A stretch of 64,000 bases of DNA from Arthrobacter sp. (lineage in GTDB: Bacteria; Actinomycetota; Actinomycetes; Actinomycetales; Micrococcaceae). The translations under genes and the position numbers were made by a program. The notes under the pieces were generated by a model. That model was not told where the DNA came from. It made no database searches and worked only from the letters and a program-made list of their open reading frames with translations. This document shows positions 1 to 64,000 of the stretch, in pieces (position 1 is the stretch's first letter; each line of letters begins with the position of its first letter). The stretch covers positions 117,135 to 181,134 of the forward strand of contig NZ_JBLXAH010000005.1 of the NCBI RefSeq assembly GCF_048266065.1, written 5' to 3'.

Positions 1-246
1 GTGCCAGGAGAGAATCCTAAGCCGCATTCGTCCATGGCCTCGGAGGCCGCGTCGAGATACCCCTCCATCCGGCATGCCTACTTGGCAGATTCTCCGACGG
101 CGGATGCATGGAAGCAGATGCTAACCTCCGACTTCAAGCGGGAGAGCCGAGAACGAGCCGCTGCGTATTACTTGGGCGGTACATCCTCAAGCCTCTTCCG
201 GGAAGCTGTTCAGTCCTTAGGCTCTGCAGCTGGACCCTCCTCGTAG
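1..246 (+). CDS. 3' end of a gene running in from the left edge; probably the C-terminus of a CDP-glycerol glycerophosphotransferase (TagF-like) protein
   Basis: Frame open from base 1 to TAG at 244-246. The tail ...RERAAAYYLGGTSSSLFREAVQSL resembles the helical C-terminus of actinobacterial TagF-like proteins. Neighbours are teichoic-acid genes. No catalytic motif is visible. Confidence 0.4.
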   Translation: MPGENPKPHSSMASEAASRYPSIRHAYLADSPTADAWKQMLTSDFKRESRERAAAYYLGGTSSSLFREAVQSLGSAAGPSS

Positions 247-387
247 GCTCTGTCGCAGGAAATATCGACATGGCGACAATAAAACCCTTGAGGCAAGGTG
301 CACACGGAAGGCCCATACCCAGCTCAGTGCTGAACTCTGCCGGTGCTCTGCACGTCTGAACGGCCATCAGCGGCCCACGTGTGATGC

Positions 388-1815
388 CTAAAAGGCATCC
401 GCTCCCCCCAAGAGTGCCTGGGCTGACAACGGGTCATCTCTCCGGACATCGATGACGTGTCCGGTGCGGCTACCAACCAGCGTTTCCAACGAAGTTCGGG
501 CTACGGTTCTGGACTCGAGCAGTGTGCTGGGGTCCTCGTCGCCGAAGGCCTTGGTTCGCATGGGAGTGGCCGTGCGCTCGGGGTTCACGCAATTCACCCG
601 TATGCGCTCCTGAGCCCATTCGTCTGCCAGGGCTTGCGTCAGGTTGACCGTCGCGGCTTTCGCGGAGCTGTACAGACTGTAGCCCGCACGGCCACGCGTG
701 TAGGAGCTGGAGGTGAACAACAATAGGGAACCCTTGCTGTCCTGCAGCGCGTCGTGGAACGCCTGTGCAATGAACACTGGGCCGAGGTAGTTGATCTCGG
801 TCGCTTGGTAGACAGACTCATCGCTTTCCTCCATCAGCAGGCCGCGGGGCAAGACACCGGCGGTGTTCACGACGAAGTCGACTCGGCCCAGCTCCGCGAG
901 CACTTGGTCGCGCGCCGCCACGATATCCTCCCGACGGTCGACGTGCGTGTTTGTCGAGGAGCGGGAGAAGGTCCTGACGGTGCAACCGAAGGACTCGGCC
1001 ATTTGCGCGATGTCGGCTCCGATCCCGTATGATCCACCGAAGACCACCGCGACCTTTCCGTCAAGAGCTTGCCGCAGTGCGTCGTCCTCCAGCAGGCGGC
1101 GGCCGTCATCGTTGTAAAGCTGGAAGAGCTTGTCGGCAATGTAGATGTCGATGGGCTCGGTTACCTTCATGTTGCGCTCCTCGCCGGGAACGACGCCGAT
1201 GGCGACACCGGGCGAGTAGCGCAGGACTACGCTGCAATCATCCGTCGCGGCGAAGTTGGGGTCCTGGTTGGCCCCGACGTACGCCCGACGCAACGTGTTC
1301 AACTTGAAGGCCTGGGGCGTCTGCCCGCGGCGGAGGGCCGAGCGCGGGGGGACGTCCCGGATCACCGGCAAGGTGCCTATCCCGGGATCGACTTCGACGA
1401 TGGTATCGGCCGAGGGGATGGCAACATCCACAGCATCGTATTCGCTGAGGGCAGCAACGACGCCGTCCAGGACACGCTGGGAAAGCAGCGGTCGCACCGC
1501 GTCATGGAGGATGACGTTGCAGTCTTCCTGTCCGAGGGCAGCGAGGGCAGCCTGCGTGGTCTCATTGCGTGTGCCCGAACCCTCCAGGACCTGCGTGACC
1601 TTGGCGAAGGAGTTCTTCTTGACGATGGACCGCACGTTGTCGAGGTAGCCGGGCGTCATCATGACGATGATCTCGTCGATCGAGGCGTTGTCCTCGAAGA
1701 TGGCCAAGGTGTGCTCGATGATCGGCCGTCCGGCGATCTTGATCAGCTGCTTCGGGATCCCCAGTCCCACCCGTTCGCCGACTCCGCCGGCCAGTATTAC
1801 CCCTACATTGCGCAT
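388..1815 (-). CDS. Bifunctional IspD/TarI-type cytidylyltransferase + SDR reductase (Bcs1-like CDP-polyol synthase)
   Basis: N-domain ILAGGVGERVG..PKQ, LHDAVRP, GQTPQAF, TDDCSV, NMKVTEP. C-domain GGSYGIG Rossmann motif and YSSAK catalytic motif. 475 aa. Confidence 0.88.
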   Translation of the reverse strand: MRNVGVILAGGVGERVGLGIPKQLIKIAGRPIIEHTLAIFEDNASIDEIIVMMTPGYLDNVRSIVKKNSFAKVTQVLEGSGTRNETTQAALAALGQEDCNVILHDAVRPLLSQRVLDGVVAALSEYDAVDVAIPSADTIVEVDPGIGTLPVIRDVPPRSALRRGQTPQAFKLNTLRRAYVGANQDPNFAATDDCSVVLRYSPGVAIGVVPGEERNMKVTEPIDIYIADKLFQLYNDDGRRLLEDDALRQALDGKVAVVFGGSYGIGADIAQMAESFGCTVRTFSRSSTNTHVDRREDIVAARDQVLAELGRVDFVVNTAGVLPRGLLMEESDESVYQATEINYLGPVFIAQAFHDALQDSKGSLLLFTSSSYTRGRAGYSLYSSAKAATVNLTQALADEWAQERIRVNCVNPERTATPMRTKAFGDEDPSTLLESRTVARTSLETLVGSRTGHVIDVRRDDPLSAQALLGGADAF

Positions 1816-1892
1816 GTTCTCTTGTGTGTCCTTATCGCTGGTCTGCGCGGCCCGGGAGCCCCCGTCCGCGCGTCGTCGGATGTCGCTGGAGG

Positions 1893-2354
1893 CTAGCTCA
1901 GTTCCTTGACGATCTGGCTGATGCTGTCCAGGGTCTTCTTCAATTCGGCGACGTGCCGCTCGTCGAAGGCACTCAGTACACGCTTCATCTCCGTCGTGGA
2001 AATGCCGCTGGTCCGAGGTAGGTAGACGACTTCGACCCGGTCTTCCAGGTCGTCGAATTTCCCCCGCCAGTCATCGCCAATGCCGAAGACATCGACGTCG
2101 TACTTGTCGATGTCCAGTCGCTTCTGTTCCCAGTTCTCTTCCGGAATGGCTTCGTCGACGTAGCGGATCGACTGGACGATTTCGATGCGCTGCTCGAAGG
2201 GTACTATCGGCTTCTTGCCCTTGATGGCGTTGAAGTCGTCGGTGGAGACGCCGACGATGAGGTGGTCCCCTTTGTCCTTCAACCGCTTCAGGATGTTGAG
2301 ATGGCCGATGTGGAAGAGATCGAAGGTTCCGTAGGTCAATACGGTTTTGCTCAT
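1893..2354 (-). CDS. tagD: Glycerol-3-phosphate cytidylyltransferase
   Basis: TYGTFDLFHIGH, GVSTDDFN..KGK, GDDWRGKFD, YLPRTSGISTT motifs. Confidence 0.9.
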   Translation of the reverse strand: MSKTVLTYGTFDLFHIGHLNILKRLKDKGDHLIVGVSTDDFNAIKGKKPIVPFEQRIEIVQSIRYVDEAIPEENWEQKRLDIDKYDVDVFGIGDDWRGKFDDLEDRVEVVYLPRTSGISTTEMKRVLSAFDERHVAELKKTLDSISQIVKELS

Positions 2355-2452
2355 GGGTTACCTCACGTCGAGTACCAAATGTCCACCATCACTCTAGACG
2401 ACCCTCATCCAGCGTTCACCCACCATTCAACCCGTGTTCGCGCCGAGTAGCG

Positions 2453-3364
2453 TCAGATGATCGGGGGCCGTCCGGCCAAGGTCATCCGCAGGTGTGTATG
2501 CCAGCTGAGCTTCGGACGGGGTTCCTGGTACCAGGGCGACGTCCGGTATCCGGAGACCAGCCCTGCAAGATGCTGGCGCAGGCCGTTGCGGTCACGTCGC
2601 AGTCGGAAGATGTTGATCAGCGTCCACGACCCGACATAGACCCAGCTGAAGGGCCAACGCAGGTTCCGCCGGGCCAGCCACACGCGGTTTCGGGCATTGA
2701 GCCGGTAGAATTCCCCGTGGCGTCGTGGATCGACGACCGGGTGGCAGACCCGCAGGTCCCCGGCATACCAGACGCGGTGTCCTGTGTCCCAGACCCGCCA
2801 GGCCAGTTCAATGCCCTCGTGGGCGTACCAGAACCCGCCGGCCCACCCGCGGGTGGCCTTGAAGACCTCCCGGGGCAACAGCAGGCAGGTCTCCCCCACA
2901 TGGAAGATGTTGCTTGAGTCCTGGGCGGTCCGCTTGTTCAGCCGTGGGATCCAGCGGCGGGGAGATTCCAGGTCGTCGGGATCGGCGATACGCGGCATGA
3001 GCATGCCCATGTCCGGGTACTTGCGGAAACGGGCCACCGCCTCGGACAGGAAGTCGGTGTCCGGGAGCCAGGAATCGTCGTCCAGGAAGAGGATGAACTC
3101 CCCACGAACGTGGGGTACGCCGGCGTTGCGACCGGCAGGGATCCCCAGGTTTTCTTCCAGGAAGACGGCGGTGAAGCCCTCGGGAAGCCCCCCGGGCATC
3201 GTCACGGGGTCCCACCCATTTCCCACCACGGCGACGTCGATGTCGACGCCCAGCTGGAACTCCAGGGAAGCGAACGCCCTCCGGAGCTCGCTCGGCCGGT
3301 CCCCCATGGTCAGGATGACGACGCCGATGGACGGTGGGGTGGTAATGGAGCCGCGGGGGGCCAA
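2453..3364 (-). CDS. Glycosyltransferase family 2
   Basis: GT-A fold motifs VVILT, NLGIPAGRNAG, FLDDD, FWYAHEG; TTG start. Confidence 0.85.
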   Translation of the reverse strand: MAPRGSITTPPSIGVVILTMGDRPSELRRAFASLEFQLGVDIDVAVVGNGWDPVTMPGGLPEGFTAVFLEENLGIPAGRNAGVPHVRGEFILFLDDDSWLPDTDFLSEAVARFRKYPDMGMLMPRIADPDDLESPRRWIPRLNKRTAQDSSNIFHVGETCLLLPREVFKATRGWAGGFWYAHEGIELAWRVWDTGHRVWYAGDLRVCHPVVDPRRHGEFYRLNARNRVWLARRNLRWPFSWVYVGSWTLINIFRLRRDRNGLRQHLAGLVSGYRTSPWYQEPRPKLSWHTHLRMTLAGRPPII

Positions 3365-3373
3365 GGCTGCCTC

Positions 3374-4195
3374 CTAGGCGCTGAGACGGGATGAGGCCAT
3401 GCTGGCAACGAAGTGCCCGAGGTTGACGAAAAGGGTGACGGGAAGCAGCAGCCACAGCAGCCAGCTCTCGGCGGTTCCCGGCTGGCCAATGGCCGCAGAC
3501 ACGATAGCCGCGGCCAGGACCAGCAAACTGAGCTCGACGGCGTGGAGCAGCCGGTGGAAGGGGAGGAAGCGTGCGGCGCGGCGCAGCTTGCCCAATACCG
3601 AAGCCGCAGGAATGGCCCGGGCCTCGCCGGTGTCGGGCAACTTGCCCAGACCCGCCATGCCACGGGCCGCGTGGACCATGAGGCTCAACGACCGGTTGAG
3701 GACCAGGAGCACGGCGACCAGGGCGCCGATGAACAGGATCCGGTAGTCCAGTCCTGCCGTATCGTGCTCGTGTCCGAGGGCAATCCTGAAGGCCAGGGCA
3801 ATGGGCAAGAGGGCCTCGGTGGTGTGGTGGCCGACCATGTCGATGAAGATGCCCTTGGGGCCCTGGGTTTGGCGCCAACGCGCGACCTCGCCGTCACAGC
3901 AGTCGAAGTACAGCTGCAACTGCGAAAGCACGACGGCGAGGAGCGGGCCCCAGATGCCCGGAATGAACAACGCGGCAGACATCGCCCATCCGGAGAGGAT
4001 CATCAGCCCGGTCACGCCATTGGCGGAAATCGGGGTGCGTATCAGCAGTGCGGTGAGGTAGATGGAGATATGCCGCAGGTAGAGCTCAGCGGTCCAGTGT
4101 TCCGCGTTCCGCCGGGCGCGGACCTCGGGAGGCTGGCAGACGGCTCGGAGCTGCTCCAACGTGGGACGCTGCGGCCGCGACGGGTCAAAGCTCAT
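3374..4195 (-). CDS. CDP-alcohol phosphatidyltransferase family membrane protein
   Basis: ISANGVT motif and DCCDGEVAR-x8-G-x3-D signature; several hydrophobic helices. Confidence 0.85.
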   Translation of the reverse strand: MSFDPSRPQRPTLEQLRAVCQPPEVRARRNAEHWTAELYLRHISIYLTALLIRTPISANGVTGLMILSGWAMSAALFIPGIWGPLLAVVLSQLQLYFDCCDGEVARWRQTQGPKGIFIDMVGHHTTEALLPIALAFRIALGHEHDTAGLDYRILFIGALVAVLLVLNRSLSLMVHAARGMAGLGKLPDTGEARAIPAASVLGKLRRAARFLPFHRLLHAVELSLLVLAAAIVSAAIGQPGTAESWLLWLLLPVTLFVNLGHFVASMASSRLSA

Positions 4196-5259
4196 GCGCG
4201 CTCCATCGACGGATCAGCCACCGGATGTGCCTGCCTGCTCTGATCTGTAGTCTGACCAGCTCCTTGCACCCGGCCCTTGACGAATCCCCACGCCCAAGGG
4301 AAATGAATGGAAGGAAGCACTCCCGCTAGCAGTATCCGTTCCTTAGTGGTTTCGAGATCTGCACGAACTGCGACAGTCGCGACGATCCCCGCATAAAGGA
4401 ACGAGGAGGAACGTAGTACTCGTAGCGCAAAGCGGCCAGCTGTTGAAACTTTTTTCGAGGGTAACAACCATGCAGCAACGCCGGCCACGAGGGCCCCTGC
4501 CATGAGCGGCGGTGCGAAATGCCGCAACGACTTTCCCTCTGGATATCGCCGGGCCAACTCCCCGCGCCACACGCCAGCTGCATAGCTCTGGGAACCCAAC
4601 CGACGGAAGCTGTCGCGCGGGTAGTAGGTAACTGTTAGCTGGGGATCAAACCAAACTTGAGCGCCAGAATTGCGAATGCGCAAACACATCTCCCAATCCT
4701 GACCTCGCCAGAGAGTCTCGTCGTAGAAACCCACCCGATCAAATACATCCCGACGAAAAATACCCAAATAGGCTGACTCGGCTGGGCCATCGGGTGCTCC
4801 GGAATGATAAGCAGCACCCCCCAGGCCGAAAGGTGAATTATAAGCTGCGGCCACCGCACGCTGAAACGGGTCCTTACCCTTTGCGTCCATACGCCCACCA
4901 ACGTCTGCTGCACCGGTCCGCAGGAGGGTTTCAACCCCTCGTCGGGTGTATCCCACTTCCAAAACGCTATGGGCATCGACTCTGATGATTATTGGAGACG
5001 CCGCCGCCTTGATCGCTAGATTTAGCCCGGTTGGGGTCCGGCCCGCTGGGTTGTCGACCCACCTGATCCGTGAATCTTCCGCGGCCATCTGTTGCACTAT
5101 CTCAGTGGTCCCGTCAGTGCTCGGCCCGAGGGCAATAACTATCTCCTTGGAGCCCTCATATTGCTGGGACAGCACCCCGAACACAGCATCACGGACGTAT
5201 TCGGATTCGTTGAGCACCGGCATCACATAGGATACCGCTGGCTTCGGTTCCTCAGACAT
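4192..5259 (-). CDS. Glycosyltransferase family 2 with C-terminal membrane helices
   Basis: VMPVLNE, STDGT, RVDAHS, RGQDWE motifs; overlaps both neighbours (translational coupling). Confidence 0.85.
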   Translation of the reverse strand: MSEEPKPAVSYVMPVLNESEYVRDAVFGVLSQQYEGSKEIVIALGPSTDGTTEIVQQMAAEDSRIRWVDNPAGRTPTGLNLAIKAAASPIIIRVDAHSVLEVGYTRRGVETLLRTGAADVGGRMDAKGKDPFQRAVAAAYNSPFGLGGAAYHSGAPDGPAESAYLGIFRRDVFDRVGFYDETLWRGQDWEMCLRIRNSGAQVWFDPQLTVTYYPRDSFRRLGSQSYAAGVWRGELARRYPEGKSLRHFAPPLMAGALVAGVAAWLLPSKKVSTAGRFALRVLRSSSFLYAGIVATVAVRADLETTKERILLAGVLPSIHFPWAWGFVKGRVQGAGQTTDQSRQAHPVADPSMERA

Positions 5260-6263
5260 TACTTCTTTGATTCCTGGTATGCCTTGACGACTTCCTTCGC
5301 CTCGCCGTCCATCTCCAGGACACCCTTATTGATCCAAAGCACCCGGTTGCACGTATCGAGGATCGACTTCATGGAGTGGGAGACGAGGAAAACCGTTCCG
5401 GCATCCTCTCTGATTTGCCGAATACGAGCCTCACTGCGTTTCCGGAAACGTGCATCACCGACGGCCAAAGCTTCATCCACGATGAGGATCTCATGTTGCT
5501 TTGAAGCGGCGATCGCAAATTTCAGGCGTGCAGACATTCCCGATGAATATGTGCGCATGGGCAGATCAATGAATTCCTCAAGCTCAGCAAAATCGACGAT
5601 ATCGTGCCGCATTTTCTCGATTTCCCTGCGGCTATAGCCGAGGGCCAGCCCACCAAGAGTAATGTTCTTGTCCCCGGAAAGATCCGGGATCAATGCGGCG
5701 CCAACGCCCAGCATATTCGGCCTTGAGGACGCGTATACCGCGCCAGAAGCCGGCGGTGTCAGACCCACGATACTGCGCATCAAGGTGGATTTTCCTGAAC
5801 CGTTGGAACCGATGACGCCAATAGATTCGTTTTCGTACGCCGTGAAGGAGACACCCTTCACCGCGTGCACTTCGCGTAGCCCCCGAGTAGTCGTCAGCAG
5901 ACGTCGGCCAGCGGCAGGTCCCGCCGATTTACCACTGGAGTACACCTTGTAGCGCACGTGAAGATCCTCTACGACGACGACCGGCTTTCGCCCCTCGTCG
6001 GCGCCGACCACCACAATTTGGCCATCCGGATCTTCCGTTGACTTACTACGAATGCTTGCCGCGGACGTCGCGTTCTTTGGGCGCCGGGAGACTCTTCGTG
6101 CGGCCCCACTATTCCGTTCCTTGCGTGGACCTGCAGTTGGACGCCCTGCCGAGACCTCGGCCTGCTTTTGCTCCGCGGCAATTCCTGCGAGGCCCCCCCG
6201 CTGCGCGCTCGATCTTGGCCCTCGCGGACGAATCAGCTCTTCAAAACTAGTCGACTCGTCCAT
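5259..6263 (-). CDS. Teichoic acid/polysaccharide export ABC ATP-binding subunit (TagH/Wzt-like)
   Basis: Walker A GSNGSGKS, signature YSSGM, Walker B ILIVDE. Start placed at ATG 6263 (MDESTS), overlapping the permease stop; low-complexity N-terminal extension. Confidence 0.88.
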   Translation of the reverse strand: MDESTSFEELIRPRGPRSSAQRGGLAGIAAEQKQAEVSAGRPTAGPRKERNSGAARRVSRRPKNATSAASIRSKSTEDPDGQIVVVGADEGRKPVVVVEDLHVRYKVYSSGKSAGPAAGRRLLTTTRGLREVHAVKGVSFTAYENESIGVIGSNGSGKSTLMRSIVGLTPPASGAVYASSRPNMLGVGAALIPDLSGDKNITLGGLALGYSRREIEKMRHDIVDFAELEEFIDLPMRTYSSGMSARLKFAIAASKQHEILIVDEALAVGDARFRKRSEARIRQIREDAGTVFLVSHSMKSILDTCNRVLWINKGVLEMDGEAKEVVKAYQESKK

Positions 6264-7092
6264 AGCGTTCCTCGGCTTTCCAAAAGAAGATGACCCCGAA
6301 GGCCAGCATGAGAACGGACCAGATCGAGAGAAAGGCCCAATATTCCACCGGATAATCGGTGCCCATGATGCAACCTCTGGCGATTTGCAACGTCTGGTAA
6401 ATGGGGTGGAAATCAAAAAGTGTGATCATCACGGGGAACATTTTGAGAATGCGGTCCACGGAGAACAGCACACCAGATGTGTAAAAAAGTACGCGAGTCA
6501 ACAGCGGAAGTAGGTGCGTCAGATCGCGAACATGGACGGTGAGGCGTGCACAGACCAACGCCACACCCGTGTTGAAGAGCGTATAGATTGCGACGAGCGG
6601 CAGGACAAGGAACCAGCTCCAACTGGGCCGCGCACCAAGAATCAGACAATAGACGTACATGACACCCAGCATGGGGACCAAGGTCAGCAGCTGCTGCAAA
6701 ACCGTCGACAGTGGAAGTGTGATGCGGGGAAACGACAACGATTGAACCAAGGCAGTATTGCCGGTGATGGACTTCGCACCTTGGCTCATGGACTGGCTGA
6801 AAAATTCAAAGAGAAAGACGCCAATGACGACGTACATTGGAAAGCCAGGTGGCTTACTGGATCCTTGAAGAACTCCGAAAATTGCTCCGTACATCAAGGC
6901 ATTCAAGGTTGGTTTGAGGACAACCCACAACATCCCCAGCCTATTTCGACCGTTACTCGCCTCTATCCGGCTTCGCGCCAATTCGTAGGCAAAATCGCGC
7001 CTACCCCATGCCTGCCGAATATACGGGATGAGTTTCGGACGTGCGCCGACGCGATGGAGCCCCTCAGGGCTGACGGAACTGACCACCGTCAT
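6247..7092 (-). CDS. ABC-2 type export permease (TagG/Wzm-like)
   Basis: Six predicted TM segments; LGMLWVVLKP, SLSFPR, RDLTHLLP motifs; coupled to the ATPase. Confidence 0.88.
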   Translation of the reverse strand: MTVVSSVSPEGLHRVGARPKLIPYIRQAWGRRDFAYELARSRIEASNGRNRLGMLWVVLKPTLNALMYGAIFGVLQGSSKPPGFPMYVVIGVFLFEFFSQSMSQGAKSITGNTALVQSLSFPRITLPLSTVLQQLLTLVPMLGVMYVYCLILGARPSWSWFLVLPLVAIYTLFNTGVALVCARLTVHVRDLTHLLPLLTRVLFYTSGVLFSVDRILKMFPVMITLFDFHPIYQTLQIARGCIMGTDYPVEYWAFLSIWSVLMLAFGVIFFWKAEERYGRVD

Positions 7093-7105
7093 GCGCTTTT
7101 GCTCC

Positions 7106-8158
7106 TCATTTTGTTGGGGTATCTAGCTTACCGAAGTAAGAATCCATCGTATCCGAGCGCAATGCCTTCCCCACACTTTCGACTGCCTGCTTGTCTTCAA
7201 GGACGATCGACTGGCCATCAGCCGATCGGGAGGTCCCGGCCGTGGGGAGGGTGAAGGAGTGGACGTCATCGGATCGGAGGTCCTTCAGCTGGAGCCCGAG
7301 TCCTGCGATCGTCTGCGCGTCAAATGACTGGTCCAGGGTCAGATAGGGGGACACCTTGTCGATGACCTGGTAGAGCGTTGCCGGATTGGTGAGCGTCTTC
7401 GCGGCCAGCATCTTGTCGATGACGGCGTTGAGGAATTTCTGCTGGTTCTTCACCCGCTGGTAGTCGCCGTCGATGAAGGACTTTCGTTCACGAACGAATC
7501 GCAGGGCGCGGTCGCCTTCAAGGTTCAATTCACCCACGGGGTAGAAGTAGTCGGTGTCGTTGGCCGTGAAGGCGATGTCGTTCTTGACCTTGACGCCGCC
7601 CAAGGCAGTCGTCAGGTCGCGGAATCCCTGGAAATCAACCACGGCCACGTGGTCGATCTTCGTGTCGAAGAGGCCCTCGAATGTCTGGACGACGAGCGGG
7701 ACACCGCCGAAGGCCATGGCGGAGTTGATCTTGTTCTGCCCATGCCCGGGGATTTCCAACCAGGTGTCGCGCATGACGGACATGACGTAGACGCCCTTGC
7801 GGTCGGCCGGGACGTGCACCAGCATCATCGTGTCCGATCGCTGGCCGGTCCCGCCGTGTTCAAGGACGTTGCCGGTCACCTGGTTGGCACCGCCGAAGTC
7901 CGCTCCCATGAGCAGGATGTTCATCGACGAGTCACCGGGATCCTTGACCGGGCGCCCTTCCTCGTCGGGGAACGCCGAGGCCAGCGTCTCCGTCTGGCCG
8001 TCAAAGGTGTTGGCCAACGTCAGGACGTACCCGCCGGCCACCATGACGGCAATGACGACAACTGAGGCGACGGCGATGAGAACCGTCCGAGCCCGGTGCT
8101 TCTTCGGTGGCGCCATGCGGCGCGCGACATACTCCGGTTCAGGCCCTGAGCTCTTCAA
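7106..8158 (-). CDS. LCP (LytR-CpsA-Psr) family wall-polymer ligase, copy 1
   Basis: N-terminal TM anchor; LMGAD, RSDTMMLVH, RDTW, KINSA, VRER, GDYQRVKNQ. True start may be 8116. Confidence 0.9.
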   Translation of the reverse strand: MKSSGPEPEYVARRMAPPKKHRARTVLIAVASVVVIAVMVAGGYVLTLANTFDGQTETLASAFPDEEGRPVKDPGDSSMNILLMGADFGGANQVTGNVLEHGGTGQRSDTMMLVHVPADRKGVYVMSVMRDTWLEIPGHGQNKINSAMAFGGVPLVVQTFEGLFDTKIDHVAVVDFQGFRDLTTALGGVKVKNDIAFTANDTDYFYPVGELNLEGDRALRFVRERKSFIDGDYQRVKNQQKFLNAVIDKMLAAKTLTNPATLYQVIDKVSPYLTLDQSFDAQTIAGLGLQLKDLRSDDVHSFTLPTAGTSRSADGQSIVLEDKQAVESVGKALRSDTMDSYFGKLDTPTK

Positions 8159-8291
8159 GTGTTCTCCCGTGGGGACACATCCGCGACACCATGTGGAGCG
8201 GTTGGTCGACCCATGTCAAATAGTCGGTGGTGAAACAGCAAGTTTAAGGCCCATTTCTGGGAACAAGCTGTGCACCTGCGGTAGGGGAAGT

Positions 8292-9194
8292 CTAACGGTC
8301 CAGCCCCGCGACGAAGTCCTTGAGCCAGGGAACCAGGTCCCCGCCCAGGTCCTCGCGTTCTGCGGCCAACGAGATGACTGCCTTGATGTAGCTCAACTTG
8401 TCGCCGGTATCATAGCGCCGACCGCGGAAGACCACGGCGTACACACCGCCGCCCGGAGCGTCGCTGGCGGCCAGTTCCTGCAAGGCATCCGTCAACTGGA
8501 TCTCGTTCCCGCGGCCCGGCTTCGTCCGTTCCAGGACCTCGAAGACGGACGGGTGGAGAACATAACGTCCAATGACCGCCAGGTTGGAGGGGGCCTCGGT
8601 GGGGTCCGGCTTTTCCACCAGCCCGTTGACCCGCACGTAGTCCTTGCCCTCGACAACGGTGACGTCAGCACAGCCGTACGCACCGATCTGCGATGGCTCG
8701 ACCTCCATGACGGCGATGACCGAACCGCCGGTTTCCTGCTGGACGCGGATCATCTCGCTGAGCAGCTCGTCGCGTTCATCGATCAGGTCATCCCCCAGCA
8801 GCACGGCGAAGGGTTCGTCGCCGACGTGCAGCTTGGCACACAACACCGCGTGGCCCAGCCCCTGGGGGTCGCCCTGTCGAACGTAGTGGATGTCGCCGAG
8901 TGCCGTGGCCTCTTGGACCAGCTCCAGCTTCTTGGTGTCGCCCTTGTCGGCGAGCACGGCTTCGAGGCTGGGAACCCGGTCGAAATGGTCCTCCAGGGCC
9001 CGCTTGCTGCGCCCGGTGATCATCAGGACGTCACTCAGGCCCGCCTTCGACGCCTCGGCCACCACATACTGGATGGCCGGCTTGTCGACGACGGGAATCA
9101 TTTCCTTCGGCATGGCCTTGGTGGCGGGCAGGAAGCGGGTCCCCAGGCCCGCGGCGGGGATCACAGCTTTCGTGATGCGCGTGGTCTCAGTCAT
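8292..9194 (-). CDS. galU: UTP-glucose-1-phosphate uridylyltransferase
   Basis: KAVIPAAGLGTRFLPATKAMPKEM, GLGHAV, VEKP, EIQLTDA. Confidence 0.95.
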   Translation of the reverse strand: MTETTRITKAVIPAAGLGTRFLPATKAMPKEMIPVVDKPAIQYVVAEASKAGLSDVLMITGRSKRALEDHFDRVPSLEAVLADKGDTKKLELVQEATALGDIHYVRQGDPQGLGHAVLCAKLHVGDEPFAVLLGDDLIDERDELLSEMIRVQQETGGSVIAVMEVEPSQIGAYGCADVTVVEGKDYVRVNGLVEKPDPTEAPSNLAVIGRYVLHPSVFEVLERTKPGRGNEIQLTDALQELAASDAPGGGVYAVVFRGRRYDTGDKLSYIKAVISLAAEREDLGGDLVPWLKDFVAGLDR

Positions 9195-9238
9195 GGAACC
9201 GACTTTACAAGATCAGGTGACAGCCAATGGACAAAACG

Positions 9239-9712
9239 TCAGTGTCCATGGCGGAACCGGTTCACCACGGACCGCGGAAGGTACTCGTCGACGTCGCCAC
9301 CCAAACCCTGGACTTCCTTCAGCAGGCTCGATGAGAGGTGCGCATACCGGTTGTCCGCAGCAATGAACACGGTCTCCACTCCGGTCAGGTGCCGGTTCAT
9401 GGAGGCCATCGGGATTTCATATTGGTAGTCCACCACCGAGCGCAGGCCCTTCACGATGGCGTCGGCGCCCACCTCTCGGCAGAAATCGGCCAACAACCCA
9501 TCCCCCATCGGCACCACGGTGATCCCGGCCAGACCGGAGACAGTCTCGCTGGCCATCGCGATCCTCTCCTCCTGGTCGAAGCGGTACTTCTTGGCATAGT
9601 TCGTCGACACGGCCACGACCACCTCATCGAAGAGGTTGCTGGCTCGGGCAATGATTTCCACGTGTCCCTTGTGGATGGGATCGAAGGATCCGGGGCAGAC
9701 GGCTCGGCGCAT
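9239..9712 (-). CDS. coaD: Phosphopantetheine adenylyltransferase
   Basis: CPGSFDPIHKGH, KGLR, YEIPMASMN, LSSSLLKEV. Confidence 0.95.
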   Translation of the reverse strand: MRRAVCPGSFDPIHKGHVEIIARASNLFDEVVVAVSTNYAKKYRFDQEERIAMASETVSGLAGITVVPMGDGLLADFCREVGADAIVKGLRSVVDYQYEIPMASMNRHLTGVETVFIAADNRYAHLSSSLLKEVQGLGGDVDEYLPRSVVNRFRHGH

Positions 9713-9790
9713 ACCTGCAATCTACCAATCACCACGACGATGACCGGCAATAGTCGTCACCTGGGTCGTGTCCTTGTCATACTGGTGCCC

Positions 9791-10999
9791 GTGTCCCCTA
9801 GTTTTCCTTGGCAGCGCACCGCACAGGGTGCGAACCTTCTCGGCTCCGACGGCCACCTGGCTACCACGATCTTCGAGGAGATCACCGTCCTGGCCGGCCG
9901 GCACGACGCGATCAACCTCGGACAGGGCTTCCCGGACACCGACGGCCCGGAGTTCATGGCCCGCGCGGCAGCGGAGAACATCATGGGCGATCACAACCAG
10001 TACGCCCCCGGAGCCGGCATTGCCGAACTGCGCGTGGCGATTGCCGCACACCAGGAGCGCTTCTATGGCCTCTCCCCCGCCCCGGACACTGAAGTTGCGG
10101 TGTCCACCGGCGCCACCGAGGCCATCGCGGCCTCGGTGCTCGCCCTGGTCAACCCGGGTGACGAGGTCGTGACCTTCGAGCCGTTCTACGACTCCTACGG
10201 CGCAACGATTGCCCTGGCAGGAGGCATCCATCGGACAGTACCGTTGCGGGCACCAGACTTCCAGCCGGATCCGGCAGACCTGGAACGAATCGTCACCGCC
10301 AATACGCGGATGATCCTGCTGAACAACCCCCACAACCCCACCGGTACTGTTTTCGGCCGCGACGTCCTCGAACACCTCGTCGAGCTCGCCATCCGCCACG
10401 ACGCGATCATCGTTTCCGACGAGGTCTACGAGCACCTGACCTTCGGTTCACCCCATATCCCCGTGGCCTCCATCGACGGGGCCTGGGACCGGACCATCAG
10501 TATCTCCTCGGCCGGCAAGACCTTCTCCTACACCGGATGGAAAGTCGGCTGGGCCTCAGGGCCGGCAGAGCTCATCGCCGCGGTGCGCACCGTCAAGCAG
10601 TTCCTGACCTACAGCTCTGGCCCCGCCTACCAGCCGGCCGTGGCCAGGGCCCTGCAACTGCCGGACAGCTATTTCGCCGACTTTGCCGCCGCCCTGGGCG
10701 ACCGCGGACGACAGCTGGCCGATGGCCTCGAGTCTGCAGGGATGACCGTCTACCGGCCCCGGGGAACGTACTTCGTGGTCGCTGACGTTGCCCCGCTGGG
10801 ATTCGACGACGCGGCCGATCTGGCCCGCCGCATGCCCGAGGCCATCGGGGTGGCGGGAATCCCGCTCTCGGTGTTCTGCCACGAGGAGGGTGCACGGGCC
10901 ACACGCACGCTGATGCGCTTCGCCTTCTGCAAGCGGCCCGGTGTCCTCACCGAGGCCACCCGACGCCTCGCCGGCCTGCCACAAGCCCAGCTCGCGTGA
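9791..10999 (+). CDS. PLP-dependent aminotransferase class I/II (YbdL/DapC-like)
   Basis: INLGQGFPD, NNPHNPTG, SDEVYEH, SAGKTFSYTGWKVG (PLP lysine), MRFAFCK. Start uncertain; GTG 9791 chosen. Confidence 0.88.
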   Translation: MSPSFPWQRTAQGANLLGSDGHLATTIFEEITVLAGRHDAINLGQGFPDTDGPEFMARAAAENIMGDHNQYAPGAGIAELRVAIAAHQERFYGLSPAPDTEVAVSTGATEAIAASVLALVNPGDEVVTFEPFYDSYGATIALAGGIHRTVPLRAPDFQPDPADLERIVTANTRMILLNNPHNPTGTVFGRDVLEHLVELAIRHDAIIVSDEVYEHLTFGSPHIPVASIDGAWDRTISISSAGKTFSYTGWKVGWASGPAELIAAVRTVKQFLTYSSGPAYQPAVARALQLPDSYFADFAAALGDRGRQLADGLESAGMTVYRPRGTYFVVADVAPLGFDDAADLARRMPEAIGVAGIPLSVFCHEEGARATRTLMRFAFCKRPGVLTEATRRLAGLPQAQLA

Positions 11000-11787
11000 G
11001 CTCGCCACCGCAGGATATGCGACGGAGGTGGCTCGCCGGAGTGGGGCAGCACGCCGAGATCGCCCCGGATGCCTGGGTTCCAGGTGCTTGGGTCCTCTCG
11101 ATCGGCGGCGCGGAGCAGTCCCACGTCAACCTCGCCGAGCCCGCCAGCATCTTCTACGAGTACCTGCGCCGTCTGGCCAACCACCTGGACCTCCTCGCCG
11201 ACCCTGGCACCCCCGTGAGGGTCCTGCACCTGGGGGCCGGCGCACTGACCCTTGCCCGCTACCTCTCGGCCACCCGTCCGGGCAGCGAACAGGTCGCTGT
11301 CGATTCCGAACGTGAGCTGCTCGGATTCGTCGTGGACACCCTTCCCGTCACCGATGCGTCCCGGCTACGCCTGGTCATCGCCGATGCCCGCGCCGTCCTC
11401 GCCGATGAGCTGGCAGGCGAACAATTCGATGCGGTCGTCTTGGATGTCTTCGCGGGGGCGGATGCCCCGGGGCATTTGCGTGCCGATGATTTCCACCTCG
11501 AGATCCAGCGGATGCTCGCACCGGGCGGCATCGCCCTGATCAACGTCGGCGATGATCCGCCGCTGGAGTTCGTGCGCCAGCAGCTGCGCGCCATGGAAGC
11601 CACCTACCGGCAGACCACGGTGGCTGCACCCACGGAGCTGTTCAGCGGGCGTTTTCCGGGGAACTTCATCCTCATGGGAACCGATACCCCGTGGGATGCC
11701 GGGCAGCTGGAAGCCTTGCGCTCCAGCGGCCCCCATCCCGGCAGCATCTTGACCGGTCTCGAACTAGATGGGTTCCGCAAACCATAG
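10996..11787 (+). CDS. Spermidine-synthase-like class I SAM-dependent methyltransferase
   Basis: LHLGAGALTL SAM-binding motif, FDAVVLDVF, LAPGGIALIN; 4-bp overlap with the aminotransferase. Confidence 0.7.
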   Translation: MSSPPQDMRRRWLAGVGQHAEIAPDAWVPGAWVLSIGGAEQSHVNLAEPASIFYEYLRRLANHLDLLADPGTPVRVLHLGAGALTLARYLSATRPGSEQVAVDSERELLGFVVDTLPVTDASRLRLVIADARAVLADELAGEQFDAVVLDVFAGADAPGHLRADDFHLEIQRMLAPGGIALINVGDDPPLEFVRQQLRAMEATYRQTTVAAPTELFSGRFPGNFILMGTDTPWDAGQLEALRSSGPHPGSILTGLELDGFRKP

Positions 11788-12333
11788 GATCGTTTCGCCG
11801 TACTTTTTCGACGCCACCGCCTCCAGCCCGTCGGGCCAGGTGGGTTCGGGCGACCGACTGGAGCGTTCCAGCACCACCAGGGCCCCGTCGTCGAGCACCG
11901 GGACGAGCGCCTGCAGGGTGGCGGCGAGCTCACTCTCGGTCAGCGGATAGGGAGGGTCCATGAAGATCAGATCCCAGCCCCGTCCCGACTCCCCCTCGGC
12001 AGCCAGGAAGGAGTTCACGGCCCCGCGGCGCACCAGCACGGCATCGGACCGCAGTTGCTTGTTCACCAGGGCGGCGTTGGCCTGGCAGATGCCAATCGCC
12101 TTGGGCGCCTGCTCGACCAGGACAACGGCTCGTGCACCGCGGCTGGCGGCCTCCACCCCGAGGGCCCCAGATCCCGCGTACAGGTCCAGGACGCGGGAGC
12201 CTTCCAGCTCGTCACGGCTCTCCAACCGGGAGAAGAGCGCTTCCTTGACCCGGTCGGTGGTGGGCCGGGTGGCATCACCGGGCACCGATTTGAGTCCCAG
12301 CCCGCCGGCGGCCCCGGCAATGATTCGTCCCAC
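11764..12333 (-). CDS. rsmD: 16S rRNA m2G966 methyltransferase
   Basis: RIIAG, RPTTDRVKEALF, LDLYAGSGALG, DPPY; between recG and coaD. Confidence 0.93.
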   Translation of the reverse strand: MGRIIAGAAGGLGLKSVPGDATRPTTDRVKEALFSRLESRDELEGSRVLDLYAGSGALGVEAASRGARAVVLVEQAPKAIGICQANAALVNKQLRSDAVLVRRGAVNSFLAAEGESGRGWDLIFMDPPYPLTESELAATLQALVPVLDDGALVVLERSSRSPEPTWPDGLEAVASKKYGETILWFAEPI

Positions 12334-12339
12334 GTTCGC

Positions 12340-14550
12340 CTATCCTCGTTCCAAAAATGCCTGCATGTCCTCGTCCACCCAACCATGGACCAGCTCGCGC
12401 AAATCCGGATGTGCTGCCATGCCACCACTGCTGGCCACGATCTGCTCGGCGTCGACGCGGGCGGCCTCGATGACCGTGCGGTCACGCACCACGCGAAGGA
12501 CCTTCAAGGTGTTCTGGCCTCCGGACTGCCGGGAGCCTAGGACGTCGCCCTCCCGGCGTTCGGCCAGGTCGGCTTCTGCCAGCTCGAACCCATCGGTGGT
12601 CGCGGCCACCGCTTCCAGCCTCCTACGGGAGGGATGCCCCGGTGGCAGCCAGGTAGCCAGCAGGCAGGTCCCCGGCAATCCACCGCGACCCACCCTGCCG
12701 CGCAGCTGGTGCAATTGCGAGACACCAAAGGAATCCGCATCCAGGATGACCATGGCGGTGGCATTATGGACGTCGACGCCGACCTCGATGACCGTTGTGG
12801 ACACCAGTATGTCGGTCTCCCCCGATTCGAATCCGGACATGGCTTCGGCCTTTTCCTCGGTGGCCATGCGCCCGTGCAGCATGCCGATCTGGACGTCGGC
12901 AAACTGTGCCATGGCGCTAAGGCGTTCGAACATCTCCTCGACAGTTGCCTTGGGCGGCATCGGCATGTCCGACGGTCCGGTAGCGTCCTTCGCGTCCTCG
13001 GTTCCCGGGACCATGTCCTCTTCGCTCGCCTGTTCCGTGATGCGTGGGCAGACCAGGTAGACCTGGTGGCCCTTCGCGACTTCCTCGCGCATCAGGGAGA
13101 ACATCCGGTCGCGGTACCGGTCGTCCTGGAGATTGGCCAGGTACGTGCTGATCGGTGCCCTGCCCGAGGGCAACTCGGCCAGGCTGCTGATCTCCAGGTC
13201 CCCGAAGGCGGTGATGGCGACCGTGCGTGGGATCGGGGTCGCGGTCATGACCAGCATGTGCGGCTGCAACTTGCCCTTCGCGCGCAGGATATCGCGTTGT
13301 TCGACACCGAAGCGGTGTTGTTCATCGACGACGACGAGACCGAGTTCGGCAAAGAACACGTTGTCCGAGAGCAGGGCGTGGGTGCCGATCACGATTCCGG
13401 TTTCACCAGAGGCGACGCGCAACAGGACTTCCTTGCGTCGGGCTGCGGGCATGGAACCAGTCAACAGGTCAACGCGGGTGCCATCCGGATCCCCGTCAAG
13501 TTGGCCTCCGCGGCCGAGGGGGCCGAGCATCCGGGAAATCGAGGCAAAGTGCTGCTGGGCGAGGACCTCAGTCGGCGCCATCAGGGCGGTCTGGCCTCCC
13601 GAGTCAATGACCTGCAACATGGCACGCAGTGCAACGATCGTCTTGCCGGAACCGACCTCGCCCTGGAGGAGCCGGTTCATGGGCCGGTCCCGGGCGAGAT
13701 CCGCGGAGATCTCCAGCCCGGCGGTGACCTGTCCCGCGGTGAGGGTGAAGGGCAGCGAGTCCTCGAAGCGGTTCAGAATGCCATCGATGCCCCCGACGCG
13801 CGCGGTGGCCGGTTGCCTGAACCGATGGGCCCGCCGTTCGGCCAACGCCAGCTGCAGGACGAGGGCCTCGTCGTAGCGGAACCGGTTCTTGGCGGCTTCG
13901 CCCTGCGCCACGGTCTCGGGGGCGTGGACGGCGTGCAGGGCACGTGCCAATTCCGGCAGTTGGTGTTTTGCCCGGAGGAATCCAGGCACCGGGTCCGGAT
14001 AGGCATCCGCATTAACCCCGGCCAAGACTACGGCCATCATGGCGCGCAACGCCTGGCTGGGGACCGCCGCGGTGGCCGGGTAGATGGGAATCGGCCGGGG
14101 TTCGGCCTCTTCAGCTGCTTCCAGCAGGGCATACTCGGGCTGGGCCAGCTGGAGCGTTTGCCGGTACACCCCGACTTTGCCGCTGAACATCGCCACGGTG
14201 CCGGGAGCCAGGTCCTTGGCCGCCTTGTAGCCATTGAAGAAGGTCATGGTCAGCCGACCATGGGCCTGTCCGAGTTCGTCCTCGACGGTGACTTGCAGGA
14301 TCATGCCCTTGCGTCGCTGCATCCTGCGCTGTTCCGAGGAGACGACCCGAGCCACGATGGTCACTGGTTCACCTAGCGGCAACTCCACGATGCGGGTCAG
14401 CTCCCCGACGTCGAGGTACCGGCGCGGGAAGTGGTGCAGCAAGTCACCGCAGCTTTCGTACCCGAAGGCCTTGCGGACGGATTCCGCTGACTTCTCGCCG
14501 ACGGCATTCCGCAGAGGCGTGGCCGGGCCGAATGAGGTCGAGTCAGTCAT
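12340..14550 (-). CDS. recG: ATP-dependent DNA helicase RecG
   Basis: LLQGEVGSGKT, DEQHRFG, MTATPIPRT, HQLRGRVGRG; start placed at MTDSTS (14550). Confidence 0.95.
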   Translation of the reverse strand: MTDSTSFGPATPLRNAVGEKSAESVRKAFGYESCGDLLHHFPRRYLDVGELTRIVELPLGEPVTIVARVVSSEQRRMQRRKGMILQVTVEDELGQAHGRLTMTFFNGYKAAKDLAPGTVAMFSGKVGVYRQTLQLAQPEYALLEAAEEAEPRPIPIYPATAAVPSQALRAMMAVVLAGVNADAYPDPVPGFLRAKHQLPELARALHAVHAPETVAQGEAAKNRFRYDEALVLQLALAERRAHRFRQPATARVGGIDGILNRFEDSLPFTLTAGQVTAGLEISADLARDRPMNRLLQGEVGSGKTIVALRAMLQVIDSGGQTALMAPTEVLAQQHFASISRMLGPLGRGGQLDGDPDGTRVDLLTGSMPAARRKEVLLRVASGETGIVIGTHALLSDNVFFAELGLVVVDEQHRFGVEQRDILRAKGKLQPHMLVMTATPIPRTVAITAFGDLEISSLAELPSGRAPISTYLANLQDDRYRDRMFSLMREEVAKGHQVYLVCPRITEQASEEDMVPGTEDAKDATGPSDMPMPPKATVEEMFERLSAMAQFADVQIGMLHGRMATEEKAEAMSGFESGETDILVSTTVIEVGVDVHNATAMVILDADSFGVSQLHQLRGRVGRGGLPGTCLLATWLPPGHPSRRRLEAVAATTDGFELAEADLAERREGDVLGSRQSGGQNTLKVLRVVRDRTVIEAARVDAEQIVASSGGMAAHPDLRELVHGWVDEDMQAFLERG

Positions 14551-15505
14551 CGTGGGTGCACAGGTCGGTAACCGAGATGTTGACCGGTTCACCGGCCTGG
14601 CGCATGGCGTCGAGGGCCTCCTCGGCCCGTGGGGCGTGGACGTGGACACGCCATCGGTAGCCGTCGGCTCCGTCGCTGACGGCGCTCATCACCACCGACG
14701 TCCCGATGGAGTCCAAACGCGCCCTCAACGTGGCCGCCTCCAAGGCGTCCAGGGCGATGGTGCACATCACTTCGACGCCCTCCTCGGCCTCGCTGACGGA
14801 GTGGATGTGCGGGTCCTGGATCCCATACCCGTGCAGCGGCGTATACCGCGATTCGTCGAGCCCGTCGCCGGTGACTGCAGCGTACAAGGTGTCGATGACC
14901 AGCATCATGCCCACGGCTCCGGCATCAACGACCCGGGCCGTCGACAGTGCCCCGAGCTGGCTCTCCGTACTGACCACGGAGGCCAGGACGGCGGATTGCA
15001 CGGCGTCCAGGACTTCCCGCAGATGCGCCCGGCTGGATGGGTCGGCCGTGGAGGCGGTCAGGGCGCCGGTCGCCGCCCGGGCGGCGGCCTCGGCCACGGA
15101 GAGCATGGTCCCCGGTACCGGATCGCTCAGGGCCGACCAGGCCCGGACCCGACCTCGTTCTAGTGCCGCTGCCAGAAGTGGACCAGTCAATCGTTGGTGC
15201 CCCCGCAGTGGCTCGGAGAAGCCCACGAGGTAGACGGCCAAAAGTGTCCCCGAGTTGCCGCGAGCGGACTCCATCCCCGCCCGGCCGGCCGTGGCCAGGA
15301 AGTCTCCCAGGTCATCGGATTCCAGAACGGAGACAGCGTCGTGGGCGGTTCGGGCCGTGAGGTAGAGGTTCGATCCTGTGTCGCCGTCCGCCACGGGGAA
15401 GATGTTGATGGCATCCAGCCGGTCGCTGTGGTTGGCCAGCGAGCCCACCATGGACTCCAGCCACGCAGCAGCCGCAGGCACTCCCGTGGCGATCTTGCCG
15501 GTCAT
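14543..15505 (-). CDS. DAK2 (DhaL) domain protein, short FakA-like
   Basis: INIFPVADGDTGSNL, ARGNSG, PVPGTMLSV, VVDAGAVG, RVHVH; immediately upstream of recG. Confidence 0.85.
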   Translation of the reverse strand: MTGKIATGVPAAAAWLESMVGSLANHSDRLDAINIFPVADGDTGSNLYLTARTAHDAVSVLESDDLGDFLATAGRAGMESARGNSGTLLAVYLVGFSEPLRGHQRLTGPLLAAALERGRVRAWSALSDPVPGTMLSVAEAAARAATGALTASTADPSSRAHLREVLDAVQSAVLASVVSTESQLGALSTARVVDAGAVGMMLVIDTLYAAVTGDGLDESRYTPLHGYGIQDPHIHSVSEAEEGVEVMCTIALDALEAATLRARLDSIGTSVVMSAVSDGADGYRWRVHVHAPRAEEALDAMRQAGEPVNISVTDLCTHDD

Positions 15506-15527
15506 GTATTTTCCCCTTACGGGACGG

Positions 15528-16559
15528 TTAGAGCCCGTGCGAACGCACGAATTCGTCGACGTTATCGTGTGACAAGGCGGTGGCCAATTCATCGATGGCG
15601 TCATTGTCGGGAAGCACGATGGACTGCCCGTCCGCCGAGCGCCCCGTGCCGAGGTTCGGCAGCGTGAAGAAGTGCATGTCCTTGCTGCGCACACCTGCCA
15701 GTGACACTCCGAGTTTGCCAACTTCAACTGCACCGAAGCTTTCGTCGACAGCGACGTAGGGAGAAATTTCGTTGACTACGTCTGAAAGCTTGGCCGGGTT
15801 GGCCAGTGTTTCGGGAGTCATCAGCTTCGAAACCACTGCTTTAATAAAGCTCTGTTGATTCTTCACACGCTGGTAGTCACCATCTTTGAACGATTTCCGT
15901 TCGCGAACGAAGGCCAGAGCCTTATCGCCGACCAAATGCGTTTTGCCAGCCGTGAAGTCGTAGTGGCCATACCCGGAAGTGAAGCTCGTCGGGACATTGA
16001 CGTCGACGCCCCCAATGGCCTCCGTTAGGCCTTTAAAACCTTCCATGTCGATGGATGCGACATGGTCGATACGCGTGTCAAGAAGGGTCTCAATGGTCTG
16101 CACTGCCAATGGCACCCCGCCGTAGGAAAAAGCGGCGTTGATCTTGTGCGTGCCCTTGCCTGGAATCGGAACCCAGGTATCGCGCATAATCGACGTGACG
16201 AAGACATCCTTGCGGTCGGCAGGTACATGCACCAGCATGATGGTGTCCGAGCGTCCTGCGTTTGGTACACCATTCAGGTTTTCTTTTTCGCCTGAACCGC
16301 CACCTGAATCGCTACCGAGCAAAAGTATGTTCTTGGCGGAAGTGTCCTTCTTTTCTGGACGCAGCGTCTCGGCTGGGAACGCCGATTCGATCTTCTCGCT
16401 CTTGTTGTCAAAGCTCTTGGCCAACGAGAACAGATACCCCCCGGCAACGATGGCAGCGATCACGACGAGTGACAACAACGTGATGATCGTCGCCCGGACC
16501 GGATGATTCTTCTTGCGCTCCGGTTGCCCGTAGTCGTAATCCATGTTCTCTTCGGACAT
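15528..16559 (-). CDS. LCP family wall-polymer ligase, copy 2
   Basis: TM anchor; LLGSD, RSDTIMLVH, RDTW, KINAA, VRER, GDYQRVKNQ. Confidence 0.9.
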   Translation of the reverse strand: MSEENMDYDYGQPERKKNHPVRATIITLLSLVVIAAIVAGGYLFSLAKSFDNKSEKIESAFPAETLRPEKKDTSAKNILLLGSDSGGGSGEKENLNGVPNAGRSDTIMLVHVPADRKDVFVTSIMRDTWVPIPGKGTHKINAAFSYGGVPLAVQTIETLLDTRIDHVASIDMEGFKGLTEAIGGVDVNVPTSFTSGYGHYDFTAGKTHLVGDKALAFVRERKSFKDGDYQRVKNQQSFIKAVVSKLMTPETLANPAKLSDVVNEISPYVAVDESFGAVEVGKLGVSLAGVRSKDMHFFTLPNLGTGRSADGQSIVLPDNDAIDELATALSHDNVDEFVRSHGL

Positions 16560-16625
16560 GTCAGCCTTTCGTAGCCATGCTTGCCGTCCCATCCTAGCGG
16601 TGACCAGACGCGATACAGTGGATGG

Positions 16626-17120
16626 GTGCGTCTGCCTGTTGATCTCCTTGTCCGCTACCGCGCGGTTCCTGCCTTGCTCCTTCTCGGTTCGGGGTTGGCC
16701 CTGGCCGGGTGTTCATCGCCGGCGAATGTGGAACCGGCAGGTGACGCGTCGAATCCGCGCTGTGCCGACATGATGGTGACGATGCCGGATGAGGTCGCCG
16801 GATACAAGTTGCGGGACACGACCAGCCAGGCCACCGCAGTCTGGGGCGATCCGTCGAAGATCATCCTCCGGTGCGGCGTGAATGTGCCGGGCCCCACCAC
16901 CGATCCCTGTGTGTCCGTCAACGGGGTCGATTGGGTGGCCAAAGAGGGCGAGGCTGCGTGGACGTTGACGACCTACGGGAGGACTCCTGCCACCGAGGTA
17001 CTGTTCAATCCAGACGAGGTCCCGTCCAGCTCCGTGCTGGCCCAACTGGCCAGTGCCGCTGAACGCATACCGGCTGACCGTCAGTGCAGCACGCTCGAAA
17101 AATCTGAAGATCTTCCCTGA
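16626..17120 (+). CDS. DUF3515-family lipoprotein
   Basis: Lipobox LAGC; WGDP..IILRCGV, CVSVNGVDW, TTYGRTPA; typical neighbour of ddl. Confidence 0.75.
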   Translation: MRLPVDLLVRYRAVPALLLLGSGLALAGCSSPANVEPAGDASNPRCADMMVTMPDEVAGYKLRDTTSQATAVWGDPSKIILRCGVNVPGPTTDPCVSVNGVDWVAKEGEAAWTLTTYGRTPATEVLFNPDEVPSSSVLAQLASAAERIPADRQCSTLEKSEDLP

Positions 17121-17174
17121 CGCACCCTGGGGCGCCGCCGTGCACGGAATGTTCGTGCCCGGGGATGAGTCCGG

Positions 17175-18299
17175 CTAGCGCAGACCGGTCGGCCGGTTCA
17201 AGGCCAGCCAGATCAACTCGTCGACCAGCTCGGCGTACGCAATCCCGGTCTCGCCCCAGATGCGCGGGTACATGCTGATGGGGGTGAACCCGGGCATGGT
17301 GTTGATCTCATTGATCACCCACCGGCCATCGGTGGTGTAGAAGAAATCGACCCGGGCCAGCCCCTCCCCGCCAATGGCGTCAAAGGCGATAGCGGCTTGT
17401 TCGCGGATTGCAGTGACCTGCGCCGGGGGCAGGTCGGCAGGGCAGCTGAGTTCGGCGGCTCCCCCATCAACGTATTTGGCGTTGAAGTCGTAGAACGTAT
17501 CCGCTCCAGCTGTGACGACGATTTCCCCGGGCAACGATGTGCGGGGCAGATCCGCACCGCGCCCTTCGAGGACGCCGCATTCGATCTCGCGGCCGCCGAT
17601 TCCTTGTTCGATGATGACCTTCGGGTCGTGTTCGCGGGCCGCCTCGACGGCCTCAACGAGACCAGCCTCATCGGCGACGCGGCTCACCCCGACGGAGGAT
17701 CCGGCCCGTGCGGGCTTGACGAAGAGCGGGTAGGCCAAACGCGCCACACGCTGGAGGCAACGCTCCCGATCCCGCTGCCACTGCTTGTCGGTGATCACCT
17801 CGTAGGGACCCACTTCGAGTCCGCCAGCTTCAAAGGCCAGCTTGGCGAAGTGCTTGTCCATGCCGATCGCGCTGGCGGCAACGCCAGAACCCACGTATGG
17901 GATGTCCGCGAGTTCGAGTAGACCCTGGACTGTCCCATCCTCGCCAAAGGAGCCATGCAGTACGGGGAAGACGACGTCGACCGATCCCAGACTCCGGAAG
18001 GCACCCTTTGAACTGTGCCCGATCAGCTCGCTGCCCCCGTTGGTCCGGGCCAACTGCAGGGATTCCCCACTGGGCTCGACCTCCGGGGTGCTTCCGGAAC
18101 TCAGCGACCAGGATTCAGGGTCGGCCTCGGTGATTGTCCATTGGCCCTGGCGCGTGATGCCGATGGGAACGACCTCATATTTTGCGGGGTCGAGCACGCG
18201 CAGGATGCCCGCGGCCGTGACGCAGCTGACGGCGTGTTCGGGTGAGCGGCCACCGAAGAGCAGGGCCACCCGTGTCCTGGCGTTGTTCTCCTGGCTCAT
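17175..18299 (-). CDS. ddl: D-alanine-D-alanine ligase
   Basis: LFGGRSPEHAVS, HGSFGEDG, GSSVG, FYDFNAKY, EINTMPGFT. Confidence 0.95.
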   Translation of the reverse strand: MSQENNARTRVALLFGGRSPEHAVSCVTAAGILRVLDPAKYEVVPIGITRQGQWTITEADPESWSLSSGSTPEVEPSGESLQLARTNGGSELIGHSSKGAFRSLGSVDVVFPVLHGSFGEDGTVQGLLELADIPYVGSGVAASAIGMDKHFAKLAFEAGGLEVGPYEVITDKQWQRDRERCLQRVARLAYPLFVKPARAGSSVGVSRVADEAGLVEAVEAAREHDPKVIIEQGIGGREIECGVLEGRGADLPRTSLPGEIVVTAGADTFYDFNAKYVDGGAAELSCPADLPPAQVTAIREQAAIAFDAIGGEGLARVDFFYTTDGRWVINEINTMPGFTPISMYPRIWGETGIAYAELVDELIWLALNRPTGLR

Positions 18300-19330
18300 G
18301 AGGCTTCTCCTTCGGATTTGAGTTCGCGTCCCAACAGGCGTTCGGCCATGTCGGAGACCGTGAGGTGGCCCTCGAGGACCATGACCACTGCTTCGGTGAT
18401 GGGCATTTCCACGTCGACGCTGTGAGCCCGGTCCAGTACGGCGCGTGCCGACTTGATGCCTTCCGCCGTCTGGGTCATCACCTCGTTGACGTCATCGAGG
18501 CTGAGGCCGCTGCCGAGGTGTCGGCCGGCCGTCCGGTTCCGCGATAGCGGTGATGAGCACGTGGCGACCAGGTCACCGAGACCGGCGAGCCCGGACATCG
18601 TCTCCAGCTGGCCGCCGACAGCCAGCGCCAGTCGGGTGGTCTCGGCGAGACCGCGCGTGATGACTGAGGCCTTGGTGTTGTCCCCCATGCCACGTCCATC
18701 GCAGATGCCCACGGCGAGGGCAATGACGTTCTTCACGATGCCACCGATCTCGACACCGATGAGGTCCGTGTTCGTGTACGGCCGGAAATATTCGGGCGAA
18801 CAGGCGTTGGCGATCCACGCCGCGGTGTCCTCATCCGGGCAGGCCACGACCGAGGCGGTTGGTTCCTCCCGGGCGATTTCCATGGCCAGGTTGGGCCCGG
18901 AGACCACGGCGATGGCGTCTTGCGGCCAGGACAGTTCCTCGGCGATGACCTCGGTCATGCGGGCGTCGGTTTCCCGTTCGAGCCCCTTCATCAGGGAGAC
19001 GATCACTGACCCTGCGGGAATGAGGTGACCGACCTCCCGCAATTGTTGGCGGAGCTGCTGTGCGGGTACCGCCAGGACCACCATTTCGGCACTGTCCAGC
19101 ACCGCCGCGGCATCGTCGGATGCCGTGATGTTGTGCGGGAGCCTGGTTTCCTTCAAATAGGTGGCATTGGTGTGCCGGGTGGTGATTTCTTCGGCGACCT
19201 CGGCTCGGCGTGCCCAGAGCTGGACGGCCGTCCCGTCGTTGGCGCAGGAATCGGCGAGGACCTTGGCGAAGGTCGTCCCCCAGCTGCCTGCGCCGAGGAC
19301 GGCGATCTTGCGGGGGGCGGCGGGCCTCAT
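18296..19330 (-). CDS. gpsA: NAD(P)H-dependent glycerol-3-phosphate dehydrogenase
   Basis: GAGSWGT, KGLE, SGPNLA, KNVIA, GLAGLGDL, SRN. Confidence 0.95.
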   Translation of the reverse strand: MRPAAPRKIAVLGAGSWGTTFAKVLADSCANDGTAVQLWARRAEVAEEITTRHTNATYLKETRLPHNITASDDAAAVLDSAEMVVLAVPAQQLRQQLREVGHLIPAGSVIVSLMKGLERETDARMTEVIAEELSWPQDAIAVVSGPNLAMEIAREEPTASVVACPDEDTAAWIANACSPEYFRPYTNTDLIGVEIGGIVKNVIALAVGICDGRGMGDNTKASVITRGLAETTRLALAVGGQLETMSGLAGLGDLVATCSSPLSRNRTAGRHLGSGLSLDDVNEVMTQTAEGIKSARAVLDRAHSVDVEMPITEAVVMVLEGHLTVSDMAERLLGRELKSEGEAS

Positions 19331-20100
19331 CGTGTGCCTTCCTGGTCATCGGATGCGGGTTTCTCGTCAATGGACAGGCGCCCGGTGGCTGCCTGTCCGT
19401 GCTCGTTCGGATCCCACCGGGTCGTGGGTGGTGTTTCGCCACGCAGCTCGGCTACACCGTCCGTCAGGGCATCCATGATCCGGGTCGTTGCCTCGTTGAG
19501 GGCAGTCCGGGTCATTGGTTGGCCGCGGAGATCCGAAAGGTCCACTGGGGCCCCGACCAGGACGCGGACGCGCTTGCGGGGAAATATCCTGAGCGACTTC
19601 CCGTAGCGCGGAAGCACCTGTTGCGCCCCCCAGTGGGCAATCGGAACGACGGGCGCCCCTGTTTGCAGGGCCAGCCGGGCAGCGCCCGTGCGTCCGCGCA
19701 TCGGCCATTCATCCGGGTCGCGCGTCAGCGTCCCCTCCGGATAGATGATGATCACGTCGCCGGCGTCAAGGACTTCCCGCGCGACGGCCAGGGATCGGTT
19801 TGCGCTGCTGGAGGACCGCGTCACCGGAATCTGGCGCGAGGCACGCAGCGCCTTGCCGATCACCGGCACCCTGAACAGGGATTCCTTCGCCAGATAACGC
19901 GGTAGCCTCCCATGGTTGTAGAAGGCATGCCCGACGACCACGGGGTCGATCTCCGTGACGTGGTTCGGACAGGCGATGAACCCGCCCGCCGGCAACTTCT
20001 CGAAGCCCATCCAGGTCTTGGCCATGAGCAGGTTCATGAGCGGTCTGGCAATACCGGCCATCAGTCCAAAGACGAGCCGTTGCCCCTGTTGTCCGTCCAT
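19327..20100 (-). CDS. plsC: 1-acyl-sn-glycerol-3-phosphate acyltransferase
   Basis: NHVTEID, YPEGT, GAARLAL, VVPIAHWG. Confidence 0.88.
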   Translation of the reverse strand: MDGQQGQRLVFGLMAGIARPLMNLLMAKTWMGFEKLPAGGFIACPNHVTEIDPVVVGHAFYNHGRLPRYLAKESLFRVPVIGKALRASRQIPVTRSSSSANRSLAVAREVLDAGDVIIIYPEGTLTRDPDEWPMRGRTGAARLALQTGAPVVPIAHWGAQQVLPRYGKSLRIFPRKRVRVLVGAPVDLSDLRGQPMTRTALNEATTRIMDALTDGVAELRGETPPTTRWDPNEHGQAATGRLSIDEKPASDDQEGTR

Positions 20101-20106
20101 GACCGC

Positions 20107-21441
20107 TTACGCGACGTCGGCGGTTTCGCCGATTTCGACGCGGGCTCCGAGGCCATGGAGCTTGTCCAGGAACTTCTCGTAGCCGCGGCTGATCAGTTCA
20201 ATGCCGGTCACGTGGCTCGTCCCGTCGGCCGCCAGGGCCGCGATGAGGTGGGAGAATCCGCCGCGGAGGTCGGGAATGTCGATGTCCCGGCCGACGAGCT
20301 GCACCGGCCCCGTGATGACCGCCGAGTGCTGGAAGTTCCGCTGGCCGAAGCGGCAGGGAACTGCACCGAGGCACTCACGGTGCAATTGGATGGTGGCTCC
20401 CATGCGTACCAGGGCATCGGTGAACCCGAACCGGTTCTCGTACACGGTCTCGTGGACGATCGAGACGCCGTGGGCCTGCGTCAGGGCCACCACGAGCGGC
20501 TGTTGCCAGTCGGTCATGAATCCGGGGTGCACGTCGGTTTCCAGCACCAGGGGCTTGAGCTCGCCGCCGGGGTGGAAGAAACGGATGCCGTCGTCGTGGA
20601 CTTCGAAATCGCCACCGACCTTGCGGTAGGTGTTCAGGAACGAGGTGAGGTCCTGCTGGTCGGCGCCCTCGACGTAGATGTCGCCGCGGGTGACCAGCGC
20701 AGCGGAAGCCCAAGAGGCGCCCTCGTTGCGGTCGGGGATGGCCTTGTGGTTGTAGCCGTGCAGTTCCCGTACACCCTCGATGCGGATGACGCGATCGGTC
20801 TGCACCGTGATGATGGCGCCCATCTTCTGCAGCAGGGCGATGAGGTCCATGATCTCGGGTTCGACGGCGGCGCCGCTGAGTTCGGTGATGCCCTCGGCGC
20901 GGACCGCGGTGAGCAGGACCTGCTCGGTGGCGCCGACGCTGGGGTAGGGCAGCGCGACCTTGGCACCCTTGAGGCCATGCGGGGCGCTGATGGCGATGCC
21001 ATTGGGGCGCTTGTCCACCACGGCACCGAAATTGCGCAGGACCTCCAGGTGGAAGTCGATGGGCCGGTCGCCGATCCGGCATCCACCGAGGTCGGGGATG
21101 AACGCCTCACCGATGCTGTGGATCAGCGGACCACAGAAGAGGATGGGGATACGTGAGTCGCCGGCGTGCGCGTCGATTTCGTTCGACGGGGCGGTCTTGG
21201 CTCCCTGCGGGTCCAGGGTGAGGTCACCCGTGCCCGGATCCTTGCTGACCTTGACCCCGTGGATCTGCAGCAGGCTGGTGACGACGTCGACGTCCTTGAT
21301 TTCCGGCACATTGCGCAGTACCGACGGCGTATTGCCCAGCAACGAGGCCACCATGGCCTTCGGAACCAGGTTCTTGGCCCCCCTGACCTTTACTCTCCCC
21401 TTCAGCGGCACTCCGCCGTGGATAGTCAGGACCTTGCCCAT
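20107..21441 (-). CDS. murA: UDP-N-acetylglucosamine 1-carboxyvinyltransferase
   Basis: GAKN, LGGCRIGDRPIDFH, SVGAT, PGFMTD, YENRF, DLRGG. Confidence 0.95.
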   Translation of the reverse strand: MGKVLTIHGGVPLKGRVKVRGAKNLVPKAMVASLLGNTPSVLRNVPEIKDVDVVTSLLQIHGVKVSKDPGTGDLTLDPQGAKTAPSNEIDAHAGDSRIPILFCGPLIHSIGEAFIPDLGGCRIGDRPIDFHLEVLRNFGAVVDKRPNGIAISAPHGLKGAKVALPYPSVGATEQVLLTAVRAEGITELSGAAVEPEIMDLIALLQKMGAIITVQTDRVIRIEGVRELHGYNHKAIPDRNEGASWASAALVTRGDIYVEGADQQDLTSFLNTYRKVGGDFEVHDDGIRFFHPGGELKPLVLETDVHPGFMTDWQQPLVVALTQAHGVSIVHETVYENRFGFTDALVRMGATIQLHRECLGAVPCRFGQRNFQHSAVITGPVQLVGRDIDIPDLRGGFSHLIAALAADGTSHVTGIELISRGYEKFLDKLHGLGARVEIGETADVA

Positions 21442-21520
21442 GTATCAAAACCTCACACTTGTCTGGGTTCTTCGAAATCTCCGAAGGTTCCCGGTAAGCA
21501 TACAGCCCGGGGGCACGCCA

Positions 21521-21548
21521 GCTCCGGAACACGGAGCCATTCCGGAGC
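21521..21548 (-). terminator. Hairpin after leuD (putative terminator)
   Basis: GCTCCGGAA...TTCCGGAGC 9-bp inverted repeat between the leuD stop and the murA promoter. Confidence 0.45.
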
Positions 21549-21586
21549 GGTGATTCGCTGCCAGCGGAAGGACGTGCCGACCGGGC

Positions 21587-22189
21587 TCAGGAGTGCCGGG
21601 CGGGAAGGGTCTTCGGCTTCCAGGTCGGCCGCGTTGCCTCATAGGCGGTGATGTCCGGTTCCTGCTGAAGCGTCAGCCCAATGTCGTCCAGTCCTTCCAT
21701 CAGCCGCCACCGGGTGTAGTCGTCGATCTGGAAGGGCGCGGTGATCGATCCGCAGCTCACCGTGCGGGATTCGAGGTCCACCGTGACGGTGGTCCCCGGG
21801 TGGTTGTCCAGTTCCTTCCAAATGAGCTCGATGTCACCCTGGGCCACCTGAGCGGCAACCAAGCCCTGCTTGCCGGAGTTCCCCCGGAAGATGTCCCCGA
21901 ACCGGGAGGACAGCACGGCACGGAATCCGTAGTCCTTCAGCGCCCAGACCGCGTGCTCGCGGGAGGAGCCGGTGCCGAAGTCGGGGCCCGCCACGAGGAC
22001 CGAACCGTCGGAGTAGGGCTCCTGGTTGAGCACGAACTCGGGATCCTTGCGCCAGCGGGCGAAGAGCGCGTCATCGAAGCCGGTGCGCGTGATGCGTTTG
22101 AGGTAGACGGCGGGGATGATCTGGTCGGTGTCGACGTCTGATTGGCGCAGCGGCACGCCGACACCTGTGTGGGTGGTGATCTTTTCCAT
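21587..22189 (-). CDS. leuD: 3-isopropylmalate dehydratase small subunit
   Basis: [38 protein letters not shown]. Confidence 0.96.
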
Positions 22190-22201
22190 GTTCGGGTGTC
22201 C

Positions 22202-23677
22202 TTACGCGGCGGATGCGGCGGCTGCGCCGTCGATCGGGTCCAGGTCGGAGGGTGAGCTGAGCGTGCCGCGGACCGCGGTGGCGGCGGCGACCAGGGGCGA
22301 GACCAGGTGGGTGCGCCCGCCCTTGCCCTGCCGGCCCTCGAAGTTGCGGTTGGAGGTCGAGGCGCAGCGCTCCCCCTCTTCCAGCTGGTCGGGGTTCATC
22401 CCCAGACACATGGAGCAGCCGGCGAACCGCCATTCGGCACCGAAGTCCTTGAAGACCTGGTCCAGCCCCTCGGCTTCGGCTTCCAGCCGCACCCGGGCGG
22501 ACCCGGGGACGACGATCATGCGGATGTCCGGGTCCTTCTGCCGTCCTCGGATGATCTCTGCTGCGGTGCGCAGGTCCTCCATGCGGGAGTTGGTGCACGA
22601 CCCCAAAAAGACGGTGTCCACGCGGATGTCCTTCATCGGGGTTCCCGCGGTCAGTCCCATGTATTCCAGCGCCCGTTCGCAGGCGGCGCGGGCGTTCTCG
22701 TCCTCGAAGTCCTCCGGCGCGGGAACCGGCCGGGAAAGTGAAACGCCCTGTCCGGGGTTGGTCCCCCAGGTGACGAAGGGCTCCAGCTCGTCGGCGTTGA
22801 TGTTGACCTCGGCGTCGAAGGTGGCGTCATCATCGGTGCGCAACGTCGTCCAGTACTCGACGGCGGCGTCCCAGTCCTGCCCTTGGGGTGCGTGGGGGCG
22901 GCCCTGGAGGTAGTCGAAGGTCGTCTGGTCCGGCGCAACCATGCCCGCGCGTGCGCCGGCCTCGATGGACATGTTGCAGATGGTCATGCGGGCTTCCATG
23001 GACAGCGCACGGATGGCGGAGCCACGGTATTCCAGCACGTAGCCCTGACCGCCGCCAGTGCCGATCTTGGCGATGACGGCCAGGATGATGTCCTTGGAGG
23101 TGACGCCGGGGCGCAGCGTTCCCTCGACGTTGATCGCCATGGTCTTGAACGGCTTGAGCGAAAGCGTCTGGGTGGCCATGACGTGCTCGACCTCGGACGT
23201 TCCGATGCCGAACGCCAAAGCCCCGAAGGCCCCGTGGGTGGAGGTGTGGGAGTCACCGCAGACGACGGTGACCCCGGGCTGGGTCAGGCCGAGCTGGGGT
23301 CCGACCACGTGGACGATCCCCTGTTCCTTGTCGCCCAGCGGGTGCAGCCGGACGCCGAATTCGGCGCAATTGCTGCGCAGCGTCTCGATCTGTGTTCGCG
23401 ACGTCAGATCGGCGATGGGCTTGTCGATTTCCAGCGTCGGCGTGTTGTGGTCCTCGGTGGCGATGGTCAGATCGGGCCGGCGCAGCGGACGCCCGGCCAA
23501 ACGCAGTCCCTCAAAGGCCTGAGGGGAGGTGACCTCGTGAATCAGGTGAAGGTCGATGTAGATGAGGTCCGGCCGTTTGGCGTCGCCCTGACCGCCGCCC
23601 TCCTGGACAACGTGGGCATTCCACACCTTTTCGGCCAGCGTCTGCGACGCTCCGACGGATACCTGCGGTGACGACAT
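22202..23677 (-). CDS. leuC: 3-isopropylmalate dehydratase large subunit
   Basis: [40 protein letters not shown]. Confidence 0.97.
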
Positions 23678-23755
23678 ATCGGTTTTCCTCCTGGAATCTT
23701 GCCTCCCTCCAAGGAAACCACCGCTCGACGATGCAGTGCCAGCACTTCGCCGTGC

Positions 23756-23772
23756 ATCTCAAATGCTGAGAC
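23756..23772. promoter_or_regulatory. Putative IclR/NdgR operator between divergent leuC and iclR
   Basis: ATCTCA-AATGC-TGAGAC inverted repeat, just upstream of -10 TAGTAT (23775-23780) of the leaderless iclR gene. Confidence 0.7.
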
Positions 23773-23786
23773 GGTAGTATCAAATC

Positions 23787-24506
23787 ATGGACACACCCAG
23801 TGGAGTCGGAGTCATCGACAAGGCAGCCCTCGTCCTCGACTCGCTCGAGGCGGGACCCATCAGCCTGGCGCAGCTGGTGGCCGCGACGGGCCTCTCAAGG
23901 CCGACCGTGCACCGGCTGGCCCAGGCGCTGGTGCATCACCGGCTGGCGGCCAAGGACATCCACGGACGCTTCATGTTGGGCAGCCGACTCGTCGAGCTGG
24001 CCTCGGCAGCCGGCGAGGACAGGTTGATCGCCGCGGCAGGTCCTCTGCTGATCCAGCTCCGCGATGCCACCGGCGAGAGTTCGCAGGTATTCCGCCGCCA
24101 AGGCGACCACCGAGTGTGCGTGGCTTCGGCGGAACGCCCCGTGGGCCTGCGCGACACCATCCCGGTGGGAACCCAGCTATCCATGAAGGCCGGATCTGCC
24201 GCCCAGGTCCTCCTGGCCTGGGAGGACCACGAGCGCCTGCTCCATGGGCTCAACCATGCCCGCTTCTCCCCCACCATTCTGGCCGGGGTCCGCCGTCGGG
24301 GTTGGGCCCAGTCACTCGGCGAACGCGAACAGGGCGTCGCCTCGGTTTCTGCCCCCGTCCGCGGGCCGTCCGGGAGGGTCATCGCCGCGGTCTCCATTTC
24401 CGGGCCCATCGAACGTCTGACCCGCCAACCGGGCAAGGCGCATTCGGAGATCGTCTGCCGGATCGCCGCCCAGCTCAGCGAGGCGTTGAGGAAGCCATCC
24501 TCCTAG
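23787..24506 (+). CDS. IclR family regulator divergent from leuCD (NdgR/LtbR-like)
   Basis: GVIDKA..VL, TGLSRPTVHRL HTH, SVSAPV, ISISGP; conserved position opposite leuC. Confidence 0.92.
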   Translation: MDTPSGVGVIDKAALVLDSLEAGPISLAQLVAATGLSRPTVHRLAQALVHHRLAAKDIHGRFMLGSRLVELASAAGEDRLIAAAGPLLIQLRDATGESSQVFRRQGDHRVCVASAERPVGLRDTIPVGTQLSMKAGSAAQVLLAWEDHERLLHGLNHARFSPTILAGVRRRGWAQSLGEREQGVASVSAPVRGPSGRVIAAVSISGPIERLTRQPGKAHSEIVCRIAAQLSEALRKPSS

Positions 24507-24527
24507 CCGCCCGTCTGGCCGCAACGC

Positions 24528-25157
24528 TCAGTATGGCCAGCTCCACCCACCATTGCTGTTGGGGTCGTAGACCACCGTTCCGCTCTCGTACGGGACATCC
24601 AGCACGATCTTGCCGCTGACCTTTTGTCCGGGGTTGACCAGCGCGGGTGCCAATACGTCGTCGCCCAGGCAGCCCCAGGCCGATTCGGAAGCCACTTTCC
24701 GGTCGATGACCCCGTGGGGGTCAGTGACCGAGAAGGCTTGGGACACCAGCGGCATGAACAGCTCATCCGCAGAGCCGGAGACTTCCTTCGAGATGCCGCG
24801 GTCCAGGCTGGCTTCGACATCGAGGATGAGGAAGGTGCCATTCTCCGGGGTCATTCGGAAATTGCCGACGCGGGCGGGACAATCCCGTGCCACGGTGATC
24901 TTGCTGACTTCCAGGGAGAAGAGCTTCTTTCCGTCTTCGGCTGCCAGGACGGCAGCGTCTCCGACGTCCTTTTCGACGTTGTCCAACCGGTCCGTGGTGA
25001 CGTCGGCACCGCTGGACGGGTCCACACTCAGGGCTTCGGGGCCCTGCTGCTGGAGCTCGGGTGCCTTCGTCGATTGGGCAGCCACGGTTCCGAGAACCAC
25101 CGACCCCGCCAGGACGACGGCGCCACCGGCAACACAGAGGGTGCGCTTGATGTTCAT
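24528..25157 (-). CDS. Secreted/anchored hypothetical protein, possibly DUF4352/MPT63-like Ig fold
   Basis: N-terminal signal or TM segment; C-terminal ..VNPGQKVSGKIVLDVP..VVYDP pattern; two Cys; 4 bp after the upstream stop. Confidence 0.5.
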   Translation of the reverse strand: MNIKRTLCVAGGAVVLAGSVVLGTVAAQSTKAPELQQQGPEALSVDPSSGADVTTDRLDNVEKDVGDAAVLAAEDGKKLFSLEVSKITVARDCPARVGNFRMTPENGTFLILDVEASLDRGISKEVSGSADELFMPLVSQAFSVTDPHGVIDRKVASESAWGCLGDDVLAPALVNPGQKVSGKIVLDVPYESGTVVYDPNSNGGWSWPY

Positions 25158-25161
25158 TGTC

Positions 25162-26559
25162 TCAGTACCTCTTCAGGTAATCGCCGGACGCCACGGGAAT
25201 GCCCGACTTTTTCATGTAGGTGGCCATCTTCTTCGACGCCACGTAGGCCCAGACCTTGGCCCCGGAGGCGTCGGTGACCAGCTTGCGGTTGTAGTTCTGG
25301 TTGTCCAACGGCTTCTTCGGGTCGAACCGCTCCCAGCTGTCCATGTTCCTCAGCGTGGCGGTGTGGAGTGACGGCTTGAACTTCATGCGCTCGACGACTA
25401 CCTGCCCAGTTTGGGTGCCGGGGACCATGTAGGACCACCAGGTCTTGTCCCGTCGCAGGTAGAGGTTGTGTCCGACGACGGTGGTCCTTTTCTCGGAGGA
25501 CGTCTTGCCCTTGATCAGGAAGTAGGCGGACTGCCCGTGGCGCAATGTCCCGTAGACCGCGACGTCGTAGCGGTCATGGGTGGAGAGGTACGTGTTCTTG
25601 ATCCATCCGGTTCCCCGGGTCGTCTTGACGTTGGACCATCCGGAGCGGGTCGCGAGGTATTCGACTTTGCTCCAGGCATTGATGGTCCCCAGGGAACGGT
25701 GCTTGGTGCCGTCGCCGGTCCGGACATTGACCTTGCTGGTGGCCCACCGGTAGGCCTTGGGTTTGAGGATGCTCACGGGCTTTTTTTTCAAGCCAGCCGA
25801 GCTGACCCAGCCTGCGCCGGAAGATGACTTGACGTAGTCCCAGCCGGATGTGGATCGGAACCATTCGACCTTGGTGTCCTTGGAAAAGGTCGCCGTCTTC
25901 TTGGCGCCGGCTCGGATCGTCGCAAAGCCCGCCATGGAGGACTTCGCCCAGCGGTACACGGGTGCCGGGTTCTTGTCGGACAAGGAGGCCGCTGGAACGT
26001 AGCCGGTCTTGGTGTTGACCTTGACCTGACGCCACGCGCCCGAGCTGCCCAGATACTGAACACGCGTCCTGCGCTGGATCCCGGTCACCGCCGTCGAGGA
26101 TGTGGATGCCGACTTCTGCAGGATCGTGTATTTCGTCATGTACCGGTAGACCGTTTTCGGTGCGGTGGTCTTCGTGGTGGTCTTGAGGTACTTCGAGCTG
26201 GCCCACCCGGTCTTGCCGGCCGCCTTGACCCGCCACCACTGTCCCGATTTCTTGCCGGTGGGGACCACGACGGTGCCCTTTTTCAGGACGGCTAGGCTGC
26301 GGTGTTTGGTGGCCGCCCCGGTCCGTAGGTGGACGTTCGCCGTCGTGCGGACAGTTTTCGCCGTGGTGGCCCGAGCAACACTCAGCCCAGCGGCGACCGG
26401 GGAGGCCGAGGACATCTGGGGCACCCCCGACGACGTCAGGGTTCCTTGTTGCGGCGCCGCGACCACGGCCATTTCCACAGCGTGGGCCGGAATGACGGGA
26501 GCACCCAGGAGGACCAGGCTCAGGACGACGCCGGCACCTCGTCTGAGGCGACGCCCCAT
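25162..26559 (-). CDS. Secreted protein: four SH3b domains + C-terminal gamma-glutamylcyclotransferase (GGACT/AIG2-like) domain
   Basis: Signal peptide ending AHA; four repeats such as VHLRTG..W.RVK..GKTGWASSKYL; C-terminal VAVYGTLRHG, MDSWER..YNR, VWAYV, SGDY. Confidence 0.8.
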   Translation of the reverse strand: MGRRLRRGAGVVLSLVLLGAPVIPAHAVEMAVVAAPQQGTLTSSGVPQMSSASPVAAGLSVARATTAKTVRTTANVHLRTGAATKHRSLAVLKKGTVVVPTGKKSGQWWRVKAAGKTGWASSKYLKTTTKTTAPKTVYRYMTKYTILQKSASTSSTAVTGIQRRTRVQYLGSSGAWRQVKVNTKTGYVPAASLSDKNPAPVYRWAKSSMAGFATIRAGAKKTATFSKDTKVEWFRSTSGWDYVKSSSGAGWVSSAGLKKKPVSILKPKAYRWATSKVNVRTGDGTKHRSLGTINAWSKVEYLATRSGWSNVKTTRGTGWIKNTYLSTHDRYDVAVYGTLRHGQSAYFLIKGKTSSEKRTTVVGHNLYLRRDKTWWSYMVPGTQTGQVVVERMKFKPSLHTATLRNMDSWERFDPKKPLDNQNYNRKLVTDASGAKVWAYVASKKMATYMKKSGIPVASGDYLKRY

Positions 26560-26703
26560 CTCGTCGATCCCGGTGCCGTCGTTTCCGCGACCGCGCGAAA
26601 ACGTGTACCCCCATGGCCCCATGAAAGCGCCTCTCCCCCATTTATCCAGCTGTACGAGCAAACCTGAAAAGCAGATTAGCCCACAAATGGGGGAATGAGA
26701 ATT

Positions 26704-27762
26704 CTATCCGCCGAAGTGGTCAAAGCCTGGTCCGCGGAGGGCTTCACGCGCCTCCTGGAGTGGCTGGGAATCCAAGAGCACTGGCGGGGCGCCCGTACCT
26801 GAGTGTTCTGTGACCTGCCCAGCTTCTACGACCGAGCCAACAGGGTGGAAACCTGCCGGAAGCGTCGTGCTTCTCGGGAAACAAGCCAGCAGGCCATGGT
26901 CTTCGCCCCCGGCCAGCACCCAGTCCAAGGCGTCGCCGCCGAGCCGCTCTGCTGCAGCCGTCACGTCGATTCCCCCAGACGACATCTCGGCGAGCAGGCG
27001 ATGGAGCGCTGCCGCTTCCAGGTTGATGGCGACAGAGCTGGCGCGGGCAATGCGTCCTCCGTCCCTCACCAGTCCATCGGAGATGTCCATCATGGCATTG
27101 GCTCCTGCCGCGGACGCGGCAGGACCCGCCCACAGCGGTGGACGCGGGCGGCAGTGCAGCGCGACAAGGTTCCGCGCGGCATCGTCGAGCGTCGCATGGG
27201 GCAACTCAGATTCCAGCAGGGACAGGCCAGCGGCGGCCGCCCCGAGGACGCCGCACACAGCCACGACGTCGCCTGGACGCGCGCCGCTGCGCAGGACGGC
27301 GGGTCCTGTCAGGGACCCGGTGAGGGCAGCCGTGATCGACAACTCCCCGCCCGAGCTCAGGTCGCCGCCGGCCAGACCGCAGCGCTGAGCGCCCAACTCA
27401 CGGACGGCTGCAGTGAAACCCTCGGCGATGCCTTCGGCCCATACCACCGGGGTGGCCGGCGGCAGCGTGAGGCTGATGACAGCTGCGGTGGCCACTGCCC
27501 CCATGGCGTTGATGTCCGAGAGGTTTTGGGCCGCGGATTTCCAACCGACGTCGTAGCCGGTACTGCGGTAGCCGTTGCGCCATAGAAGCCGGAAGTCCTG
27601 GTCCTGGACCAGGGTGTCGACGGTGAAAACGAAACGGCCGCCGGGTGCCTCGATCACCGCCGCGTCGTCGCCGGGCCCGAGCAGCATGTCTGCACCGTGG
27701 AGCCGGGGAAGGATGCGTTCCAGAAGTCCGGACTCCCCCAGCCCGGCGACGGTGAGTTGCAT
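26704..27762 (-). CDS. thiL: Thiamine-monophosphate kinase
   Basis: GESGLL, GPGDDAA, NLSDINAMG, GGDL, DISDGL, LAGGEDHGL. Confidence 0.93.
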   Translation of the reverse strand: MQLTVAGLGESGLLERILPRLHGADMLLGPGDDAAVIEAPGGRFVFTVDTLVQDQDFRLLWRNGYRSTGYDVGWKSAAQNLSDINAMGAVATAAVISLTLPPATPVVWAEGIAEGFTAAVRELGAQRCGLAGGDLSSGGELSITAALTGSLTGPAVLRSGARPGDVVAVCGVLGAAAAGLSLLESELPHATLDDAARNLVALHCRPRPPLWAGPAASAAGANAMMDISDGLVRDGGRIARASSVAINLEAAALHRLLAEMSSGGIDVTAAAERLGGDALDWVLAGGEDHGLLACFPRSTTLPAGFHPVGSVVEAGQVTEHSGTGAPPVLLDSQPLQEAREALRGPGFDHFGG

Positions 27763-27778
27763 GTCATCGGATGCTCTG

Positions 27779-29452
27779 TCAGCCACGGGCCCTCCGCACG
27801 GCATCGGCAAAGTCGTTGAAACGTTGGACTTCCGCGGCCACTGGTTCGGCGACCCCGCGACGGGCGACACGGGAGATTGATGCGGTCAACCTCCTGCGTG
27901 CCACCCGTGCACGACGGGAGGCCGCCATGCGGGCCAGGAGGCCTGTTGCCAGGCCCAGCACGATCCCCAGCAGGACCCCACCGACGAGCATCAGGGTTGG
28001 CACGGGAAAGCCCTCGACACGAGGGGCGGACGGAACATCGAGCTGCAGGTATCCCATGAGCGCCAACACGCCGAGCCAGCCGACTCCGCCCAACGCCACG
28101 GCGAGTGCGATCCACTGGAGAACGCCGACAATTGGCCACCACCAGGAACCCCGGCCCGCGCCGATGTCCGTGCGTGCGATCGCCTGGTCAAGCGTGTCCG
28201 TCAGAGTGTCTGAACTGGCACGTGCGGCGCGCCGAATGGATCCACGCCATGCTTCCGGGGCTCCGCTGCCGGCAAGCTCGGCGTAAGCGCGGACTGCGGA
28301 GTCGGCTTGGGCCCGCTGGGCAGGGCCAGGAGGGGGCAGGGATGTCCGGTTGACGGCCGGATTCACGTCCGTGCTGCTGAGGTTCAGCCGGCGTAGCGGA
28401 TCCGGCCGTAACCTTCCCAGCCAGCGAGTCACCGGCCATCCGGTGCGGGCGCGCGCCTTGAGCCGGTAGGACTTCCGAGTTGCCTCAACGACCGTTGCGA
28501 CGCCAGAAGCCTCGGCGAGTTGCTCGGACAGCCGCCGCTCTGCTGCCACTTGCGGCAGGGCAAGCCCCGATTCCCATGCCCTGCTGGCACCGGGGTCAAC
28601 AGCGGTCTCCCCAGCTGCCAATGCGTCGGCTGCGGCTGCGACGTCCTGCAGCAGCCGGTCGGTTGAAGCCGAGTGCTCGACTGCGACCGCGGCAATGGCC
28701 TCTCGGAGGCCCTCGATCCCCTCGCCACTCGTGGCGGAAACGGCGAGGATTCGGGGACGGCGCAGGCCTTCGGCCTCCAAGATGGACCGGAGTGATTTCA
28801 GTACGGGTCCACGGCTGTCGGCCCCGAGTCTGTCGATCTGGTTCAGCACCACGAGCGTGACACCGGAGTAGGAGGACATCGGCCGGATGAAATCATGGTG
28901 GACAGCGGCATCTGCGTACTTCTGCGGGTCGAGCACCCACACCAGGACATCCACCTGGCCGGCCAGGCGGGTCGACGTCTCGCGGTTCGCCGCGGTCGTC
29001 GAGTCGACATCCGGAAGATCGAGCAGGATAAGTCCGCTGGCCGACTCACGGTTCCGGCGCATCAGACCCGGCTTGACCGTGCCCAGAGGCTCGGCCAATT
29101 GGTGGCGCTCGCCAACCTGCAGCCAGTCCAGAAGTTCGGCAGCGCCTTCGGCTTCCCAGATGCCCGCGAGGGGCTCGCTGGTCGTGGGGCGCGTGGCTGC
29201 CGCGCGGGCGAGGTTGTGTCCGGTCACGGCGTTGAAGAGGGATGATTTCCCGCTGCCCGTGGCACCGAAAAAGCCCACGACCGTGTGCTCTGCGGAGAAG
29301 GACCGGCGCGCAGAAGCCCGTTCCACAACGGATTGTGCTTCTTCGATTCCTGTTTCCGTCACTCGTCCCTGACCGAGCTCGGTGGCCTGTTGCAGAGCCT
29401 CCAGCCTCAGCACGAGTGGTGAGGCCGCGCCGTCCTTGCGTCGTCGGCTCAT
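27779..29452 (-). CDS. Dynamin-like GTPase with C-terminal membrane hairpin (partner B)
   Basis: GATGSGKSS, RPTT, DLPDVD, DPQKYAD, LNQID; two C-terminal TM helices. Confidence 0.8.
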   Translation of the reverse strand: MSRRRKDGAASPLVLRLEALQQATELGQGRVTETGIEEAQSVVERASARRSFSAEHTVVGFFGATGSGKSSLFNAVTGHNLARAAATRPTTSEPLAGIWEAEGAAELLDWLQVGERHQLAEPLGTVKPGLMRRNRESASGLILLDLPDVDSTTAANRETSTRLAGQVDVLVWVLDPQKYADAAVHHDFIRPMSSYSGVTLVVLNQIDRLGADSRGPVLKSLRSILEAEGLRRPRILAVSATSGEGIEGLREAIAAVAVEHSASTDRLLQDVAAAADALAAGETAVDPGASRAWESGLALPQVAAERRLSEQLAEASGVATVVEATRKSYRLKARARTGWPVTRWLGRLRPDPLRRLNLSSTDVNPAVNRTSLPPPGPAQRAQADSAVRAYAELAGSGAPEAWRGSIRRAARASSDTLTDTLDQAIARTDIGAGRGSWWWPIVGVLQWIALAVALGGVGWLGVLALMGYLQLDVPSAPRVEGFPVPTLMLVGGVLLGIVLGLATGLLARMAASRRARVARRRLTASISRVARRGVAEPVAAEVQRFNDFADAVRRARG

Positions 29453-31233
29453 GGGGTGTTCCCCTGGGAGGCATCGGTCAGGGCATCGAGCCGTTGGGCT
29501 ATCGACGTCAATTCCGCAATGCCCGCTGGAGTCGGGACGGCCGTCAACAGGTCCAGGAAGCGGGTGCTTTCCTCTGCCAAGAGCCGTTGCACCCGCGAGT
29601 CCAACTTCTCCCGTGCCTGTTTCGCCAGGCGCCGTACGGCGTCCTCACCGAAAATCGCCTCCAGGAGTTTCTGGCCCACGATGGCTGATCCGCCGGCGAT
29701 GCCGACCTCCAGGCCGGTGAGTCCTGCGGTGGAGGCGAAAACGACGATCATCAGGGTCACGGCAACCCCGTTGATCCCGAAGGACACCATGCGGGCCGTG
29801 AAACGCTTGCCGGCCCCCTCGGAACGGATGATCTCCATGAGGTCGACTTGCCAGTCGCGGATCTCCGCGGCCACTCGGTCCCCAAAATCGGACGTGACGG
29901 AACCGAGGTCGGCGCCGCCCAGCAAACGACGGGCGGCGGGATCGGCGCGCCAGAAGGCGTCAGTTTGTTCGGCTGCCTTGGCGGCCTCGTCGATGATCAC
30001 GGCGTGGAGGCCGGTTTCGATGGCCTCCTCCACCTGTTCGACGGGCTGGGGACGTCCGTTGAAGAATGCGCCGATACGATCGCGGAGCCGCCCGATCCCC
30101 GACTCGAGGGAGCGGAAGAATTCGCCGGTGCCGACGAAGTCCTGCCAGCGCGCCAGGACTTCGCCGCGCAGAAGTGTTCCATCCTGGGTGGCCGCGCCGA
30201 TGCGCGCAGTGGCTGCGTCATAGGCCGCGGCGACATGCGCTGACAAGCGGGCACCGGCGTCGTGCTGCTGTTGTTCGGCGAAGGCGAGCCCGGCGGAACG
30301 TTCCCCGAGGCGGCTGACGGCACCGGCGAGTGTCCGGCGGGCGATGGTGGCACGCTCTGCCGCGTCTTCGGCGATGGCGGTCAGCCACTGTCGGATCGGC
30401 GTGACGATCGCGGCCGGGAGCATCCCCTTCCCGTTCAGTTCCGCTTCGGGAATCACGAAGAGTTCGGCAGCGTCAAGGCCTTGCCGCGCGAGCATGTTGC
30501 GCAGGTCCGAGGAGATCTCCTCTTCGACGCCCTCGGGAACCCTGTCGAGAATGACCGCCACCGTGATGTCGCGGGCTGCGGCATCAGCGAGTAGCTTCCA
30601 GGGGACGGCATCGGCGTAGCGGTTTGCCGTCGTGACGAAGAGCCACAGGTCCGCGGCGGAAAGGAGTTGGCCTGCGAGTTGGCGGTTGGCATCGGACACG
30701 GAGTCGATATCGGGTGCGTCAAGGAGCGCGATGCCTGCGGGAATGGCTTCATGCTCAAGTACCACCAGGGAGGTGTCGGCATCTGTGCCGTGCTCCGGCA
30801 GCCCACCAGCACCAGGCAGGTGCCCATCGGTGGCAGGCGTTTCGGTAATACGGCCCAAGTTGGGGAGGATGCGGTCGCTGAGGAACCAGGCGGCTTCGGT
30901 GGGGTGATGGAGGAGAATGGGCTGGCGGGTCGTGGGGCGGATGGCGCCGGCACGAGTCACTGGGTGTCCTACGATCGCATTGACCAAGGTGGATTTTCCT
31001 GCTCCCGTGGATCCGCCGACGACCGCGAGCAGCGGGGCGTCGAGGGTGCGGTAGCGGGGCAGGATGTAGTCGTCGAGTTGTTCGATGGCTCGGGCTACTC
31101 CAATGCGGGCGTCTGCTGCGCCCGGGAGATCAAGTGGCAGGTGAACGCCTTCGAGAGCCGTCCTGCATTCTTGGAGGAGCCCGACAGCAGCTTGGGCACC
31201 TGCCGCTTCACGGTCCGCCTCGTTCGTAGTCAC
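29449..31233 (-). CDS. Dynamin-like GTPase (partner A)
   Basis: GSTGAGKST, RPTT, DAPDID, long helical stalk, hydrophobic paddle. GTG start 31233 (the ORF-track extension runs over the tRNAs). Confidence 0.8.
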   Translation of the reverse strand: MTTNEADREAAGAQAAVGLLQECRTALEGVHLPLDLPGAADARIGVARAIEQLDDYILPRYRTLDAPLLAVVGGSTGAGKSTLVNAIVGHPVTRAGAIRPTTRQPILLHHPTEAAWFLSDRILPNLGRITETPATDGHLPGAGGLPEHGTDADTSLVVLEHEAIPAGIALLDAPDIDSVSDANRQLAGQLLSAADLWLFVTTANRYADAVPWKLLADAAARDITVAVILDRVPEGVEEEISSDLRNMLARQGLDAAELFVIPEAELNGKGMLPAAIVTPIRQWLTAIAEDAAERATIARRTLAGAVSRLGERSAGLAFAEQQQHDAGARLSAHVAAAYDAATARIGAATQDGTLLRGEVLARWQDFVGTGEFFRSLESGIGRLRDRIGAFFNGRPQPVEQVEEAIETGLHAVIIDEAAKAAEQTDAFWRADPAARRLLGGADLGSVTSDFGDRVAAEIRDWQVDLMEIIRSEGAGKRFTARMVSFGINGVAVTLMIVVFASTAGLTGLEVGIAGGSAIVGQKLLEAIFGEDAVRRLAKQAREKLDSRVQRLLAEESTRFLDLLTAVPTPAGIAELTSIAQRLDALTDASQGNTP

Positions 31234-31307
31234 GTGTCCATCATGCCAAACATGGACCAGAGCGCGTACCGCCACGGCCAACGGAGCAAGACCGGCCCTG
31301 GATAACG

Positions 31308-31338
31308 AAAAACGCGGTACACACCGAGGTGTACCGCG
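31308..31338 (-). terminator. Intrinsic terminator of the tRNA-Gln/tRNA-Glu transcript
   Basis: CGCGGTACAC-N6-GTGTACCGCG 10-bp stem followed by a T run on the minus strand. Confidence 0.8.
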
Positions 31339-31350
31339 AATTCCCAGACG

Positions 31351-31423
31351 TGACCCCAGCGGGATTCGAACCCGCGTTACCGCCGTGAGAGGGCAGCGTA
31401 CTAGGCCGCTATACGATGGGGCC
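31351..31423 (-). tRNA. tRNA-Glu(CTC)
   Basis: Minus strand GGCCCCATCGTATAGCGGCCTAGTACGCTGCC-CTCTCAC-GGCGGTAACGCGGGTTCGAATCCCGCTGGGGTCA; cloverleaf; CCA not encoded. Confidence 0.96.
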
Positions 31424-31487
31424 ATAGCTTGTCCGTCATACTCCCCGGACAATGCCAGCCGGCGCAGTGTCTGCTCCGGCTGTAGCG

Positions 31488-31559
31488 CTGGGATACCAGG
31501 ACTCGAACCTAGAATGTCGGTACCAGAAACCGATGTGTTGCCAATTACACCATATCCCA
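31488..31559 (-). tRNA. tRNA-Gln(CTG)
   Basis: Minus strand TGGGATATGGTGTAATTGGCAACACATCGGT-TTCTGGT-ACCGACATTCTAGGTTCGAGTCCTGGTATCCCAG. Confidence 0.96.
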
Positions 31560-31681
31560 ATGGTTTGCCGCGGCCCGTTCCCTGCCCTTTCGAGCTGTTC
31601 CCGGTGCCTCAGCACGAGAAATAACTTTACCCGAGGGCCCCGGCAAAACCAAAATCGTCCATCCAGTCGTCGCGGCGGACG

Positions 31682-33190
31682 TCAGGCCAACGTTCCCCTG
31701 AAGGCCCTCAGCCGAGCGAGCGAGGAATCCTTTCCCAGGATCACCATGGACTCAAACAGTGGCGGGGATACGCGCTTTCCCGAGACCGCGGTGCGCAATG
31801 GACCGAAAGCCAAACGCGGCTTGATGCCCATTCCCTCGATCAGTGCCGACCGGAGTACACCCTGGATCGACTCTGCATCCCAGGAATCCAGCTCAACCAA
31901 AGCACCAACAGCGTTGTCCAGCACTTCATCGGCGTTACCTGGCATGCCCTTCAGGGCATCCTGATGGATGACGATTTCATCGTCGCCGCGAAAGAGGAAT
32001 TCGATCATGTCGGGCGCTTCGCCTAGCAAGGTGATGCGTTCCTGGACCAGAGGAGCAGCCTCGTCAAGGATGCGCGCCTCGTCGTCGGTCAGTGTCTCTC
32101 CGGTCAATCCTGCACGGTTCAAATAGGGAATCAACCGGTCGCGGAAATCCTGCGCCTCAAGCATGCGCACATGGGTGCCGTTGATGGCTTCTGCCTTCTT
32201 CAAGTCGAAGCGCGCCGGGTTGGCCAGCACGTCATGGACGTCGAAGGCCTCCACCAGCTGCTCGCGGCTGAAGATGTCCTCGTCCGCCGACAGGCTCCAC
32301 CCGAGCAACGCCAGGTAGTTCAGTAGCCCCTCGGGGATGAACCCGCGGTCACGGTGCAGGAACAGGCTGGATTCCGGGTCCCGCTTGGAGAGTTTCTTGT
32401 TGCCTGCACCCATCACATACGGCAAGTGCCCGAACAAGGGCATGTACTGGGCAATGCCGACGTCAATCATGGCCCGGTAGAGGGCGATTTGCCGCGGCGT
32501 CGAGGAGAGCAGGTCCTCGCCTCTCAGGACATGGGTGATACCCATCAAGGCGTCGTCCACCGGGTTGACCAGCGTGTAGAGGGGTTTGCCGTTGGCTCGG
32601 ACGACAGCGAAGTCCGGAACGGTTCCCGCCTTGAACGTGATTTCACCGCGGACCAGGTCCGTGAAGGTCAGGTCCTCGTCCGGCATCCGGAGGCGAAGCA
32701 CCGGTTCACGTCCCTCCGCACGGAATGCCGCAACCTGCTCGTCGGTTAGATGGCGATCATAATTGTCGTACCCGAGTTTGGGGTTCTGGCCGGCCGCCCG
32801 ATGGCGCGCTTCGACTTCCTCGGGCGATGAGAACGACTCGTACAGATGACCAGCATCCCGCAGCTTGGCGATCGCATCCTGATAGATATCGGCACGCGCG
32901 GATTGGCGGTAGGGCTCGTGCGGTCCGCCTACGGCGACGCCTTCGTCCCACGTGATGCCCAGCCAGTCGAGTGCGTCAAGCAGCTGCTCGTAGCTCTCCT
33001 CGGAATCGCGTTTGGCGTCGGTGTCCTCAATCCGGAAGACCATCTTTCCGCCGGTGTGCCGGGCATACGCCCAATTGAACAGCGCAGTACGGATGAGGCC
33101 AACATGCGGCGTACCCGTCGGAGATGGGCAAAAGCGGACTCGGACTGGGGTTTCGTCGGTCACAGTGGGAATTTGGGATGGCTCAGTCAT
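31682..33190 (-). CDS. gltX: Glutamate-tRNA ligase
   Basis: [34 protein letters not shown]; followed by tRNA-Gln/tRNA-Glu. Confidence 0.96.
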
Positions 33191-33230
33191 GATGACTCCC
33201 ATCCTAATACGCCCGTCGTTACGGTCGGGA

Positions 33231-33464
33231 TCAGCCTGCGTTGCCCTTCCGCTGTCCCCGCATGGCCGCCACGAGGCGACGGATGAGCAAGGCGACGGCC
33301 AGGACGATGGCCACCGCGAGCAAGGTGGCAGTTACCGGAACCGGCCAGTGCATGCGGTAGGAGATCCGCGAACAGATGGCCAGCACCCAGGCCGACGCCC
33401 ACAGGGCGGTCAACCGCTTCTGCCATCGGGACCTGGCGGCCCTGGTGCGTTGTACGTCAGTCAT
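33231..33464 (-). CDS. Small two-helix membrane protein, hypothetical
   Basis: Two hydrophobic stretches; fills the gap between the FAH gene and gltX; start uncertain (33464-33506). Confidence 0.5.
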
Positions 33465-33513
33465 CGCCTCGCGCATCGCGCGTCCTACCCGGCGCTTGCC
33501 GTACACGCCGTAC

Positions 33514-34275
33514 CTAACGTCGGAAGGTGTTGGTCAGGGTCCCGATACCTTCAATTTCGACGTCATAGCGCTGCCCTTCGCGAAGCAGTCCAACGCCGGC
33601 GGGCGTTCCTGTGAGCAGGATATCGCCGGGAAGCAAGGTAAACGCTTGCGATGCGTAGGACACCAGTTCGGATATGCTCCAAACCATCAGCGTCGTGTCG
33701 CCATCCTGGACCGTCTGGCCGTCCAGACGGCCTTGGATTCGCACGTCTTCGACGTCCAGATCGGTTTCAATCCATGGACCGATGGGACACGAGCCATCCC
33801 AACCCTTGGCACGGGCCCACTGGCCGTCTGTCTTCTGCGCATCCCTCGCCGTTAGGTCATTGGCACATGTGTAGCCAAAGATGACGTCAGCGGTCTTCTC
33901 AGCCGGGACGTCCTTGCAGATTCGTCCGATGACTACGGCCAGCTCGGCCTCATAGGAAATCTCGTCGGAGAATGCCGGGAGGGTAATCGGATCGCCGGGG
34001 CCTACCACTGAGGTATTGGGCTTCAGGAACATCAACGGCGCGACGGGCACCTCATTGCCGAGCTCCTTGGCATGCGCCGCATAAGTCCGGCCGAAGCAAA
34101 CGACCTTGGACCGCGGGATGATCGGCGCCAGCAGGCGGACATCCTCGAGCCGGTGGCGGGCCCCCGTCGGCTGGATACCCTGGAAGAAGGGATCGCCGGC
34201 GATGACCGCGATTTCTTCGCCGTCCACGACGCCGTACATGGGGTCACTGTCTAGAACAAACCGAGCAATACGCAT
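33514..34275 (-). CDS. Fumarylacetoacetate hydrolase family protein
   Basis: FLKPNTS, YEAELAVVIG, ANDLTARD, AKGWD, GDILLTGTPAGVG. Confidence 0.92.
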   Translation of the reverse strand: MRIARFVLDSDPMYGVVDGEEIAVIAGDPFFQGIQPTGARHRLEDVRLLAPIIPRSKVVCFGRTYAAHAKELGNEVPVAPLMFLKPNTSVVGPGDPITLPAFSDEISYEAELAVVIGRICKDVPAEKTADVIFGYTCANDLTARDAQKTDGQWARAKGWDGSCPIGPWIETDLDVEDVRIQGRLDGQTVQDGDTTLMVWSISELVSYASQAFTLLPGDILLTGTPAGVGLLREGQRYDVEIEGIGTLTNTFRR

Positions 34276-34278
34276 GCG

Positions 34279-35391
34279 CTACAGCTTAGTGGAGGATTCG
34301 GGCTCACCTTGTTTCGCTGACGATGTGCGTTTCACCTGTTCCGGCTCATTACTCGGACCGGCTGGTTCGGGATTCTCGTCCGGGTAGCCTTCGGGATTGG
34401 CTGATTGCCAGCGCCAGACATCCGTGACCATGTCTTCGAGTCCCCGCTCGGATTTCCACCCTAGTTCCTCGCGGGCCAGCGTGGGATCGGCCCAATAGGC
34501 CGGCAAGTCCCCCGGACGTCGGTCAGTTACTTCGTACGGCACAACCCGGCCGGAGGCACGGGCAAATGCGTTGATGACCTCCAGCACGGACGAGCCGGTC
34601 CCGCTGCCCAGGTTCCACGCATGTAAGCCGCCGTGATCCAGTAGATACTCCAACGCTGTGAGGTGCCCGGCTGCCAGGTCGACGACATGAATGTAGTCCC
34701 TGACACCGGTTCCGTCTTCGGTGGGGTAGTCGTCTCCGAAGACGTTGACCTTCTCACGCCGCCCCACCGCCACCTGGGCGACGAATGGCATGAGGTTGTT
34801 GGGAGTACCTTGGGGATCTTCACCAATACGGCCCGATTCGTGGGCTCCGACAGGATTGAAATAACGAAGTTTTGCGACCTTCCAACGCGAATCAGACGCT
34901 GCGAGGTCGTCCAACATCTGTTCGATGTGCATCTTCGTCCGCCCATAGGGGTTCATGGCCGCCAACGGAAGTTGCTCCGTGTACTCGACCACTCCCCCAG
35001 CTTCTCCATACACCGTTGCGGACGAACTGAATACGATGGTTCGGACGCCTGCTTCCTCCATCCCCTCAAGGACGTTAAGAGTTCCAGTGACGTTTGTTCG
35101 GTAGTACCACAGCGGGCGCTGCGCAGACTCGCCGACGGCTTTCAGGCCAGCGAAGTGGATCACCGCATCAGGTTTCGTCGAATTAAGTACGGCCGCAATC
35201 GAAAGGGGATCCAAAAGGTCGGCCTCGTGTACATGTGCTTTACGGCCAGTCAGTTCGGCCACCCGGCGAAGCGACTCGGGCGAGGAGTTTGAGAAGTTAT
35301 CCAGGACGTGGACTTCGTGTCCCTCCTCCAGGAGCAGGAGGACGGTATGGGATCCGATATAGCCGGCACCGCCGGTCACAAGAATGCGCAT
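34279..35391 (-). CDS. galE: UDP-glucose 4-epimerase
   Basis: GGAGYIGSH, HFAGLKAVGES, SSSATVYG, YGRTK, LRYFNPVGAH, RDYIHV. Confidence 0.95.
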   Translation of the reverse strand: MRILVTGGAGYIGSHTVLLLLEEGHEVHVLDNFSNSSPESLRRVAELTGRKAHVHEADLLDPLSIAAVLNSTKPDAVIHFAGLKAVGESAQRPLWYYRTNVTGTLNVLEGMEEAGVRTIVFSSSATVYGEAGGVVEYTEQLPLAAMNPYGRTKMHIEQMLDDLAASDSRWKVAKLRYFNPVGAHESGRIGEDPQGTPNNLMPFVAQVAVGRREKVNVFGDDYPTEDGTGVRDYIHVVDLAAGHLTALEYLLDHGGLHAWNLGSGTGSSVLEVINAFARASGRVVPYEVTDRRPGDLPAYWADPTLAREELGWKSERGLEDMVTDVWRWQSANPEGYPDENPEPAGPSNEPEQVKRTSSAKQGEPESSTKL

Positions 35392-35500
35392 GGTCATAAC
35401 TTTAGGATGCCCCAACCCAAATGCCGCAACTGGTGGCCGAGATGGCGCTGGCCGGCCCGCCCTAGTGGCAAGCCGGCCAGTGCCAGTGAGTTCGTCGCTT

Positions 35501-36592
35501 TTACACCAGACGCGTCAGCCAGCCGTGCGTATCCTCGACGGCACCGGTCTGGATGCCCAGCAACTGCGTACGAATACCCATCGCCACCGAGTCGGAGGGG
35601 GCCTCTGGAGTGGTGATCGATTCTTCTGCCGTCTTCAGTTCGCCGATGGGCGTGATGACCGCTGCTGTTCCGCAGGCGAAGACCTCGGAGAGGGAGCCGT
35701 CCTGGGCCGCTTTGCGCCACTCGTCGATCGTGATCTTCCGCTCCTGGACGGTCAGTCCGCGCTCCCGGGCGAGTTCGAGGACGGAAGAGCGCGTCACGCC
35801 GCGCAGGATGTTCCCGTTGAGTTCGGGGGTGACGAGCGTTCCGTCCTTGAAGACGAAGAAGACGTTCATGCCGCCCAGTTCGTCGACGGCATTGTCATTG
35901 GTCGGGTCCAGGAACAGAACCTGCTTGCAGTCATTGGCCTCGGCCTCGATTTGGGCTGCCAGGGAGGCTGCGTAGTTGCCACCGCACTTGGCTTCTCCCG
36001 TGCCACCGTGACCGGCACGTGCGTAGTTCGTGGACAGCCAGATGGACACCGGCTTGAGCTCGCCGCCGAAGTAGTTGCCTGCGGGTGAGGCAATGACCCG
36101 GTAGGACACTTCGTGCGACGGGCGGACACCGAGGAACGCCTCAGTGGCGATCATGAAGGGGCGCAGGTAGAGCGCTTCCCCGTCGCCGGAGGGCACCCAT
36201 GCCTCATCGACAGCCACCAGCTTCTTGAGGGAGTCGATGAAGACGTCGGTCGGCAGTTCGGGCAGGGCCAGCCGACGGGCGGAGGCATTGAACCGGGCGG
36301 CGTTGGCCTCGGGGCGGAATGTCCAGACGCTGCCGTCAGCGTGGCGGTAGGCCTTGAGCCCCTCGAAGATCTCCTGGCCGTAGTGCAGCACCGCGGCAGC
36401 CGGGTCCATCATGATCGGCCCATACGGCTCGATGCGGGCGTCGTGCCAGATGCCCTTGCCCGAGGCGTCCTGGGTCCAGTCGACGATGGCGGTGTGGTCG
36501 GTGAAGTAGTCGCCAAACCCGGGATCTGCCAGGACCTTGGCGCGCTCTTCGGCGCTCTTGGGGGTGGTGGAGAGCTGTTGTGAGAATTCCAT
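35501..36592 (-). CDS. ilvE: Branched-chain amino acid aminotransferase
   Basis: LHYGQEIFEGLKAY, YLRPF, AKCGGNYA, ELGGMN, ILRGVTR, GTAAVITPI. Confidence 0.95.
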   Translation of the reverse strand: MEFSQQLSTTPKSAEERAKVLADPGFGDYFTDHTAIVDWTQDASGKGIWHDARIEPYGPIMMDPAAAVLHYGQEIFEGLKAYRHADGSVWTFRPEANAARFNASARRLALPELPTDVFIDSLKKLVAVDEAWVPSGDGEALYLRPFMIATEAFLGVRPSHEVSYRVIASPAGNYFGGELKPVSIWLSTNYARAGHGGTGEAKCGGNYAASLAAQIEAEANDCKQVLFLDPTNDNAVDELGGMNVFFVFKDGTLVTPELNGNILRGVTRSSVLELARERGLTVQERKITIDEWRKAAQDGSLSEVFACGTAAVITPIGELKTAEESITTPEAPSDSVAMGIRTQLLGIQTGAVEDTHGWLTRLV

Positions 36593-36661
36593 GGTGCCTG
36601 CGCACTTCCTCTGCAAAGTTTTTGTGCCGCGGGTCACGGGCGGCGATCTATCAGCCCCAGC

Positions 36662-37720
36662 TTATGACAGGGCCAGCGTGATCGCATCGCCGATCTCCGC
36701 CGTAGTGCGGGAATCAGTGAGTTCGGCGCGGGAATCGATGTCCCTCTCCACAGCGGCCTCGACGCGACGCGCGGCGTCAACCAAGCCCACATGTTCGAGC
36801 AGGAGTGCCGCCGAGAGGATGGCCGCCGTGGGATCGGCCTTCTGCTGCCCGGCGATGTCCGGGGCCGACCCGTGGACGGGTTCGAACATGGACGGACCGG
36901 TGCCCGCCATGTTGATGTTTCCCGAGGCGGCGAGTCCGATGCCTCCGGTCACCGCACCGGCCAAGTCGGTCAGGATGTCGCCAAACAGGTTGTCGGTCAC
37001 GATGACGTCAAAGCGGGCCGGATCAGTGGTCATGTAGATCGTGGCCGCGTCCACATGCATGTAGTCGTGGGTGACGTCGGGGAAGTCGGCCGCCACCGTT
37101 TCCACGGTGCGGCGCCACAGGTGGCCGGCATGCACGAGCACGTTGTGCTTGTGCACCAGGGTCACGTGACGGCGCGGACGCTCGGAGGCACGGCGGAAGG
37201 CCTCACGCACCACACGCTCGACCCCATAGGCCGTGTTCACCGAGACCTCGGTGGCGATCTCGTGTTCGGTGCCCACGCGCAGAGCACCCCCGTTGCCGAC
37301 ATACGGGCCCTCGGTCCCCTCCCGGACGACGACGAAGTCGATGTCCCCGGGTGCCGCCAGGGGACTGGGAACTCCTTCGTAGAGTTTGGCCGGGCGGAGG
37401 TTGATGTAGTGATCGAGGCTGAAACGCAGTTTGAGCAGCAGCTCGCGTTCGATCAGGCCCGAGGGGATGCGCGTATCCCCGGGCGCAGCCCCCACGGCGC
37501 CGAAGAGGATGACGTCATGCTGGCGCAGCGCTGCCAGCGTCTCCTCGGTGAGCGTCTCGCCGGTGGCCAACCAGTGCTGCGCGCCCAGTTGGTAGTCGGT
37601 GATGCGGAGCGTCTGCTCGCCCATTTCGGTGGCCTTCTTCAACACCTTGATGGCTTCCGCAATGACTTCCGGGCCGATTCCGTCGCCGGGGATTACCGCC
37701 ATATCGATCACTTTGCTCAT
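36662..37720 (-). CDS. leuB: 3-isopropylmalate dehydrogenase
   Basis: [41 protein letters not shown]. Confidence 0.95.
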
Positions 37721-37760
37721 GCTTTCCAGACTAGGAGTGCGTCCGAATAACAGACAAACT

Positions 37761-37776
37761 GTCTCATTATATGGAC
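37761..37776. promoter_or_regulatory. Putative IclR/NdgR operator upstream of leuB
   Basis: GTCTCA-TTATA-TGGAC, same arms as the site upstream of ilvB. Confidence 0.65.
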
Positions 37777-37857
37777 CACCAGGAATGTCGCCTTCTAGCA
37801 AAGCGACTCAAGGTAGATTCGCATATGAGAATGGTGCTTGTCGCTCATTTCATTCGA

Positions 37858-40431
37858 CTATGCGGTTCCCATAACCCGTTCAAAATCGGCGACGGCGCGT
37901 CGATTATACTCTGCTGCGTCAAACTGAAACGCTGATCTCTCCGAGTCGATCGACGCCATCATGGCATCCGCTAATGCTTCGCTGGTCGGGGCAACGACAT
38001 TTCCGGCACCGCGCGGCAGCGCACCCTCTACGGATCCAAACGAGGTAGTGATGACTGGAAGTCCTAGAACGAGCGCTTCCAGAAGGACCATCGGCTGCCC
38101 TTCGTAGTCACTCGAGAGAACAAATACGTCAGAGTGCCTCATCAAAACGTAGGGATTGCGCGTAAACCCGACCATCTTAATCGCATTCTCCAGCCCAAGT
38201 GCGCGAACTTGCGCATCCAGCTTGGAGCGCAAGGGCCCGTCCCCGACAATAACGAGCCGAGTCAATGCATCGGCCTTGTGGACAATACTGAAGGCATTGA
38301 TTAGCCGAGAATGATTCTTTTCCGGCGACAGCCGACCGACAGTAATGAAAGTCTGATAGCGCTCAGCAGCCCCCTGGTTGGGAAGCTCTCCGGACTGACC
38401 GGCCGAGTAGCTGCTCCTGGGGTCAAGTAGCTCGTGGACAAGGCGTTCAACGATGTCACGCTCCTCCGGATCCAGCCCCGAATTGAATCCGCCGTGATGC
38501 TGGTCCGCAGGGAAGCCCATCCGAGACATCTGCAGAACTTTCTCGGCGTTAATCGTGTTGGGCGCGAAAGTGAATCGAGACGATGGTGCCCATTCCCACA
38601 GTGCCGAACTATTAATGGCGCTGAGACCAGCAGAGACAGACACAAGATTGTCGAAATGTTTATAGTTGCTGAACGTTGCTTGAAGGCCCTGCCTGAGCGG
38701 CTGATCACCATCGATCGAACGCAGTGCATCCGCCGCGAGATCGTTGTGTAGCCAAATGGACCGCGTCGCCTGCGGTCCACTGAGCAATAACATCCCCCAG
38801 AAAGGGGAGTATCCACTGAAATCAATCATGTGATCAAACTCAGCGTCGCCAAAACACCTAGTCCACTCCTGCCTCCAAATACGTTTAACGGAGGGAGACC
38901 TCGAAGCCCAATGCCCATCCCCGATCCGAAGAGCCTTTAATCGGAAGTAGTTCGGGATAACTTCGCCAGCAAAGCTTCCAAAGCGAAACATCACACGCGC
39001 TTGTGGATTGATCCTGGCGAAGTTGGCTTGTTTGTGTGGATCCTCGCTAAACGGGCAAAGAACTGTGACGTCGTAGCGCGAGTAATCTAGGCTGTCAAGC
39101 AAATTAAGTGCCGACGTGGTGATCCCATTTGGCTGCATTCCACCAACGTAAATTAGAAGACGTTTACGACCATCCGAGACATTCGACACGGCTCGGCTTT
39201 TGGAACGATTGCCGGCAAATACAACATCCACGACCCGTGCACAGACATTCCCATCATCATGAGGGAGAAACTGCTCGAGTTCCTCCATATATCGAGATGA
39301 GGGTAGGAACTCATCGGAAGACACAACGGAGGCAACCTCGAGCCCTAGACCATTTAGCGTTGTGGCAACCGGCCCGACGAATTCTTCGGGCACCGAATAA
39401 AGATCCCGGTAGGTACGGTATTCATCTAGGTCGGGAATGAAGAAGAGTACTGGCCGCTTACTGGGCAGGAAATCATAAAAGATGCTCGAATAATCTGTAA
39501 TCAACACCGCTGCCGCCCCCAGTACGACATTGGTCGGCACAGAATTTGGAACCATAACTCCCTCGAGTTCCGGATCCATTTGGGCTGCATCTGCGACGAC
39601 TTGATGGGCTTTAACCATTATTCTAAATTTGGCCGAATCGACTTGTTCTTGAAGGTGCCTAACGACACGAAGTAGATAGGCAGAATCCTGCTGAGGGCGA
39701 AAATAAGACGCCCCCTTCCAAGTTGGCGCATAGAGGATAATCCGACGCTTATCGACGGCCAGGCCACATTCGCCAAAGAGGGCGTCCAACTCGACCCGCG
39801 CCGCGGCTTCATCGCTCTGCCGATCCGTTCGCGGCAACCCTTCTTCAAGGATCGCCCCCGAATATATGTTCACGATTTTAAATGCTCTTCTATACAACCG
39901 TTCAGTCATTGCTGGCGAGGAAGACAGCAAATAGTCAGCGGCGAGAAAGTTCCGAATGATGTTCTTGGCATCAACTGCCCGCCCGATAATGTCGTAGCCC
40001 ATCTTCTTTAGCGGGATGCCGTGCCAAGTATTTACGTATATCTGACCAGGACGTTTGCAGAAAGGAGCTGGAAAGCTGACGTTATTGATCAGAAACTTGG
40101 ACGTAGAAAGTGCACGGTGATATTCCAGCGAACCATAACGAACGAAACTTACATTCGGGTGGTCGCGGAACTCAGACACCACTCCCGCATATCTCTCGAA
40201 GTCATTAAGCGCCCAGATGTGTTCGAGATGAGAATAGACAGGGTCGGCCAACAGAAAGCGAAAAATCGCCTCAGGACTACAGGTCATGCCATTTCCGGAG
40301 TAGGACTCATACAGAACGGTCGACTCTTCAATTGGAGCCCGGTGCCATCTACCTTTCGCCTCTGATACGGCTAGCCTCTTCGTGTGCCTGATCAAGTTGC
40401 CAAGGCTGTATTTGAAGTTCTTTACGCCCAT
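37858..40431 (-). CDS. TagF-like CDP-glycerol glycerophosphotransferase fused to a GT4 glycosyltransferase
   Basis: N-half: YESYSG, TWHGIPLKKMG, LYAPTWKG, LITDYSSIFYDF. C-half: GRLSPEKNH, SDYEGQPMVLLEA. Visibly more A/T-rich than its flanks. Confidence 0.88.
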   Translation of the reverse strand: MGVKNFKYSLGNLIRHTKRLAVSEAKGRWHRAPIEESTVLYESYSGNGMTCSPEAIFRFLLADPVYSHLEHIWALNDFERYAGVVSEFRDHPNVSFVRYGSLEYHRALSTSKFLINNVSFPAPFCKRPGQIYVNTWHGIPLKKMGYDIIGRAVDAKNIIRNFLAADYLLSSSPAMTERLYRRAFKIVNIYSGAILEEGLPRTDRQSDEAAARVELDALFGECGLAVDKRRIILYAPTWKGASYFRPQQDSAYLLRVVRHLQEQVDSAKFRIMVKAHQVVADAAQMDPELEGVMVPNSVPTNVVLGAAAVLITDYSSIFYDFLPSKRPVLFFIPDLDEYRTYRDLYSVPEEFVGPVATTLNGLGLEVASVVSSDEFLPSSRYMEELEQFLPHDDGNVCARVVDVVFAGNRSKSRAVSNVSDGRKRLLIYVGGMQPNGITTSALNLLDSLDYSRYDVTVLCPFSEDPHKQANFARINPQARVMFRFGSFAGEVIPNYFRLKALRIGDGHWASRSPSVKRIWRQEWTRCFGDAEFDHMIDFSGYSPFWGMLLLSGPQATRSIWLHNDLAADALRSIDGDQPLRQGLQATFSNYKHFDNLVSVSAGLSAINSSALWEWAPSSRFTFAPNTINAEKVLQMSRMGFPADQHHGGFNSGLDPEERDIVERLVHELLDPRSSYSAGQSGELPNQGAAERYQTFITVGRLSPEKNHSRLINAFSIVHKADALTRLVIVGDGPLRSKLDAQVRALGLENAIKMVGFTRNPYVLMRHSDVFVLSSDYEGQPMVLLEALVLGLPVITTSFGSVEGALPRGAGNVVAPTSEALADAMMASIDSERSAFQFDAAEYNRRAVADFERVMGTA

Positions 40432-40525
40432 CAGGCAGAAAAACCCAACACCAGAGATTTCATTTTTGGTCCCCCAACCGATTGCTGCCAACGTGGCATC
40501 GTCCTCTAAGAATTAATATGATTCC

Positions 40526-40552
40526 ACGAAAGTTTACTGGACAAACTTTCGT
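40526..40552. promoter_or_regulatory. 10-bp inverted repeat in the divergent tagF-like/histidine kinase promoter region
   Basis: ACGAAAGTTT-ACTGGAC-AAACTTTCGT. Confidence 0.4.
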
Positions 40553-40648
40553 ATTGGAGCGCCCTGGGCAGATTTCCATTTTCGCTTTGTTCCTATGAGC
40601 GGCCAGAATATGAAGTGGAGACCTGTCACCGAAAAGTAAAGTGGAACC

Positions 40649-41842
40649 ATGACTCCGCACCGCACCATAGATGCCTGGATCCGGAGCCACCCGGCACAGG
40701 TCGATGCCACATTGGCCATCGGGCTATGGGCCCTTCTCGCTCTGTCCACCGTTGTGCTCGGAGGCATGACGGGAACCCACCGGTTCCTGGAATTCGTCAT
40801 CGGATCCCTCCAGGTCGTACCGCTGATCTGGCGACGCTCCCATCTGTTGGCCAGCAGCGCGGTCGTCACGCTCGGATGCCTGCTCCAGGTCGCCCTGGTT
40901 CCCACCTTCCTTCCCACCCAGGTGACCGTCCCCATCGTGGTCTACACACTGGCCAAGTTCGGCAAGCGCTGGGCCTCCTACGCCGGGCTGTGCGCGGGCA
41001 TGGCCGGAGCGGTGCTGGCGACGCTGCGCTATGGCACCGTTAACGGACAGGCCATCGGGCTTCACTTGCTCCCCAGCTTTGTGGGCCTCGCCCTGATCGT
41101 GTTGGTCTCCTGGACATTCGGGGACCTCGCCCGCACCCGCCGACTGGCCGTCCGGGCGCTGGAGGACCGGGCGACACGTCTCGAAGTGGAAAGACAGCAG
41201 GAACGGGAGTTGGCGGCCTCGGACGAACGAGGACGCATTGCCCGGGAGATGCACGACATCGTGGCTCATTCACTCTCCGTCATCATCACGCAAGCCGACG
41301 GGGCCCGGTACGCCAGCGAAAAGGAGCCGGAGATCGCCCGCGAGACGCTGTCCACCATCTCGGAGACCGGGCGGAAGTCACTGCGGGAAATGCGCCGGCT
41401 CCTGGGCGTGTTGCGTGGCGACGAGCAGGCCTCCACGCGCCCCTTGCCCACGTTGGAGGACATCCCGGAGCTTCTCGAAGCCACCCGGACGGCAGGACTC
41501 GAGGTGGGCTATGACGTGCAGGGGTCACCGCGCCGTGAGCTGCCGCCCGGCGCCGAACTCACAGGCTACCGGGCGGTCCAAGAGGCACTCACCAACACGA
41601 TTAAGCATGCTGGCCCGGCCGCCAGGGCCGACGTCCTTTTGCGGTGGACCAGTTCCGGGTTGGAGCTTGAGGTCATCGACGATGGTCGCGGGGCCGGCGC
41701 GACCGACGACAACGTCGGGGCCCAGCAGGGTCTGGTGGGCATGGCAGAACGGGTCGCCCTCTACGATGGACGTATCAGCACCGGGCCCCGGCCCCATGGC
41801 GGCTTCTCCGCCAGCATCTTCATCCCCTACACCGAGGACTAA
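40649..41842 (+). CDS. Membrane sensor histidine kinase (HisKA_3/NarX-type)
   Basis: Five to six TM segments; ERGRIAREMHDIVAHSLS; QEALTNTIKHA; DDGRG; GLVGMAER. Confidence 0.93.
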   Translation: MTPHRTIDAWIRSHPAQVDATLAIGLWALLALSTVVLGGMTGTHRFLEFVIGSLQVVPLIWRRSHLLASSAVVTLGCLLQVALVPTFLPTQVTVPIVVYTLAKFGKRWASYAGLCAGMAGAVLATLRYGTVNGQAIGLHLLPSFVGLALIVLVSWTFGDLARTRRLAVRALEDRATRLEVERQQERELAASDERGRIAREMHDIVAHSLSVIITQADGARYASEKEPEIARETLSTISETGRKSLREMRRLLGVLRGDEQASTRPLPTLEDIPELLEATRTAGLEVGYDVQGSPRRELPPGAELTGYRAVQEALTNTIKHAGPAARADVLLRWTSSGLELEVIDDGRGAGATDDNVGAQQGLVGMAERVALYDGRISTGPRPHGGFSASIFIPYTED

Positions 41843-42532
41843 GTGGACACCGAGAGCCCCACCCCGATCACCGTCGCCCTGGTCGACGACCAGCTCCTCG
41901 TCCGCAGTGGATTCCGGATGTTGATCAACTCCCAGTCCGACCTCGAGGTCGTCGCCGAGGCGACGAACGGGCGTGAGGCATTGGCGTCCCCCGCCCTAGC
42001 CCACGCCGACGTTGTCCTCATGGACGTGCGTATGCCGGAAATGGACGGGATCGAGACCACCGGAAAACTCCTGAAGGGCAAGGCCGAGGGCGGGCCACGC
42101 ATCATCGTGCTGACAACGTTCGACCTTGACGAATACGCGCTGGCTGCCATCCAAGCCGGGGCCAGCGGTTTCCTGCTCAAGGACGCCCCGCCCGAGGAGC
42201 TGCTGGAGGCGATCCGCACCGTTCACCGCGGCGACGCGGTGATCGCCCCCTCCACGACACGGCGCCTTCTGGACCACGTGGCTCCCATGCTGCGTCGCCA
42301 GGTACCGGAGGCCTCCGGGCATGAACAGGCAGTAGCCTCACTGACGGCACGCGAACGGGAAGTCTTTGAACTGATTGCCTTGGGACGCTCCAACCCGGAG
42401 ATCGCCGCTGGATTGTTCCTGTCCGAGGCAACCGTCAAGACGCACGTGGGACGCATCCTGGCCAAGCTACAGGCCCGCGACCGCGTCCAGGCCGTGGTCA
42501 TCGCCTACGCAACGGGGATCGTCAGCCCCTAG
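41843..42532 (+). CDS. NarL/LuxR family response regulator
   Basis: [38 protein letters not shown]. Confidence 0.95.
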
Positions 42533-42548
42533 CCACCGCCGCTCGACG

Positions 42549-43640
42549 TCAGTGGTGCTGCGGCCTCGGTCGGGGCGTGCGCACGAAAATGAAGAAGTAC
42601 CACAGGCCACCGAAGACGATCAGCGATCCCAGGACGACCGTCATGGTCGACGGCGACATCCCGATGCTTGCAGTGCTCGCCGTGCCCGGGTGACCGGCGT
42701 CGGGGCCGTCGCCGGCATTCCCGGCGGCAGCCGTCGTGGCGTCGGTGCTGGAGGCGCCGGCAGCGCTCGACGACGACGTGGGTTCGGGGACCGAACCGCC
42801 CTCCGTCCCCCCTGGTGTGGCCAATCGGATCTGGCCGGAGGAGAAGTCATACACGAAGTCGCACGGTTCCAGGGAGCCGCGGGTCAACATCCTGCCGGTC
42901 GACGGGTCGATCAGCAGGCCGGTCTGCGGGTGGATGGGGTAGCCGGTGGCGGCATCGATGAGGAATCCGGTGCGTGCGTCGCGCTGGCCTCCCTGTTGGA
43001 CCGCACCGGCACCGTTGTTGCTGTATTGCCGGCCGCCCGCGGAGGAGGACCATCCGTTACCGCCCTTTTCGCGGGCGTCGGACGACGCTCCACCCTGCGA
43101 CGGGGTCTTGGAGGTGGGGTGTGACGGTGCCGGCGGCGTGGAGGGCTGCGTGGGCTGGCGCGTCGGATCGGCCGACGTCGACGGAGCCGGCGTGGGCTTC
43201 GACGTTTCAGTGGGCGGTGGGGTGGGCTCGGTCGACGGCGAGGTCGGGTCCGATGATCCATCGCCCGGATCGCTTGGATCCGTCGGCTCAGCGGTCTCCG
43301 ACGGGTCGGCCGTCGGCGGGGTGCCGGCCCCCGGGGAGCCGGGTGCATCGTCGCCCGCGCCAGGATCCGTCACGGAGGGAACGGCGGCGCTGGGGCCCGG
43401 AGCCGAGCTGCCGGGCGCCGGATCGGAGGTCGGGACCAGTTCGGTGGCCGCCGCACCGACGGCGTCGCCCAGGGGCTTCAGCGTCAGTTCCGAGCGGACC
43501 GGATCGGACTCCGGGCCGGGTGTGGAGGTCGCCGCGCTCGCTGCCGAGACGCCGAGGGAGCCGACCAGCACCACGGCGCCGAGCAAACCGGCAGCGCGCA
43601 GGGAGGAGCGCTGCAACGACTGCTGTTTCGCCGGGCGCAT
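42549..43640 (-). CDS. Pro/Ser/Thr-rich (mucin-like) surface protein with central DxxTG repeats and a C-terminal TM anchor
   Basis: Signal peptide ..SAASA; long P/S/T tracts; DARTGFLI-DAATGYPI-HPQTGLLI-DPSTGRML; C-terminal TM + basic tail. Confidence 0.75.
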   Translation of the reverse strand: MRPAKQQSLQRSSLRAAGLLGAVVLVGSLGVSAASAATSTPGPESDPVRSELTLKPLGDAVGAAATELVPTSDPAPGSSAPGPSAAVPSVTDPGAGDDAPGSPGAGTPPTADPSETAEPTDPSDPGDGSSDPTSPSTEPTPPPTETSKPTPAPSTSADPTRQPTQPSTPPAPSHPTSKTPSQGGASSDAREKGGNGWSSSAGGRQYSNNGAGAVQQGGQRDARTGFLIDAATGYPIHPQTGLLIDPSTGRMLTRGSLEPCDFVYDFSSGQIRLATPGGTEGGSVPEPTSSSSAAGASSTDATTAAAGNAGDGPDAGHPGTASTASIGMSPSTMTVVLGSLIVFGGLWYFFIFVRTPRPRPQHH

Positions 43641-43731
43641 CTGCCTCCCTGGGATGTCCGGTGCCGGGTGGTACTCCCTCCATCATAACGAAAGAGTCAC
43701 GATCCGGCATCGGCGGGGCACCGCCGTCGTG

Positions 43732-44889
43732 CTATTTGGAGAGGTTTCCGTCCCGGAAATCCTTGAAGACCGACTCCGTTTGGGAGGTGATGTTCAGGAT
43801 CGACTGGCGGTCCGCGCTCCACCCATAATCCGCAGTGGGAACACGATGCCCGACCTTCTTCAGGTCCGTCTGGTAGGCCCACGCACCAAACGTCAGCGCC
43901 TGCTCGGCGGTGAGATCGGTCACGACGTGCTTGTTCGCCGTGTCCAGCACCGTGGCCAGGCCCTCGGGCCCCTTGGCGATGGCGTAGGCGCCGATGCCCG
44001 TCAGCGTCAGGCCCTGGTTGAAGCTGCGGTCGAAGTCGCCCTTGGGCAGCGTCTTGCGTTCGCGGGAGAACCAGAAGGCGTCGTACCCGTCGACGTGGTG
44101 CTTGCCCTTCGGCACGGCCCTGACCTTCATGGGGGCGTTGATGGTGATGCCGCCGAGCTCGTCGATCATCTTCTGGAAGCCGGTGAAACCGGTCAGCACG
44201 TAGCCCTCGATGTCCAGGTCGGTCACCTGTGCGACCAGCTTGGCCTCCGCCGCGGGGCCGCCGCGGGTCATGGCGTTGTTGATCTTGGCCTTCCCGCCGC
44301 CGGGCTGGGTGACCCACAAATCCCGCGGGATGCCCATGACTCCGCCGCCGCCCTTGCCGTCGACGCCGACCACCTGCAGGGCGTCGGCGCGTTCGGCCGT
44401 GATCTTCTCGCCCTTCTTCTCCCGGGCGTCCGATCCCATCAGCAGCACATGTCGTTTGCCGCCCAGGGCTGCGTCCTTCACGCCGAGCGAGGGCCACCAG
44501 CCGCCGACTGCCGTCCAGGTGTCCTTTTTCTTCACCGCCAGGGTGACGTCCTTGCCGCTGGTCAGCACCGCGAAGTGCTGCCGGTTCCAGGTCCCCGCGG
44601 TGCCGGTGACCCGTGGGGTGCCCTGGGCCGCCTGGGCGTTCTTCAGAGCCGCGGTGGCCGGGCCGGACGTGGGCACGGTCTTCCCGGTGTAGAGCCTGGT
44701 GGCGAACGCGGTCAGTTCCTTCGAGAGGCCCTTCGACGCGATGGCCGGCTTCGGTGCCGCCGACGTCGATGCAGCGGTGGTCGGTGCCGGGCTCGGTGCG
44801 GGCTCGGCGGGCTTCGAGCAGCCGGTGAGCAGGGCCAGGGTCAACACGGGGGCGAGCACGGCGGCGGCAGTGGTGGAGCGCAGGGTCAT
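43732..44889 (-). CDS. LCP family protein, copy 3; lipoprotein with an extra N-terminal domain
   Basis: Lipobox LTGC; LMGSD, RADAL, IPRDLW, KINNA, SRER, GDFDRSFNQ. Confidence 0.85.
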   Translation of the reverse strand: MTLRSTTAAAVLAPVLTLALLTGCSKPAEPAPSPAPTTAASTSAAPKPAIASKGLSKELTAFATRLYTGKTVPTSGPATAALKNAQAAQGTPRVTGTAGTWNRQHFAVLTSGKDVTLAVKKKDTWTAVGGWWPSLGVKDAALGGKRHVLLMGSDAREKKGEKITAERADALQVVGVDGKGGGGVMGIPRDLWVTQPGGGKAKINNAMTRGGPAAEAKLVAQVTDLDIEGYVLTGFTGFQKMIDELGGITINAPMKVRAVPKGKHHVDGYDAFWFSRERKTLPKGDFDRSFNQGLTLTGIGAYAIAKGPEGLATVLDTANKHVVTDLTAEQALTFGAWAYQTDLKKVGHRVPTADYGWSADRQSILNITSQTESVFKDFRDGNLSK

Positions 44890-44960
44890 GCAACCATTGT
44901 GACGTGCGCCGCCGTCGCGGGCCGCGAACGCCACGCCCCGGCACCCCACCCGCACCCCCA

Positions 44961-44980
44961 GGTCATACCCCGGTATGACC
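44961..44980. promoter_or_regulatory. Palindromic operator candidate between the divergent LCP3 and ABC genes
   Basis: GGTCATACC-CC-GGTATGACC, perfect 9-bp arms. Confidence 0.65.
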
Positions 44981-45048
44981 CCGGCCGACGCCAAGACCCT
45001 CCGCCGGGCTGATCCGTTCGCGGGCCCCCACACCATAGATTGATGACC

Positions 45049-45798
45049 ATGACGATCACCGACACCCACTCCACCACCCAGGCGGTCTCCGCCCGGGCCC
45101 TGACCAAGGTCTACGGCTCCGGCCCCACGGCGGTCCACGCCCTCGCCGGCGTCGACGTGTCCTTCACCGCCGGACGCTTCACCGCCATCATGGGCCCCTC
45201 CGGATCCGGCAAGTCCACCCTGATGCACTGCTTGGCCGGACTGGATTCGGCCACCTCCGGCTCCATCACGATCGCCGGGCAGGACCTCACCGCCCTGGAC
45301 GACAACGCGCTCACCCGCCTGCGCCGCGAAAAGATCGGCTTCGTCTTCCAGTCCTTCAACCTGGTGCCCACCCTCACCGCCGAACAGAACATCCTGCTGC
45401 CCCTGCAGCTCGCCGGAACCAAGCACGACGCCGGATGGCTGGCCCAGGTGGTCGCCACCCTCGGTCTCGGGGACCGGCTGGGCCACAAGCCGCACGAGCT
45501 CTCCGGCGGACAGCAGCAGCGCGTCGCCGTCGCCCGCGCCCTGCTGGCGCGCCCCGCCGTCGTCTTCGGGGACGAGCCCACCGGCAACCTGGACACCCGC
45601 ACCGGCGCCGAAGTCCTGTCGCTGCTGCGCTCCTCGGTGAAGGAAATGGGCCAGACCATCATCATGGTCACCCACGACCCGGTCGCCGCCGGCTATGCCG
45701 ACGAGGTGCTGCTGATGCGCGACGGCGAACTCGTGGGAAACCTGTCCGATCCGACGCCGGAAGCCGTCACCGCGGCGCTGGCCTCCCTGGGGGCCTGA
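45049..45798 (+). CDS. ABC transporter ATP-binding protein (LolD/MacB-type)
   Basis: GPSGSGKST, GFVFQSFNL, LSGGQQQR, DEPTGNLD, VTHD; start 7 nt after TAGATT. Confidence 0.93.
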   Translation: MTITDTHSTTQAVSARALTKVYGSGPTAVHALAGVDVSFTAGRFTAIMGPSGSGKSTLMHCLAGLDSATSGSITIAGQDLTALDDNALTRLRREKIGFVFQSFNLVPTLTAEQNILLPLQLAGTKHDAGWLAQVVATLGLGDRLGHKPHELSGGQQQRVAVARALLARPAVVFGDEPTGNLDTRTGAEVLSLLRSSVKEMGQTIIMVTHDPVAAGYADEVLLMRDGELVGNLSDPTPEAVTAALASLGA

Positions 45799-45799
45799 C

Positions 45800-48415
45800 G
45801 TGCTGTCACTCGCCCTGGCCAACCTCCGCACCTACTCCCGCCGCTTCATCGCCGTCACCCTGGCCGTGATGATCGGGACCGCGTTCCTCTCGGCCACCCT
45901 GATGGTCAACTCCTCCGCCACCGCCTCGCTGGAACGCAGCATCGGCGAGGCCTACCAGCACGCCGACCTGGTCGCCGGCATCGACGCCGACCAGCCCACC
46001 ACCGACGACGAGGCGCTCGGCACGAAGCAGCTGGCCGCGGTGGCCGCCGTCCCCGGGGTCGCCGCCGTCGAACCCCAGACCAGCACCGGCGTCCGCATTG
46101 CCACCGGCACCGGCGACTACAACGCCGTCGTGCAGCCCTTCGCCGCCGACGCGCAGCTGCGCACCACCGCGATGGTCTCCGGGCACGCCCCCACCGGCGG
46201 TTCGCAGGTCACCGTGGATGAGAAGCACGCCACGCAGTACGGCCTGGACACCGGCGACACCGTCGGCGTTACCGCTTCCACCCCCGACGGCACCGTCCTG
46301 GACTACCCGGCGACGATCACCGGGATCACCACCTCCTCGAACAGCCCGTTCCTGGGCTCGAACCTGCAGGTCGCCGTCTCCCCCGACCGCTATGCCGACT
46401 TCGCCGGGGCCGACCCGTACTACGAGTCCCTGCTGGTCCGCCTCGACGACGGGACGGACCCGGCCGCCGCGACCGGCGCCATCACCGACGCCCTGCGCGG
46501 CCACGGGATCTCCTCCCCCTCGGTCATGACCGCGCAGGAACGCACCGTCAAGGACCTGGCCTCCTTCACCGGCGGACAGGACCAGTTCACCGGCATCCTG
46601 CTGGTCTTCGCGCTCATCGCCCTGGTGGTGACCGGGCTGGTGGTGATGAACACGTTCGCCGTGCTCGTCGCCCAGCGCACCCGCGAACTTGCCCTCCTGC
46701 GCACCCTCGGGGCACTGCGCGTCCAGCTGCGCCGTTCCGTGCTCATCGAGGCGCTGGTGGTCGGCGTCGTGTCCTCGGCGCTCGGCGTGCTGTTGGCCAT
46801 CGGCGTGATGGCCTCGCTGGTCGGCTACGTCTCCACGCTGCCGGAGGCATCGTTCGCCGTGCTCTCCGTCTCACCGGCCTCGGTCATCGCCGGGCTGGTG
46901 GTCGGCACCCTCATGACGCTCATCGCCGCCTGGGCGCCGGCCCGCCGGGCGATGTCGGTGGCGCCGTTGGCGGCACTGCGCCCGGCCGACGACGCCTCGG
47001 TGCACAACCGCATCGGCAAGCTGCGCCTGGTGTTCGGGGTGCTGCTGGCGCTCGGCGGCGGCGCATTGCTTGCCTTCGGCGCCGTCTCCCACAACCTGCT
47101 GGTCGGCTTCTTCGGCGGCCTGCTCTCCTTCATCGGCATCCTCATGCTCGCCTCGCTGTTCCTGCCCGGCGCCGTGCGTGGGGTGGGCCGGCTGTTCGGC
47201 GGCACCGGCGTGCCGGCGAAGCTGGCCTCCCTGAACGCCGTCCGCAACCCCGGACGCACCACGGCCACCGCCACCGCGCTGCTCATCGGCGTCACCCTGG
47301 TCTCGATGATGATGGTCGGCGCGCAGACCACCAAACAGTCCTTCGGCGCCGAACTGGGCCGGAACTACCTGGTGGACTTCACGGTCGACTCCCCCGCCGC
47401 CTACGGGGAGAACTTCGGTGGGGCCCCGCTGCCGGAGTCCTCCGGGGAGGCTGGCTCCGGCGCGGCGGCCCCCGCCAAGGCCCAGCTCGGCGAAAAGCAA
47501 GCCAGGCAGGCCGCAGCGGTCGACGGGGTCTCAGACGTCGCCCTTTTGACCCCGGTGGGCGTCGATTCGGACGGCCAGACTGCCTATGCTGCAGATCCCG
47601 CGGATCTGAAAAAGGTGCTCAACGAGCCTGGCCTGGTGCCCGCTGATGGCGAAATCATCGTCGGCCAGCTGGTGGAGAAGAAGACACTGGAGGTCCGCAC
47701 GTCCGATGATGCGTCGCCCACGGCATTGACGACCAAGCACTCGAAGTCGGACATCACCGCCCCACTCATGACACTGAAAACGGCCGAACAGCTCGACGGA
47801 TACAGCCCGGGCGCGGGCAGTCGGGAGTACACTGCGGCAGATGGTTCCACCAGCATGGCCGCCTACCCGGTCCTGTGGATCAAGGCGGCCCCTGGCCTGG
47901 ACAGCGGGCAGCTGCAGGACCTCGGCAAGACGCTCGCGGCCGAGCTGCGGGTCTCCGACTACCAGGTCGCCGGCGGTGCCCTGGAGAAGGCCCTGTTCAC
48001 CCAGGTGATCGACACGCTGCTGCTCGTCGTCTCCGGCCTGCTGGCCGTGGCCGTGTTCATCGCGCTCATCGGGGTCGCGAACACCTTGAGCCTCTCGGTG
48101 CTCGAACGCACCCGGGAATCGGCCCTGCTGCGGGCCCTGGGCCTGACCCGTGGGCAGCTGCGCGGGATGCTGGCGCTGGAGGCCGTGCTGATCGCCGGGG
48201 TCGCGGCGCTGCTGGGCATCCTGCTCGGGACCACCTACGGGGTGCTCGGTGCGCAGTCGGCGGTCGGATCATTCGCCGCCATCACCCTGTCGCTGCCGTG
48301 GGCCCAGCTGCTGCTGGTCCTCGGGGTCAGCGTGCTGGCCGCGCTGGCCGCCTCGATCGTCCCGGCCCGCCGTGCGGCACGCCTGTCCCCGGTGGAAGGG
48401 CTCGCGAACGAATAG
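45800..48415 (+). CDS. FtsX/MacB-type ABC permease with duplicated permease units
   Basis: QRTRELALLRTLGA and ERTRESALLRALG repeats; two large extracellular loops; about 10 TM segments. Confidence 0.92.
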   Translation: MLSLALANLRTYSRRFIAVTLAVMIGTAFLSATLMVNSSATASLERSIGEAYQHADLVAGIDADQPTTDDEALGTKQLAAVAAVPGVAAVEPQTSTGVRIATGTGDYNAVVQPFAADAQLRTTAMVSGHAPTGGSQVTVDEKHATQYGLDTGDTVGVTASTPDGTVLDYPATITGITTSSNSPFLGSNLQVAVSPDRYADFAGADPYYESLLVRLDDGTDPAAATGAITDALRGHGISSPSVMTAQERTVKDLASFTGGQDQFTGILLVFALIALVVTGLVVMNTFAVLVAQRTRELALLRTLGALRVQLRRSVLIEALVVGVVSSALGVLLAIGVMASLVGYVSTLPEASFAVLSVSPASVIAGLVVGTLMTLIAAWAPARRAMSVAPLAALRPADDASVHNRIGKLRLVFGVLLALGGGALLAFGAVSHNLLVGFFGGLLSFIGILMLASLFLPGAVRGVGRLFGGTGVPAKLASLNAVRNPGRTTATATALLIGVTLVSMMMVGAQTTKQSFGAELGRNYLVDFTVDSPAAYGENFGGAPLPESSGEAGSGAAAPAKAQLGEKQARQAAAVDGVSDVALLTPVGVDSDGQTAYAADPADLKKVLNEPGLVPADGEIIVGQLVEKKTLEVRTSDDASPTALTTKHSKSDITAPLMTLKTAEQLDGYSPGAGSREYTAADGSTSMAAYPVLWIKAAPGLDSGQLQDLGKTLAAELRVSDYQVAGGALEKALFTQVIDTLLLVVSGLLAVAVFIALIGVANTLSLSVLERTRESALLRALGLTRGQLRGMLALEAVLIAGVAALLGILLGTTYGVLGAQSAVGSFAAITLSLPWAQLLLVLGVSVLAALAASIVPARRAARLSPVEGLANE

Positions 48416-48424
48416 CCTCGGCTT

Positions 48425-48476
48425 AACGCCAGCGCCCCCGGGCGGAACCGCGGTTCCGCCCGGGGGCGCTGGCGTT
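48425..48476. terminator. Perfect 52-bp palindrome between convergent genes (bidirectional terminator candidate)
   Basis: AACGCCAGCGCCCCCGGGCGGAACCG directly followed by its exact reverse complement. Confidence 0.75.
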
Positions 48477-48485
48477 GTCGGCCCC

Positions 48486-50258
48486 TTAGGGCCTGCGTTT
48501 CCTCGGCCGTGGCAGCCAGGGCCGGGGAGAGGTTTTCACATCGTCGGGCAGGGCTGTGGCAATGCGCTCGTCCACCTGCTCGCCGAAGTGCTGGTCGAAG
48601 TTCTCGGCGAGGTGGCCGGTGATGCCCTCTTCGACTTCCAGCGCCAGTTCGGCACGCCGTTGCCGCCGCTCGGCCCGCAGCAGCACCTGGTGTTCGGCGT
48701 GCAGGGCCTTGTACGTGGCGATGCACATGCCGACAATGACCAGGCTGACGGGCAGTGCGGTCAGGATGGAGGCGGTCTGCAACGTTCCCAGACCGCCGGC
48801 CAGCAGCAGGGCGATGGCCACCAGGCCCTCAAGTGAAGCCCACAGCACGCGGCTCCACTTGGGCGGATCGGTGTCCCCGCCGGAAGCCAGCATGTCGATG
48901 ACCAGCGAACCCGAGTCCGAGGAGGTGACGAAGAAGATCGTCACCAGCAGCACGGCGATGACCGACAGGACGCCGCCCAGGGGAAGCTGTGCCAACATGT
49001 TGAACAGCACGTTCTGCGAGACGATGCCTTCCTTGGCGTCAAAGAGGCCGCCGTTCATGTCGCTCCAGGCCCGGTGGATGGCAGTGCCGCCCATGATCGA
49101 GAACCAGATGAAGCTGACAATCGTGGGCACGGCCAGGACGCCCATGACGAATTCGCGTACGGTGCGACCGCGGGAGATCCGCGCGATGAACACGCCGACG
49201 AACGGGGCCCAGGACATCCACCAGCCCCAGTAGAAGATGGTCCAGCTACCCAGCCACTTCAGGCCGTCCGCCCCCGTGTAGGTCGCGGTGTCCAGCGTCA
49301 TGCCCAGGATGTTCTGCAGGTAGTAGCCCAGCGAGGAGACCAGGTCGCGGAAGATGTACAGCGTGGGGCCCAGCAGCAGGATCGAGATCATGAAGACCCC
49401 GGCCATGCCGAGGTTGATGTTCGAGAGCCACTTGATGCCCTTGCCCACGCCGCTGACCGCGGAGAGCAGTGCAATGAGGGTGATGATGATGATCAGCACC
49501 ACCAGCAGGGTGTTGTTGACTTCCCCCACCACGCGCATGTGGGCCAGGCCGGCGGAGATCTGCTGGACGCCCAATCCCAGCGACGTTGCCACACCGAACA
49601 GGGTGCCGACGACGGCGATGACGTCGATGGTATCTCCCAGCCCGCCCTTGACCCGGTCACCGAGCAACGGTTCCAGGGCCCAGCGGATGGAGATCGGGCG
49701 GCCGCGGCGGTGGATGGCGTAGGCCATGGACAGGCCGACGACGGCGTAGATCGCCCAGGCGTGCAGGCCCCAGTGCATGAAGGTCTGACCCATCGCCGCT
49801 TGCGCGATGTGTGCCTGGTCCCCGGTGACCCCGGGCTTGGGGTTCACGAAGAAGGTCAGTGGTTCGGCGGCGCCCCAGAAGACAAGGCCGATGCCCATGC
49901 CAGCGGCGAAGAGCATGGCGAACCAGGACAGCAAGGAGAACTCGGGCTTCTCGTCGTCGGCTCCGAGGGTGATGTTGCCGTAGCGGCTCACGCCCATCCA
50001 GATGGCGAAGACGACGAACGCGCCGACCACCAGCATGTAGTACGGGGCCAGGCCCCGGACGACGGCGGTCTGCAGGTCGGTGAAGACCTTCGACGTGCCC
50101 TCGGGTTCGATCATCGCGATGACCACGAGGGCGACGATGATGCCCAGCGCGGGCCAGAACACGCGCGGCGCCGGGATCACCGGCTTCTGGGCCATCCGGT
50201 CGGGTGCCCGCGGAGTGCGGGCGGTCTGCTCACCGTTGGTTTCCGGTGGGGTGCTCAT
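48486..50258 (-). CDS. BCCT family betaine/choline/carnitine transporter
   Basis: WFAMLFAAGMGIG, HWGLHAWAIY, WTIFYWGWWMSWAPFVGVFIARISRGRT. Confidence 0.94.
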   Translation of the reverse strand: MSTPPETNGEQTARTPRAPDRMAQKPVIPAPRVFWPALGIIVALVVIAMIEPEGTSKVFTDLQTAVVRGLAPYYMLVVGAFVVFAIWMGVSRYGNITLGADDEKPEFSLLSWFAMLFAAGMGIGLVFWGAAEPLTFFVNPKPGVTGDQAHIAQAAMGQTFMHWGLHAWAIYAVVGLSMAYAIHRRGRPISIRWALEPLLGDRVKGGLGDTIDVIAVVGTLFGVATSLGLGVQQISAGLAHMRVVGEVNNTLLVVLIIIITLIALLSAVSGVGKGIKWLSNINLGMAGVFMISILLLGPTLYIFRDLVSSLGYYLQNILGMTLDTATYTGADGLKWLGSWTIFYWGWWMSWAPFVGVFIARISRGRTVREFVMGVLAVPTIVSFIWFSIMGGTAIHRAWSDMNGGLFDAKEGIVSQNVLFNMLAQLPLGGVLSVIAVLLVTIFFVTSSDSGSLVIDMLASGGDTDPPKWSRVLWASLEGLVAIALLLAGGLGTLQTASILTALPVSLVIVGMCIATYKALHAEHQVLLRAERRQRRAELALEVEEGITGHLAENFDQHFGEQVDERIATALPDDVKTSPRPWLPRPRKRRP

Positions 50259-50305
50259 GAAAGGTTCCTTAATCACACGGTCGGGGGCAAATGATCCGAT
50301 GCTTC

Positions 50306-50333
50306 ACTTTACGGATGTGCCACCCCCTGTCAA
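50306..50333 (-). promoter_or_regulatory. Sigma-A-like promoter of the BCCT gene
   Basis: Minus strand TTGACA-N16-TAAAGT. Confidence 0.55.
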
Positions 50334-50599
50334 CGTGGGCCCACCGCCGTTTCCCGCCTAGGGCGCCGGAAAAGGAGACCATCCTGACAGGCCGTGGGCC
50401 GCAGCCATTCGCGGCTGCGCCCGGGCTGTGGACCGGCCGGGCCCTGGGTGTGTCGGAGCCGGTGTGGCGTGACAGAACTCTCGCGTGCTGGTGCTCCACC
50501 CCACGTCGGCGGGCCATGCGTGCCGTCTTCCACTGTGCTATCTTCCGGTACCGGAGGACGGCTGCCCGTCTCGGATCGGAAAGGCGCCGTCGGCGGCGG

Positions 50600-52162
50600 T
50601 CAGCCGACCGGCGGTTCCTCGTACTTCGGGAAGATCGGTGTGGGTGCCGGCAGCTCGTGGCCCGTTTCGATGGGGGAATCGAAGGCGGCGAAGGTCCGCG
50701 CCGCTCCCCCGTCCTGGCCCAACACGTCCAGCAGCCGGCTCGCCGAGGTGGGCATGACCGGCTGCACCAGCAGCGCCACCCGACGCAGCACCTCGAGGGC
50801 CACGTACAACACGGTCTCCATGCGGGCGGTGTCCGTCTTGCGCAGCACCCACGGGGCCTGGTCGGCGAAGTAGGCGTTGGTGTCGCCCAGGACGTGCCAC
50901 ACGGCCTCCAGCGCCTTGCTGAACTCCTGGCGCGAGTACGCGTCCCGGGAGCGATCCAGCAGGGCAGCTGCCGCGTCGAGCAGTTCACGATCGGTGTCCG
51001 TGAAGTCGCCGGGCGTGGGGACCTTGCCGGCGCAGTTCTTGGCCACCATGGACAGCGACCGCTGGGCGAGGTTGCCCAGGTTGTTGGCCAGGTCGGAGTT
51101 CATGCGTCCGACGATCGCGTCGTGGCTGTAGTTCCCGTCGGCGCCGAAGGGAACCTCGCGCAGCAGGAAGTACCGGGTCTGGTCCAGCCCGTAGCTTTCC
51201 ACCCAGTCGGCCGGGGCCACGGTGTTGCCCAGCGATTTGGACATCTTCACACCGTTGTTGTGCAGGTGCCCGTGGATCATGATGCGACGCGGCAACTCGA
51301 GCCCTGCGGACATGAGGAAGGCCGGCCAGTAGATGGCGTGGAACCGCGAGATGTCCTTGCCGATGACCTGTACGTCCGCCGGCCAGTACTTGCGGAACGA
51401 GGTCGAGTTCGTGTCGGGGAACCCGACGCCGGTCAGGTAGTTGGTCAGCGCGTCGACCCACACATACATGACGTGCTTCGGGTTGCCCGGAACCGGAATG
51501 CCCCAGTCGAAGGTCGTCCGGGAGATCGACAGGTCGTTCAGGCCGCCCTCGACGAAGCGGATGACCTCGTTGAAGCGGTACTGCGGTGCACCGAATCCCG
51601 GCTGGTCGCGGTAGAGCTCCAGCAGCTTGTCCTGGTAGGCGGAGAGCCGGAAGAAGTAGGACTCCTCCTCGGTCCAGGTCACCTCGGTGTCGGAGACGGT
51701 GGAGTAGCGGACACCGTCGTCGCGGACCTCCGTCTCGTCCTCGCCGTAGAAGGCCTCGTCGCGCACGGAGTACCACCCGGCGTACTTGTCGAGGTAGATG
51801 TCACCGTTGGCCTCCATGCGCTTCCAGATCGCCTGCGCCGCATCATGGTGGTCGGCATCGGTGGTGCGGATGAAGCGGTCGTAGCTGATGCCCAGTTCGT
51901 CCTGGGCCTCCTGGAAGACATCCGAGTTGCGCTGCGCGAGCTGGCGGGGCGTGATGCCTTCCTTCTCGGCGGTCTGCAGCATCTTCTGGCCGTGCTCATC
52001 CGTGCCGGTCAGGAAGAAGACGTCACCACCGTCCAGGCGCTTGAAGCGGGCCATCGCGTCGGTGGCAATAAACTCGTAGGCATGCCCGATGTGCGGCAGG
52101 CCGTTCGGGTACGAGATGGCGGTGGTGATGTAAAACGGGGTCTGGTCCTGGGATGAAGTCAC
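50600..52162 (-). CDS. metG: Methionine-tRNA ligase (short form, no Zn-knuckle cysteines)
   Basis: [43 protein letters not shown]. Confidence 0.95.
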
Positions 52163-52276
52163 CCTAGAAATCTACCGTACCCCGGGCTTCCGCCGCCCAT
52201 CCGGGTACCCGTGCGCCGTCCGCCGTGCGTCCGGGGCCGAGCCACCACCGATCCATCCACTCTGCGGGGAGCGCCA

Positions 52277-53002
52277 GTGTTTTCACCGACCATCACCACC
52301 TTCTGGGACGCCACGTTTGCCACCGGTGACACCTGGGATGGCGCCGAAGGCTTCACACTGGCCATCCATCCGGATCGTGATCCGCTCCGTCCCGTCGAGG
52401 TGTTGACGTATCCCGACGGCACCGTCGCGGCAGCGGTGTCCCCCGCTGCTGCTGCGGCACTCGGGATCTCCGCCGGAACCAGCCTGGACGCGGTGTCCTT
52501 CCGCGAACGGCTGTCCAGCGCCGGCCTGGTGCTGCATGATCCCGACTGCCTCTTCTACGTCACCGATGAGGCGGCATCCGTCCTGTCCCGGGGAACGACA
52601 CCCGATCACGTGCGGCAGTTGACGTCGGCGGATGCCGCCCTCTTCTCCCGGTTCCAGTCCAACGCCCCGGCCGATGACCTGGAGGAGGCCTATGTGGAAC
52701 TCGACCATTGGTCGGTGGTCGGTGGGTTCGTGGACGACGAGTTGGCCTGTGTGGCCAGTGCGTATCCCTGGCGCGGCGCGGCGCTGGCCGACATCGGGGT
52801 GTTGACCCTGCCCGGGTTCCGGGGTCGCGGGCTGGCCCGGGACGTGGTCCGCTCCATCGGCTGCACCGCCCTGGCCCAGGGGCTCAGCCCGCAGTACCGG
52901 TGCCAGCCGGCCAACACCGGGTCCAGGGCGGTGGCCGCGGCGGCGGGTTTCACGTACTTCGGGCAGTGGGAGCTTGTCGTGGATACCCCCTCCGGGGACT
53001 GA
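52277..53002 (+). CDS. GNAT family N-acetyltransferase
   Basis: ADIGVLTLPGFRGRGLA acetyl-CoA motif; N.GS..VA.AAGF; GTG start inferred. Confidence 0.8.
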   Translation: MFSPTITTFWDATFATGDTWDGAEGFTLAIHPDRDPLRPVEVLTYPDGTVAAAVSPAAAAALGISAGTSLDAVSFRERLSSAGLVLHDPDCLFYVTDEAASVLSRGTTPDHVRQLTSADAALFSRFQSNAPADDLEEAYVELDHWSVVGGFVDDELACVASAYPWRGAALADIGVLTLPGFRGRGLARDVVRSIGCTALAQGLSPQYRCQPANTGSRAVAAAAGFTYFGQWELVVDTPSGD

Positions 53003-53031
53003 GTCCCCCTCGCCACCCCACCCGGGAAAAG

Positions 53032-53080
53032 CAGGGGGCGGGCGGGGCAGCCGCAGATGCGCTGCCCCACCCGCCCCCTG
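53032..53080. terminator. GC-rich hairpin between convergent GNAT and serA
   Basis: CAGGGGGCGGG(C)GGGGCAGC...GCTGCCCC(A)CCCGCCCCCTG. Confidence 0.7.
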
Positions 53081-53091
53081 GCGGATCCTGG

Positions 53092-54687
53092 CTACTCGGC
53101 CAGGTTGACCTCACGTGCGGTGGTGGCACCGATGGAGTCGCGGACGGCATCCAGGACGCCGGCGGGCAGCGCGGTGTCGACGGCGAGGACGGCCAGGGCC
53201 GGTCCGCCCTCCTCCTTGCGGGCCACCTGCATGGCGGCGATGTTGATGTCGTGTTCGCCCAGCGTGCTGCCCAGGGTGCCGATGACGCCGGCGCGGTCCT
53301 GGTAGACCAGCACGATCATGTGCTCGGCGATCGGGATCTCGAGCTCATAGCCGCCGATGCCGACCAGCTTCTCGATCTGCTTCGGTCCGGTCAGCGTGCC
53401 GGTGACCGAGATCTGCTGGCCATCTGACAGCGCCCCCTTCAGGGTCAGCGCATTGCGGTACTCCGGCGACTCGGCGGTGGTGACCAGCCGGGTGGTGATG
53501 CCGCGCTGTTCGGCGAGCACCGGGGCATTCACGTAGGACACCTGGTCGGAGACGATGTCGCGGAAGACGCCCTTCAGCGCGGAGAGTTCCAGGACCTTCA
53601 CGTCCAGTTCGGCGATCTCCCCGGCGATCTCGACATCCAACGAGGTCAGCGAGTCGACGGTGAGGGCGGTGAAGATGCGGCCGAGCTTCTCGATCAGCGG
53701 GATGCCCGGGCGGACCGACTCGTCGATGACACCGCCGGCGACGTTCACCGCGTCGGGGACCAGCTCGCCGGACAACGCCAGGCGCACCGATTTGGCGACC
53801 GACACACCGGCCTTCTCCTGTGCCTCGTCGGTGGAGGCCCCCAGGTGCGGAGTGACGGTGACGTTCTCGAATTCGAAGAACGGCAGGTCGGTGCTCGGCT
53901 CGTTGACGTAGACGTCGATGCCTGCGCCGGCAATCTTCTCCTCCTTCAGCGCCGTGTAGAGGGCTTCCTCGTCGATCAGGCCGCCGCGGGCGACGTTGAT
54001 GACATAGGCGCTGTCCTTCATCTTCTCGAACGCCTCGGCGCCCAGCATGCCCAGGGTCTCCGGAGTCTTGGGCATGTGGATCGTGATGAAGTCCGAGGTG
54101 GCCAGCAGCTCGTCGAGTTCGAGCAGGCGCACGCCCATCTGCTGTGCGCGGGCGCTGGTGACGTACGGGTCGTACGCGACGACGTCCATGCCAAAGCCCT
54201 GCAGGCGGGCCGCGACCAGCGCGCCGATGCGGCCCAGGCCGATGATGCCGGCGGTCTTTTCGAAGAGCTCGACGCCGGTGTAGGACGAGCGCTTCCAGGC
54301 TCCGCCCTTCAGGGAGGCATTGGCCGCCGGGATGCGGCGGGCCAGGGAGACAATGTGCCCGACGGTCAGTTCGGCGGCGGAGATGATGTTGGAGGTCGGG
54401 GCGTTCACGACCATGACGCCGGCCTGGGTGGCTGCCTTGATGTCGACGTTGTCCAGGCCGACACCGGCGCGGGCAATGATCTTCAGGTTCTTGGCCGCGG
54501 CGATGGCCTCTTCGTCGACCTTCGTGGCCGAGCGGACCAGGATGGCATCGACGTCGGCGATGGCCGCCAGCAGCTGGGAGCGGTCGGAACCATCGGTGCT
54601 GCGGACCTCGAAGTCAGGACCCAGCGCCTGGACGGTGGCTGGCGAAAGTTCCTCGGCAAGGAGGACGACGGGCTTGGTTTCTGACAC
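53092..54687 (-). CDS. serA: D-3-phosphoglycerate dehydrogenase
   Basis: RAGVGLDNVD, GLGRIG, NVARGG, TPHLGAST, C-terminal ACT domain; GTG start 54687. Confidence 0.96.
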   Translation of the reverse strand: MSETKPVVLLAEELSPATVQALGPDFEVRSTDGSDRSQLLAAIADVDAILVRSATKVDEEAIAAAKNLKIIARAGVGLDNVDIKAATQAGVMVVNAPTSNIISAAELTVGHIVSLARRIPAANASLKGGAWKRSSYTGVELFEKTAGIIGLGRIGALVAARLQGFGMDVVAYDPYVTSARAQQMGVRLLELDELLATSDFITIHMPKTPETLGMLGAEAFEKMKDSAYVINVARGGLIDEEALYTALKEEKIAGAGIDVYVNEPSTDLPFFEFENVTVTPHLGASTDEAQEKAGVSVAKSVRLALSGELVPDAVNVAGGVIDESVRPGIPLIEKLGRIFTALTVDSLTSLDVEIAGEIAELDVKVLELSALKGVFRDIVSDQVSYVNAPVLAEQRGITTRLVTTAESPEYRNALTLKGALSDGQQISVTGTLTGPKQIEKLVGIGGYELEIPIAEHMIVLVYQDRAGVIGTLGSTLGEHDINIAAMQVARKEEGGPALAVLAVDTALPAGVLDAVRDSIGATTAREVNLAE

Positions 54688-54871
54688 GGAGATGGCACCT
54701 TTGCGTTCGACGGATGCGGGTTGCGGGGCCGGGGTTTCTCCGGCCCCCGCCGCCAGAATATCGCCACGCCGCCCGTCTGCCCTTGTCCGAGTGCGGATAT
54801 TACGGGCCGGTACACGACATGGTGTGTTCTGGTTCACAGATGACGCGAAGATGACGCCGCCATCCCACTGC

Positions 54872-56251
54872 CTACAAGCCAATGGCCATGGCGATGCCTT
54901 CACTTCTCCACACAGTGGGGTTGTGCGTCGCAGCGTGGCTCCAGAACGAACGGGCGATCCGGTGCTCGACGACATTCGATGCCGGAGGCAACCGCTGCCC
55001 CGCACATGCTGCGGTCAGGACAATGTCGAAGTCGAGGCGGACGTCCAGGACCCGGCGTACCTGGCCAACCATCTGCCGATGAGGCCCATGGATGGGTGCG
55101 CTGAGCAGCACGACCTCGTCGATCAACGTGCCCGCGTTCACGGCTCGGGCGACGATTTCACCGCCGTAGCTGTGCCCAAAGACTGTCCCGAGTCCGCCGG
55201 CACCACCAGCTGATCGGGCCCAACGTCCGAATCGTTGCCCGCCGAGGTGCCGCTGCCTTTTGCTATAGGCGCCCGACCAGGAGAACTCCTGGCCGTCGTC
55301 GTACAGATCCGGCCGGTGGCCTTGCTGCACGTACCCATGGAAGTCACCACCGGGGTACCACCAGTTCCCCTTCCATCCCCATGTCCCGTGCACCATGGTC
55401 GAAACAGGTCCACGAGACCGCTCCCGGGGTCCCGCTGTTCCATCCTGGGGATCATCGTCTCCGCCATCCGCCCCGCTGAAAGAGGCAGCACGCCCCAACT
55501 CGCGCACGATGGGGTCGGCTGATCGCAGTGCCAGGTCGATCCGAATGGCGGCGAGGAAGTGAAGGGCCGCAAGAACCGACGATGGGTCCCCCTCGGTGAA
55601 GGCATCGCGTAGCCAGTAGGTGCAGTAGTTCCGCCACTCGTCCCCTTCCCACGGCAAGGGCGCATCGGGTGTCCCGTCCTCGTCTTCGACCGATCGGAGT
55701 AAGGCAGGCCCTCCCAGACGGTACGTATCGATCCTGCGGTCCATGAAACGGTACGGCCAGCCTCGCCATTGGTCCGAAACGGCCGCGTCTTGCGGGATTG
55801 GAGCCACGGAATTGCTGAGCGCCGAAGCTGCGGTGGCCGATTCTCGTTCCAGGGGGCTGCTCAATCCGGCTGCCAGCAATGGAAGGCGCGCTGCGATCTG
55901 GTGGTCTTCATTGAGTGCCCGGAACGCGCCGTAGCGGACCTCTTCCGGACTCCAGATCCCGGCAAAGGTCTCCAGCAGGTACACCGCCTCGGCGAAGGAG
56001 GCGTCAAAGCCCCGGCGTCTTTCAACGAGGTAGGCCAGCTCCGGGTCAATGCCGAATCGTTCCACGTTGGACGGCGTCACGACCGCCGGTTCACCGTCGT
56101 CCAGCCGTGGGGCGCCGGCACCCAGTGTTGCCATGATCGCGAAGCGCGAGGCATTCGTCCCCTCATGCTCCGGTGACAGCTCGATAGAGGACGGGTCCGA
56201 CAGGACAAGGAATTCCTCGAGTTCAGCCGCCGATTCCGGATCTTGTTCCAC
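54872..56251 (-). CDS. Hypothetical protein: helical N-terminal region + C-terminal alpha/beta-hydrolase domain
   Basis: VHGTW oxyanion loop, GHSYGG nucleophile elbow, VLLSAP, DIV, C-terminal His; no signal peptide. Confidence 0.65.
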   Translation of the reverse strand: MEQDPESAAELEEFLVLSDPSSIELSPEHEGTNASRFAIMATLGAGAPRLDDGEPAVVTPSNVERFGIDPELAYLVERRRGFDASFAEAVYLLETFAGIWSPEEVRYGAFRALNEDHQIAARLPLLAAGLSSPLERESATAASALSNSVAPIPQDAAVSDQWRGWPYRFMDRRIDTYRLGGPALLRSVEDEDGTPDAPLPWEGDEWRNYCTYWLRDAFTEGDPSSVLAALHFLAAIRIDLALRSADPIVRELGRAASFSGADGGDDDPQDGTAGPRERSRGPVSTMVHGTWGWKGNWWYPGGDFHGYVQQGHRPDLYDDGQEFSWSGAYSKRQRHLGGQRFGRWARSAGGAGGLGTVFGHSYGGEIVARAVNAGTLIDEVVLLSAPIHGPHRQMVGQVRRVLDVRLDFDIVLTAACAGQRLPPASNVVEHRIARSFWSHAATHNPTVWRSEGIAMAIGL

Positions 56252-56369
56252 GCTTCCCCCTCCGGTTCCCCGATATCTGTCCGAGGGTAGCAGCGGAACC
56301 AGCAGCGGACCATGGCGAAGATCGGCGCGAAACGACCTACACCGCCGCCTGGCCCATCGCCGGACACCG

Positions 56370-56405
56370 CGATGGCCCGCACCGTCGAAACAGTGCGGGC
56401 CATCG
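56370..56405 (-). terminator. Hairpin downstream of ilvC
   Basis: CGATGGCCCGCAC...GTGCGGGCCATCG 13-bp stem. Confidence 0.7.
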
Positions 56406-56446
56406 TCGTCGTTCTCGGGGACTCCCCCGGGAGGTGCCGGTGCGGG

Positions 56447-57523
<1,077 letters not shown>

Positions 57524-58042
57524 TCAGGCGGAGACGGATCGCAGGGCGCGGTCCGACATCGATTTGGAGCCGCGGCCGACGGCCAGGGTTCCGGACTGGA
57601 CGATTTCCCGGATGCCGAAGGGTTCCAGGACGGCCAGCAGCGCGTCCAGCTTCTCGGCGGTTCCGGTGGCCTCGATGATCAGTGAATCGGTGGAGACGTC
57701 CACCACCGAGGCCCGGAAGAGATCGGCTGCCTGGGTGACCTGCAGCCGGGTCGCGGCGTCCGCGCGCACCTTGACCAGGATGTGGTCGCGTTGCACGGAG
57801 GAATCGGAGGTCAGTTCAACGATCTTGATGACGTTGATCAGCTTGTTGAGCTGCTTGGTCACCTGTTCCAGCAGGTCTCCTTCGGCGTCGACCACCACGG
57901 TCACCCGGGACATCCCGGGAATCTCGGTGGGGCCGACGGCGAGTGAATTGATGTTGAACGCCCTGCGGGCGAACAGGCCGGCCACGCGGGTCAGGACGCC
58001 GGGGACGTCCTCCACGAGCACGGAAAGGGTATGGCGTGCCAT
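57524..58042 (-). CDS. ilvN: Acetolactate synthase small subunit
   Basis: LSVLVED.PGVL.RVAGLF.RRAFNI.SL, QLNKLI.V. Confidence 0.96.
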   Translation of the reverse strand: MARHTLSVLVEDVPGVLTRVAGLFARRAFNINSLAVGPTEIPGMSRVTVVVDAEGDLLEQVTKQLNKLINVIKIVELTSDSSVQRDHILVKVRADAATRLQVTQAADLFRASVVDVSTDSLIIEATGTAEKLDALLAVLEPFGIREIVQSGTLAVGRGSKSMSDRALRSVSA

Positions 58043-58046
58043 GGTC

Positions 58047-59930
58047 CTAGTCCTCCTCTTCCCATTCGGGGGTCATGCCGCGGGCGATCTGGATGGCGTC
58101 GTTGCTCACGCCGGAGGGGACCATGGGCCACACCATCGCGTCGCGGCTGACGACGAAGTCGATCACGACCGGGCGGTCGTTGATTTCGAGCGCCTGCTGG
58201 ATGGTGGCGTCGATGTCCTCGTCGCGTTCGCACCGCAGGCCGGCACAGCCGTAGGCGTCGGCGAGCTTGACGAAGTCGGGGACCCGCGCTGTTCCGTGCC
58301 CGGTGTTCAGGTCGGTGTTGGAGTAGCGGGAGTCGTAGAAGAGCGTCTGCCACTGACGCACCATGCCCAACGAGGAGTTGTTGATGATTGCGACCTTGAT
58401 CGGGATCTTGTTGATCACGCAGGTCGCGAGCTCCTGGTTGGTCATCTGGAAGCAGCCGTCACCGTCGATGGCCCAGACGACGCGGTCGGGGTTGCCGACC
58501 TTGGCGCCCATGGCGGCGGGGACGGAGTAGCCCATGGTGCCCAGGCCGCCGGAGTTCAGCCACTGGTGGGGGCGCTCGTACTTCACGAACTGGGCGGCCC
58601 ACATCTGGTGCTGGCCGACGCCGGCCACGTAGACGCCCTCGGGCCCGGTCAGGGCGCCGATGCGTTCGATGACGCGTTGCGGTGCGGTGAGCCCGTCCTC
58701 GGTTTCGGTGTAGCCGATGGGGTAGGTCTCGCGCAGGCGGTTCAGCGTGGACCACCACGGGGCCAGGTCCGGGCGGCCGTCCTCGGCGAAGCGGGTCCGG
58801 CAGGCCTCGGTGAGCTCGGGCAGGATCTCCTTGACGGAACCGACGATGGGGACATCGGCCGTGCGGTTCTTGGAGATTTCCGCCGGGTCGATGTCGGCGT
58901 GGATGACCTTCGCGTTCGGGGCGAACGTGGAGAGCACGCCGGTGACCCGGTCATCGAAGCGGGCGCCCAGGGTGATCAGCAGGTCCGACTGCTGCAGTGC
59001 GGTGACCGCCGAGACGGCACCGTGCATGCCGGGCATGCCCACATGCTGTTCGTGCGAGTCGGGGAAGGCGCCGCGTGCCTGCAGCGTGGTGGCCACGGGG
59101 GCCCCCACGAGTTCGGCCAGTTCCATCAGCTCGGCAGACGCGTGGCCCTTGATGACGCCGCCGCCGACGTAGAACACCGGGCGCTGGGCCGTGGCGATGA
59201 GCTTGGCCGCCTCGCGGACCTGCTTGGCGTGGCCGCGGGTGACGGTGCGGTAGCCGGGCAGGTCGATCTTCGGCGGCCACGAGAACGTGCCGGTGCGCTG
59301 CTGGGTGTCCTTGGTGATGTCCACGAGCACCGGCCCGGGCCGACCGGTGCCGGCGATGTGGAAGGCCTCGGCCATCACTCGCGGGATGTCGTTCGGGTCG
59401 GTGACCAGGAACGAGTGCTTGGTGATCGGCATCGTGATGCCGACGATGTCCGCTTCCTGGAAGGCATCGGAGCCGATGAAGGCCGAATGGACCTGCCCGG
59501 TGATGGCGACCAGCGGTACCGAGTCCATGTGGGCATCGGCGATCGCGGTGACCAGGTTGGTGGCTCCGGGGCCGGAGGTGGCGATGCATACCCCGACTTC
59601 CCCGGTGACCATGGCGTAGCCCTGTGCGGCGTGGCCTGAGCCCTGCTCGTGGCGGACCAGGATGTGGTTGATCTTGGTCGAGTCCATCAGTGGGTCGTAG
59701 AGGGGCAGGATGGCCCCTCCAGGCAACCCGAAGACGTCTTTGACGCCCAGTTCTTCCAGCGAGCGGACGATGGCTTGTGAGCCAGTCATCTCAGTGGGTG
59801 CCACGGTGTTGTTCGGACCCTGGACGGGGTTCGAGGCATCCACGATGGAAGAGACAGGAGCTTGATCCTTGGCACGGCCGGCGGCCTTGGCGGCCACCAG
59901 CGACGGGCTGATGGGTGTTCCGTTACTCAT
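58047..59930 (-). CDS. ilvB: Acetolactate synthase large subunit
   Basis: [52 protein letters not shown]. Confidence 0.97.
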
Positions 59931-59963
59931 CGGATATTCCTTCTCTTCTCTAGTTCTGCGCAT

Positions 59964-59999
59964 AAAAATACCCCGCTGGCCTTGCGGCTTCAGTGGGGT
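59964..59999 (-). terminator. Attenuator terminator upstream of ilvB
   Basis: Minus strand ACCCCACTG-AA-GCC-GCAA-GGC-CAGCGGGGT followed by ATTTTT. Confidence 0.8.
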
Positions 60000-60029
60000 T
60001 CGCGCGTCACCGTGTCCTACAAACGAGGG

Positions 60030-60077
60030 CTAGGCTCCGCGCTTGGTAACTAGTAGGACTTCGGTTCGGATCTGCAT
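60030..60077 (-). CDS. ilvB leader peptide MQIRTEVLLVTKRGA (not in the ORF track)
   Basis: ATG CAG ATC CGA ACC GAA GTC CTA CTA GTT ACC AAG CGC GGA GCC TAG; Val-Leu-Leu-Val run with rare codons; downstream terminator. Confidence 0.8.
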   Translation of the reverse strand: MQIRTEVLLVTKRGA

Positions 60078-60083
60078 GTCTTC

Positions 60084-60112
60084 AGTTTCCCCGGCGGTGG
60101 GGGGACTGTCAA
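60084..60112 (-). promoter_or_regulatory. ilvBNC promoter
   Basis: Minus strand TTGACA-N17-GAAACT, 6 nt before the leader ATG. Confidence 0.6.
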
Positions 60113-60127
60113 CGAACCACACTGCCC

Positions 60128-60163
60128 GTCTCAGCATGTGGACACGGCGTCCGTCTTTTGGAC
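60128..60163. promoter_or_regulatory. Tandem putative IclR/NdgR operators upstream of the ilvB promoter
   Basis: GTCTCA-GCATG-TGGAC and GTCCG-TCTTT-TGGAC, 20 bp apart. Confidence 0.65.
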
Positions 60164-60201
60164 ATTTCTGCCCGGCCGGACGCCGTGTCCTGCCATATCA
60201 A

Positions 60202-61905
60202 CTAGCCACAGTAGGCTCCCGTGCTGGCCGAATTGACGAGCTTGGCGTACTTGCCCAGCACACCGGTGGTGAACTTGGCCGGCAGCGGCTCCCAGCCTTC
60301 ACGACGTGAGTCCAGCTCGGCCTCGTCAACCAACAGGTCGAAGGAACGGGCGGCGATGTCCACGCGGATCCGGTCCCCGTCCTTGACGAAGGCGATCGGA
60401 CCGCCGTCGACTGCCTCGGGGGCGACGTGGCCGATGCACAGCCCGGTGGTGCCTCCGGAGAAGCGGCCGTCGGTGAGCAGCAGGACATCCTTGCCCAGGC
60501 CCGCGCCCTTGATGGCGCCGGTGATGGCAAGCATCTCGCGCATGCCCGGACCACCCTTGGGTCCCTCATAGCGGATGACGACGACGTCGCCGGCGTGGAT
60601 GGCGCCGTTGTCCAGCGCGTCCAGCGCACCCTGCTCGCGCTCGAAGACGCGGGCGGTGCCCTCGAAGACGTCGGCGTCGAAGCCGGCGCTCTTCACGACG
60701 GCACCCTCGGGGGCCATCGAGCCGCTCAGCACGGTGATGCCGCCGGTGGCGTGGATGGGGTTGTCCAGCTGGCGGACGACCTTGCCGTCCAGGGCCGGCG
60801 GGTTGATGTCTGCCAGGTTCTCGGCCACGGTCTTGCCGGTGACGGTGAGGCAGTCGCCGTGGATGAGGCCGGCGTCGAGCAGCGCCTTCATGACCACCGG
60901 CACCCCGCCGATCTTGTCGACGTCGTACATGACGTAATCGCCGAAGGGCTTCAGGTCGCCCAGGTGCGGGATCTTGTCCCCGATGCGGTTGAAGTCCTCG
61001 AGCTTGAGGTCGACGTTGGCCTCGCGGGCGATGGCCAGCAGGTGGAGCACTGCGTTGGTGGAACCGCCGAAGGCCATGGTCACGGCGATCGCGTTCTCAA
61101 AGGCCTTGCGGGTCATGATGTCGCGGGCGGTGATGCCCTTGCGCAGCATCTCCACCACGGCCTCGCCTGACTTGCGGGCGAACATGTCACGACGGCGGTC
61201 GGCCGAGGGCGGGGCTGCCGAGCCCGGCAGGGACATGCCCAGCGCCTCGCCGATGCAGGCCATGGTGTTGGCGGTGTACATGCCGCCGCAGGCGCCTTCG
61301 CCCGGGCAGATGGCCCGTTCGATGGTGTCGAGGTCCTTTTCGCTCATCTTGCCGGCGGCGCAGGCCCCGACCGCCTCGAAGGCGTCGATGAGGGTGACCT
61401 CCTTCTCGGTGCCGTCCTCCAGCTTCGCGGTGCCGGGCATGATCGAGCCGGCGTAGACAAAGACGCTGGCCAGATCCAGGCGGGCGGCTGCCATCAGCAT
61501 GCCGGGCAGCGACTTGTCGCAACCAGCCAGCAGGACGGAGCCGTCGATGCGCTCGGCCATCATGACGGTCTCGACCGAGTCGGCGATGACTTCACGGGAG
61601 ACGAGGGAGAAGTGCATGCCCTCGTGGCCCATGGAGATGCCGTCGGAGACGGAGATGGTCCCGAACTGCATCGGGAACCCGCCGCCGGCGTGGACGCCCT
61701 CCTTGGAGGCCTGCGCCAACCGGTTCAGGGAAAGGTTGCAGGGGGTGATTTCGTTCCACGAGCTGGCGACGCCGATCTGCGGCTTGGCGAAATCGTCGTC
61801 TCCCATGCCGACCGCGCGGAACATGCCGCGGGCCGGGGCAGCGTGGATGCCGTCGGTGACGGCGCGGCTGCGTGGCTTGATGTCAATGGTGCTGTCCTGG
61901 CTCAT
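60202..61905 (-). CDS. ilvD: Dihydroxy-acid dehydratase
   Basis: [63 protein letters not shown]. Confidence 0.97.
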
Positions 61906-62006
61906 AGTCCAGAGTCTAGAACTCCGGGCCAACCGCAACGAACCCGTGACCTGCATGTGAAACATTTGTGCCCAACTATCGGAGCCCTCCCCCTAGACTG
62001 AAAACC

Positions 62007-62501
62007 ATGGGGATAGCAGACAACGGCGCCAGCATGCCCGAAGAAGACGCCACGCTGAAGGCGCATCTGCACCACGCCTTTGACCACCAGATCCCCAATT
62101 TCGGCAGCTACAACCTGGTCTATGCGACCGGACGCGCCGGAGAAGGCGGCAAGTACATCGTTGGCTATAGACGCCAGCCGATGGAGATCATTGTTGCCCC
62201 GCTGCATGCCGGGACGTTGGCATCGCTCGAGCCGGCAACCGCCATCAACCTCACCAATCTCAGCCATTTGGCAGAGGACCGCGCCGGCGGACACGAGGTC
62301 GGAACCACCACCGGACGGGTCTTCAGGTTCGAGGTGGCCCCGGAGACCACCATCGATGCCCCGCCCTCGGCCACGAGCCATCCGGAAACACGGATTCACC
62401 TGCAACAACGCGACGACGCAGCGGATTTCTCGGACTTCTTCGACGAGTTCCTGACACTGCTGGATGGCTTCGGCGACATGGAAGAAACGGCTTCCGAATA
62501 G
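62007..62501 (+). CDS. Hypothetical protein
   Basis: Coding-like GC pattern; TAGACT 7 nt before ATG 62007; divergent from ilvD. Confidence 0.65.
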   Translation: MGIADNGASMPEEDATLKAHLHHAFDHQIPNFGSYNLVYATGRAGEGGKYIVGYRRQPMEIIVAPLHAGTLASLEPATAINLTNLSHLAEDRAGGHEVGTTTGRVFRFEVAPETTIDAPPSATSHPETRIHLQQRDDAADFSDFFDEFLTLLDGFGDMEETASE

Positions 62502-62616
62502 AAATTCGCGCTCAAAGTCATGGTGGATGATGGGTTGTGGATAACTATTCAACCGGGTTGATTTTCGGGTTAGGGTGTTTCAACGCCCACTTTTCACCGT
62601 CGATTCCGGAGGCCTC

Positions 62617-63285
62617 ATGCCGGTCACGATCACTCGCAAGACCCGCAATGGTTTGGCCATCGCAGCAATTGTTGCCCTGGCCCTGAGTGCCTGTTCCCCC
62701 TCCACCGGGTCAGATGACCCCAGCTCGACCGGTTCCGGTACGCCGTCCGCCGATTCCTCCTCGCCAGTCGCCCAGGGCAGTGCAACACCCTCCCCCACAC
62801 AGAGCGCGACGCCAACGCCGGTTCCCGCCAGCTCCAAAGGTCCTGCCAAGAACTGGCCCGTCCCGAAAATGCCGGAGGCTGCTAAAGCGAAGACGCCTAA
62901 GGGCTTGAAGGCCTTCAGCGAACACTACTTCGCCCTCATGAGCTACACGGTCGTGACAAGCGACCCAGACCCGATGAAGAAGGTGACGTCGAAGTATTGC
63001 GACGTTTGCGTAGATGGATTTATTGACGCAGCGACTCTGAATCAGCGAGACGGAACTTGGTCGGCGGGCGGGCATTATGATGCCACGATCACAATGGCCC
63101 AAATGGTCGGCAAGAAGTCGGGAACCGCTAACTTCAATTACAAGCGTGCCAAGGTCACGCTTTTCAACAGCGACGGATCCGTGTACGGAGTTGGAAAAGC
63201 TTCCACCAAGCCCGTACGGGGAACTTTCTCTGCTGTCTACGAAAACGGCTGGAAGATCACCGAACTAAATATTTCGAAATCGTGA
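62617..63285 (+). CDS. DUF6318-like lipoprotein
   Basis: GGAGG RBS; lipobox LSAC; S/T/P linker; PVPKMPEAAK..T.KG..AF..HYF; CxxC (CDVC). Confidence 0.7.
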   Translation: MPVTITRKTRNGLAIAAIVALALSACSPSTGSDDPSSTGSGTPSADSSSPVAQGSATPSPTQSATPTPVPASSKGPAKNWPVPKMPEAAKAKTPKGLKAFSEHYFALMSYTVVTSDPDPMKKVTSKYCDVCVDGFIDAATLNQRDGTWSAGGHYDATITMAQMVGKKSGTANFNYKRAKVTLFNSDGSVYGVGKASTKPVRGTFSAVYENGWKITELNISKS

Positions 63286-63291
63286 TGCCCA

Positions 63292-64000
63292 GTGTGCAGA
63301 CTACTTCGGAGTGCCTTCGTCCTACTCCTCTCCATCACGGTCATATTGATGGCCATGGCTTCAGTTGCTCCAAGCGCAACCGCAAAAAAGCAGGAACTCT
63401 GCTCGCACAAAATGGGAACCGAGGCTGATTCGATTGTTGTCAGTGAAAGCGGCTGCGTAAAAGGAGACAAGATTGACGAGGACGTCTCATTTCACGGAAA
63501 AAAGGGCAGCAAGACCGTAAGTTTCGGCCCGAAACTTCGATACAAAGTCGATTACCAGCGTCAATGTTCTGCCGCGGAAGCGCGTCTGAACCATTGCATC
63601 GCTTTTAGTGATGATCCATGCGCAGGGACTGACCTTGCCCCAACGTCCCGGACTGTGCTGGCGTTGAACGGCCCAAGAAAGGGTCAGATCATATCCACCG
63701 TTCTATATTGCGACTCAGAGCCTGAAATGGCTATCCCAGGGATCAAGGACGATGTAGCGAAGGTGACACCAGCTCGATTCCGACAACTACCAATACTGTC
63801 CTCAAAAATCGAGAGCCAACCCCACAGCTTTTCATTGCGCAATGGTTTTGCCCACATGTATGCAAGCTCAAAGAACCAAAACTTCAATATCACCTTGGAT
63901 GACCAAAGCGTTCGAATACGAGCAATTCCGACTTCATACGCGTGGTCCTATGGCGACGGGAACACGCGCGTCTTAAAAGAACCGGGAGCCCCACTTGCGG
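63292..64000 (+). CDS. Secreted Cys-rich protein with a PKD-like C-terminal domain; partial, missed by the ORF track
   Basis: GTG 63292 opens MCRLLRSAFVLLLSITVILMAMASVAPSATA..., open to the window end; six Cys in the mature part; ..SYAWSYGDG.. motif. Confidence 0.7.
   Translation, partial: MCRLLRSAFVLLLSITVILMAMASVAPSATAKKQELCSHKMGTEADSIVVSESGCVKGDKIDEDVSFHGKKGSKTVSFGPKLRYKVDYQRQCSAAEARLNHCIAFSDDPCAGTDLAPTSRTVLALNGPRKGQIISTVLYCDSEPEMAIPGIKDDVAKVTPARFRQLPILSSKIESQPHSFSLRNGFAHMYASSKNQNFNITLDDQSVRIRAIPTSYAWSYGDGNTRVLKEPGAPLA

Follow-up and report, generated by a model that had tools for sequence, protein, structure and literature searches.

The question raised by this locus is whether a protein with a predicted signal peptide, four SH3b domains, and a C-terminal domain resembling gamma-glutamylamine cyclotransferases (GGACT) could edit the bacterial cell wall, as an initial annotation had proposed. 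Note that we use the term window for the whole 64,000-nucleotide stretch of DNA analysed. Enzyme residues are numbered according to a 465-amino acid reading of the protein, unless stated otherwise.

The list of open reading frames places the enzyme gene within a frame spanning 25162..26661 of the minus strand. Translation from the ATG at 26559 yields 465 residues and agrees with the protein described initially; every sequence feature listed for that protein was found (by ORF, Pfam, and motif reading). The start codon assigned at that time must probably be revised. We favour the ATG at 26622, and a product of 486 residues, because the N-terminal extension is conserved and the Shine-Dalgarno-like sequence GGGGGAGAGG is located 7 nt upstream. 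The 21 additional residues, with the pattern G-P-W-G-Y-x-F-x-R-x-R..DG, show protein-level conservation in L001, L002, and P0006, none of which has Met at the position of the earlier start. The 486-residue product is also identical to database gene call P0004. Scans of the locus detected no promoter-like site, and terminator-like sites at chance level only. There is no second copy of the gene in the window. The sequencing runs containing the locus sequence are DNA or metagenome only. All features are collected in Table 1.

Table 1. Features of the enzyme gene and of the adjacent partner gene, with positions in the window
Feature	Position	Strand	Basis
Enzyme gene, probable full length	25162..26622	-	486 aa + stop; ORF list
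Shine-Dalgarno-like GGGGGAGAGG	26630..26639	-	7 nt upstream of ATG 26622; read from sequence
Putative signal peptide, unusually long n-region	26479..26622	-	MGPWGYTFSRGRGNDGTGIDE-MGRRLRRG, h-region GAGVVLSLVLLGAPVI, AHA/V; read from sequence
SH3b domain 1, residues 69-125 (465-aa numbering)	26185..26355	-	Pfam SH3_3, best stretch 75-126
SH3b domain 2, residues 137-193	25981..26151	-	Pfam SH3_3 stretch; boundaries from repeat pattern
SH3b domain 3, residues 201-257	25789..25959	-	Pfam SH3_3 stretch; boundaries from repeat pattern
SH3b domain 4, residues 269-325	25585..25755	-	Pfam SH3_3; NCBIfam TIGR04211 SH3 stretch 276-329
GGACT/AIG2-like gamma-glutamyl cyclotransferase-fold domain, residues 330-465	25165..25572	-	Pfam PF06094, PDB profile, AF2, Foldseek
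YGTL motif, residues 336-339	25543..25554	-	Y, G, L and next R invariant or in at least 90% of relatives
Putative catalytic Glu in MDSWER, E410 (465 aa) = E431 (486 aa)	25330..25332	-	Conservation; profile alignment
Y-N-R, residues 423-425	25285..25293	-	Arg invariant in both alignments
Partner Shine-Dalgarno GAAGAGG, within enzyme gene 3' end	25168..25174	-	Read from sequence
Partner gene, 209 aa, N-terminal signal/anchor, disordered stalk, MPT63-like beta-sandwich	24528..25157	-	Adjacency, model, Foldseek
Partner N-terminus, hydrophobic (signal or membrane anchor), residues 1-28	25074..25157	-	Read from sequence
Partner beta-sandwich domain, residues about 60-209	24531..24980	-	pLDDT, Foldseek
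Partner C93, invariant	24879-24881	-	Alignment of homologues
Partner C163, invariant	24669-24671	-	Alignment of homologues

The C-terminal domain matches Pfam model PF06094 over residues 333-462, with an E-value of 3.2e-11 and a score of 44.3 bits (cutoff 22.8). The match covers profile positions 1-119 of 120. A profile search of the PDB with this domain retrieved YtfP (4.9e-10), PH0828 (7.6e-7), and GGACT (1e-4). The AF2 model has a pLDDT of 96.2 and a pTM of 0.89. Foldseek matches of the model in the PDB include 1v30, 3jud/3juc, and 2qik, and the best 20 are all GGCT-fold proteins or domains; the top names are PH0828, c4763, human GGACT with 5-oxoproline, YkqA, AIG2-like, ChaC2, and GGCT. 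The initial annotation had suggested looking for SH3_3 together with GGACT in Pfam, and for a cyclotransferase fold in an AlphaFold model. Both were found. Pfam and NCBIfam identify SH3 and GGACT only, and no known catalytic domain of a peptidoglycan hydrolase (amidase, peptidase, or glycosidase).

All of the cyclotransferase motifs pointed out previously could be located: VYGTL at residues 335-339, MDSWER, YNR and, close to the C-terminus, WAYV and SGDY. The sequence YGTLR occurs in at least 90% of aligned relatives, and we take YGTL to be the substrate-carboxylate-binding turn of GGCT-fold enzymes. The putative catalytic glutamate, said to be kept, shows no variation in two alignments, one of 62 full-length and one of 38 domain sequences, and pairs with E82 of human GGACT in a profile alignment to 3jub. 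The tyrosine of Y-x-R is invariant in alignment A3 and found in at least 90% of sequences in A2. Between the glutamate and Y-x-R is a loop typical of the clade, E-x-[FY]-[DN]-P-x-x-P-x-x-x-Q, present in 31 of 38 fused domains versus 20 of 60 standalone relatives. We conclude that the catalytic residues of the GGACT-fold domain are intact, and cyclotransferase activity is predicted.

Read by eye, the enzyme N-terminus has an Arg-rich n-region, a 16-residue h-region (GAGVVLSLVLLGAPVI), and AHA followed by V. This n-h-c pattern agrees with the signal peptide reported initially, and homologues have comparable N-termini. The export route would be Sec or possibly Tat. Pfam SH3_3 matches the protein in four stretches (E 1.1e-29), in keeping with the four SH3 domains already described, and SH3_4 and SH3_2 match too. 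The description of the protein as very basic was also apt. Its pI is 10.7-10.8, with 80 K+R residues versus 18 D+E and no cysteine; the pI of the SH3 region is 11.1. Family membership, high pI, and the swapping of modules in relatives suggest that the SH3b array is putatively peptidoglycan-binding.

The fusion of wall-binding and cyclotransferase-like domains, though confirmed here as annotated, is not a one-off: it belongs to a widespread family with six types of wall-binding module. Relatives of the catalytic domain form 231 clusters at E<=1e-3, and in most top matches the domain forms the C-terminal part of a long protein. Most clade members have signal peptides, and 59 of 62 clade representatives match PF06094. 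The modules fused in these 62 are SH3_3 (15), FG-GAP (12), SLH (4), choline-binding (3), LGFP (3), and CWB2 (1). Genes neighbouring the relatives encode LCP ligases, Amidase_2, LGFP-VanY, glycosyltransferases, and a CsaB-type pyruvyl transferase. A wall-directed role is strengthened because six wall-binding modules are fused to the clade and because these neighbours function in wall biogenesis. Judging from domain partners and gene context, we consider it probable that the system acts on the wall. The idea of an exported, wall-targeted enzyme, put forward initially, is well supported as a prediction by the signal peptides common in the clade and by the modules fused to its catalytic domain. 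No publication describing an enzyme of the SH3b-GGACT architecture came up in full-text searches, consistent with the initial statement that none was characterised.

Downstream of the enzyme gene, and in the same orientation, is a second gene, hereafter the partner. This gene was absent from the initial description of the locus. The enzyme stop codon and the partner ATG are separated by 4 nt, and the partner Shine-Dalgarno sequence is inside the enzyme gene; together, these features suggest that translation of the two is coupled. The mature partner has a pI of 4.3, and several orthologues have a lipobox in place of the N-terminal anchor. A structure prediction, built on database homologues, gave block-mean pLDDT values of 75-96 from residue 61. 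Using this model, Foldseek identified MPT63 (1lmi, 2e-5) and YxkC (9a4z, 2.2e-5), with further matches to 5bxg, YcdA (4r4g), and YjhA (3cfu). By sequence, the window partner matches no Pfam family, even at E<=10; the MPT63/DUF1942 and DUF4352 models are among those unmatched, despite the shared beta-sandwich fold. DUF1942 was detected, at E 0.08, in one fused homologue only. The existence of the partner gene shifts the picture from a lone enzyme to a two-component module.

Linkage between the two genes is strict. In the 20 loci examined, each of the 24 enzyme genes has the partner either next to it or fused to it. A genome scan with the narrow alignment A1 retrieved 11 close loci. The partner is adjacent in all SH3-type loci (11/11), four of which have tandem duplications of the whole pair (L003, L004, L008, and L010), and in all distant loci with other wall modules (6/6, E 1e-38 to 3e-16). 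Locus L019 has an additional partner copy. Enzyme and partner form a single polypeptide in five cluster representatives, with P0078, P0081, and P0082 as natural fusions and P0083 and P0094 as independent cases; in pairwise BLASTP, the partner matches the fused C-terminal domains with E-values of 1e-8 to 6e-10. Exported GGACT domains have a median pI of 9.5, versus 5.5 for standalone relatives, and partners have values of 4.0-5.1. There is very little doubt about the architecture, the fold, the conservation of catalytic residues, and the conserved linkage of enzyme and partner.

Where the pair resides is less uniform. In the window, and likewise in two related genomes, it is found within a conserved housekeeping stretch (thiL, leuCD, and ddl), and its genomic location differs between genera. 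Identity in the SH3 region is 72-77%, versus 93-98% for the neighbouring leuC and IclR regulator genes. We rejected a phage lysin origin, because a tblastn search with the catalytic domain gave 0 matches in 50,697 phage records, IMG/VR gave none, and the setting is one of housekeeping genes. A plasmid-borne origin was also discarded, with no match in PLSDB.

The best explanation for these observations, to which we assign a probability of roughly 0.45, is a two-protein extracytoplasmic module, made up of a wall-held cyclotransferase and a membrane-tethered cognate partner. The first protein would be exported by means of its signal peptide and held in peptidoglycan by its four basic SH3b domains. 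Its GGACT-fold domain, predicted to work without a cofactor, retains all residues of known catalytic importance. The second protein, an acidic MPT63-like beta-sandwich probably made by coupled translation, would be tethered to the outside of the membrane by a flexible stalk and bind the enzyme, most likely as an inhibitor or guard. The initial reading of a wall-remodelling cyclotransferase stands with respect to fold, catalytic residues, and predicted export with wall targeting (from Pfam, AF2, and alignments). Its single-enzyme picture, which missed the partner gene, does not.

The target of such an enzyme would be a gamma-glutamyl-amine bond in which the Glu has a free alpha-amino group. This amine would cyclise onto the gamma-carbonyl, generating 5-oxoproline and a free amine without the use of water. 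The best candidate substrate would be N-terminal Glu on interpeptide branches that are not cross-linked, in peptidoglycan of the Glu-bridged (A4/A5) type. For an L-Lys<-L-Glu wall, such a branch would correspond to N-epsilon-(gamma-glutamyl)-lysine, on which GGACT classically acts. Note that bridge trimming presupposes that the bridge Glu is gamma-linked; an alpha-linkage would preclude the chemistry. A membrane-proximal partner would hold the enzyme off nascent strands, because Glu is needed there as the cross-linking acceptor. The assignment of free gamma-Glu on uncross-linked bridges as the substrate is tentative. An inhibitory role for the partner is one possibility, to be viewed with reserve; the natural fusions between enzyme and partner are no less compatible with an accessory or substrate-binding domain. 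It is similarly speculative that the pair represents the first class of peptidoglycan-editing ‘lytic cyclotransferase’, converting bridge gamma-Glu to 5-oxoproline with a membrane-tethered inhibitor to confine its action, and so a new two-component system for wall remodelling or warfare in A4/A5-type Actinomycetota.

All of the named hosts are Actinomycetota: Paeniglutamicibacter, Glutamicibacter, A. rhombi, A. halodurans, Neomicrococcus, Galactobacter, Georgenia, Serinibacter, and Bowdeniella. For most of these, the peptidoglycan type is presumed. For Georgenia, the reported bridge is L-Lys<-L-Glu (PMC3035217), and for Actinomyces relatives it is A5alpha L-Lys-L-Lys-D-Glu (PMC6113628). Such reports of Glu-containing bridges, available for several named hosts, are consistent with the A4alpha walls invoked by the initial annotation. 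Since most family members sit on metagenome contigs, this link between family and peptidoglycan type is anecdotal, and it is confounded by phylogeny.

Alternatively, the pair would be an interbacterial weapon and its immunity protein. The basic, wall-binding enzyme would diffuse to Glu-bridged actinobacteria in the neighbourhood, strip them of acceptor Glu or another essential gamma-glutamyl group, and so block cross-linking, and the acidic partner would block the active site in the producer. The conserved adjacency of a small partner, as looked for in toxin-immunity pairs, is indeed found throughout the loci examined, and this partner is an acidic exported protein or lipoprotein beside a basic enzyme. 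The pair duplications and the extra partner of L019 resemble effector-immunity arrays, the place of the pair varies by genus, and the SH3 region diverges faster than its gene neighbours. A similar arrangement, with a small exported or lipoprotein partner of opposite charge beside a wall-active enzyme, is known from T6SS Tae/Tai pairs and B. subtilis IseA. However, five representatives with enzyme and partner fused would be unusual for toxin and immunity protein. Moreover, the surroundings contain no genes for secretion systems, bacteriocin export, or mobile elements, the housekeeping setting is shared by two related genomes, and no plasmid or phage copies were found (PLSDB, phage records, and IMG/VR). 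The effector-immunity pairs named above also differ in that the window partner has no Pfam family. We regard a weapon as unlikely. If the system were antibacterial, it would offer a narrow-spectrum agent against a specific wall chemotype.

Two further explanations were considered. In one, the enzyme would be a wall-anchored scavenger that cleaves extracellular gamma-glutamyl compounds, whether soluble or polymeric, such as gamma-glutamyl peptides, glutathione, the ends of poly-gamma-glutamate, or transglutaminase-type isopeptides. The resulting 5-oxoproline would be imported and opened to glutamate, and the SH3b domains would serve only to retain the enzyme at the surface. Cofactor-free chemistry, as in the known GGACT mechanism, suits an exoenzyme. 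In locus L013, genes for 5-oxoprolinase (pxpA and pxpBC) and an MFS transporter flank the enzyme gene; in L011, a PxpBC-like match lies downstream of the pair at a distance of about 4 kb. As a general feature, linkage to 5-oxoprolinase was rejected: beyond L013 and, in part, L011, the surroundings of the pair, both in the window and in L001-L010, contain neither a 5-oxoprolinase nor a transporter gene. The recurrent context is wall biogenesis rather than nutrient uptake, and a scavenger has no obvious use for a strictly conserved, membrane-tethered partner. We consider this explanation quite improbable. We have similarly little faith in the other, in which the GGACT-fold domain has a different wall role. 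It might be a binding module, or act on another bond, such as that of stem gamma-D-Glu after cleavage by an L-Ala-D-Glu endopeptidase, or on a substituent of a wall glycopolymer. In that case, the partner would be a co-receptor or chaperone. According to Foldseek, the fold is reused in the C-terminal domain of allophanate hydrolase and in a Paulinella transit-peptide domain. The clade loop after the glutamate could signal altered specificity, and fusions to SLH, CWB2, choline-binding, and LGFP modules, which bind secondary wall polymers, hint at contexts beyond Glu-bridged peptidoglycan. Conversely, the clade shows little or no variation in YGTL, the glutamate, and Y-x-R, and conservation of this full signature argues for retained catalysis of the family type.

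The wall-held cyclotransferase with its partner, our preferred reading, can be set beside several known systems. Human GGACT/A2LD1 (3JUB, 3JUC, and 3JUD) shares PF06094, the fold (Foldseek E about 2e-4, TM about 0.55), YGTL, and the glutamate (E82). Its substrate, gamma-Glu-epsilon-Lys, would be chemically equivalent to an L-Lys<-L-Glu side branch if the latter is gamma-linked. However, human GGACT is a cytosolic, single-domain enzyme for free isopeptide from protein breakdown. The window enzyme, about 20% identical, is basic and predicted to be exported, and has four SH3b domains, a clade-specific loop, and an obligatory partner. The nearest solved relatives by profile and fold, E. coli YtfP, P. 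horikoshii PH0828, and B. subtilis YkqA (AIG2-like/UPF0131), share a C-terminal SGDW/SGDF. These are small cytosolic proteins of uncharacterised function, without a signal peptide, wall modules, or such a partner gene. BtrG, a bacterial GGACT-family enzyme of butirosin biosynthesis, frees an amine of its gamma-glutamyl group, which leaves as 5-oxoproline. Compared by description only, this is the same type of trimming as proposed here, but BtrG does cytoplasmic tailoring within an antibiotic cluster, whereas the window enzyme is predicted to be exported and its relatives have a context of wall biogenesis. RipAY of Ralstonia, a ChaC-like type III effector of the GGCT superfamily, acts outside the cytoplasm of its producer; it is injected into plant cells and destroys glutathione. 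Unlike the window enzyme, it belongs to the ChaC family and has neither wall-binding modules nor such a partner.

To our knowledge, the enzymes described so far that cleave wall peptides act by hydrolysis. A wall-bound cyclotransferase, if real, would introduce a type of reaction new to wall remodelling. Its action would account for how free cross-linking acceptors, or surface charge, might be controlled in Glu-bridged walls, and would link wall turnover to 5-oxoproline metabolism. Lytic transglycosylases provide a conceptual parallel only: an intramolecular nucleophile generates a cyclic product, 1,6-anhydroMurNAc rather than the 5-oxoproline expected here, but the folds are unrelated and the glycan strand, not the peptide, is cut. 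The strictly conserved partner would provide a ready enzyme-regulator pair and an initial functional entry point into an MPT63-like beta-sandwich family that lacks annotation. Of the proteins with a fold like that of the partner, MPT63 (1lmi) and YxkC, the latter has been modelled with the peptidoglycan carboxypeptidase DacA (9a4z). In overall plan, the enzyme resembles the modular wall hydrolases of Gram-positive bacteria (with SH3b, LysM, SLH, choline-binding, CWB2, or LGFP repeats, as in lysostaphin/ALE-1 and LytA), which also combine a signal peptide, interchangeable binding repeats, and one catalytic domain; the clade draws on their set of binding modules. These enzymes hydrolyse; the catalytic domain in the window is of a non-hydrolase family and is predicted to use intramolecular cyclisation. 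In related genomes, the protein P0028 has a similar SH3b array with a hydrolase-like C-terminal domain instead.

Translated from the ATG at position 26559, the minus-strand open reading frame of the enzyme gives the 465-residue protein of the initial annotation, and this version is used for residue numbers. As described there, the protein has four SH3 domains (Pfam SH3_3, four stretches, E = 1.1e-29) and is strongly basic (pI 10.7-10.8, with 80 Lys and Arg against 18 Asp and Glu). It has no cysteine. All of the motifs originally quoted were also found: VYGTL (residues 335-339), MDSWER, which includes E410, YNR (residues 423-425), and WAYV and SGDY close to the C-terminus. Pfam matches GGACT (PF06094) to residues 333-462, spanning profile positions 1-119 of 120, with 44.3 bits where the gathering cutoff is 22.8. 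Searches of NCBIfam returned SH3-type similarities only. The start, however, had to be revised. The 21 residues preceding ATG 26559 are conserved as protein in orthologues from two genome loci, L001 and L002, and in the database relative P0006, none of which has Met at that position. An in-frame ATG at 26622 follows GGGGGAGAGG with 7-nt spacing, and the public gene call (P0004, 486 aa) begins there too. Judged from these comparisons, ATG 26622 is probably the true start, giving 486 residues and a signal peptide, of Sec or Tat type, with an unusually long, Arg-rich n-region. Note that this n-region, of about 28 residues, contains a motif conserved in the sub-clade; the Arg-rich and hydrophobic stretches of the signal peptide follow it. 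The motif may serve as a Tat-type signal or as a leader with a regulatory role.

Solved structures were searched with a profile of 38 domain sequences, which matched E. coli YtfP (E = 4.9e-10), PH0828 (7.6e-7), 1vkb (9e-5), which we take to be the mouse GGACT homologue, human GGACT (1e-4) and YkqA (3.6e-4). The clade, meaning the exported relatives that share this domain, has an invariant Glu, which the profile alignment to 3jub pairs with E82, the residue that is catalytic in human GGACT. Modelled with AlphaFold2, the domain reached a mean pLDDT of 96.2 with a pTM of 0.89. When this model was compared with the PDB by Foldseek, each of the 20 best matches was a GGCT-fold protein or domain, among them PH0828, c4763, the allophanate hydrolase C-terminal domain, YkqA, human GGACT with bound 5-oxoproline, plant AIG2-like proteins, ChaC2 and GGCT. 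The cyclotransferase fold first proposed is borne out by this model. The Glu never varies in 62 full-length relatives, nor does the Arg of Y-x-R. At least 90% of them also keep Y-G-T-L-R and the G after it, as well as D in D-x-x-E and Y in Y-x-R. The 38-domain alignment has the same pattern. The C-terminal region is, on sequence and model, a GGACT-fold domain with its catalytic residues intact. By the same evidence it belongs to the GGACT/AIG2-like family, with a predicted activity.

The fusion is not a one-off. When 1.84 billion cluster representatives were searched in full with HMMER, 231 clusters passed E <= 1e-3, of which 59 passed E <= 1e-10. Most of the best matches are 300-680 aa long and carry the domain at their C-terminal end or close to it; most have an N-terminal signal peptide. 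A Pfam scan of 62 of these relatives found SH3_3 in 15, FG-GAP in 12, SLH in four, choline-binding repeats and LGFP in three each, and CWB2 and LRR in one each. FG-GAP and LRR aside, these modules are the usual Gram-positive wall-binding set. Neighbouring genes also relate to the wall: a wall glycopolymer cluster (L012), an Rv3811-type Amidase_2 with two LCP ligases (L014), an LGFP-VanY peptidase (L015), two LCP ligases with glycosyltransferases (L018), and SLH proteins with a CsaB-type pyruvyl transferase and a polysaccharide deacetylase (L019). Modules and neighbourhoods both point to wall targeting. We conclude that this is a family of predicted exported, wall-targeted enzymes, and the sequence-based prediction of export and wall targeting for our enzyme is robust. 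No relatives were found in phage genomes, IMG/VR or plasmids. Since P0028 of Glutamicibacter joins a similar SH3b array to a different C-terminal domain, matching the PDB 9flh protein and carrying H-x6-D / H-x-H-type motifs, the array behaves as a swappable targeting module. Paralogues with up to seven SH3b domains occur in Glutamicibacter, Paeniglutamicibacter and Zafaria (P0028, P0034-P0036, P0043-P0044 and P0054). Where the enzyme has GGACT, their C-terminal domain is listed as PF26571 and matches 9flh ('LysM domain-containing protein') with E = 7.6e-9. From its H-x6-D and H-x-H-like motifs, this 9flh-like domain is probably a wall peptidase.

Apart from the start, the initial annotation read the sequence features of the enzyme correctly; it overlooked a second gene on the same strand, which begins 4 nt past the enzyme stop codon. 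Its Shine-Dalgarno sequence, GAAGAGG, lies within the enzyme gene. No Pfam or NCBI family matches the product, here called the partner. It starts with a hydrophobic signal or anchor; an acidic, disordered stalk (about 30-40 residues) then leads to a beta-sandwich in which two cysteines are invariant. Once mature, the protein has a pI of 4.3. From residue 61 on, block-mean pLDDT of the model is 75-96. Foldseek matched this model to M. tuberculosis MPT63 (E = 2e-5), B. subtilis YxkC (E = 2.2e-5; 9a4z, YxkC modelled with carboxypeptidase DacA), CD630_09570, YcdA and YjhA. Several homologues have lipoboxes, so the partner is predicted to be anchored on the outer side of the membrane.

Every enzyme gene in the 11 SH3-type genome loci retrieved is directly followed by a partner homologue. 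Four of these loci (L003, L004, L008 and L010) have two such units in tandem within about 4-5 kb; the loci with this duplication are from Paeniglutamicibacter spp. and Arthrobacter sp. C2. The partner also adjoins distant enzyme genes with LGFP (L015), SLH (L019), choline-binding/LRR (L016) or unclassified modules (L014, L017 and L018), immediately downstream save in L014, where it is upstream (profile E = 1e-38 to 3e-16). In P0078, P0081 and P0082, the partner domain follows GGACT in a single polypeptide (pairwise BLASTP E = 1e-8, 3e-9 and 6e-10, respectively). P0083 and P0094, left out when the partner profile was built, carry the fused domain too (E = 6e-11 and 2e-6). Overall, the partner is adjacent or fused for 24 of 24 enzyme genes in 20 loci. 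The charges are complementary: exported-clade GGACT domains have a median pI of 9.5 (31 of 38 above 8), against 5.5 for small standalone relatives, and partners have pI values of 4.0-5.1. Sequence comparison thus makes a robust case for a co-inherited enzyme-partner module with an unannotated partner family.

On the minus strand, the pair follows gltX with tRNA-Gln/Glu, two dynamin-like GTPase genes and thiL. Beyond the partner are an IclR regulator (plus strand), leuC, leuD, murA-like, plsC, gpsA, ddl and LCP ligase genes. This is a conserved housekeeping stretch, with the same order in Micrococcaceae bacterium RIT 802 and Arthrobacter sp. JSM 101049. In those genomes the IclR regulator is 97-99% and leuC 93-94% identical, while enzyme identity is just 72-77% overall and 92-93% in the catalytic domain. 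In Paeniglutamicibacter, the roughly 5 kb flanking the pair at each end hold no such neighbours. The two genes appear to move, and to be duplicated, together.

GGACT-family enzymes require a gamma-glutamyl group with a free alpha-amine, and yield 5-oxoproline and an amine. Neither water nor cofactors are needed, so the chemistry suits an extracytoplasmic enzyme. In ordinary stem peptides, L-Ala acylates the alpha-amine of D-iGlu, so that no such group is available. One would be present on interpeptide branches that are uncross-linked and end in Glu, provided that this Glu is gamma-linked; in an L-Lys<-L-Glu wall, the free gamma-linked branch is N-epsilon-(gamma-glutamyl)-lysine, a textbook GGACT substrate. 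The clade's named hosts are Paeniglutamicibacter, Glutamicibacter, Arthrobacter rhombi, A. halodurans, Neomicrococcus lactis, Galactobacter valiniphilus, Georgenia, Serinibacter and Bowdeniella. Busse, in 2016, is said to have defined the glutamicibacters by Glu in the A4alpha bridge. The L-Lys<-L-Glu bridge is common to Georgenia, Beutenbergia and Bogoriella (PMC3035217), and Actinomyces relatives have A5alpha L-Lys-L-Lys-D-Glu (PMC6113628).

Of the earlier interpretation, export, wall targeting and the GGACT signature hold; the substrate is a hypothesis, as is the role of the partner, and bridge trimming hinges on gamma-linked Glu. We propose that the enzyme would trim free Glu acceptors of the mature wall. 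The partner, stalked beside the membrane, would bind the basic catalytic domain and so keep the enzyme away from nascent strands and lipid II. The fusions fit a partner with an accessory or substrate-binding role no less well than an inhibitor. Together with the location among housekeeping genes, and with no mobile or secretion genes nearby, they also argue against an antibacterial effector with its immunity protein. We consider this explanation unlikely, even though it would suit the adjacency of the genes, the opposite charges of their products, the duplicated pairs and the additional partner copy.

Re-use of the fold elsewhere, and a conserved loop specific to the clade, would allow a different chemistry or a binding role; given the invariant catalytic signature, this seems rather improbable. 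It is also quite improbable that the enzyme, anchored in the wall, scavenges soluble gamma-glutamyl compounds. This reading is favoured by the pxpA/pxpBC/MFS neighbours in L013 and, more weakly, by a nearby PxpBC-like match in L011, but the 5-oxoprolinase link is missing in the window and other SH3-type loci. Note that the L011 match is about 4 kb from the pair, and that 5-oxoproline is the expected product of the enzyme.

To our knowledge, none of GGACT, GGCT, ChaC and BtrG is exported, carries wall-binding repeats or has a dedicated partner. Our enzyme differs in being predicted to be exported, in its fused wall-binding repeats and in its partner protein. It is like modular wall hydrolases in design but not in predicted chemistry; the closest conceptual parallel is lytic transglycosylases, which cleave the wall by an intramolecular nucleophile. 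Public annotation is merely 'SH3 domain-containing protein' or 'gamma-glutamylcyclotransferase family protein'. Full-text literature searches found no study of such an enzyme, in agreement with the original statement that none of this architecture is characterised. New here are the unannotated partner family and the conserved two-gene module.

Other features are listed in the table. As two tRNA genes lie inside the mechanically listed 703-aa frame, the dynamin-like GTPase gene really begins downstream of 31350. The low GC content of the TagF-like gene suggests a horizontally acquired wall teichoic-acid-type gene. The disrupted partner copies, from metagenome-assembled genomes (L006, L010) and a draft isolate assembly (L011), could be pseudogenes or assembly errors.

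Features of the window and of related loci (L numbers)
Position	Strand	Feature	Observation
4192-9194	-	GT2 glycosyltransferase, TagH/TagG-like ABC-2 exporter pair, LCP ligase, nucleotidyl transferase	Lower GC (0.58 at 4-8 kb); resembles a cluster for wall glycopolymer export and attachment
15528-16592		LCP gene	
24528-25157	-	Partner gene	209 aa
25162-26661	-	Enzyme open reading frame	Stop at 25162-25164
26560-26622	-	n-region motif	G-[AP]-W-G-[YN]-x-[FL]-x-R-x-R-x-x-D-G, also in L001, L002, P0006
27779-31350		Two dynamin-like GTPase genes	Tandem
29449-31560		703-aa frame	Contains both tRNAs
31350-31559	-	tRNA-Glu(CTC), tRNA-Gln(CTG)	Directly downstream of gltX
37858-40491	-	TagF-like CDP-glycerol glycerophosphotransferase + GT1 glycosyltransferase fusion	877 aa; lowest GC in window (0.53 vs ~0.65)
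near 44000-44450		LCP gene	
62575-63285	+	DUF6318-family protein	Low-GC end segment (0.56 at 62-64 kb)
L006:5396-6080		Partner copy	In-frame stops or frameshifts
L010:3124-3942		Partner copy	In-frame stops or frameshifts
L011:5309-6051		Partner copy	In-frame stops or frameshifts
L013:904-4855		LamB/YcsF, fused CT_C_D/CT_A_B, biotin carboxylase, MFS transporter genes	5-oxoprolinase-type genes directly beside FG-GAP-GGACT-partner fusion gene; P0081 contig, Bowdeniella-like
L019:5050-6227		Two partner paralogues (201 aa; 173-aa lipoprotein)	Tandem, after single SLH-GGACT gene; spare copy without extra enzyme recalls orphan immunity genes

What the first reader, a model, noticed from the sequence alone, without database searches (positions are those of the whole stretch)
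42549..44889. Lipoprotein LCP next to a mucin-like anchored protein: possible LcpA/GspA-type protein glycosylation system
Seen: an LCP with intact catalytic Arg/Asp motifs but a lipobox and an extra ~130-aa N-terminal domain lies 91 bp upstream of a co-oriented P/S/T-rich surface protein. Established: in Actinomyces oris, LcpA phosphotransfers glycans onto the neighbouring-encoded surface protein GspA rather than onto peptidoglycan. Inference: an analogous system that might decorate this protein with teichoic-acid-like chains. Caveats: no clear LPxTG motif, and a hairpin plus TATGAT box suggest a separate promoter.
Basis: inference. Interest (0 to 1): 0.62.

Follow-up and report, generated by a model that had tools for sequence, protein, structure and literature searches.

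The report
LCP enzyme beside mucin-like membrane protein
A cell-wall ligase (LCP) gene lies next to a gene for a sugar-acceptor-like, membrane-anchored stalk protein from a small family that travels with LCP genes across Micrococcaceae; nothing here shows that it works like the one known LCP protein-glycosylation system.

Summary
Window 43732-44889 (-) encodes an intact LCP with a lipobox and a folded extra N-terminal domain. Ninety-one bp downstream, 42549-43640 (-) encodes a protein with a signal peptide, Pro/Ser/Thr-rich linkers and a C-terminal membrane anchor. It has no sortase motif.

New findings:
- The LCP ("LCP3") belongs to a widespread, unstudied lipoprotein-type LCP subfamily of Micrococcales.
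- The neighbour belongs to a tiny Micrococcaceae-only family. Its only folded part is an OCRE-like octamer-repeat beta domain.
- In 34 of 42 genomes (8 of 10 genera) a family member lies directly downstream of an LCP gene, often overlapping it. Outside the Arthrobacter rhombi clade that LCP is the transmembrane type next to ddl (window LCP2, 27 kb away), inside the wall-glycopolymer cluster.
- The pairing with LCP3 is a derived relocation, and here the gene has its own conserved promoter-like block.

A link to LCP and wall-polymer assembly is therefore likely. A GspA-type acceptor role remains possible but is not favoured. There is no LAXTG/LPXTG signal, no class E sortase and no LcpA-type disulfide, LCP3 is the paralogue least like LcpA, and a Pmt homologue could glycosylate the stalk instead. 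The scan has noted other LCP-plus-small-surface-protein cassettes on other DNA.

The parts
43732..44889 (-). LCP3: lipoprotein-type LytR-CpsA-Psr phosphotransferase, 385 aa
   Evidence: PF03816 at 89 bits and TIGR00350. AF2 model pLDDT 90.4; Foldseek matches all LCP crystal structures at E 1e-17 to 1e-9. 63 full-length homologues across Micrococcales.
44818..44889 (-). Signal peptide with lipobox LLTG-C24
   Evidence: Read from the sequence. Cys24 is invariant in 63 homologues.
44467..44742 (-). Extra N-terminal alpha+beta domain of LCP3 (residues about 50-141), with no known family
   Evidence: pLDDT 95-98; two helices plus a four-strand meander. No Pfam or NCBIfam hit. No structural match beyond the LCP domain. 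Invariant residues Y67, D114, W125, G130, W132, P133.
43735..44454 (-). LCP catalytic domain (residues 146-385) with intact Asp/Arg set
   Evidence: Alignment to TagT and MsrR. Invariant columns in A3.
43680..43705 (-). Conserved 26-nt intergenic block holding the -10-like TATGAT (43682-43687); probable own promoter of the downstream gene
   Evidence: It is the only conserved stretch of the spacer in five A. rhombi-clade genomes, with the variant TACAAT in two of them.
43711..43726 (-). GC hairpin after the LCP3 stop codon; not a convincing terminator
   Evidence: No U tract on the - strand. Fold z = -0.88. Not conserved.
42549..43640 (-). Mucin-like type I membrane protein with an OCRE-like core, 363 aa (P0002)
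   Evidence: Conserved SD AGGGAGG at 43644-43650 and conserved ATG.
43530..43640 (-). Sec-type signal peptide (residues 1-37, cleavage about ASA|A)
   Evidence: Read from the sequence. Helix 10-30 in the model. Conserved in the family.
42996..43529 (-). Disordered Pro/Ser/Thr-rich distal linker (residues 38-215), expanded in this clade
   Evidence: P 20%, S 16%, T 12%. pLDDT below 50. Length and sequence vary between relatives.
42813..42995 (-). OCRE-like octamer-repeat beta domain (residues 216-276): RTGFLIDAATGYPIHPQTGLLIDPSTGRML...DFVYDF
   Evidence: pLDDT about 95. Pfam OCRE matches 11 of 17 family members, best E 1.1e-7; one homologue scores 31.9 bits, above the 24.7 cut-off, while P0002 itself scores only 14.4 bits. 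Foldseek top hits are the RBM10 and RBM5 OCRE domains, E 0.018 and 0.4.
42654..42812 (-). Membrane-proximal Ser/Thr-rich linker (residues 277-329)
   Evidence: 36% S+T here; family median 35% S+T against 11% in the distal linker.
42552..42653 (-). C-terminal TM helix (GGLWYFFIFV) and basic cytoplasmic tail RTPRPRPQHH; no sortase motif
   Evidence: Helix 330-352. G345, W347, Y348, R354 and P356 are invariant in A1 and A4. No L[PA]xTG.
15528..16592 (-). LCP2: transmembrane-type LCP, positional orthologue of the LCP that partners this protein family in other genera
   Evidence: Flanked by a DUF3515 lipoprotein (16581-17120, +) and ddl (17175-18299, -), as in other genera. Groups with the pair LCPs in the tree. 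It is the closest window LCP to A. oris LcpA, 50.9 bits.
40649..42532 (+). Two-component system (DUF7134/HisKA_3 kinase and NarL-type regulator), a conserved neighbour of LCP3
   Evidence: Pfam. Same arrangement beside the LCP3 orthologue in genome G017, which lacks P0002 there.
45040..48415 (+). MacB/FtsX-type ABC transporter, divergent from LCP3 and a conserved neighbour of it
   Evidence: Pfam ABC_tran, MacB_PCD and FtsX. Same arrangement in G017 and G004.

Best explanation
SHOWN:
- The downstream gene is a member of a small Micrococcaceae-specific family of type I membrane proteins. The layout is: signal peptide, Pro-rich distal linker, OCRE-like beta domain, Ser/Thr-rich membrane-proximal linker, a conserved TM helix and a basic tail.
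- The family's usual place is immediately after, and often overlapping, the transmembrane-type LCP gene in the cluster ddl-DUF3515-LCP-[this gene]-GT4-GT4-TagG-TagH.
- In the A. rhombi clade the gene, in some species together with the rest of the cluster, was moved behind LCP3. LCP3 is an intact lipoprotein-anchored LCP of a separate, widespread subfamily.

INFERRED:
- The protein is a non-catalytic partner of LCP-dependent wall-glycopolymer ligation rather than a GspA-type cargo.
- Its conserved TM helix and tail would dock to the membrane machinery (the TM-type LCP, or TagGH).
- Its Ser/Thr stalk, probably O-mannosylated by Pmt, would lift the OCRE-like domain some 15-25 nm into the wall. 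There the domain would bind a peptide or polyproline-like ligand and so position ligation relative to new peptidoglycan.
- Stop/start overlap in the ancestral arrangement suggests subunit-like stoichiometry with the LCP.
- Here LCP3 is a neighbour by relocation. The working partner may still be LCP2.
For: - Conserved downstream placement on the same strand in 34 of 42 genomes and 8 of 10 genera.
- Overlaps or gaps of 30 nt or less between the LCP stop and the family gene start.
- Cluster content: GT4, GT4, TagG and TagH.
- The TM helix and tail are conserved well beyond what simple anchoring needs.
- The core folds confidently and resembles OCRE. OCRE is a polyproline-binding fold (PMC5127646).
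- The S/T-rich segment is always the membrane-proximal one.
- LCP3 is a distinct clade (100/99 support), and its orthologue in G017 lacks this neighbour.
- The gene has its own conserved promoter-like block here.
- The orthologue is interrupted by an IS element in one strain, so it is dispensable.
Against: - No interaction, expression or phenotype data exist.
- No accessory subunit of an LCP is known in any organism.
- The bacterial core lacks the tyrosine triplets that eukaryotic OCRE domains use to bind proline-rich peptides, so ligand binding is conjecture.
- Conserved synteny among related genera counts as few independent events: one ancestral arrangement plus one relocation.
- LCP3 has no TM helix, so the proposed TM docking cannot apply to the LCP encoded next door.
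Confidence: 0.35

Rival explanations
1. GspA-like acceptor without sortase. An LCP (LCP3 here, the ddl-linked LCP elsewhere) would transfer the polymer made by the neighbouring GT4/TagF enzymes, and exported by TagGH, from its undecaprenyl-pyrophosphate carrier onto Ser/Thr hydroxyls of the membrane-proximal stalk. The result would be a protein-anchored, membrane-tethered glycopolymer.
For: - Precedent: LcpA glycosylates the neighbour-encoded GspA in A. oris while GspA is still membrane-bound (PMC6381275).
- LCP adjacency is conserved, and was even re-created beside a second LCP clade after relocation.
- The membrane-proximal linker is S/T-rich throughout the family. It lies within reach of an LCP active site, which works at the membrane surface.
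- LCP3 is catalytically intact.
- The ancestral partner clade is the one most like LcpA.
- In this clade the gene has its own promoter-like block and an expanded S/T-rich region, as expected of an abundant substrate.
Against: - There is no LAXTG/LPXTG signal in any of 22 members and no class E sortase.
- LCP3 lacks the LcpA disulfide and is only 22 bits similar to LcpA.
- Translational coupling in the ancestral arrangement fits a subunit better than an abundant substrate.
- In A. oris, membrane accumulation of glycosylated GspA is toxic (PMC7244523).
- Homology to GspA could not be tested.
- A Pmt homologue is present.
Confidence: 0.25
2. Ordinary Pmt-mannosylated membrane protein with no mechanistic tie to LCP. 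The adjacency would reflect inherited gene order inside a cell-envelope region.
For: - A full-length Pmt homologue is present (NF058602, E 4e-75).
- Pro/Ser/Thr-rich exported proteins are the usual Pmt substrates in Actinobacteria (established knowledge; PMC6593405 was found but not read).
- Eight of 42 genomes keep the family away from any LCP.
- The family is absent from 24 of 38 genera of Micrococcaceae whose LCP clusters otherwise look similar.
- An IS disrupts the orthologue in one strain.
Against: - Overlapping stop and start codons with the LCP gene in several genera.
- The gene landed again directly behind an LCP after relocation.
- Second-type paralogues also stay within the same wall-polysaccharide cluster, next to DUF3515 and the rml genes.
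Confidence: 0.2
3. Envelope-stress module. P0002 and LCP3 would be targets or co-factors of the adjacent two-component system and MacB-type ABC transporter, for example sensing or repairing wall damage.
For: - LCP3 keeps the same two-component system and ABC neighbours in two genera.
It was not checked here.
Against: - P0002 is absent from this neighbourhood outside the A. rhombi clade.
- The LCP3 orthologue in another family has unrelated neighbours.
- No regulatory data exist.
Confidence: 0.1

Closest known systems
Actinomyces oris LcpA / GspA / SrtA pathway (PMC6381275; PDB 5V8C)
   Same: - An LCP gene lies next to the gene of a small exported protein that has a signal peptide and a C-terminal membrane segment.
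- The LCP has the conserved catalytic arginines.
- The organism is an actinobacterium with several LCP paralogues.
   Different: - Gene order is reversed (gspA lies upstream of lcpA).
- GspA carries an LAQTG sorting signal and is moved to the wall by a class E sortase. Here there is no motif and only a class F sortase.
- LcpA is TM-anchored with a C179-C365 disulfide. LCP3 is a lipoprotein whose only Cys is the lipobox Cys, and it has an extra N-terminal domain.
- LCP3 is the window paralogue least similar to LcpA.
- Glycosylation has not been shown here.
Wall-teichoic-acid/polysaccharide ligases TagT/U/V, S. aureus LcpA/MsrR, Cps2A (PDB 6UF3, 6UEX, 3TEP)
   Same: Same fold and catalytic residues (Foldseek E 1e-17, TM-score to target 0.76-0.81). 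The genomic setting also includes TagF-, GT4- and TagGH-type genes.
   Different: These enzymes are anchored by an N-terminal TM helix. The Cps2A accessory domain is not what aligns with LCP3's N-terminal domain. None is known as a lipoprotein, and a 2021 review of the family mentions none (PMC7831098).
OCRE domain of RBM5/RBM10 (PF17780; PDB 2MXW, 5MF9; PMC5127646)
   Same: Tandem octamer repeats with a (D/H)PxTG turn motif that fold into a small beta sheet. The Pfam model hits 11 of 17 family members, and these are the top structural matches.
   Different: OCRE is a eukaryotic nuclear domain with tyrosine triplets that bind polyproline peptides. The bacterial core is extracytoplasmic and poor in aromatic residues, and P0002 itself scores below the Pfam cut-off. 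The resemblance may be convergent.
Actinobacterial protein O-mannosylation by Pmt (GT39)
   Same: A Sec-exported protein with Pro/Ser/Thr-rich segments, and a Pmt homologue encoded in the genome.
   Different: Pmt substrates have no known link to LCP genes, and Pmt adds short mannose chains rather than phosphodiester-linked polymers.

Membership tests
LytR-CpsA-Psr (LCP) family, for LCP3 | LCP domain (PF03816 / TIGR00350) above the curated cut-off | tested here: met
   89.4 bits against 24.6, and 83.4 against 62.3.
LytR-CpsA-Psr (LCP) family, for LCP3 | Conserved catalytic Asp/Arg residues around the pyrophosphate site | tested here: met
   Aligned to TagT and MsrR. D154, D169, R189, D190, R276, R278, D285 and R288 are invariant, and R156 and R167 nearly so, in 63 homologues.
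LytR-CpsA-Psr (LCP) family, for LCP3 | Alpha-beta-alpha LCP fold | tested here: met
   AF2 pLDDT 90.4, pTM 0.85. Foldseek finds 33 LCP structures with E of 1e-9 or better.
LytR-CpsA-Psr (LCP) family, for LCP3 | N-terminal transmembrane anchor (typical, not obligatory) | tested here: not met
   A lipobox LLTGC replaces it, and Cys24 is invariant in the subfamily.
LytR-CpsA-Psr (LCP) family, for LCP3 | Pyrophosphatase / phosphotransferase activity | not testable with these tools
   Needs a biochemical assay.
LcpA/GspA-type protein glycosylation system | LCP gene adjacent to the gene of its exported protein substrate | tested here: met
   A 91-bp gap on the same strand, conserved in the genus. 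The order is the reverse of gspA-lcpA.
LcpA/GspA-type protein glycosylation system | Substrate carries a cell-wall sorting signal (LAXTG/LPXTG, then TM, then basic tail) and is anchored by a class E sortase | tested here: not met
   No motif in P0002 or in 21 relatives. The single sortase in the genome is class F.
LcpA/GspA-type protein glycosylation system | LCP specifically related to LcpA, including the stabilising C179-C365 disulfide | tested here: not met
   LCP3 has no Cys other than the lipobox Cys. Similarity to 5V8C is 22.3 bits, against 50.9 for LCP2.
LcpA/GspA-type protein glycosylation system | Substrate homologous to GspA | not tested
   The GspA sequence could not be obtained with the tools. 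No family member carries a sorting signal among the 21 relatives screened or the 15 of the 50 representative hits that I read.
LcpA/GspA-type protein glycosylation system | LCP-dependent high-mass glycosylated form of the protein | not testable with these tools
   Needs mutants, immunoblots and glycan chemistry.
OCRE domain (PF17780), for the core of P0002 | Match to the Pfam model above the gathering score | tested here: inconclusive
   P0002 scores 14.4 bits, below 24.7. The G017 homologue scores 31.9 bits, above it. Eleven of 17 members match at E of 0.05 or better.
OCRE domain (PF17780), for the core of P0002 | OCRE beta-sheet fold | tested here: inconclusive
   The core has pLDDT about 95. 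The top Foldseek hits are 2MXW (E 0.018, probability 0.95) and 5MF9 (E 0.4), but TM-scores are low.
OCRE domain (PF17780), for the core of P0002 | Exposed tyrosine/aromatic triplets that bind polyproline | tested here: not met
   The core has single aromatic residues only (F226, Y234, F262, Y264, F266), by sequence and in comparison with PMC5127646.
Pmt (GT39) O-mannosylation substrates | Sec-exported protein with Ser/Thr/Pro-rich segments in an organism that encodes Pmt | tested here: met
   Signal peptide and composition. Pmt homologue NF058602 at E 4e-75, full length but below the equivalog cut-off.
Pmt (GT39) O-mannosylation substrates | Mannose actually attached | not testable with these tools
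   Needs a ConA blot or mass spectrometry.

The most novel reading that the evidence does not exclude
Micrococcaceae use a sortase-independent, permanently membrane-anchored mucin-like protein as the acceptor onto which an LCP enzyme ligates a teichoic-acid-like polymer. The product would be a protein-anchored equivalent of lipoteichoic acid. This would be the second known case of LCP-mediated protein glycosylation and the first without a sortase.
Probability: 0.2. Interest if true: 0.8.

Novelty: new variant of a known kind. Interest (0 to 1): 0.45.

Why it matters
[quoted passage not shown] This work defines a compact, unannotated protein family that has stayed attached to LCP genes across at least eight genera of Micrococcaceae, including through one relocation to a different LCP clade. 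It therefore gives a concrete, genetically tractable candidate for either a second LCP protein substrate or the first LCP accessory subunit. It also flags two unstudied items: a widespread lipoprotein-anchored LCP subfamily with a new N-terminal domain, and an extracytoplasmic bacterial OCRE-like domain. If neither functional link holds, the locus is an ordinary envelope gene neighbourhood.

Tried and rejected
1. Terminator reading of the intergenic hairpin. Rejected: it has no U tract, its fold is no better than shuffles, and it is not conserved.
2. Operon coupling of LCP3 and P0002. Not supported here: the 91-bp spacer holds a conserved -10-like block. Coupling does hold for the ancestral pair in other genera.
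3. Sortase substrate. Rejected: there is no motif, and a crude genome-wide screen found no convincing L[PA]xTG substrate.
4. Direct comparison with GspA. The sequence could not be obtained.
   - A C-terminal fragment query did not bring up 5V8C.
   - The 2014 paper is not held.
   - Sampling LCP neighbourhoods in 13 genomes (20 regions), chosen from the 18 whose LCPs were located, found no small LAXTG neighbour.
6. Widening the family.
   - A word-based search with the alignment added almost nothing.
   - An order-level genome search found no true members outside Micrococcaceae. It found only unrelated membrane proteins of about 168 aa with octamer repeats and an N-terminal TM segment.
   - An exhaustive HMMER search gave only 50 cluster representatives. 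Several of those I read are unrelated long repeat proteins.
7. Named fold for the LCP3 N-terminal domain. No structural match beyond the LCP domain.
8. A non-homologous mucin-like anchored gene behind the ddl-linked LCP in genera that lack the family. None was seen in 12 genomes, using a crude gene caller.
Full report
**1. Observation**

The minus strand of 42549-44889 holds two co-oriented genes.

LCP3 (43732-44889, 385 aa):
- It begins MTLRSTTAAAVLAPVLTLALLTG-C.
- It matches PF03816 (89 bits) and TIGR00350.
- Its Asp/Arg catalytic set aligns residue for residue with B. subtilis TagT and S. aureus MsrR.
- An AlphaFold2 model built on 63 homologues has mean pLDDT 90.4. It matches every solved LCP structure (Foldseek E 1e-17 to 1e-9) over the C-terminal roughly 250 residues.
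- Residues 50-141 form a separate, confidently modelled alpha+beta domain with no Pfam, NCBIfam or structural match.

Downstream gene (42549-43640, 363 aa), after a gap of 91 bp:
- Sec-type signal peptide.
- A 178-residue disordered stretch that is 48% Pro+Ser+Thr.
- A roughly 60-residue core of four octamer repeats.
- A second Ser/Thr-rich linker.
- A C-terminal TM helix and a basic tail.

The hairpin is the one weak point: it has no U tract, folds no better than shuffled sequence, and is not conserved.

**2. Organism and LCP inventory**

Related contigs are named Arthrobacter rhombi, Arthrobacter sp. and Micrococcaceae bacterium. The genome encodes four LCPs, three of them in this window:
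- LCP1 (7106-8158) lies upstream of TagG/TagH-type ABC genes.
- LCP2 (15528-16592) lies beside a DUF3515 lipoprotein gene and ddl.
- LCP3 is the subject of this finding.

**3. LCP3 is a member of a widespread lipoprotein LCP subfamily**

- Full-length relatives at 40-50% identity occur in Zhihengliuella, Brevibacterium, Ornithinicoccus, Segeticoccus, Terrabacter and Dermatophilaceae.
- In an alignment of 63 of them, the lipobox Cys is invariant. So are the N-domain residues Y67, D114, W125, G130, W132 and P133, and the catalytic residues.
- A 2021 review describes LCPs as TM-anchored and mentions no lipoprotein form.
- The subfamily is annotated only as "LCP family protein". It is real and intact but uncharacterised.

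**4. The neighbour belongs to a tiny family with an OCRE-like core**

- A word-indexed search found only nine close relatives.
- An exhaustive HMMER search of 1.84 billion representatives found 50 hits. About fifteen to twenty-five of these are true family members; several of the rest that I read are unrelated proteins rich in DPxTG octamer repeats.
- The core is the only folded part (pLDDT about 95).
- The Pfam OCRE model hits 11 of 17 members (best E 1.1e-7), and one homologue is above the gathering score (31.9 bits), but P0002 itself scores only 14.4 bits.
- The two best structural matches are the OCRE domains of RBM10 and RBM5, though weakly (E 0.018 and 0.4).
- Eukaryotic OCRE binds polyproline helices through exposed tyrosines (PMC5127646). 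The bacterial core has few aromatic residues, so I call it OCRE-like and infer no ligand from it.
- Twenty-two members share the same layout, and none has an L[PA]xTG motif.
- The distal linker is Pro-rich (median 33% Pro, 11% Ser+Thr). The membrane-proximal linker is Ser/Thr-rich (median 35%).

**5. Gene neighbourhood**

- A profile of the core was searched in 251 genomes of the family Micrococcaceae. It matched in 48 genomes of 14 genera.
- LCP domains were then located in the 42 genomes with solid matches.
- In 34 of these genomes (8 of 10 genera) a family member lies directly downstream of an LCP gene on the same strand. The distance from the LCP Pfam domain to the core is 549-760 nt outside the A. 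rhombi clade.
- With about three LCP genes per 3.5-Mb genome, the chance expectation is about 5e-4 per gene.
- Stop and start codons overlap by 4-28 nt or lie within about 30 nt.
- The usual context is plsC-gpsA-ddl-DUF3515-LCP-[family gene]-GT4-GT4(600 aa)-TagG-TagH. This is a wall-glycopolymer synthesis and export cluster.
- A second paralogue type with a different TM helix lies next to DUF3515 and the rhamnose genes of the same cluster.
- Eight genomes keep the family away from any LCP, or on contigs without one.
- Genera that lack the family show no analogous gene behind the ddl-linked LCP.

**6. The LCP3 pairing is derived**

- The partner LCP in other genera is TM-anchored, about 350 aa long and next to ddl. 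This is the position held by window LCP2.
- In a maximum-likelihood tree, the pair LCPs group with LCP1 and LCP2. LCP3 and its orthologues form a separate clade with 100/99 support.
- In genome G017 of another genus, the LCP3 orthologue (52% identity) sits between the same two-component system and the same ABC transporter as in the window. No mucin-like gene lies between them, and that genome keeps its family member behind the ddl-linked LCP 25 kb away.
- The gene was therefore inserted behind LCP3 in the A. rhombi clade. In three species it came with a tandem paralogue and the GT4-TagG-TagH genes. In the window genome and two others it came alone.
- The 91-bp spacer contains a conserved 26-nt block with TATGAT/TACAAT and a conserved Shine-Dalgarno sequence and ATG. 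The gene probably has its own promoter here.
- In Arthrobacter sp. 179 the orthologue is separated from LCP3 by an insertion carrying a transposase ORF, and it has lost its signal peptide.

**7. Comparison with LcpA/GspA**

The literature statement is correct:
- lcpA lies immediately downstream of gspA.
- R149 and R266 are needed for GspA glycosylation.
- LcpA has a C179-C365 disulfide.
- GspA is anchored through an LAQTG signal by a class E sortase (PMC6381275, PMC7244523).

Here the sorting signal is absent, and the only sortase is class F. LCP3 has no disulfide and is the window LCP least similar to LcpA: 22 bits, against 27 for LCP1 and 51 for LCP2. I could not obtain the GspA sequence, so homology of the two substrates remains untested.

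A full-length Pmt homologue is present. The stalk could therefore be O-mannosylated independently of any LCP.

**8. Reading**

I put about 0.6 on a real functional tie between this family and LCP-dependent wall-polymer ligation. Within that:
- I slightly favour a non-catalytic partner or adaptor (0.35). The reasons are the ancestral translational coupling and the strongly conserved TM helix and tail.
- A GspA-like acceptor gets 0.25. In its favour are the precedent, the membrane-proximal Ser/Thr-rich linker, the renewed LCP adjacency after relocation, and the gene's own promoter with an expanded Ser/Thr region in this clade.
- An unrelated Pmt glycoprotein gets 0.2.
- An envelope-stress role with the neighbouring two-component system and ABC transporter gets 0.1.

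All functional steps are inferred; only anatomy and synteny are shown.

**9. Verdict**

The specific LCP3-to-GspA analogy fails three defining features, and the partnership with LCP3 is secondary.
- Earlier notes of this scan describe other LCP-plus-small-surface-protein cassettes in other phyla (e1-4005155, e1-4209062, e1-5156074), so the theme recurs. This case differs in having no sortase element.

Noticed in passing
L029:1581-3851 (Arthrobacter sp. 179; same genome as L006): The orthologue of the mucin-like gene is split from LCP3 by an insertion of about 2.2 kb carrying a transposase ORF. Only the C-terminal part of about 215 codons remains in frame, without a signal peptide. The tandem paralogue downstream is intact.
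   Followed up: partly
L077:4906-10523 (G004) and L078 (G003): In three species of the genus a tandem paralogue and a lower-GC block (GT4 of about 600 aa, TagG-like, TagH-like; GC3 0.61-0.68 against 0.88-0.94 in the flanks) follow the mucin-like gene behind LCP3. The site looks like the entry point of a variable glycopolymer island.
   Followed up: partly
window 37858-40491 (-): An 877-aa fusion of a CDP-glycerol glycerophosphotransferase domain (PF04464) and a GT4 domain, in a stretch of 53% GC against 61-70% in the flanking windows. It is probably a horizontally acquired polymerase.
   Followed up: no
window 16581-17120 (+) and loci L063-L071: A DUF3515 lipoprotein gene is divergently paired with the ddl-linked LCP gene throughout Micrococcaceae. 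This is a second conserved LCP neighbour of unknown function.
   Followed up: no
L085-L090 (other families of the same order): Proteins of about 168 aa with one N-terminal TM segment and C-terminal DPxTG octamer repeats (for example DEETGFLVDSETGEWIDPQTGFIIDPETM). They are unrelated in layout to the window family. This suggests the octamer-repeat module is used more widely in actinobacterial proteins.
   Followed up: no
window 43680-43705 (-): The block GGATCGTGACTCTTTCGTTATGATGG is the only conserved part of the LCP3 / mucin-like gene spacer in five genomes. It may hold an operator as well as a -10 box.
   Followed up: partly
G000:C1:226896-227324 (-) and G000:C2:225666-226136 (+): The genome has a single sortase, of class F (NF033748, 186 bits), and a full-length Pmt-like GT-C. 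A crude screen found no convincing L[PA]xTG substrate in the genome.
   Followed up: partly
window 44890-45039: LCP3 starts 6 nt after a CACAAT box, so it may be leaderless. It is divergent from a MacB-type ABC operon, and the same arrangement is kept in another genus.
   Followed up: no
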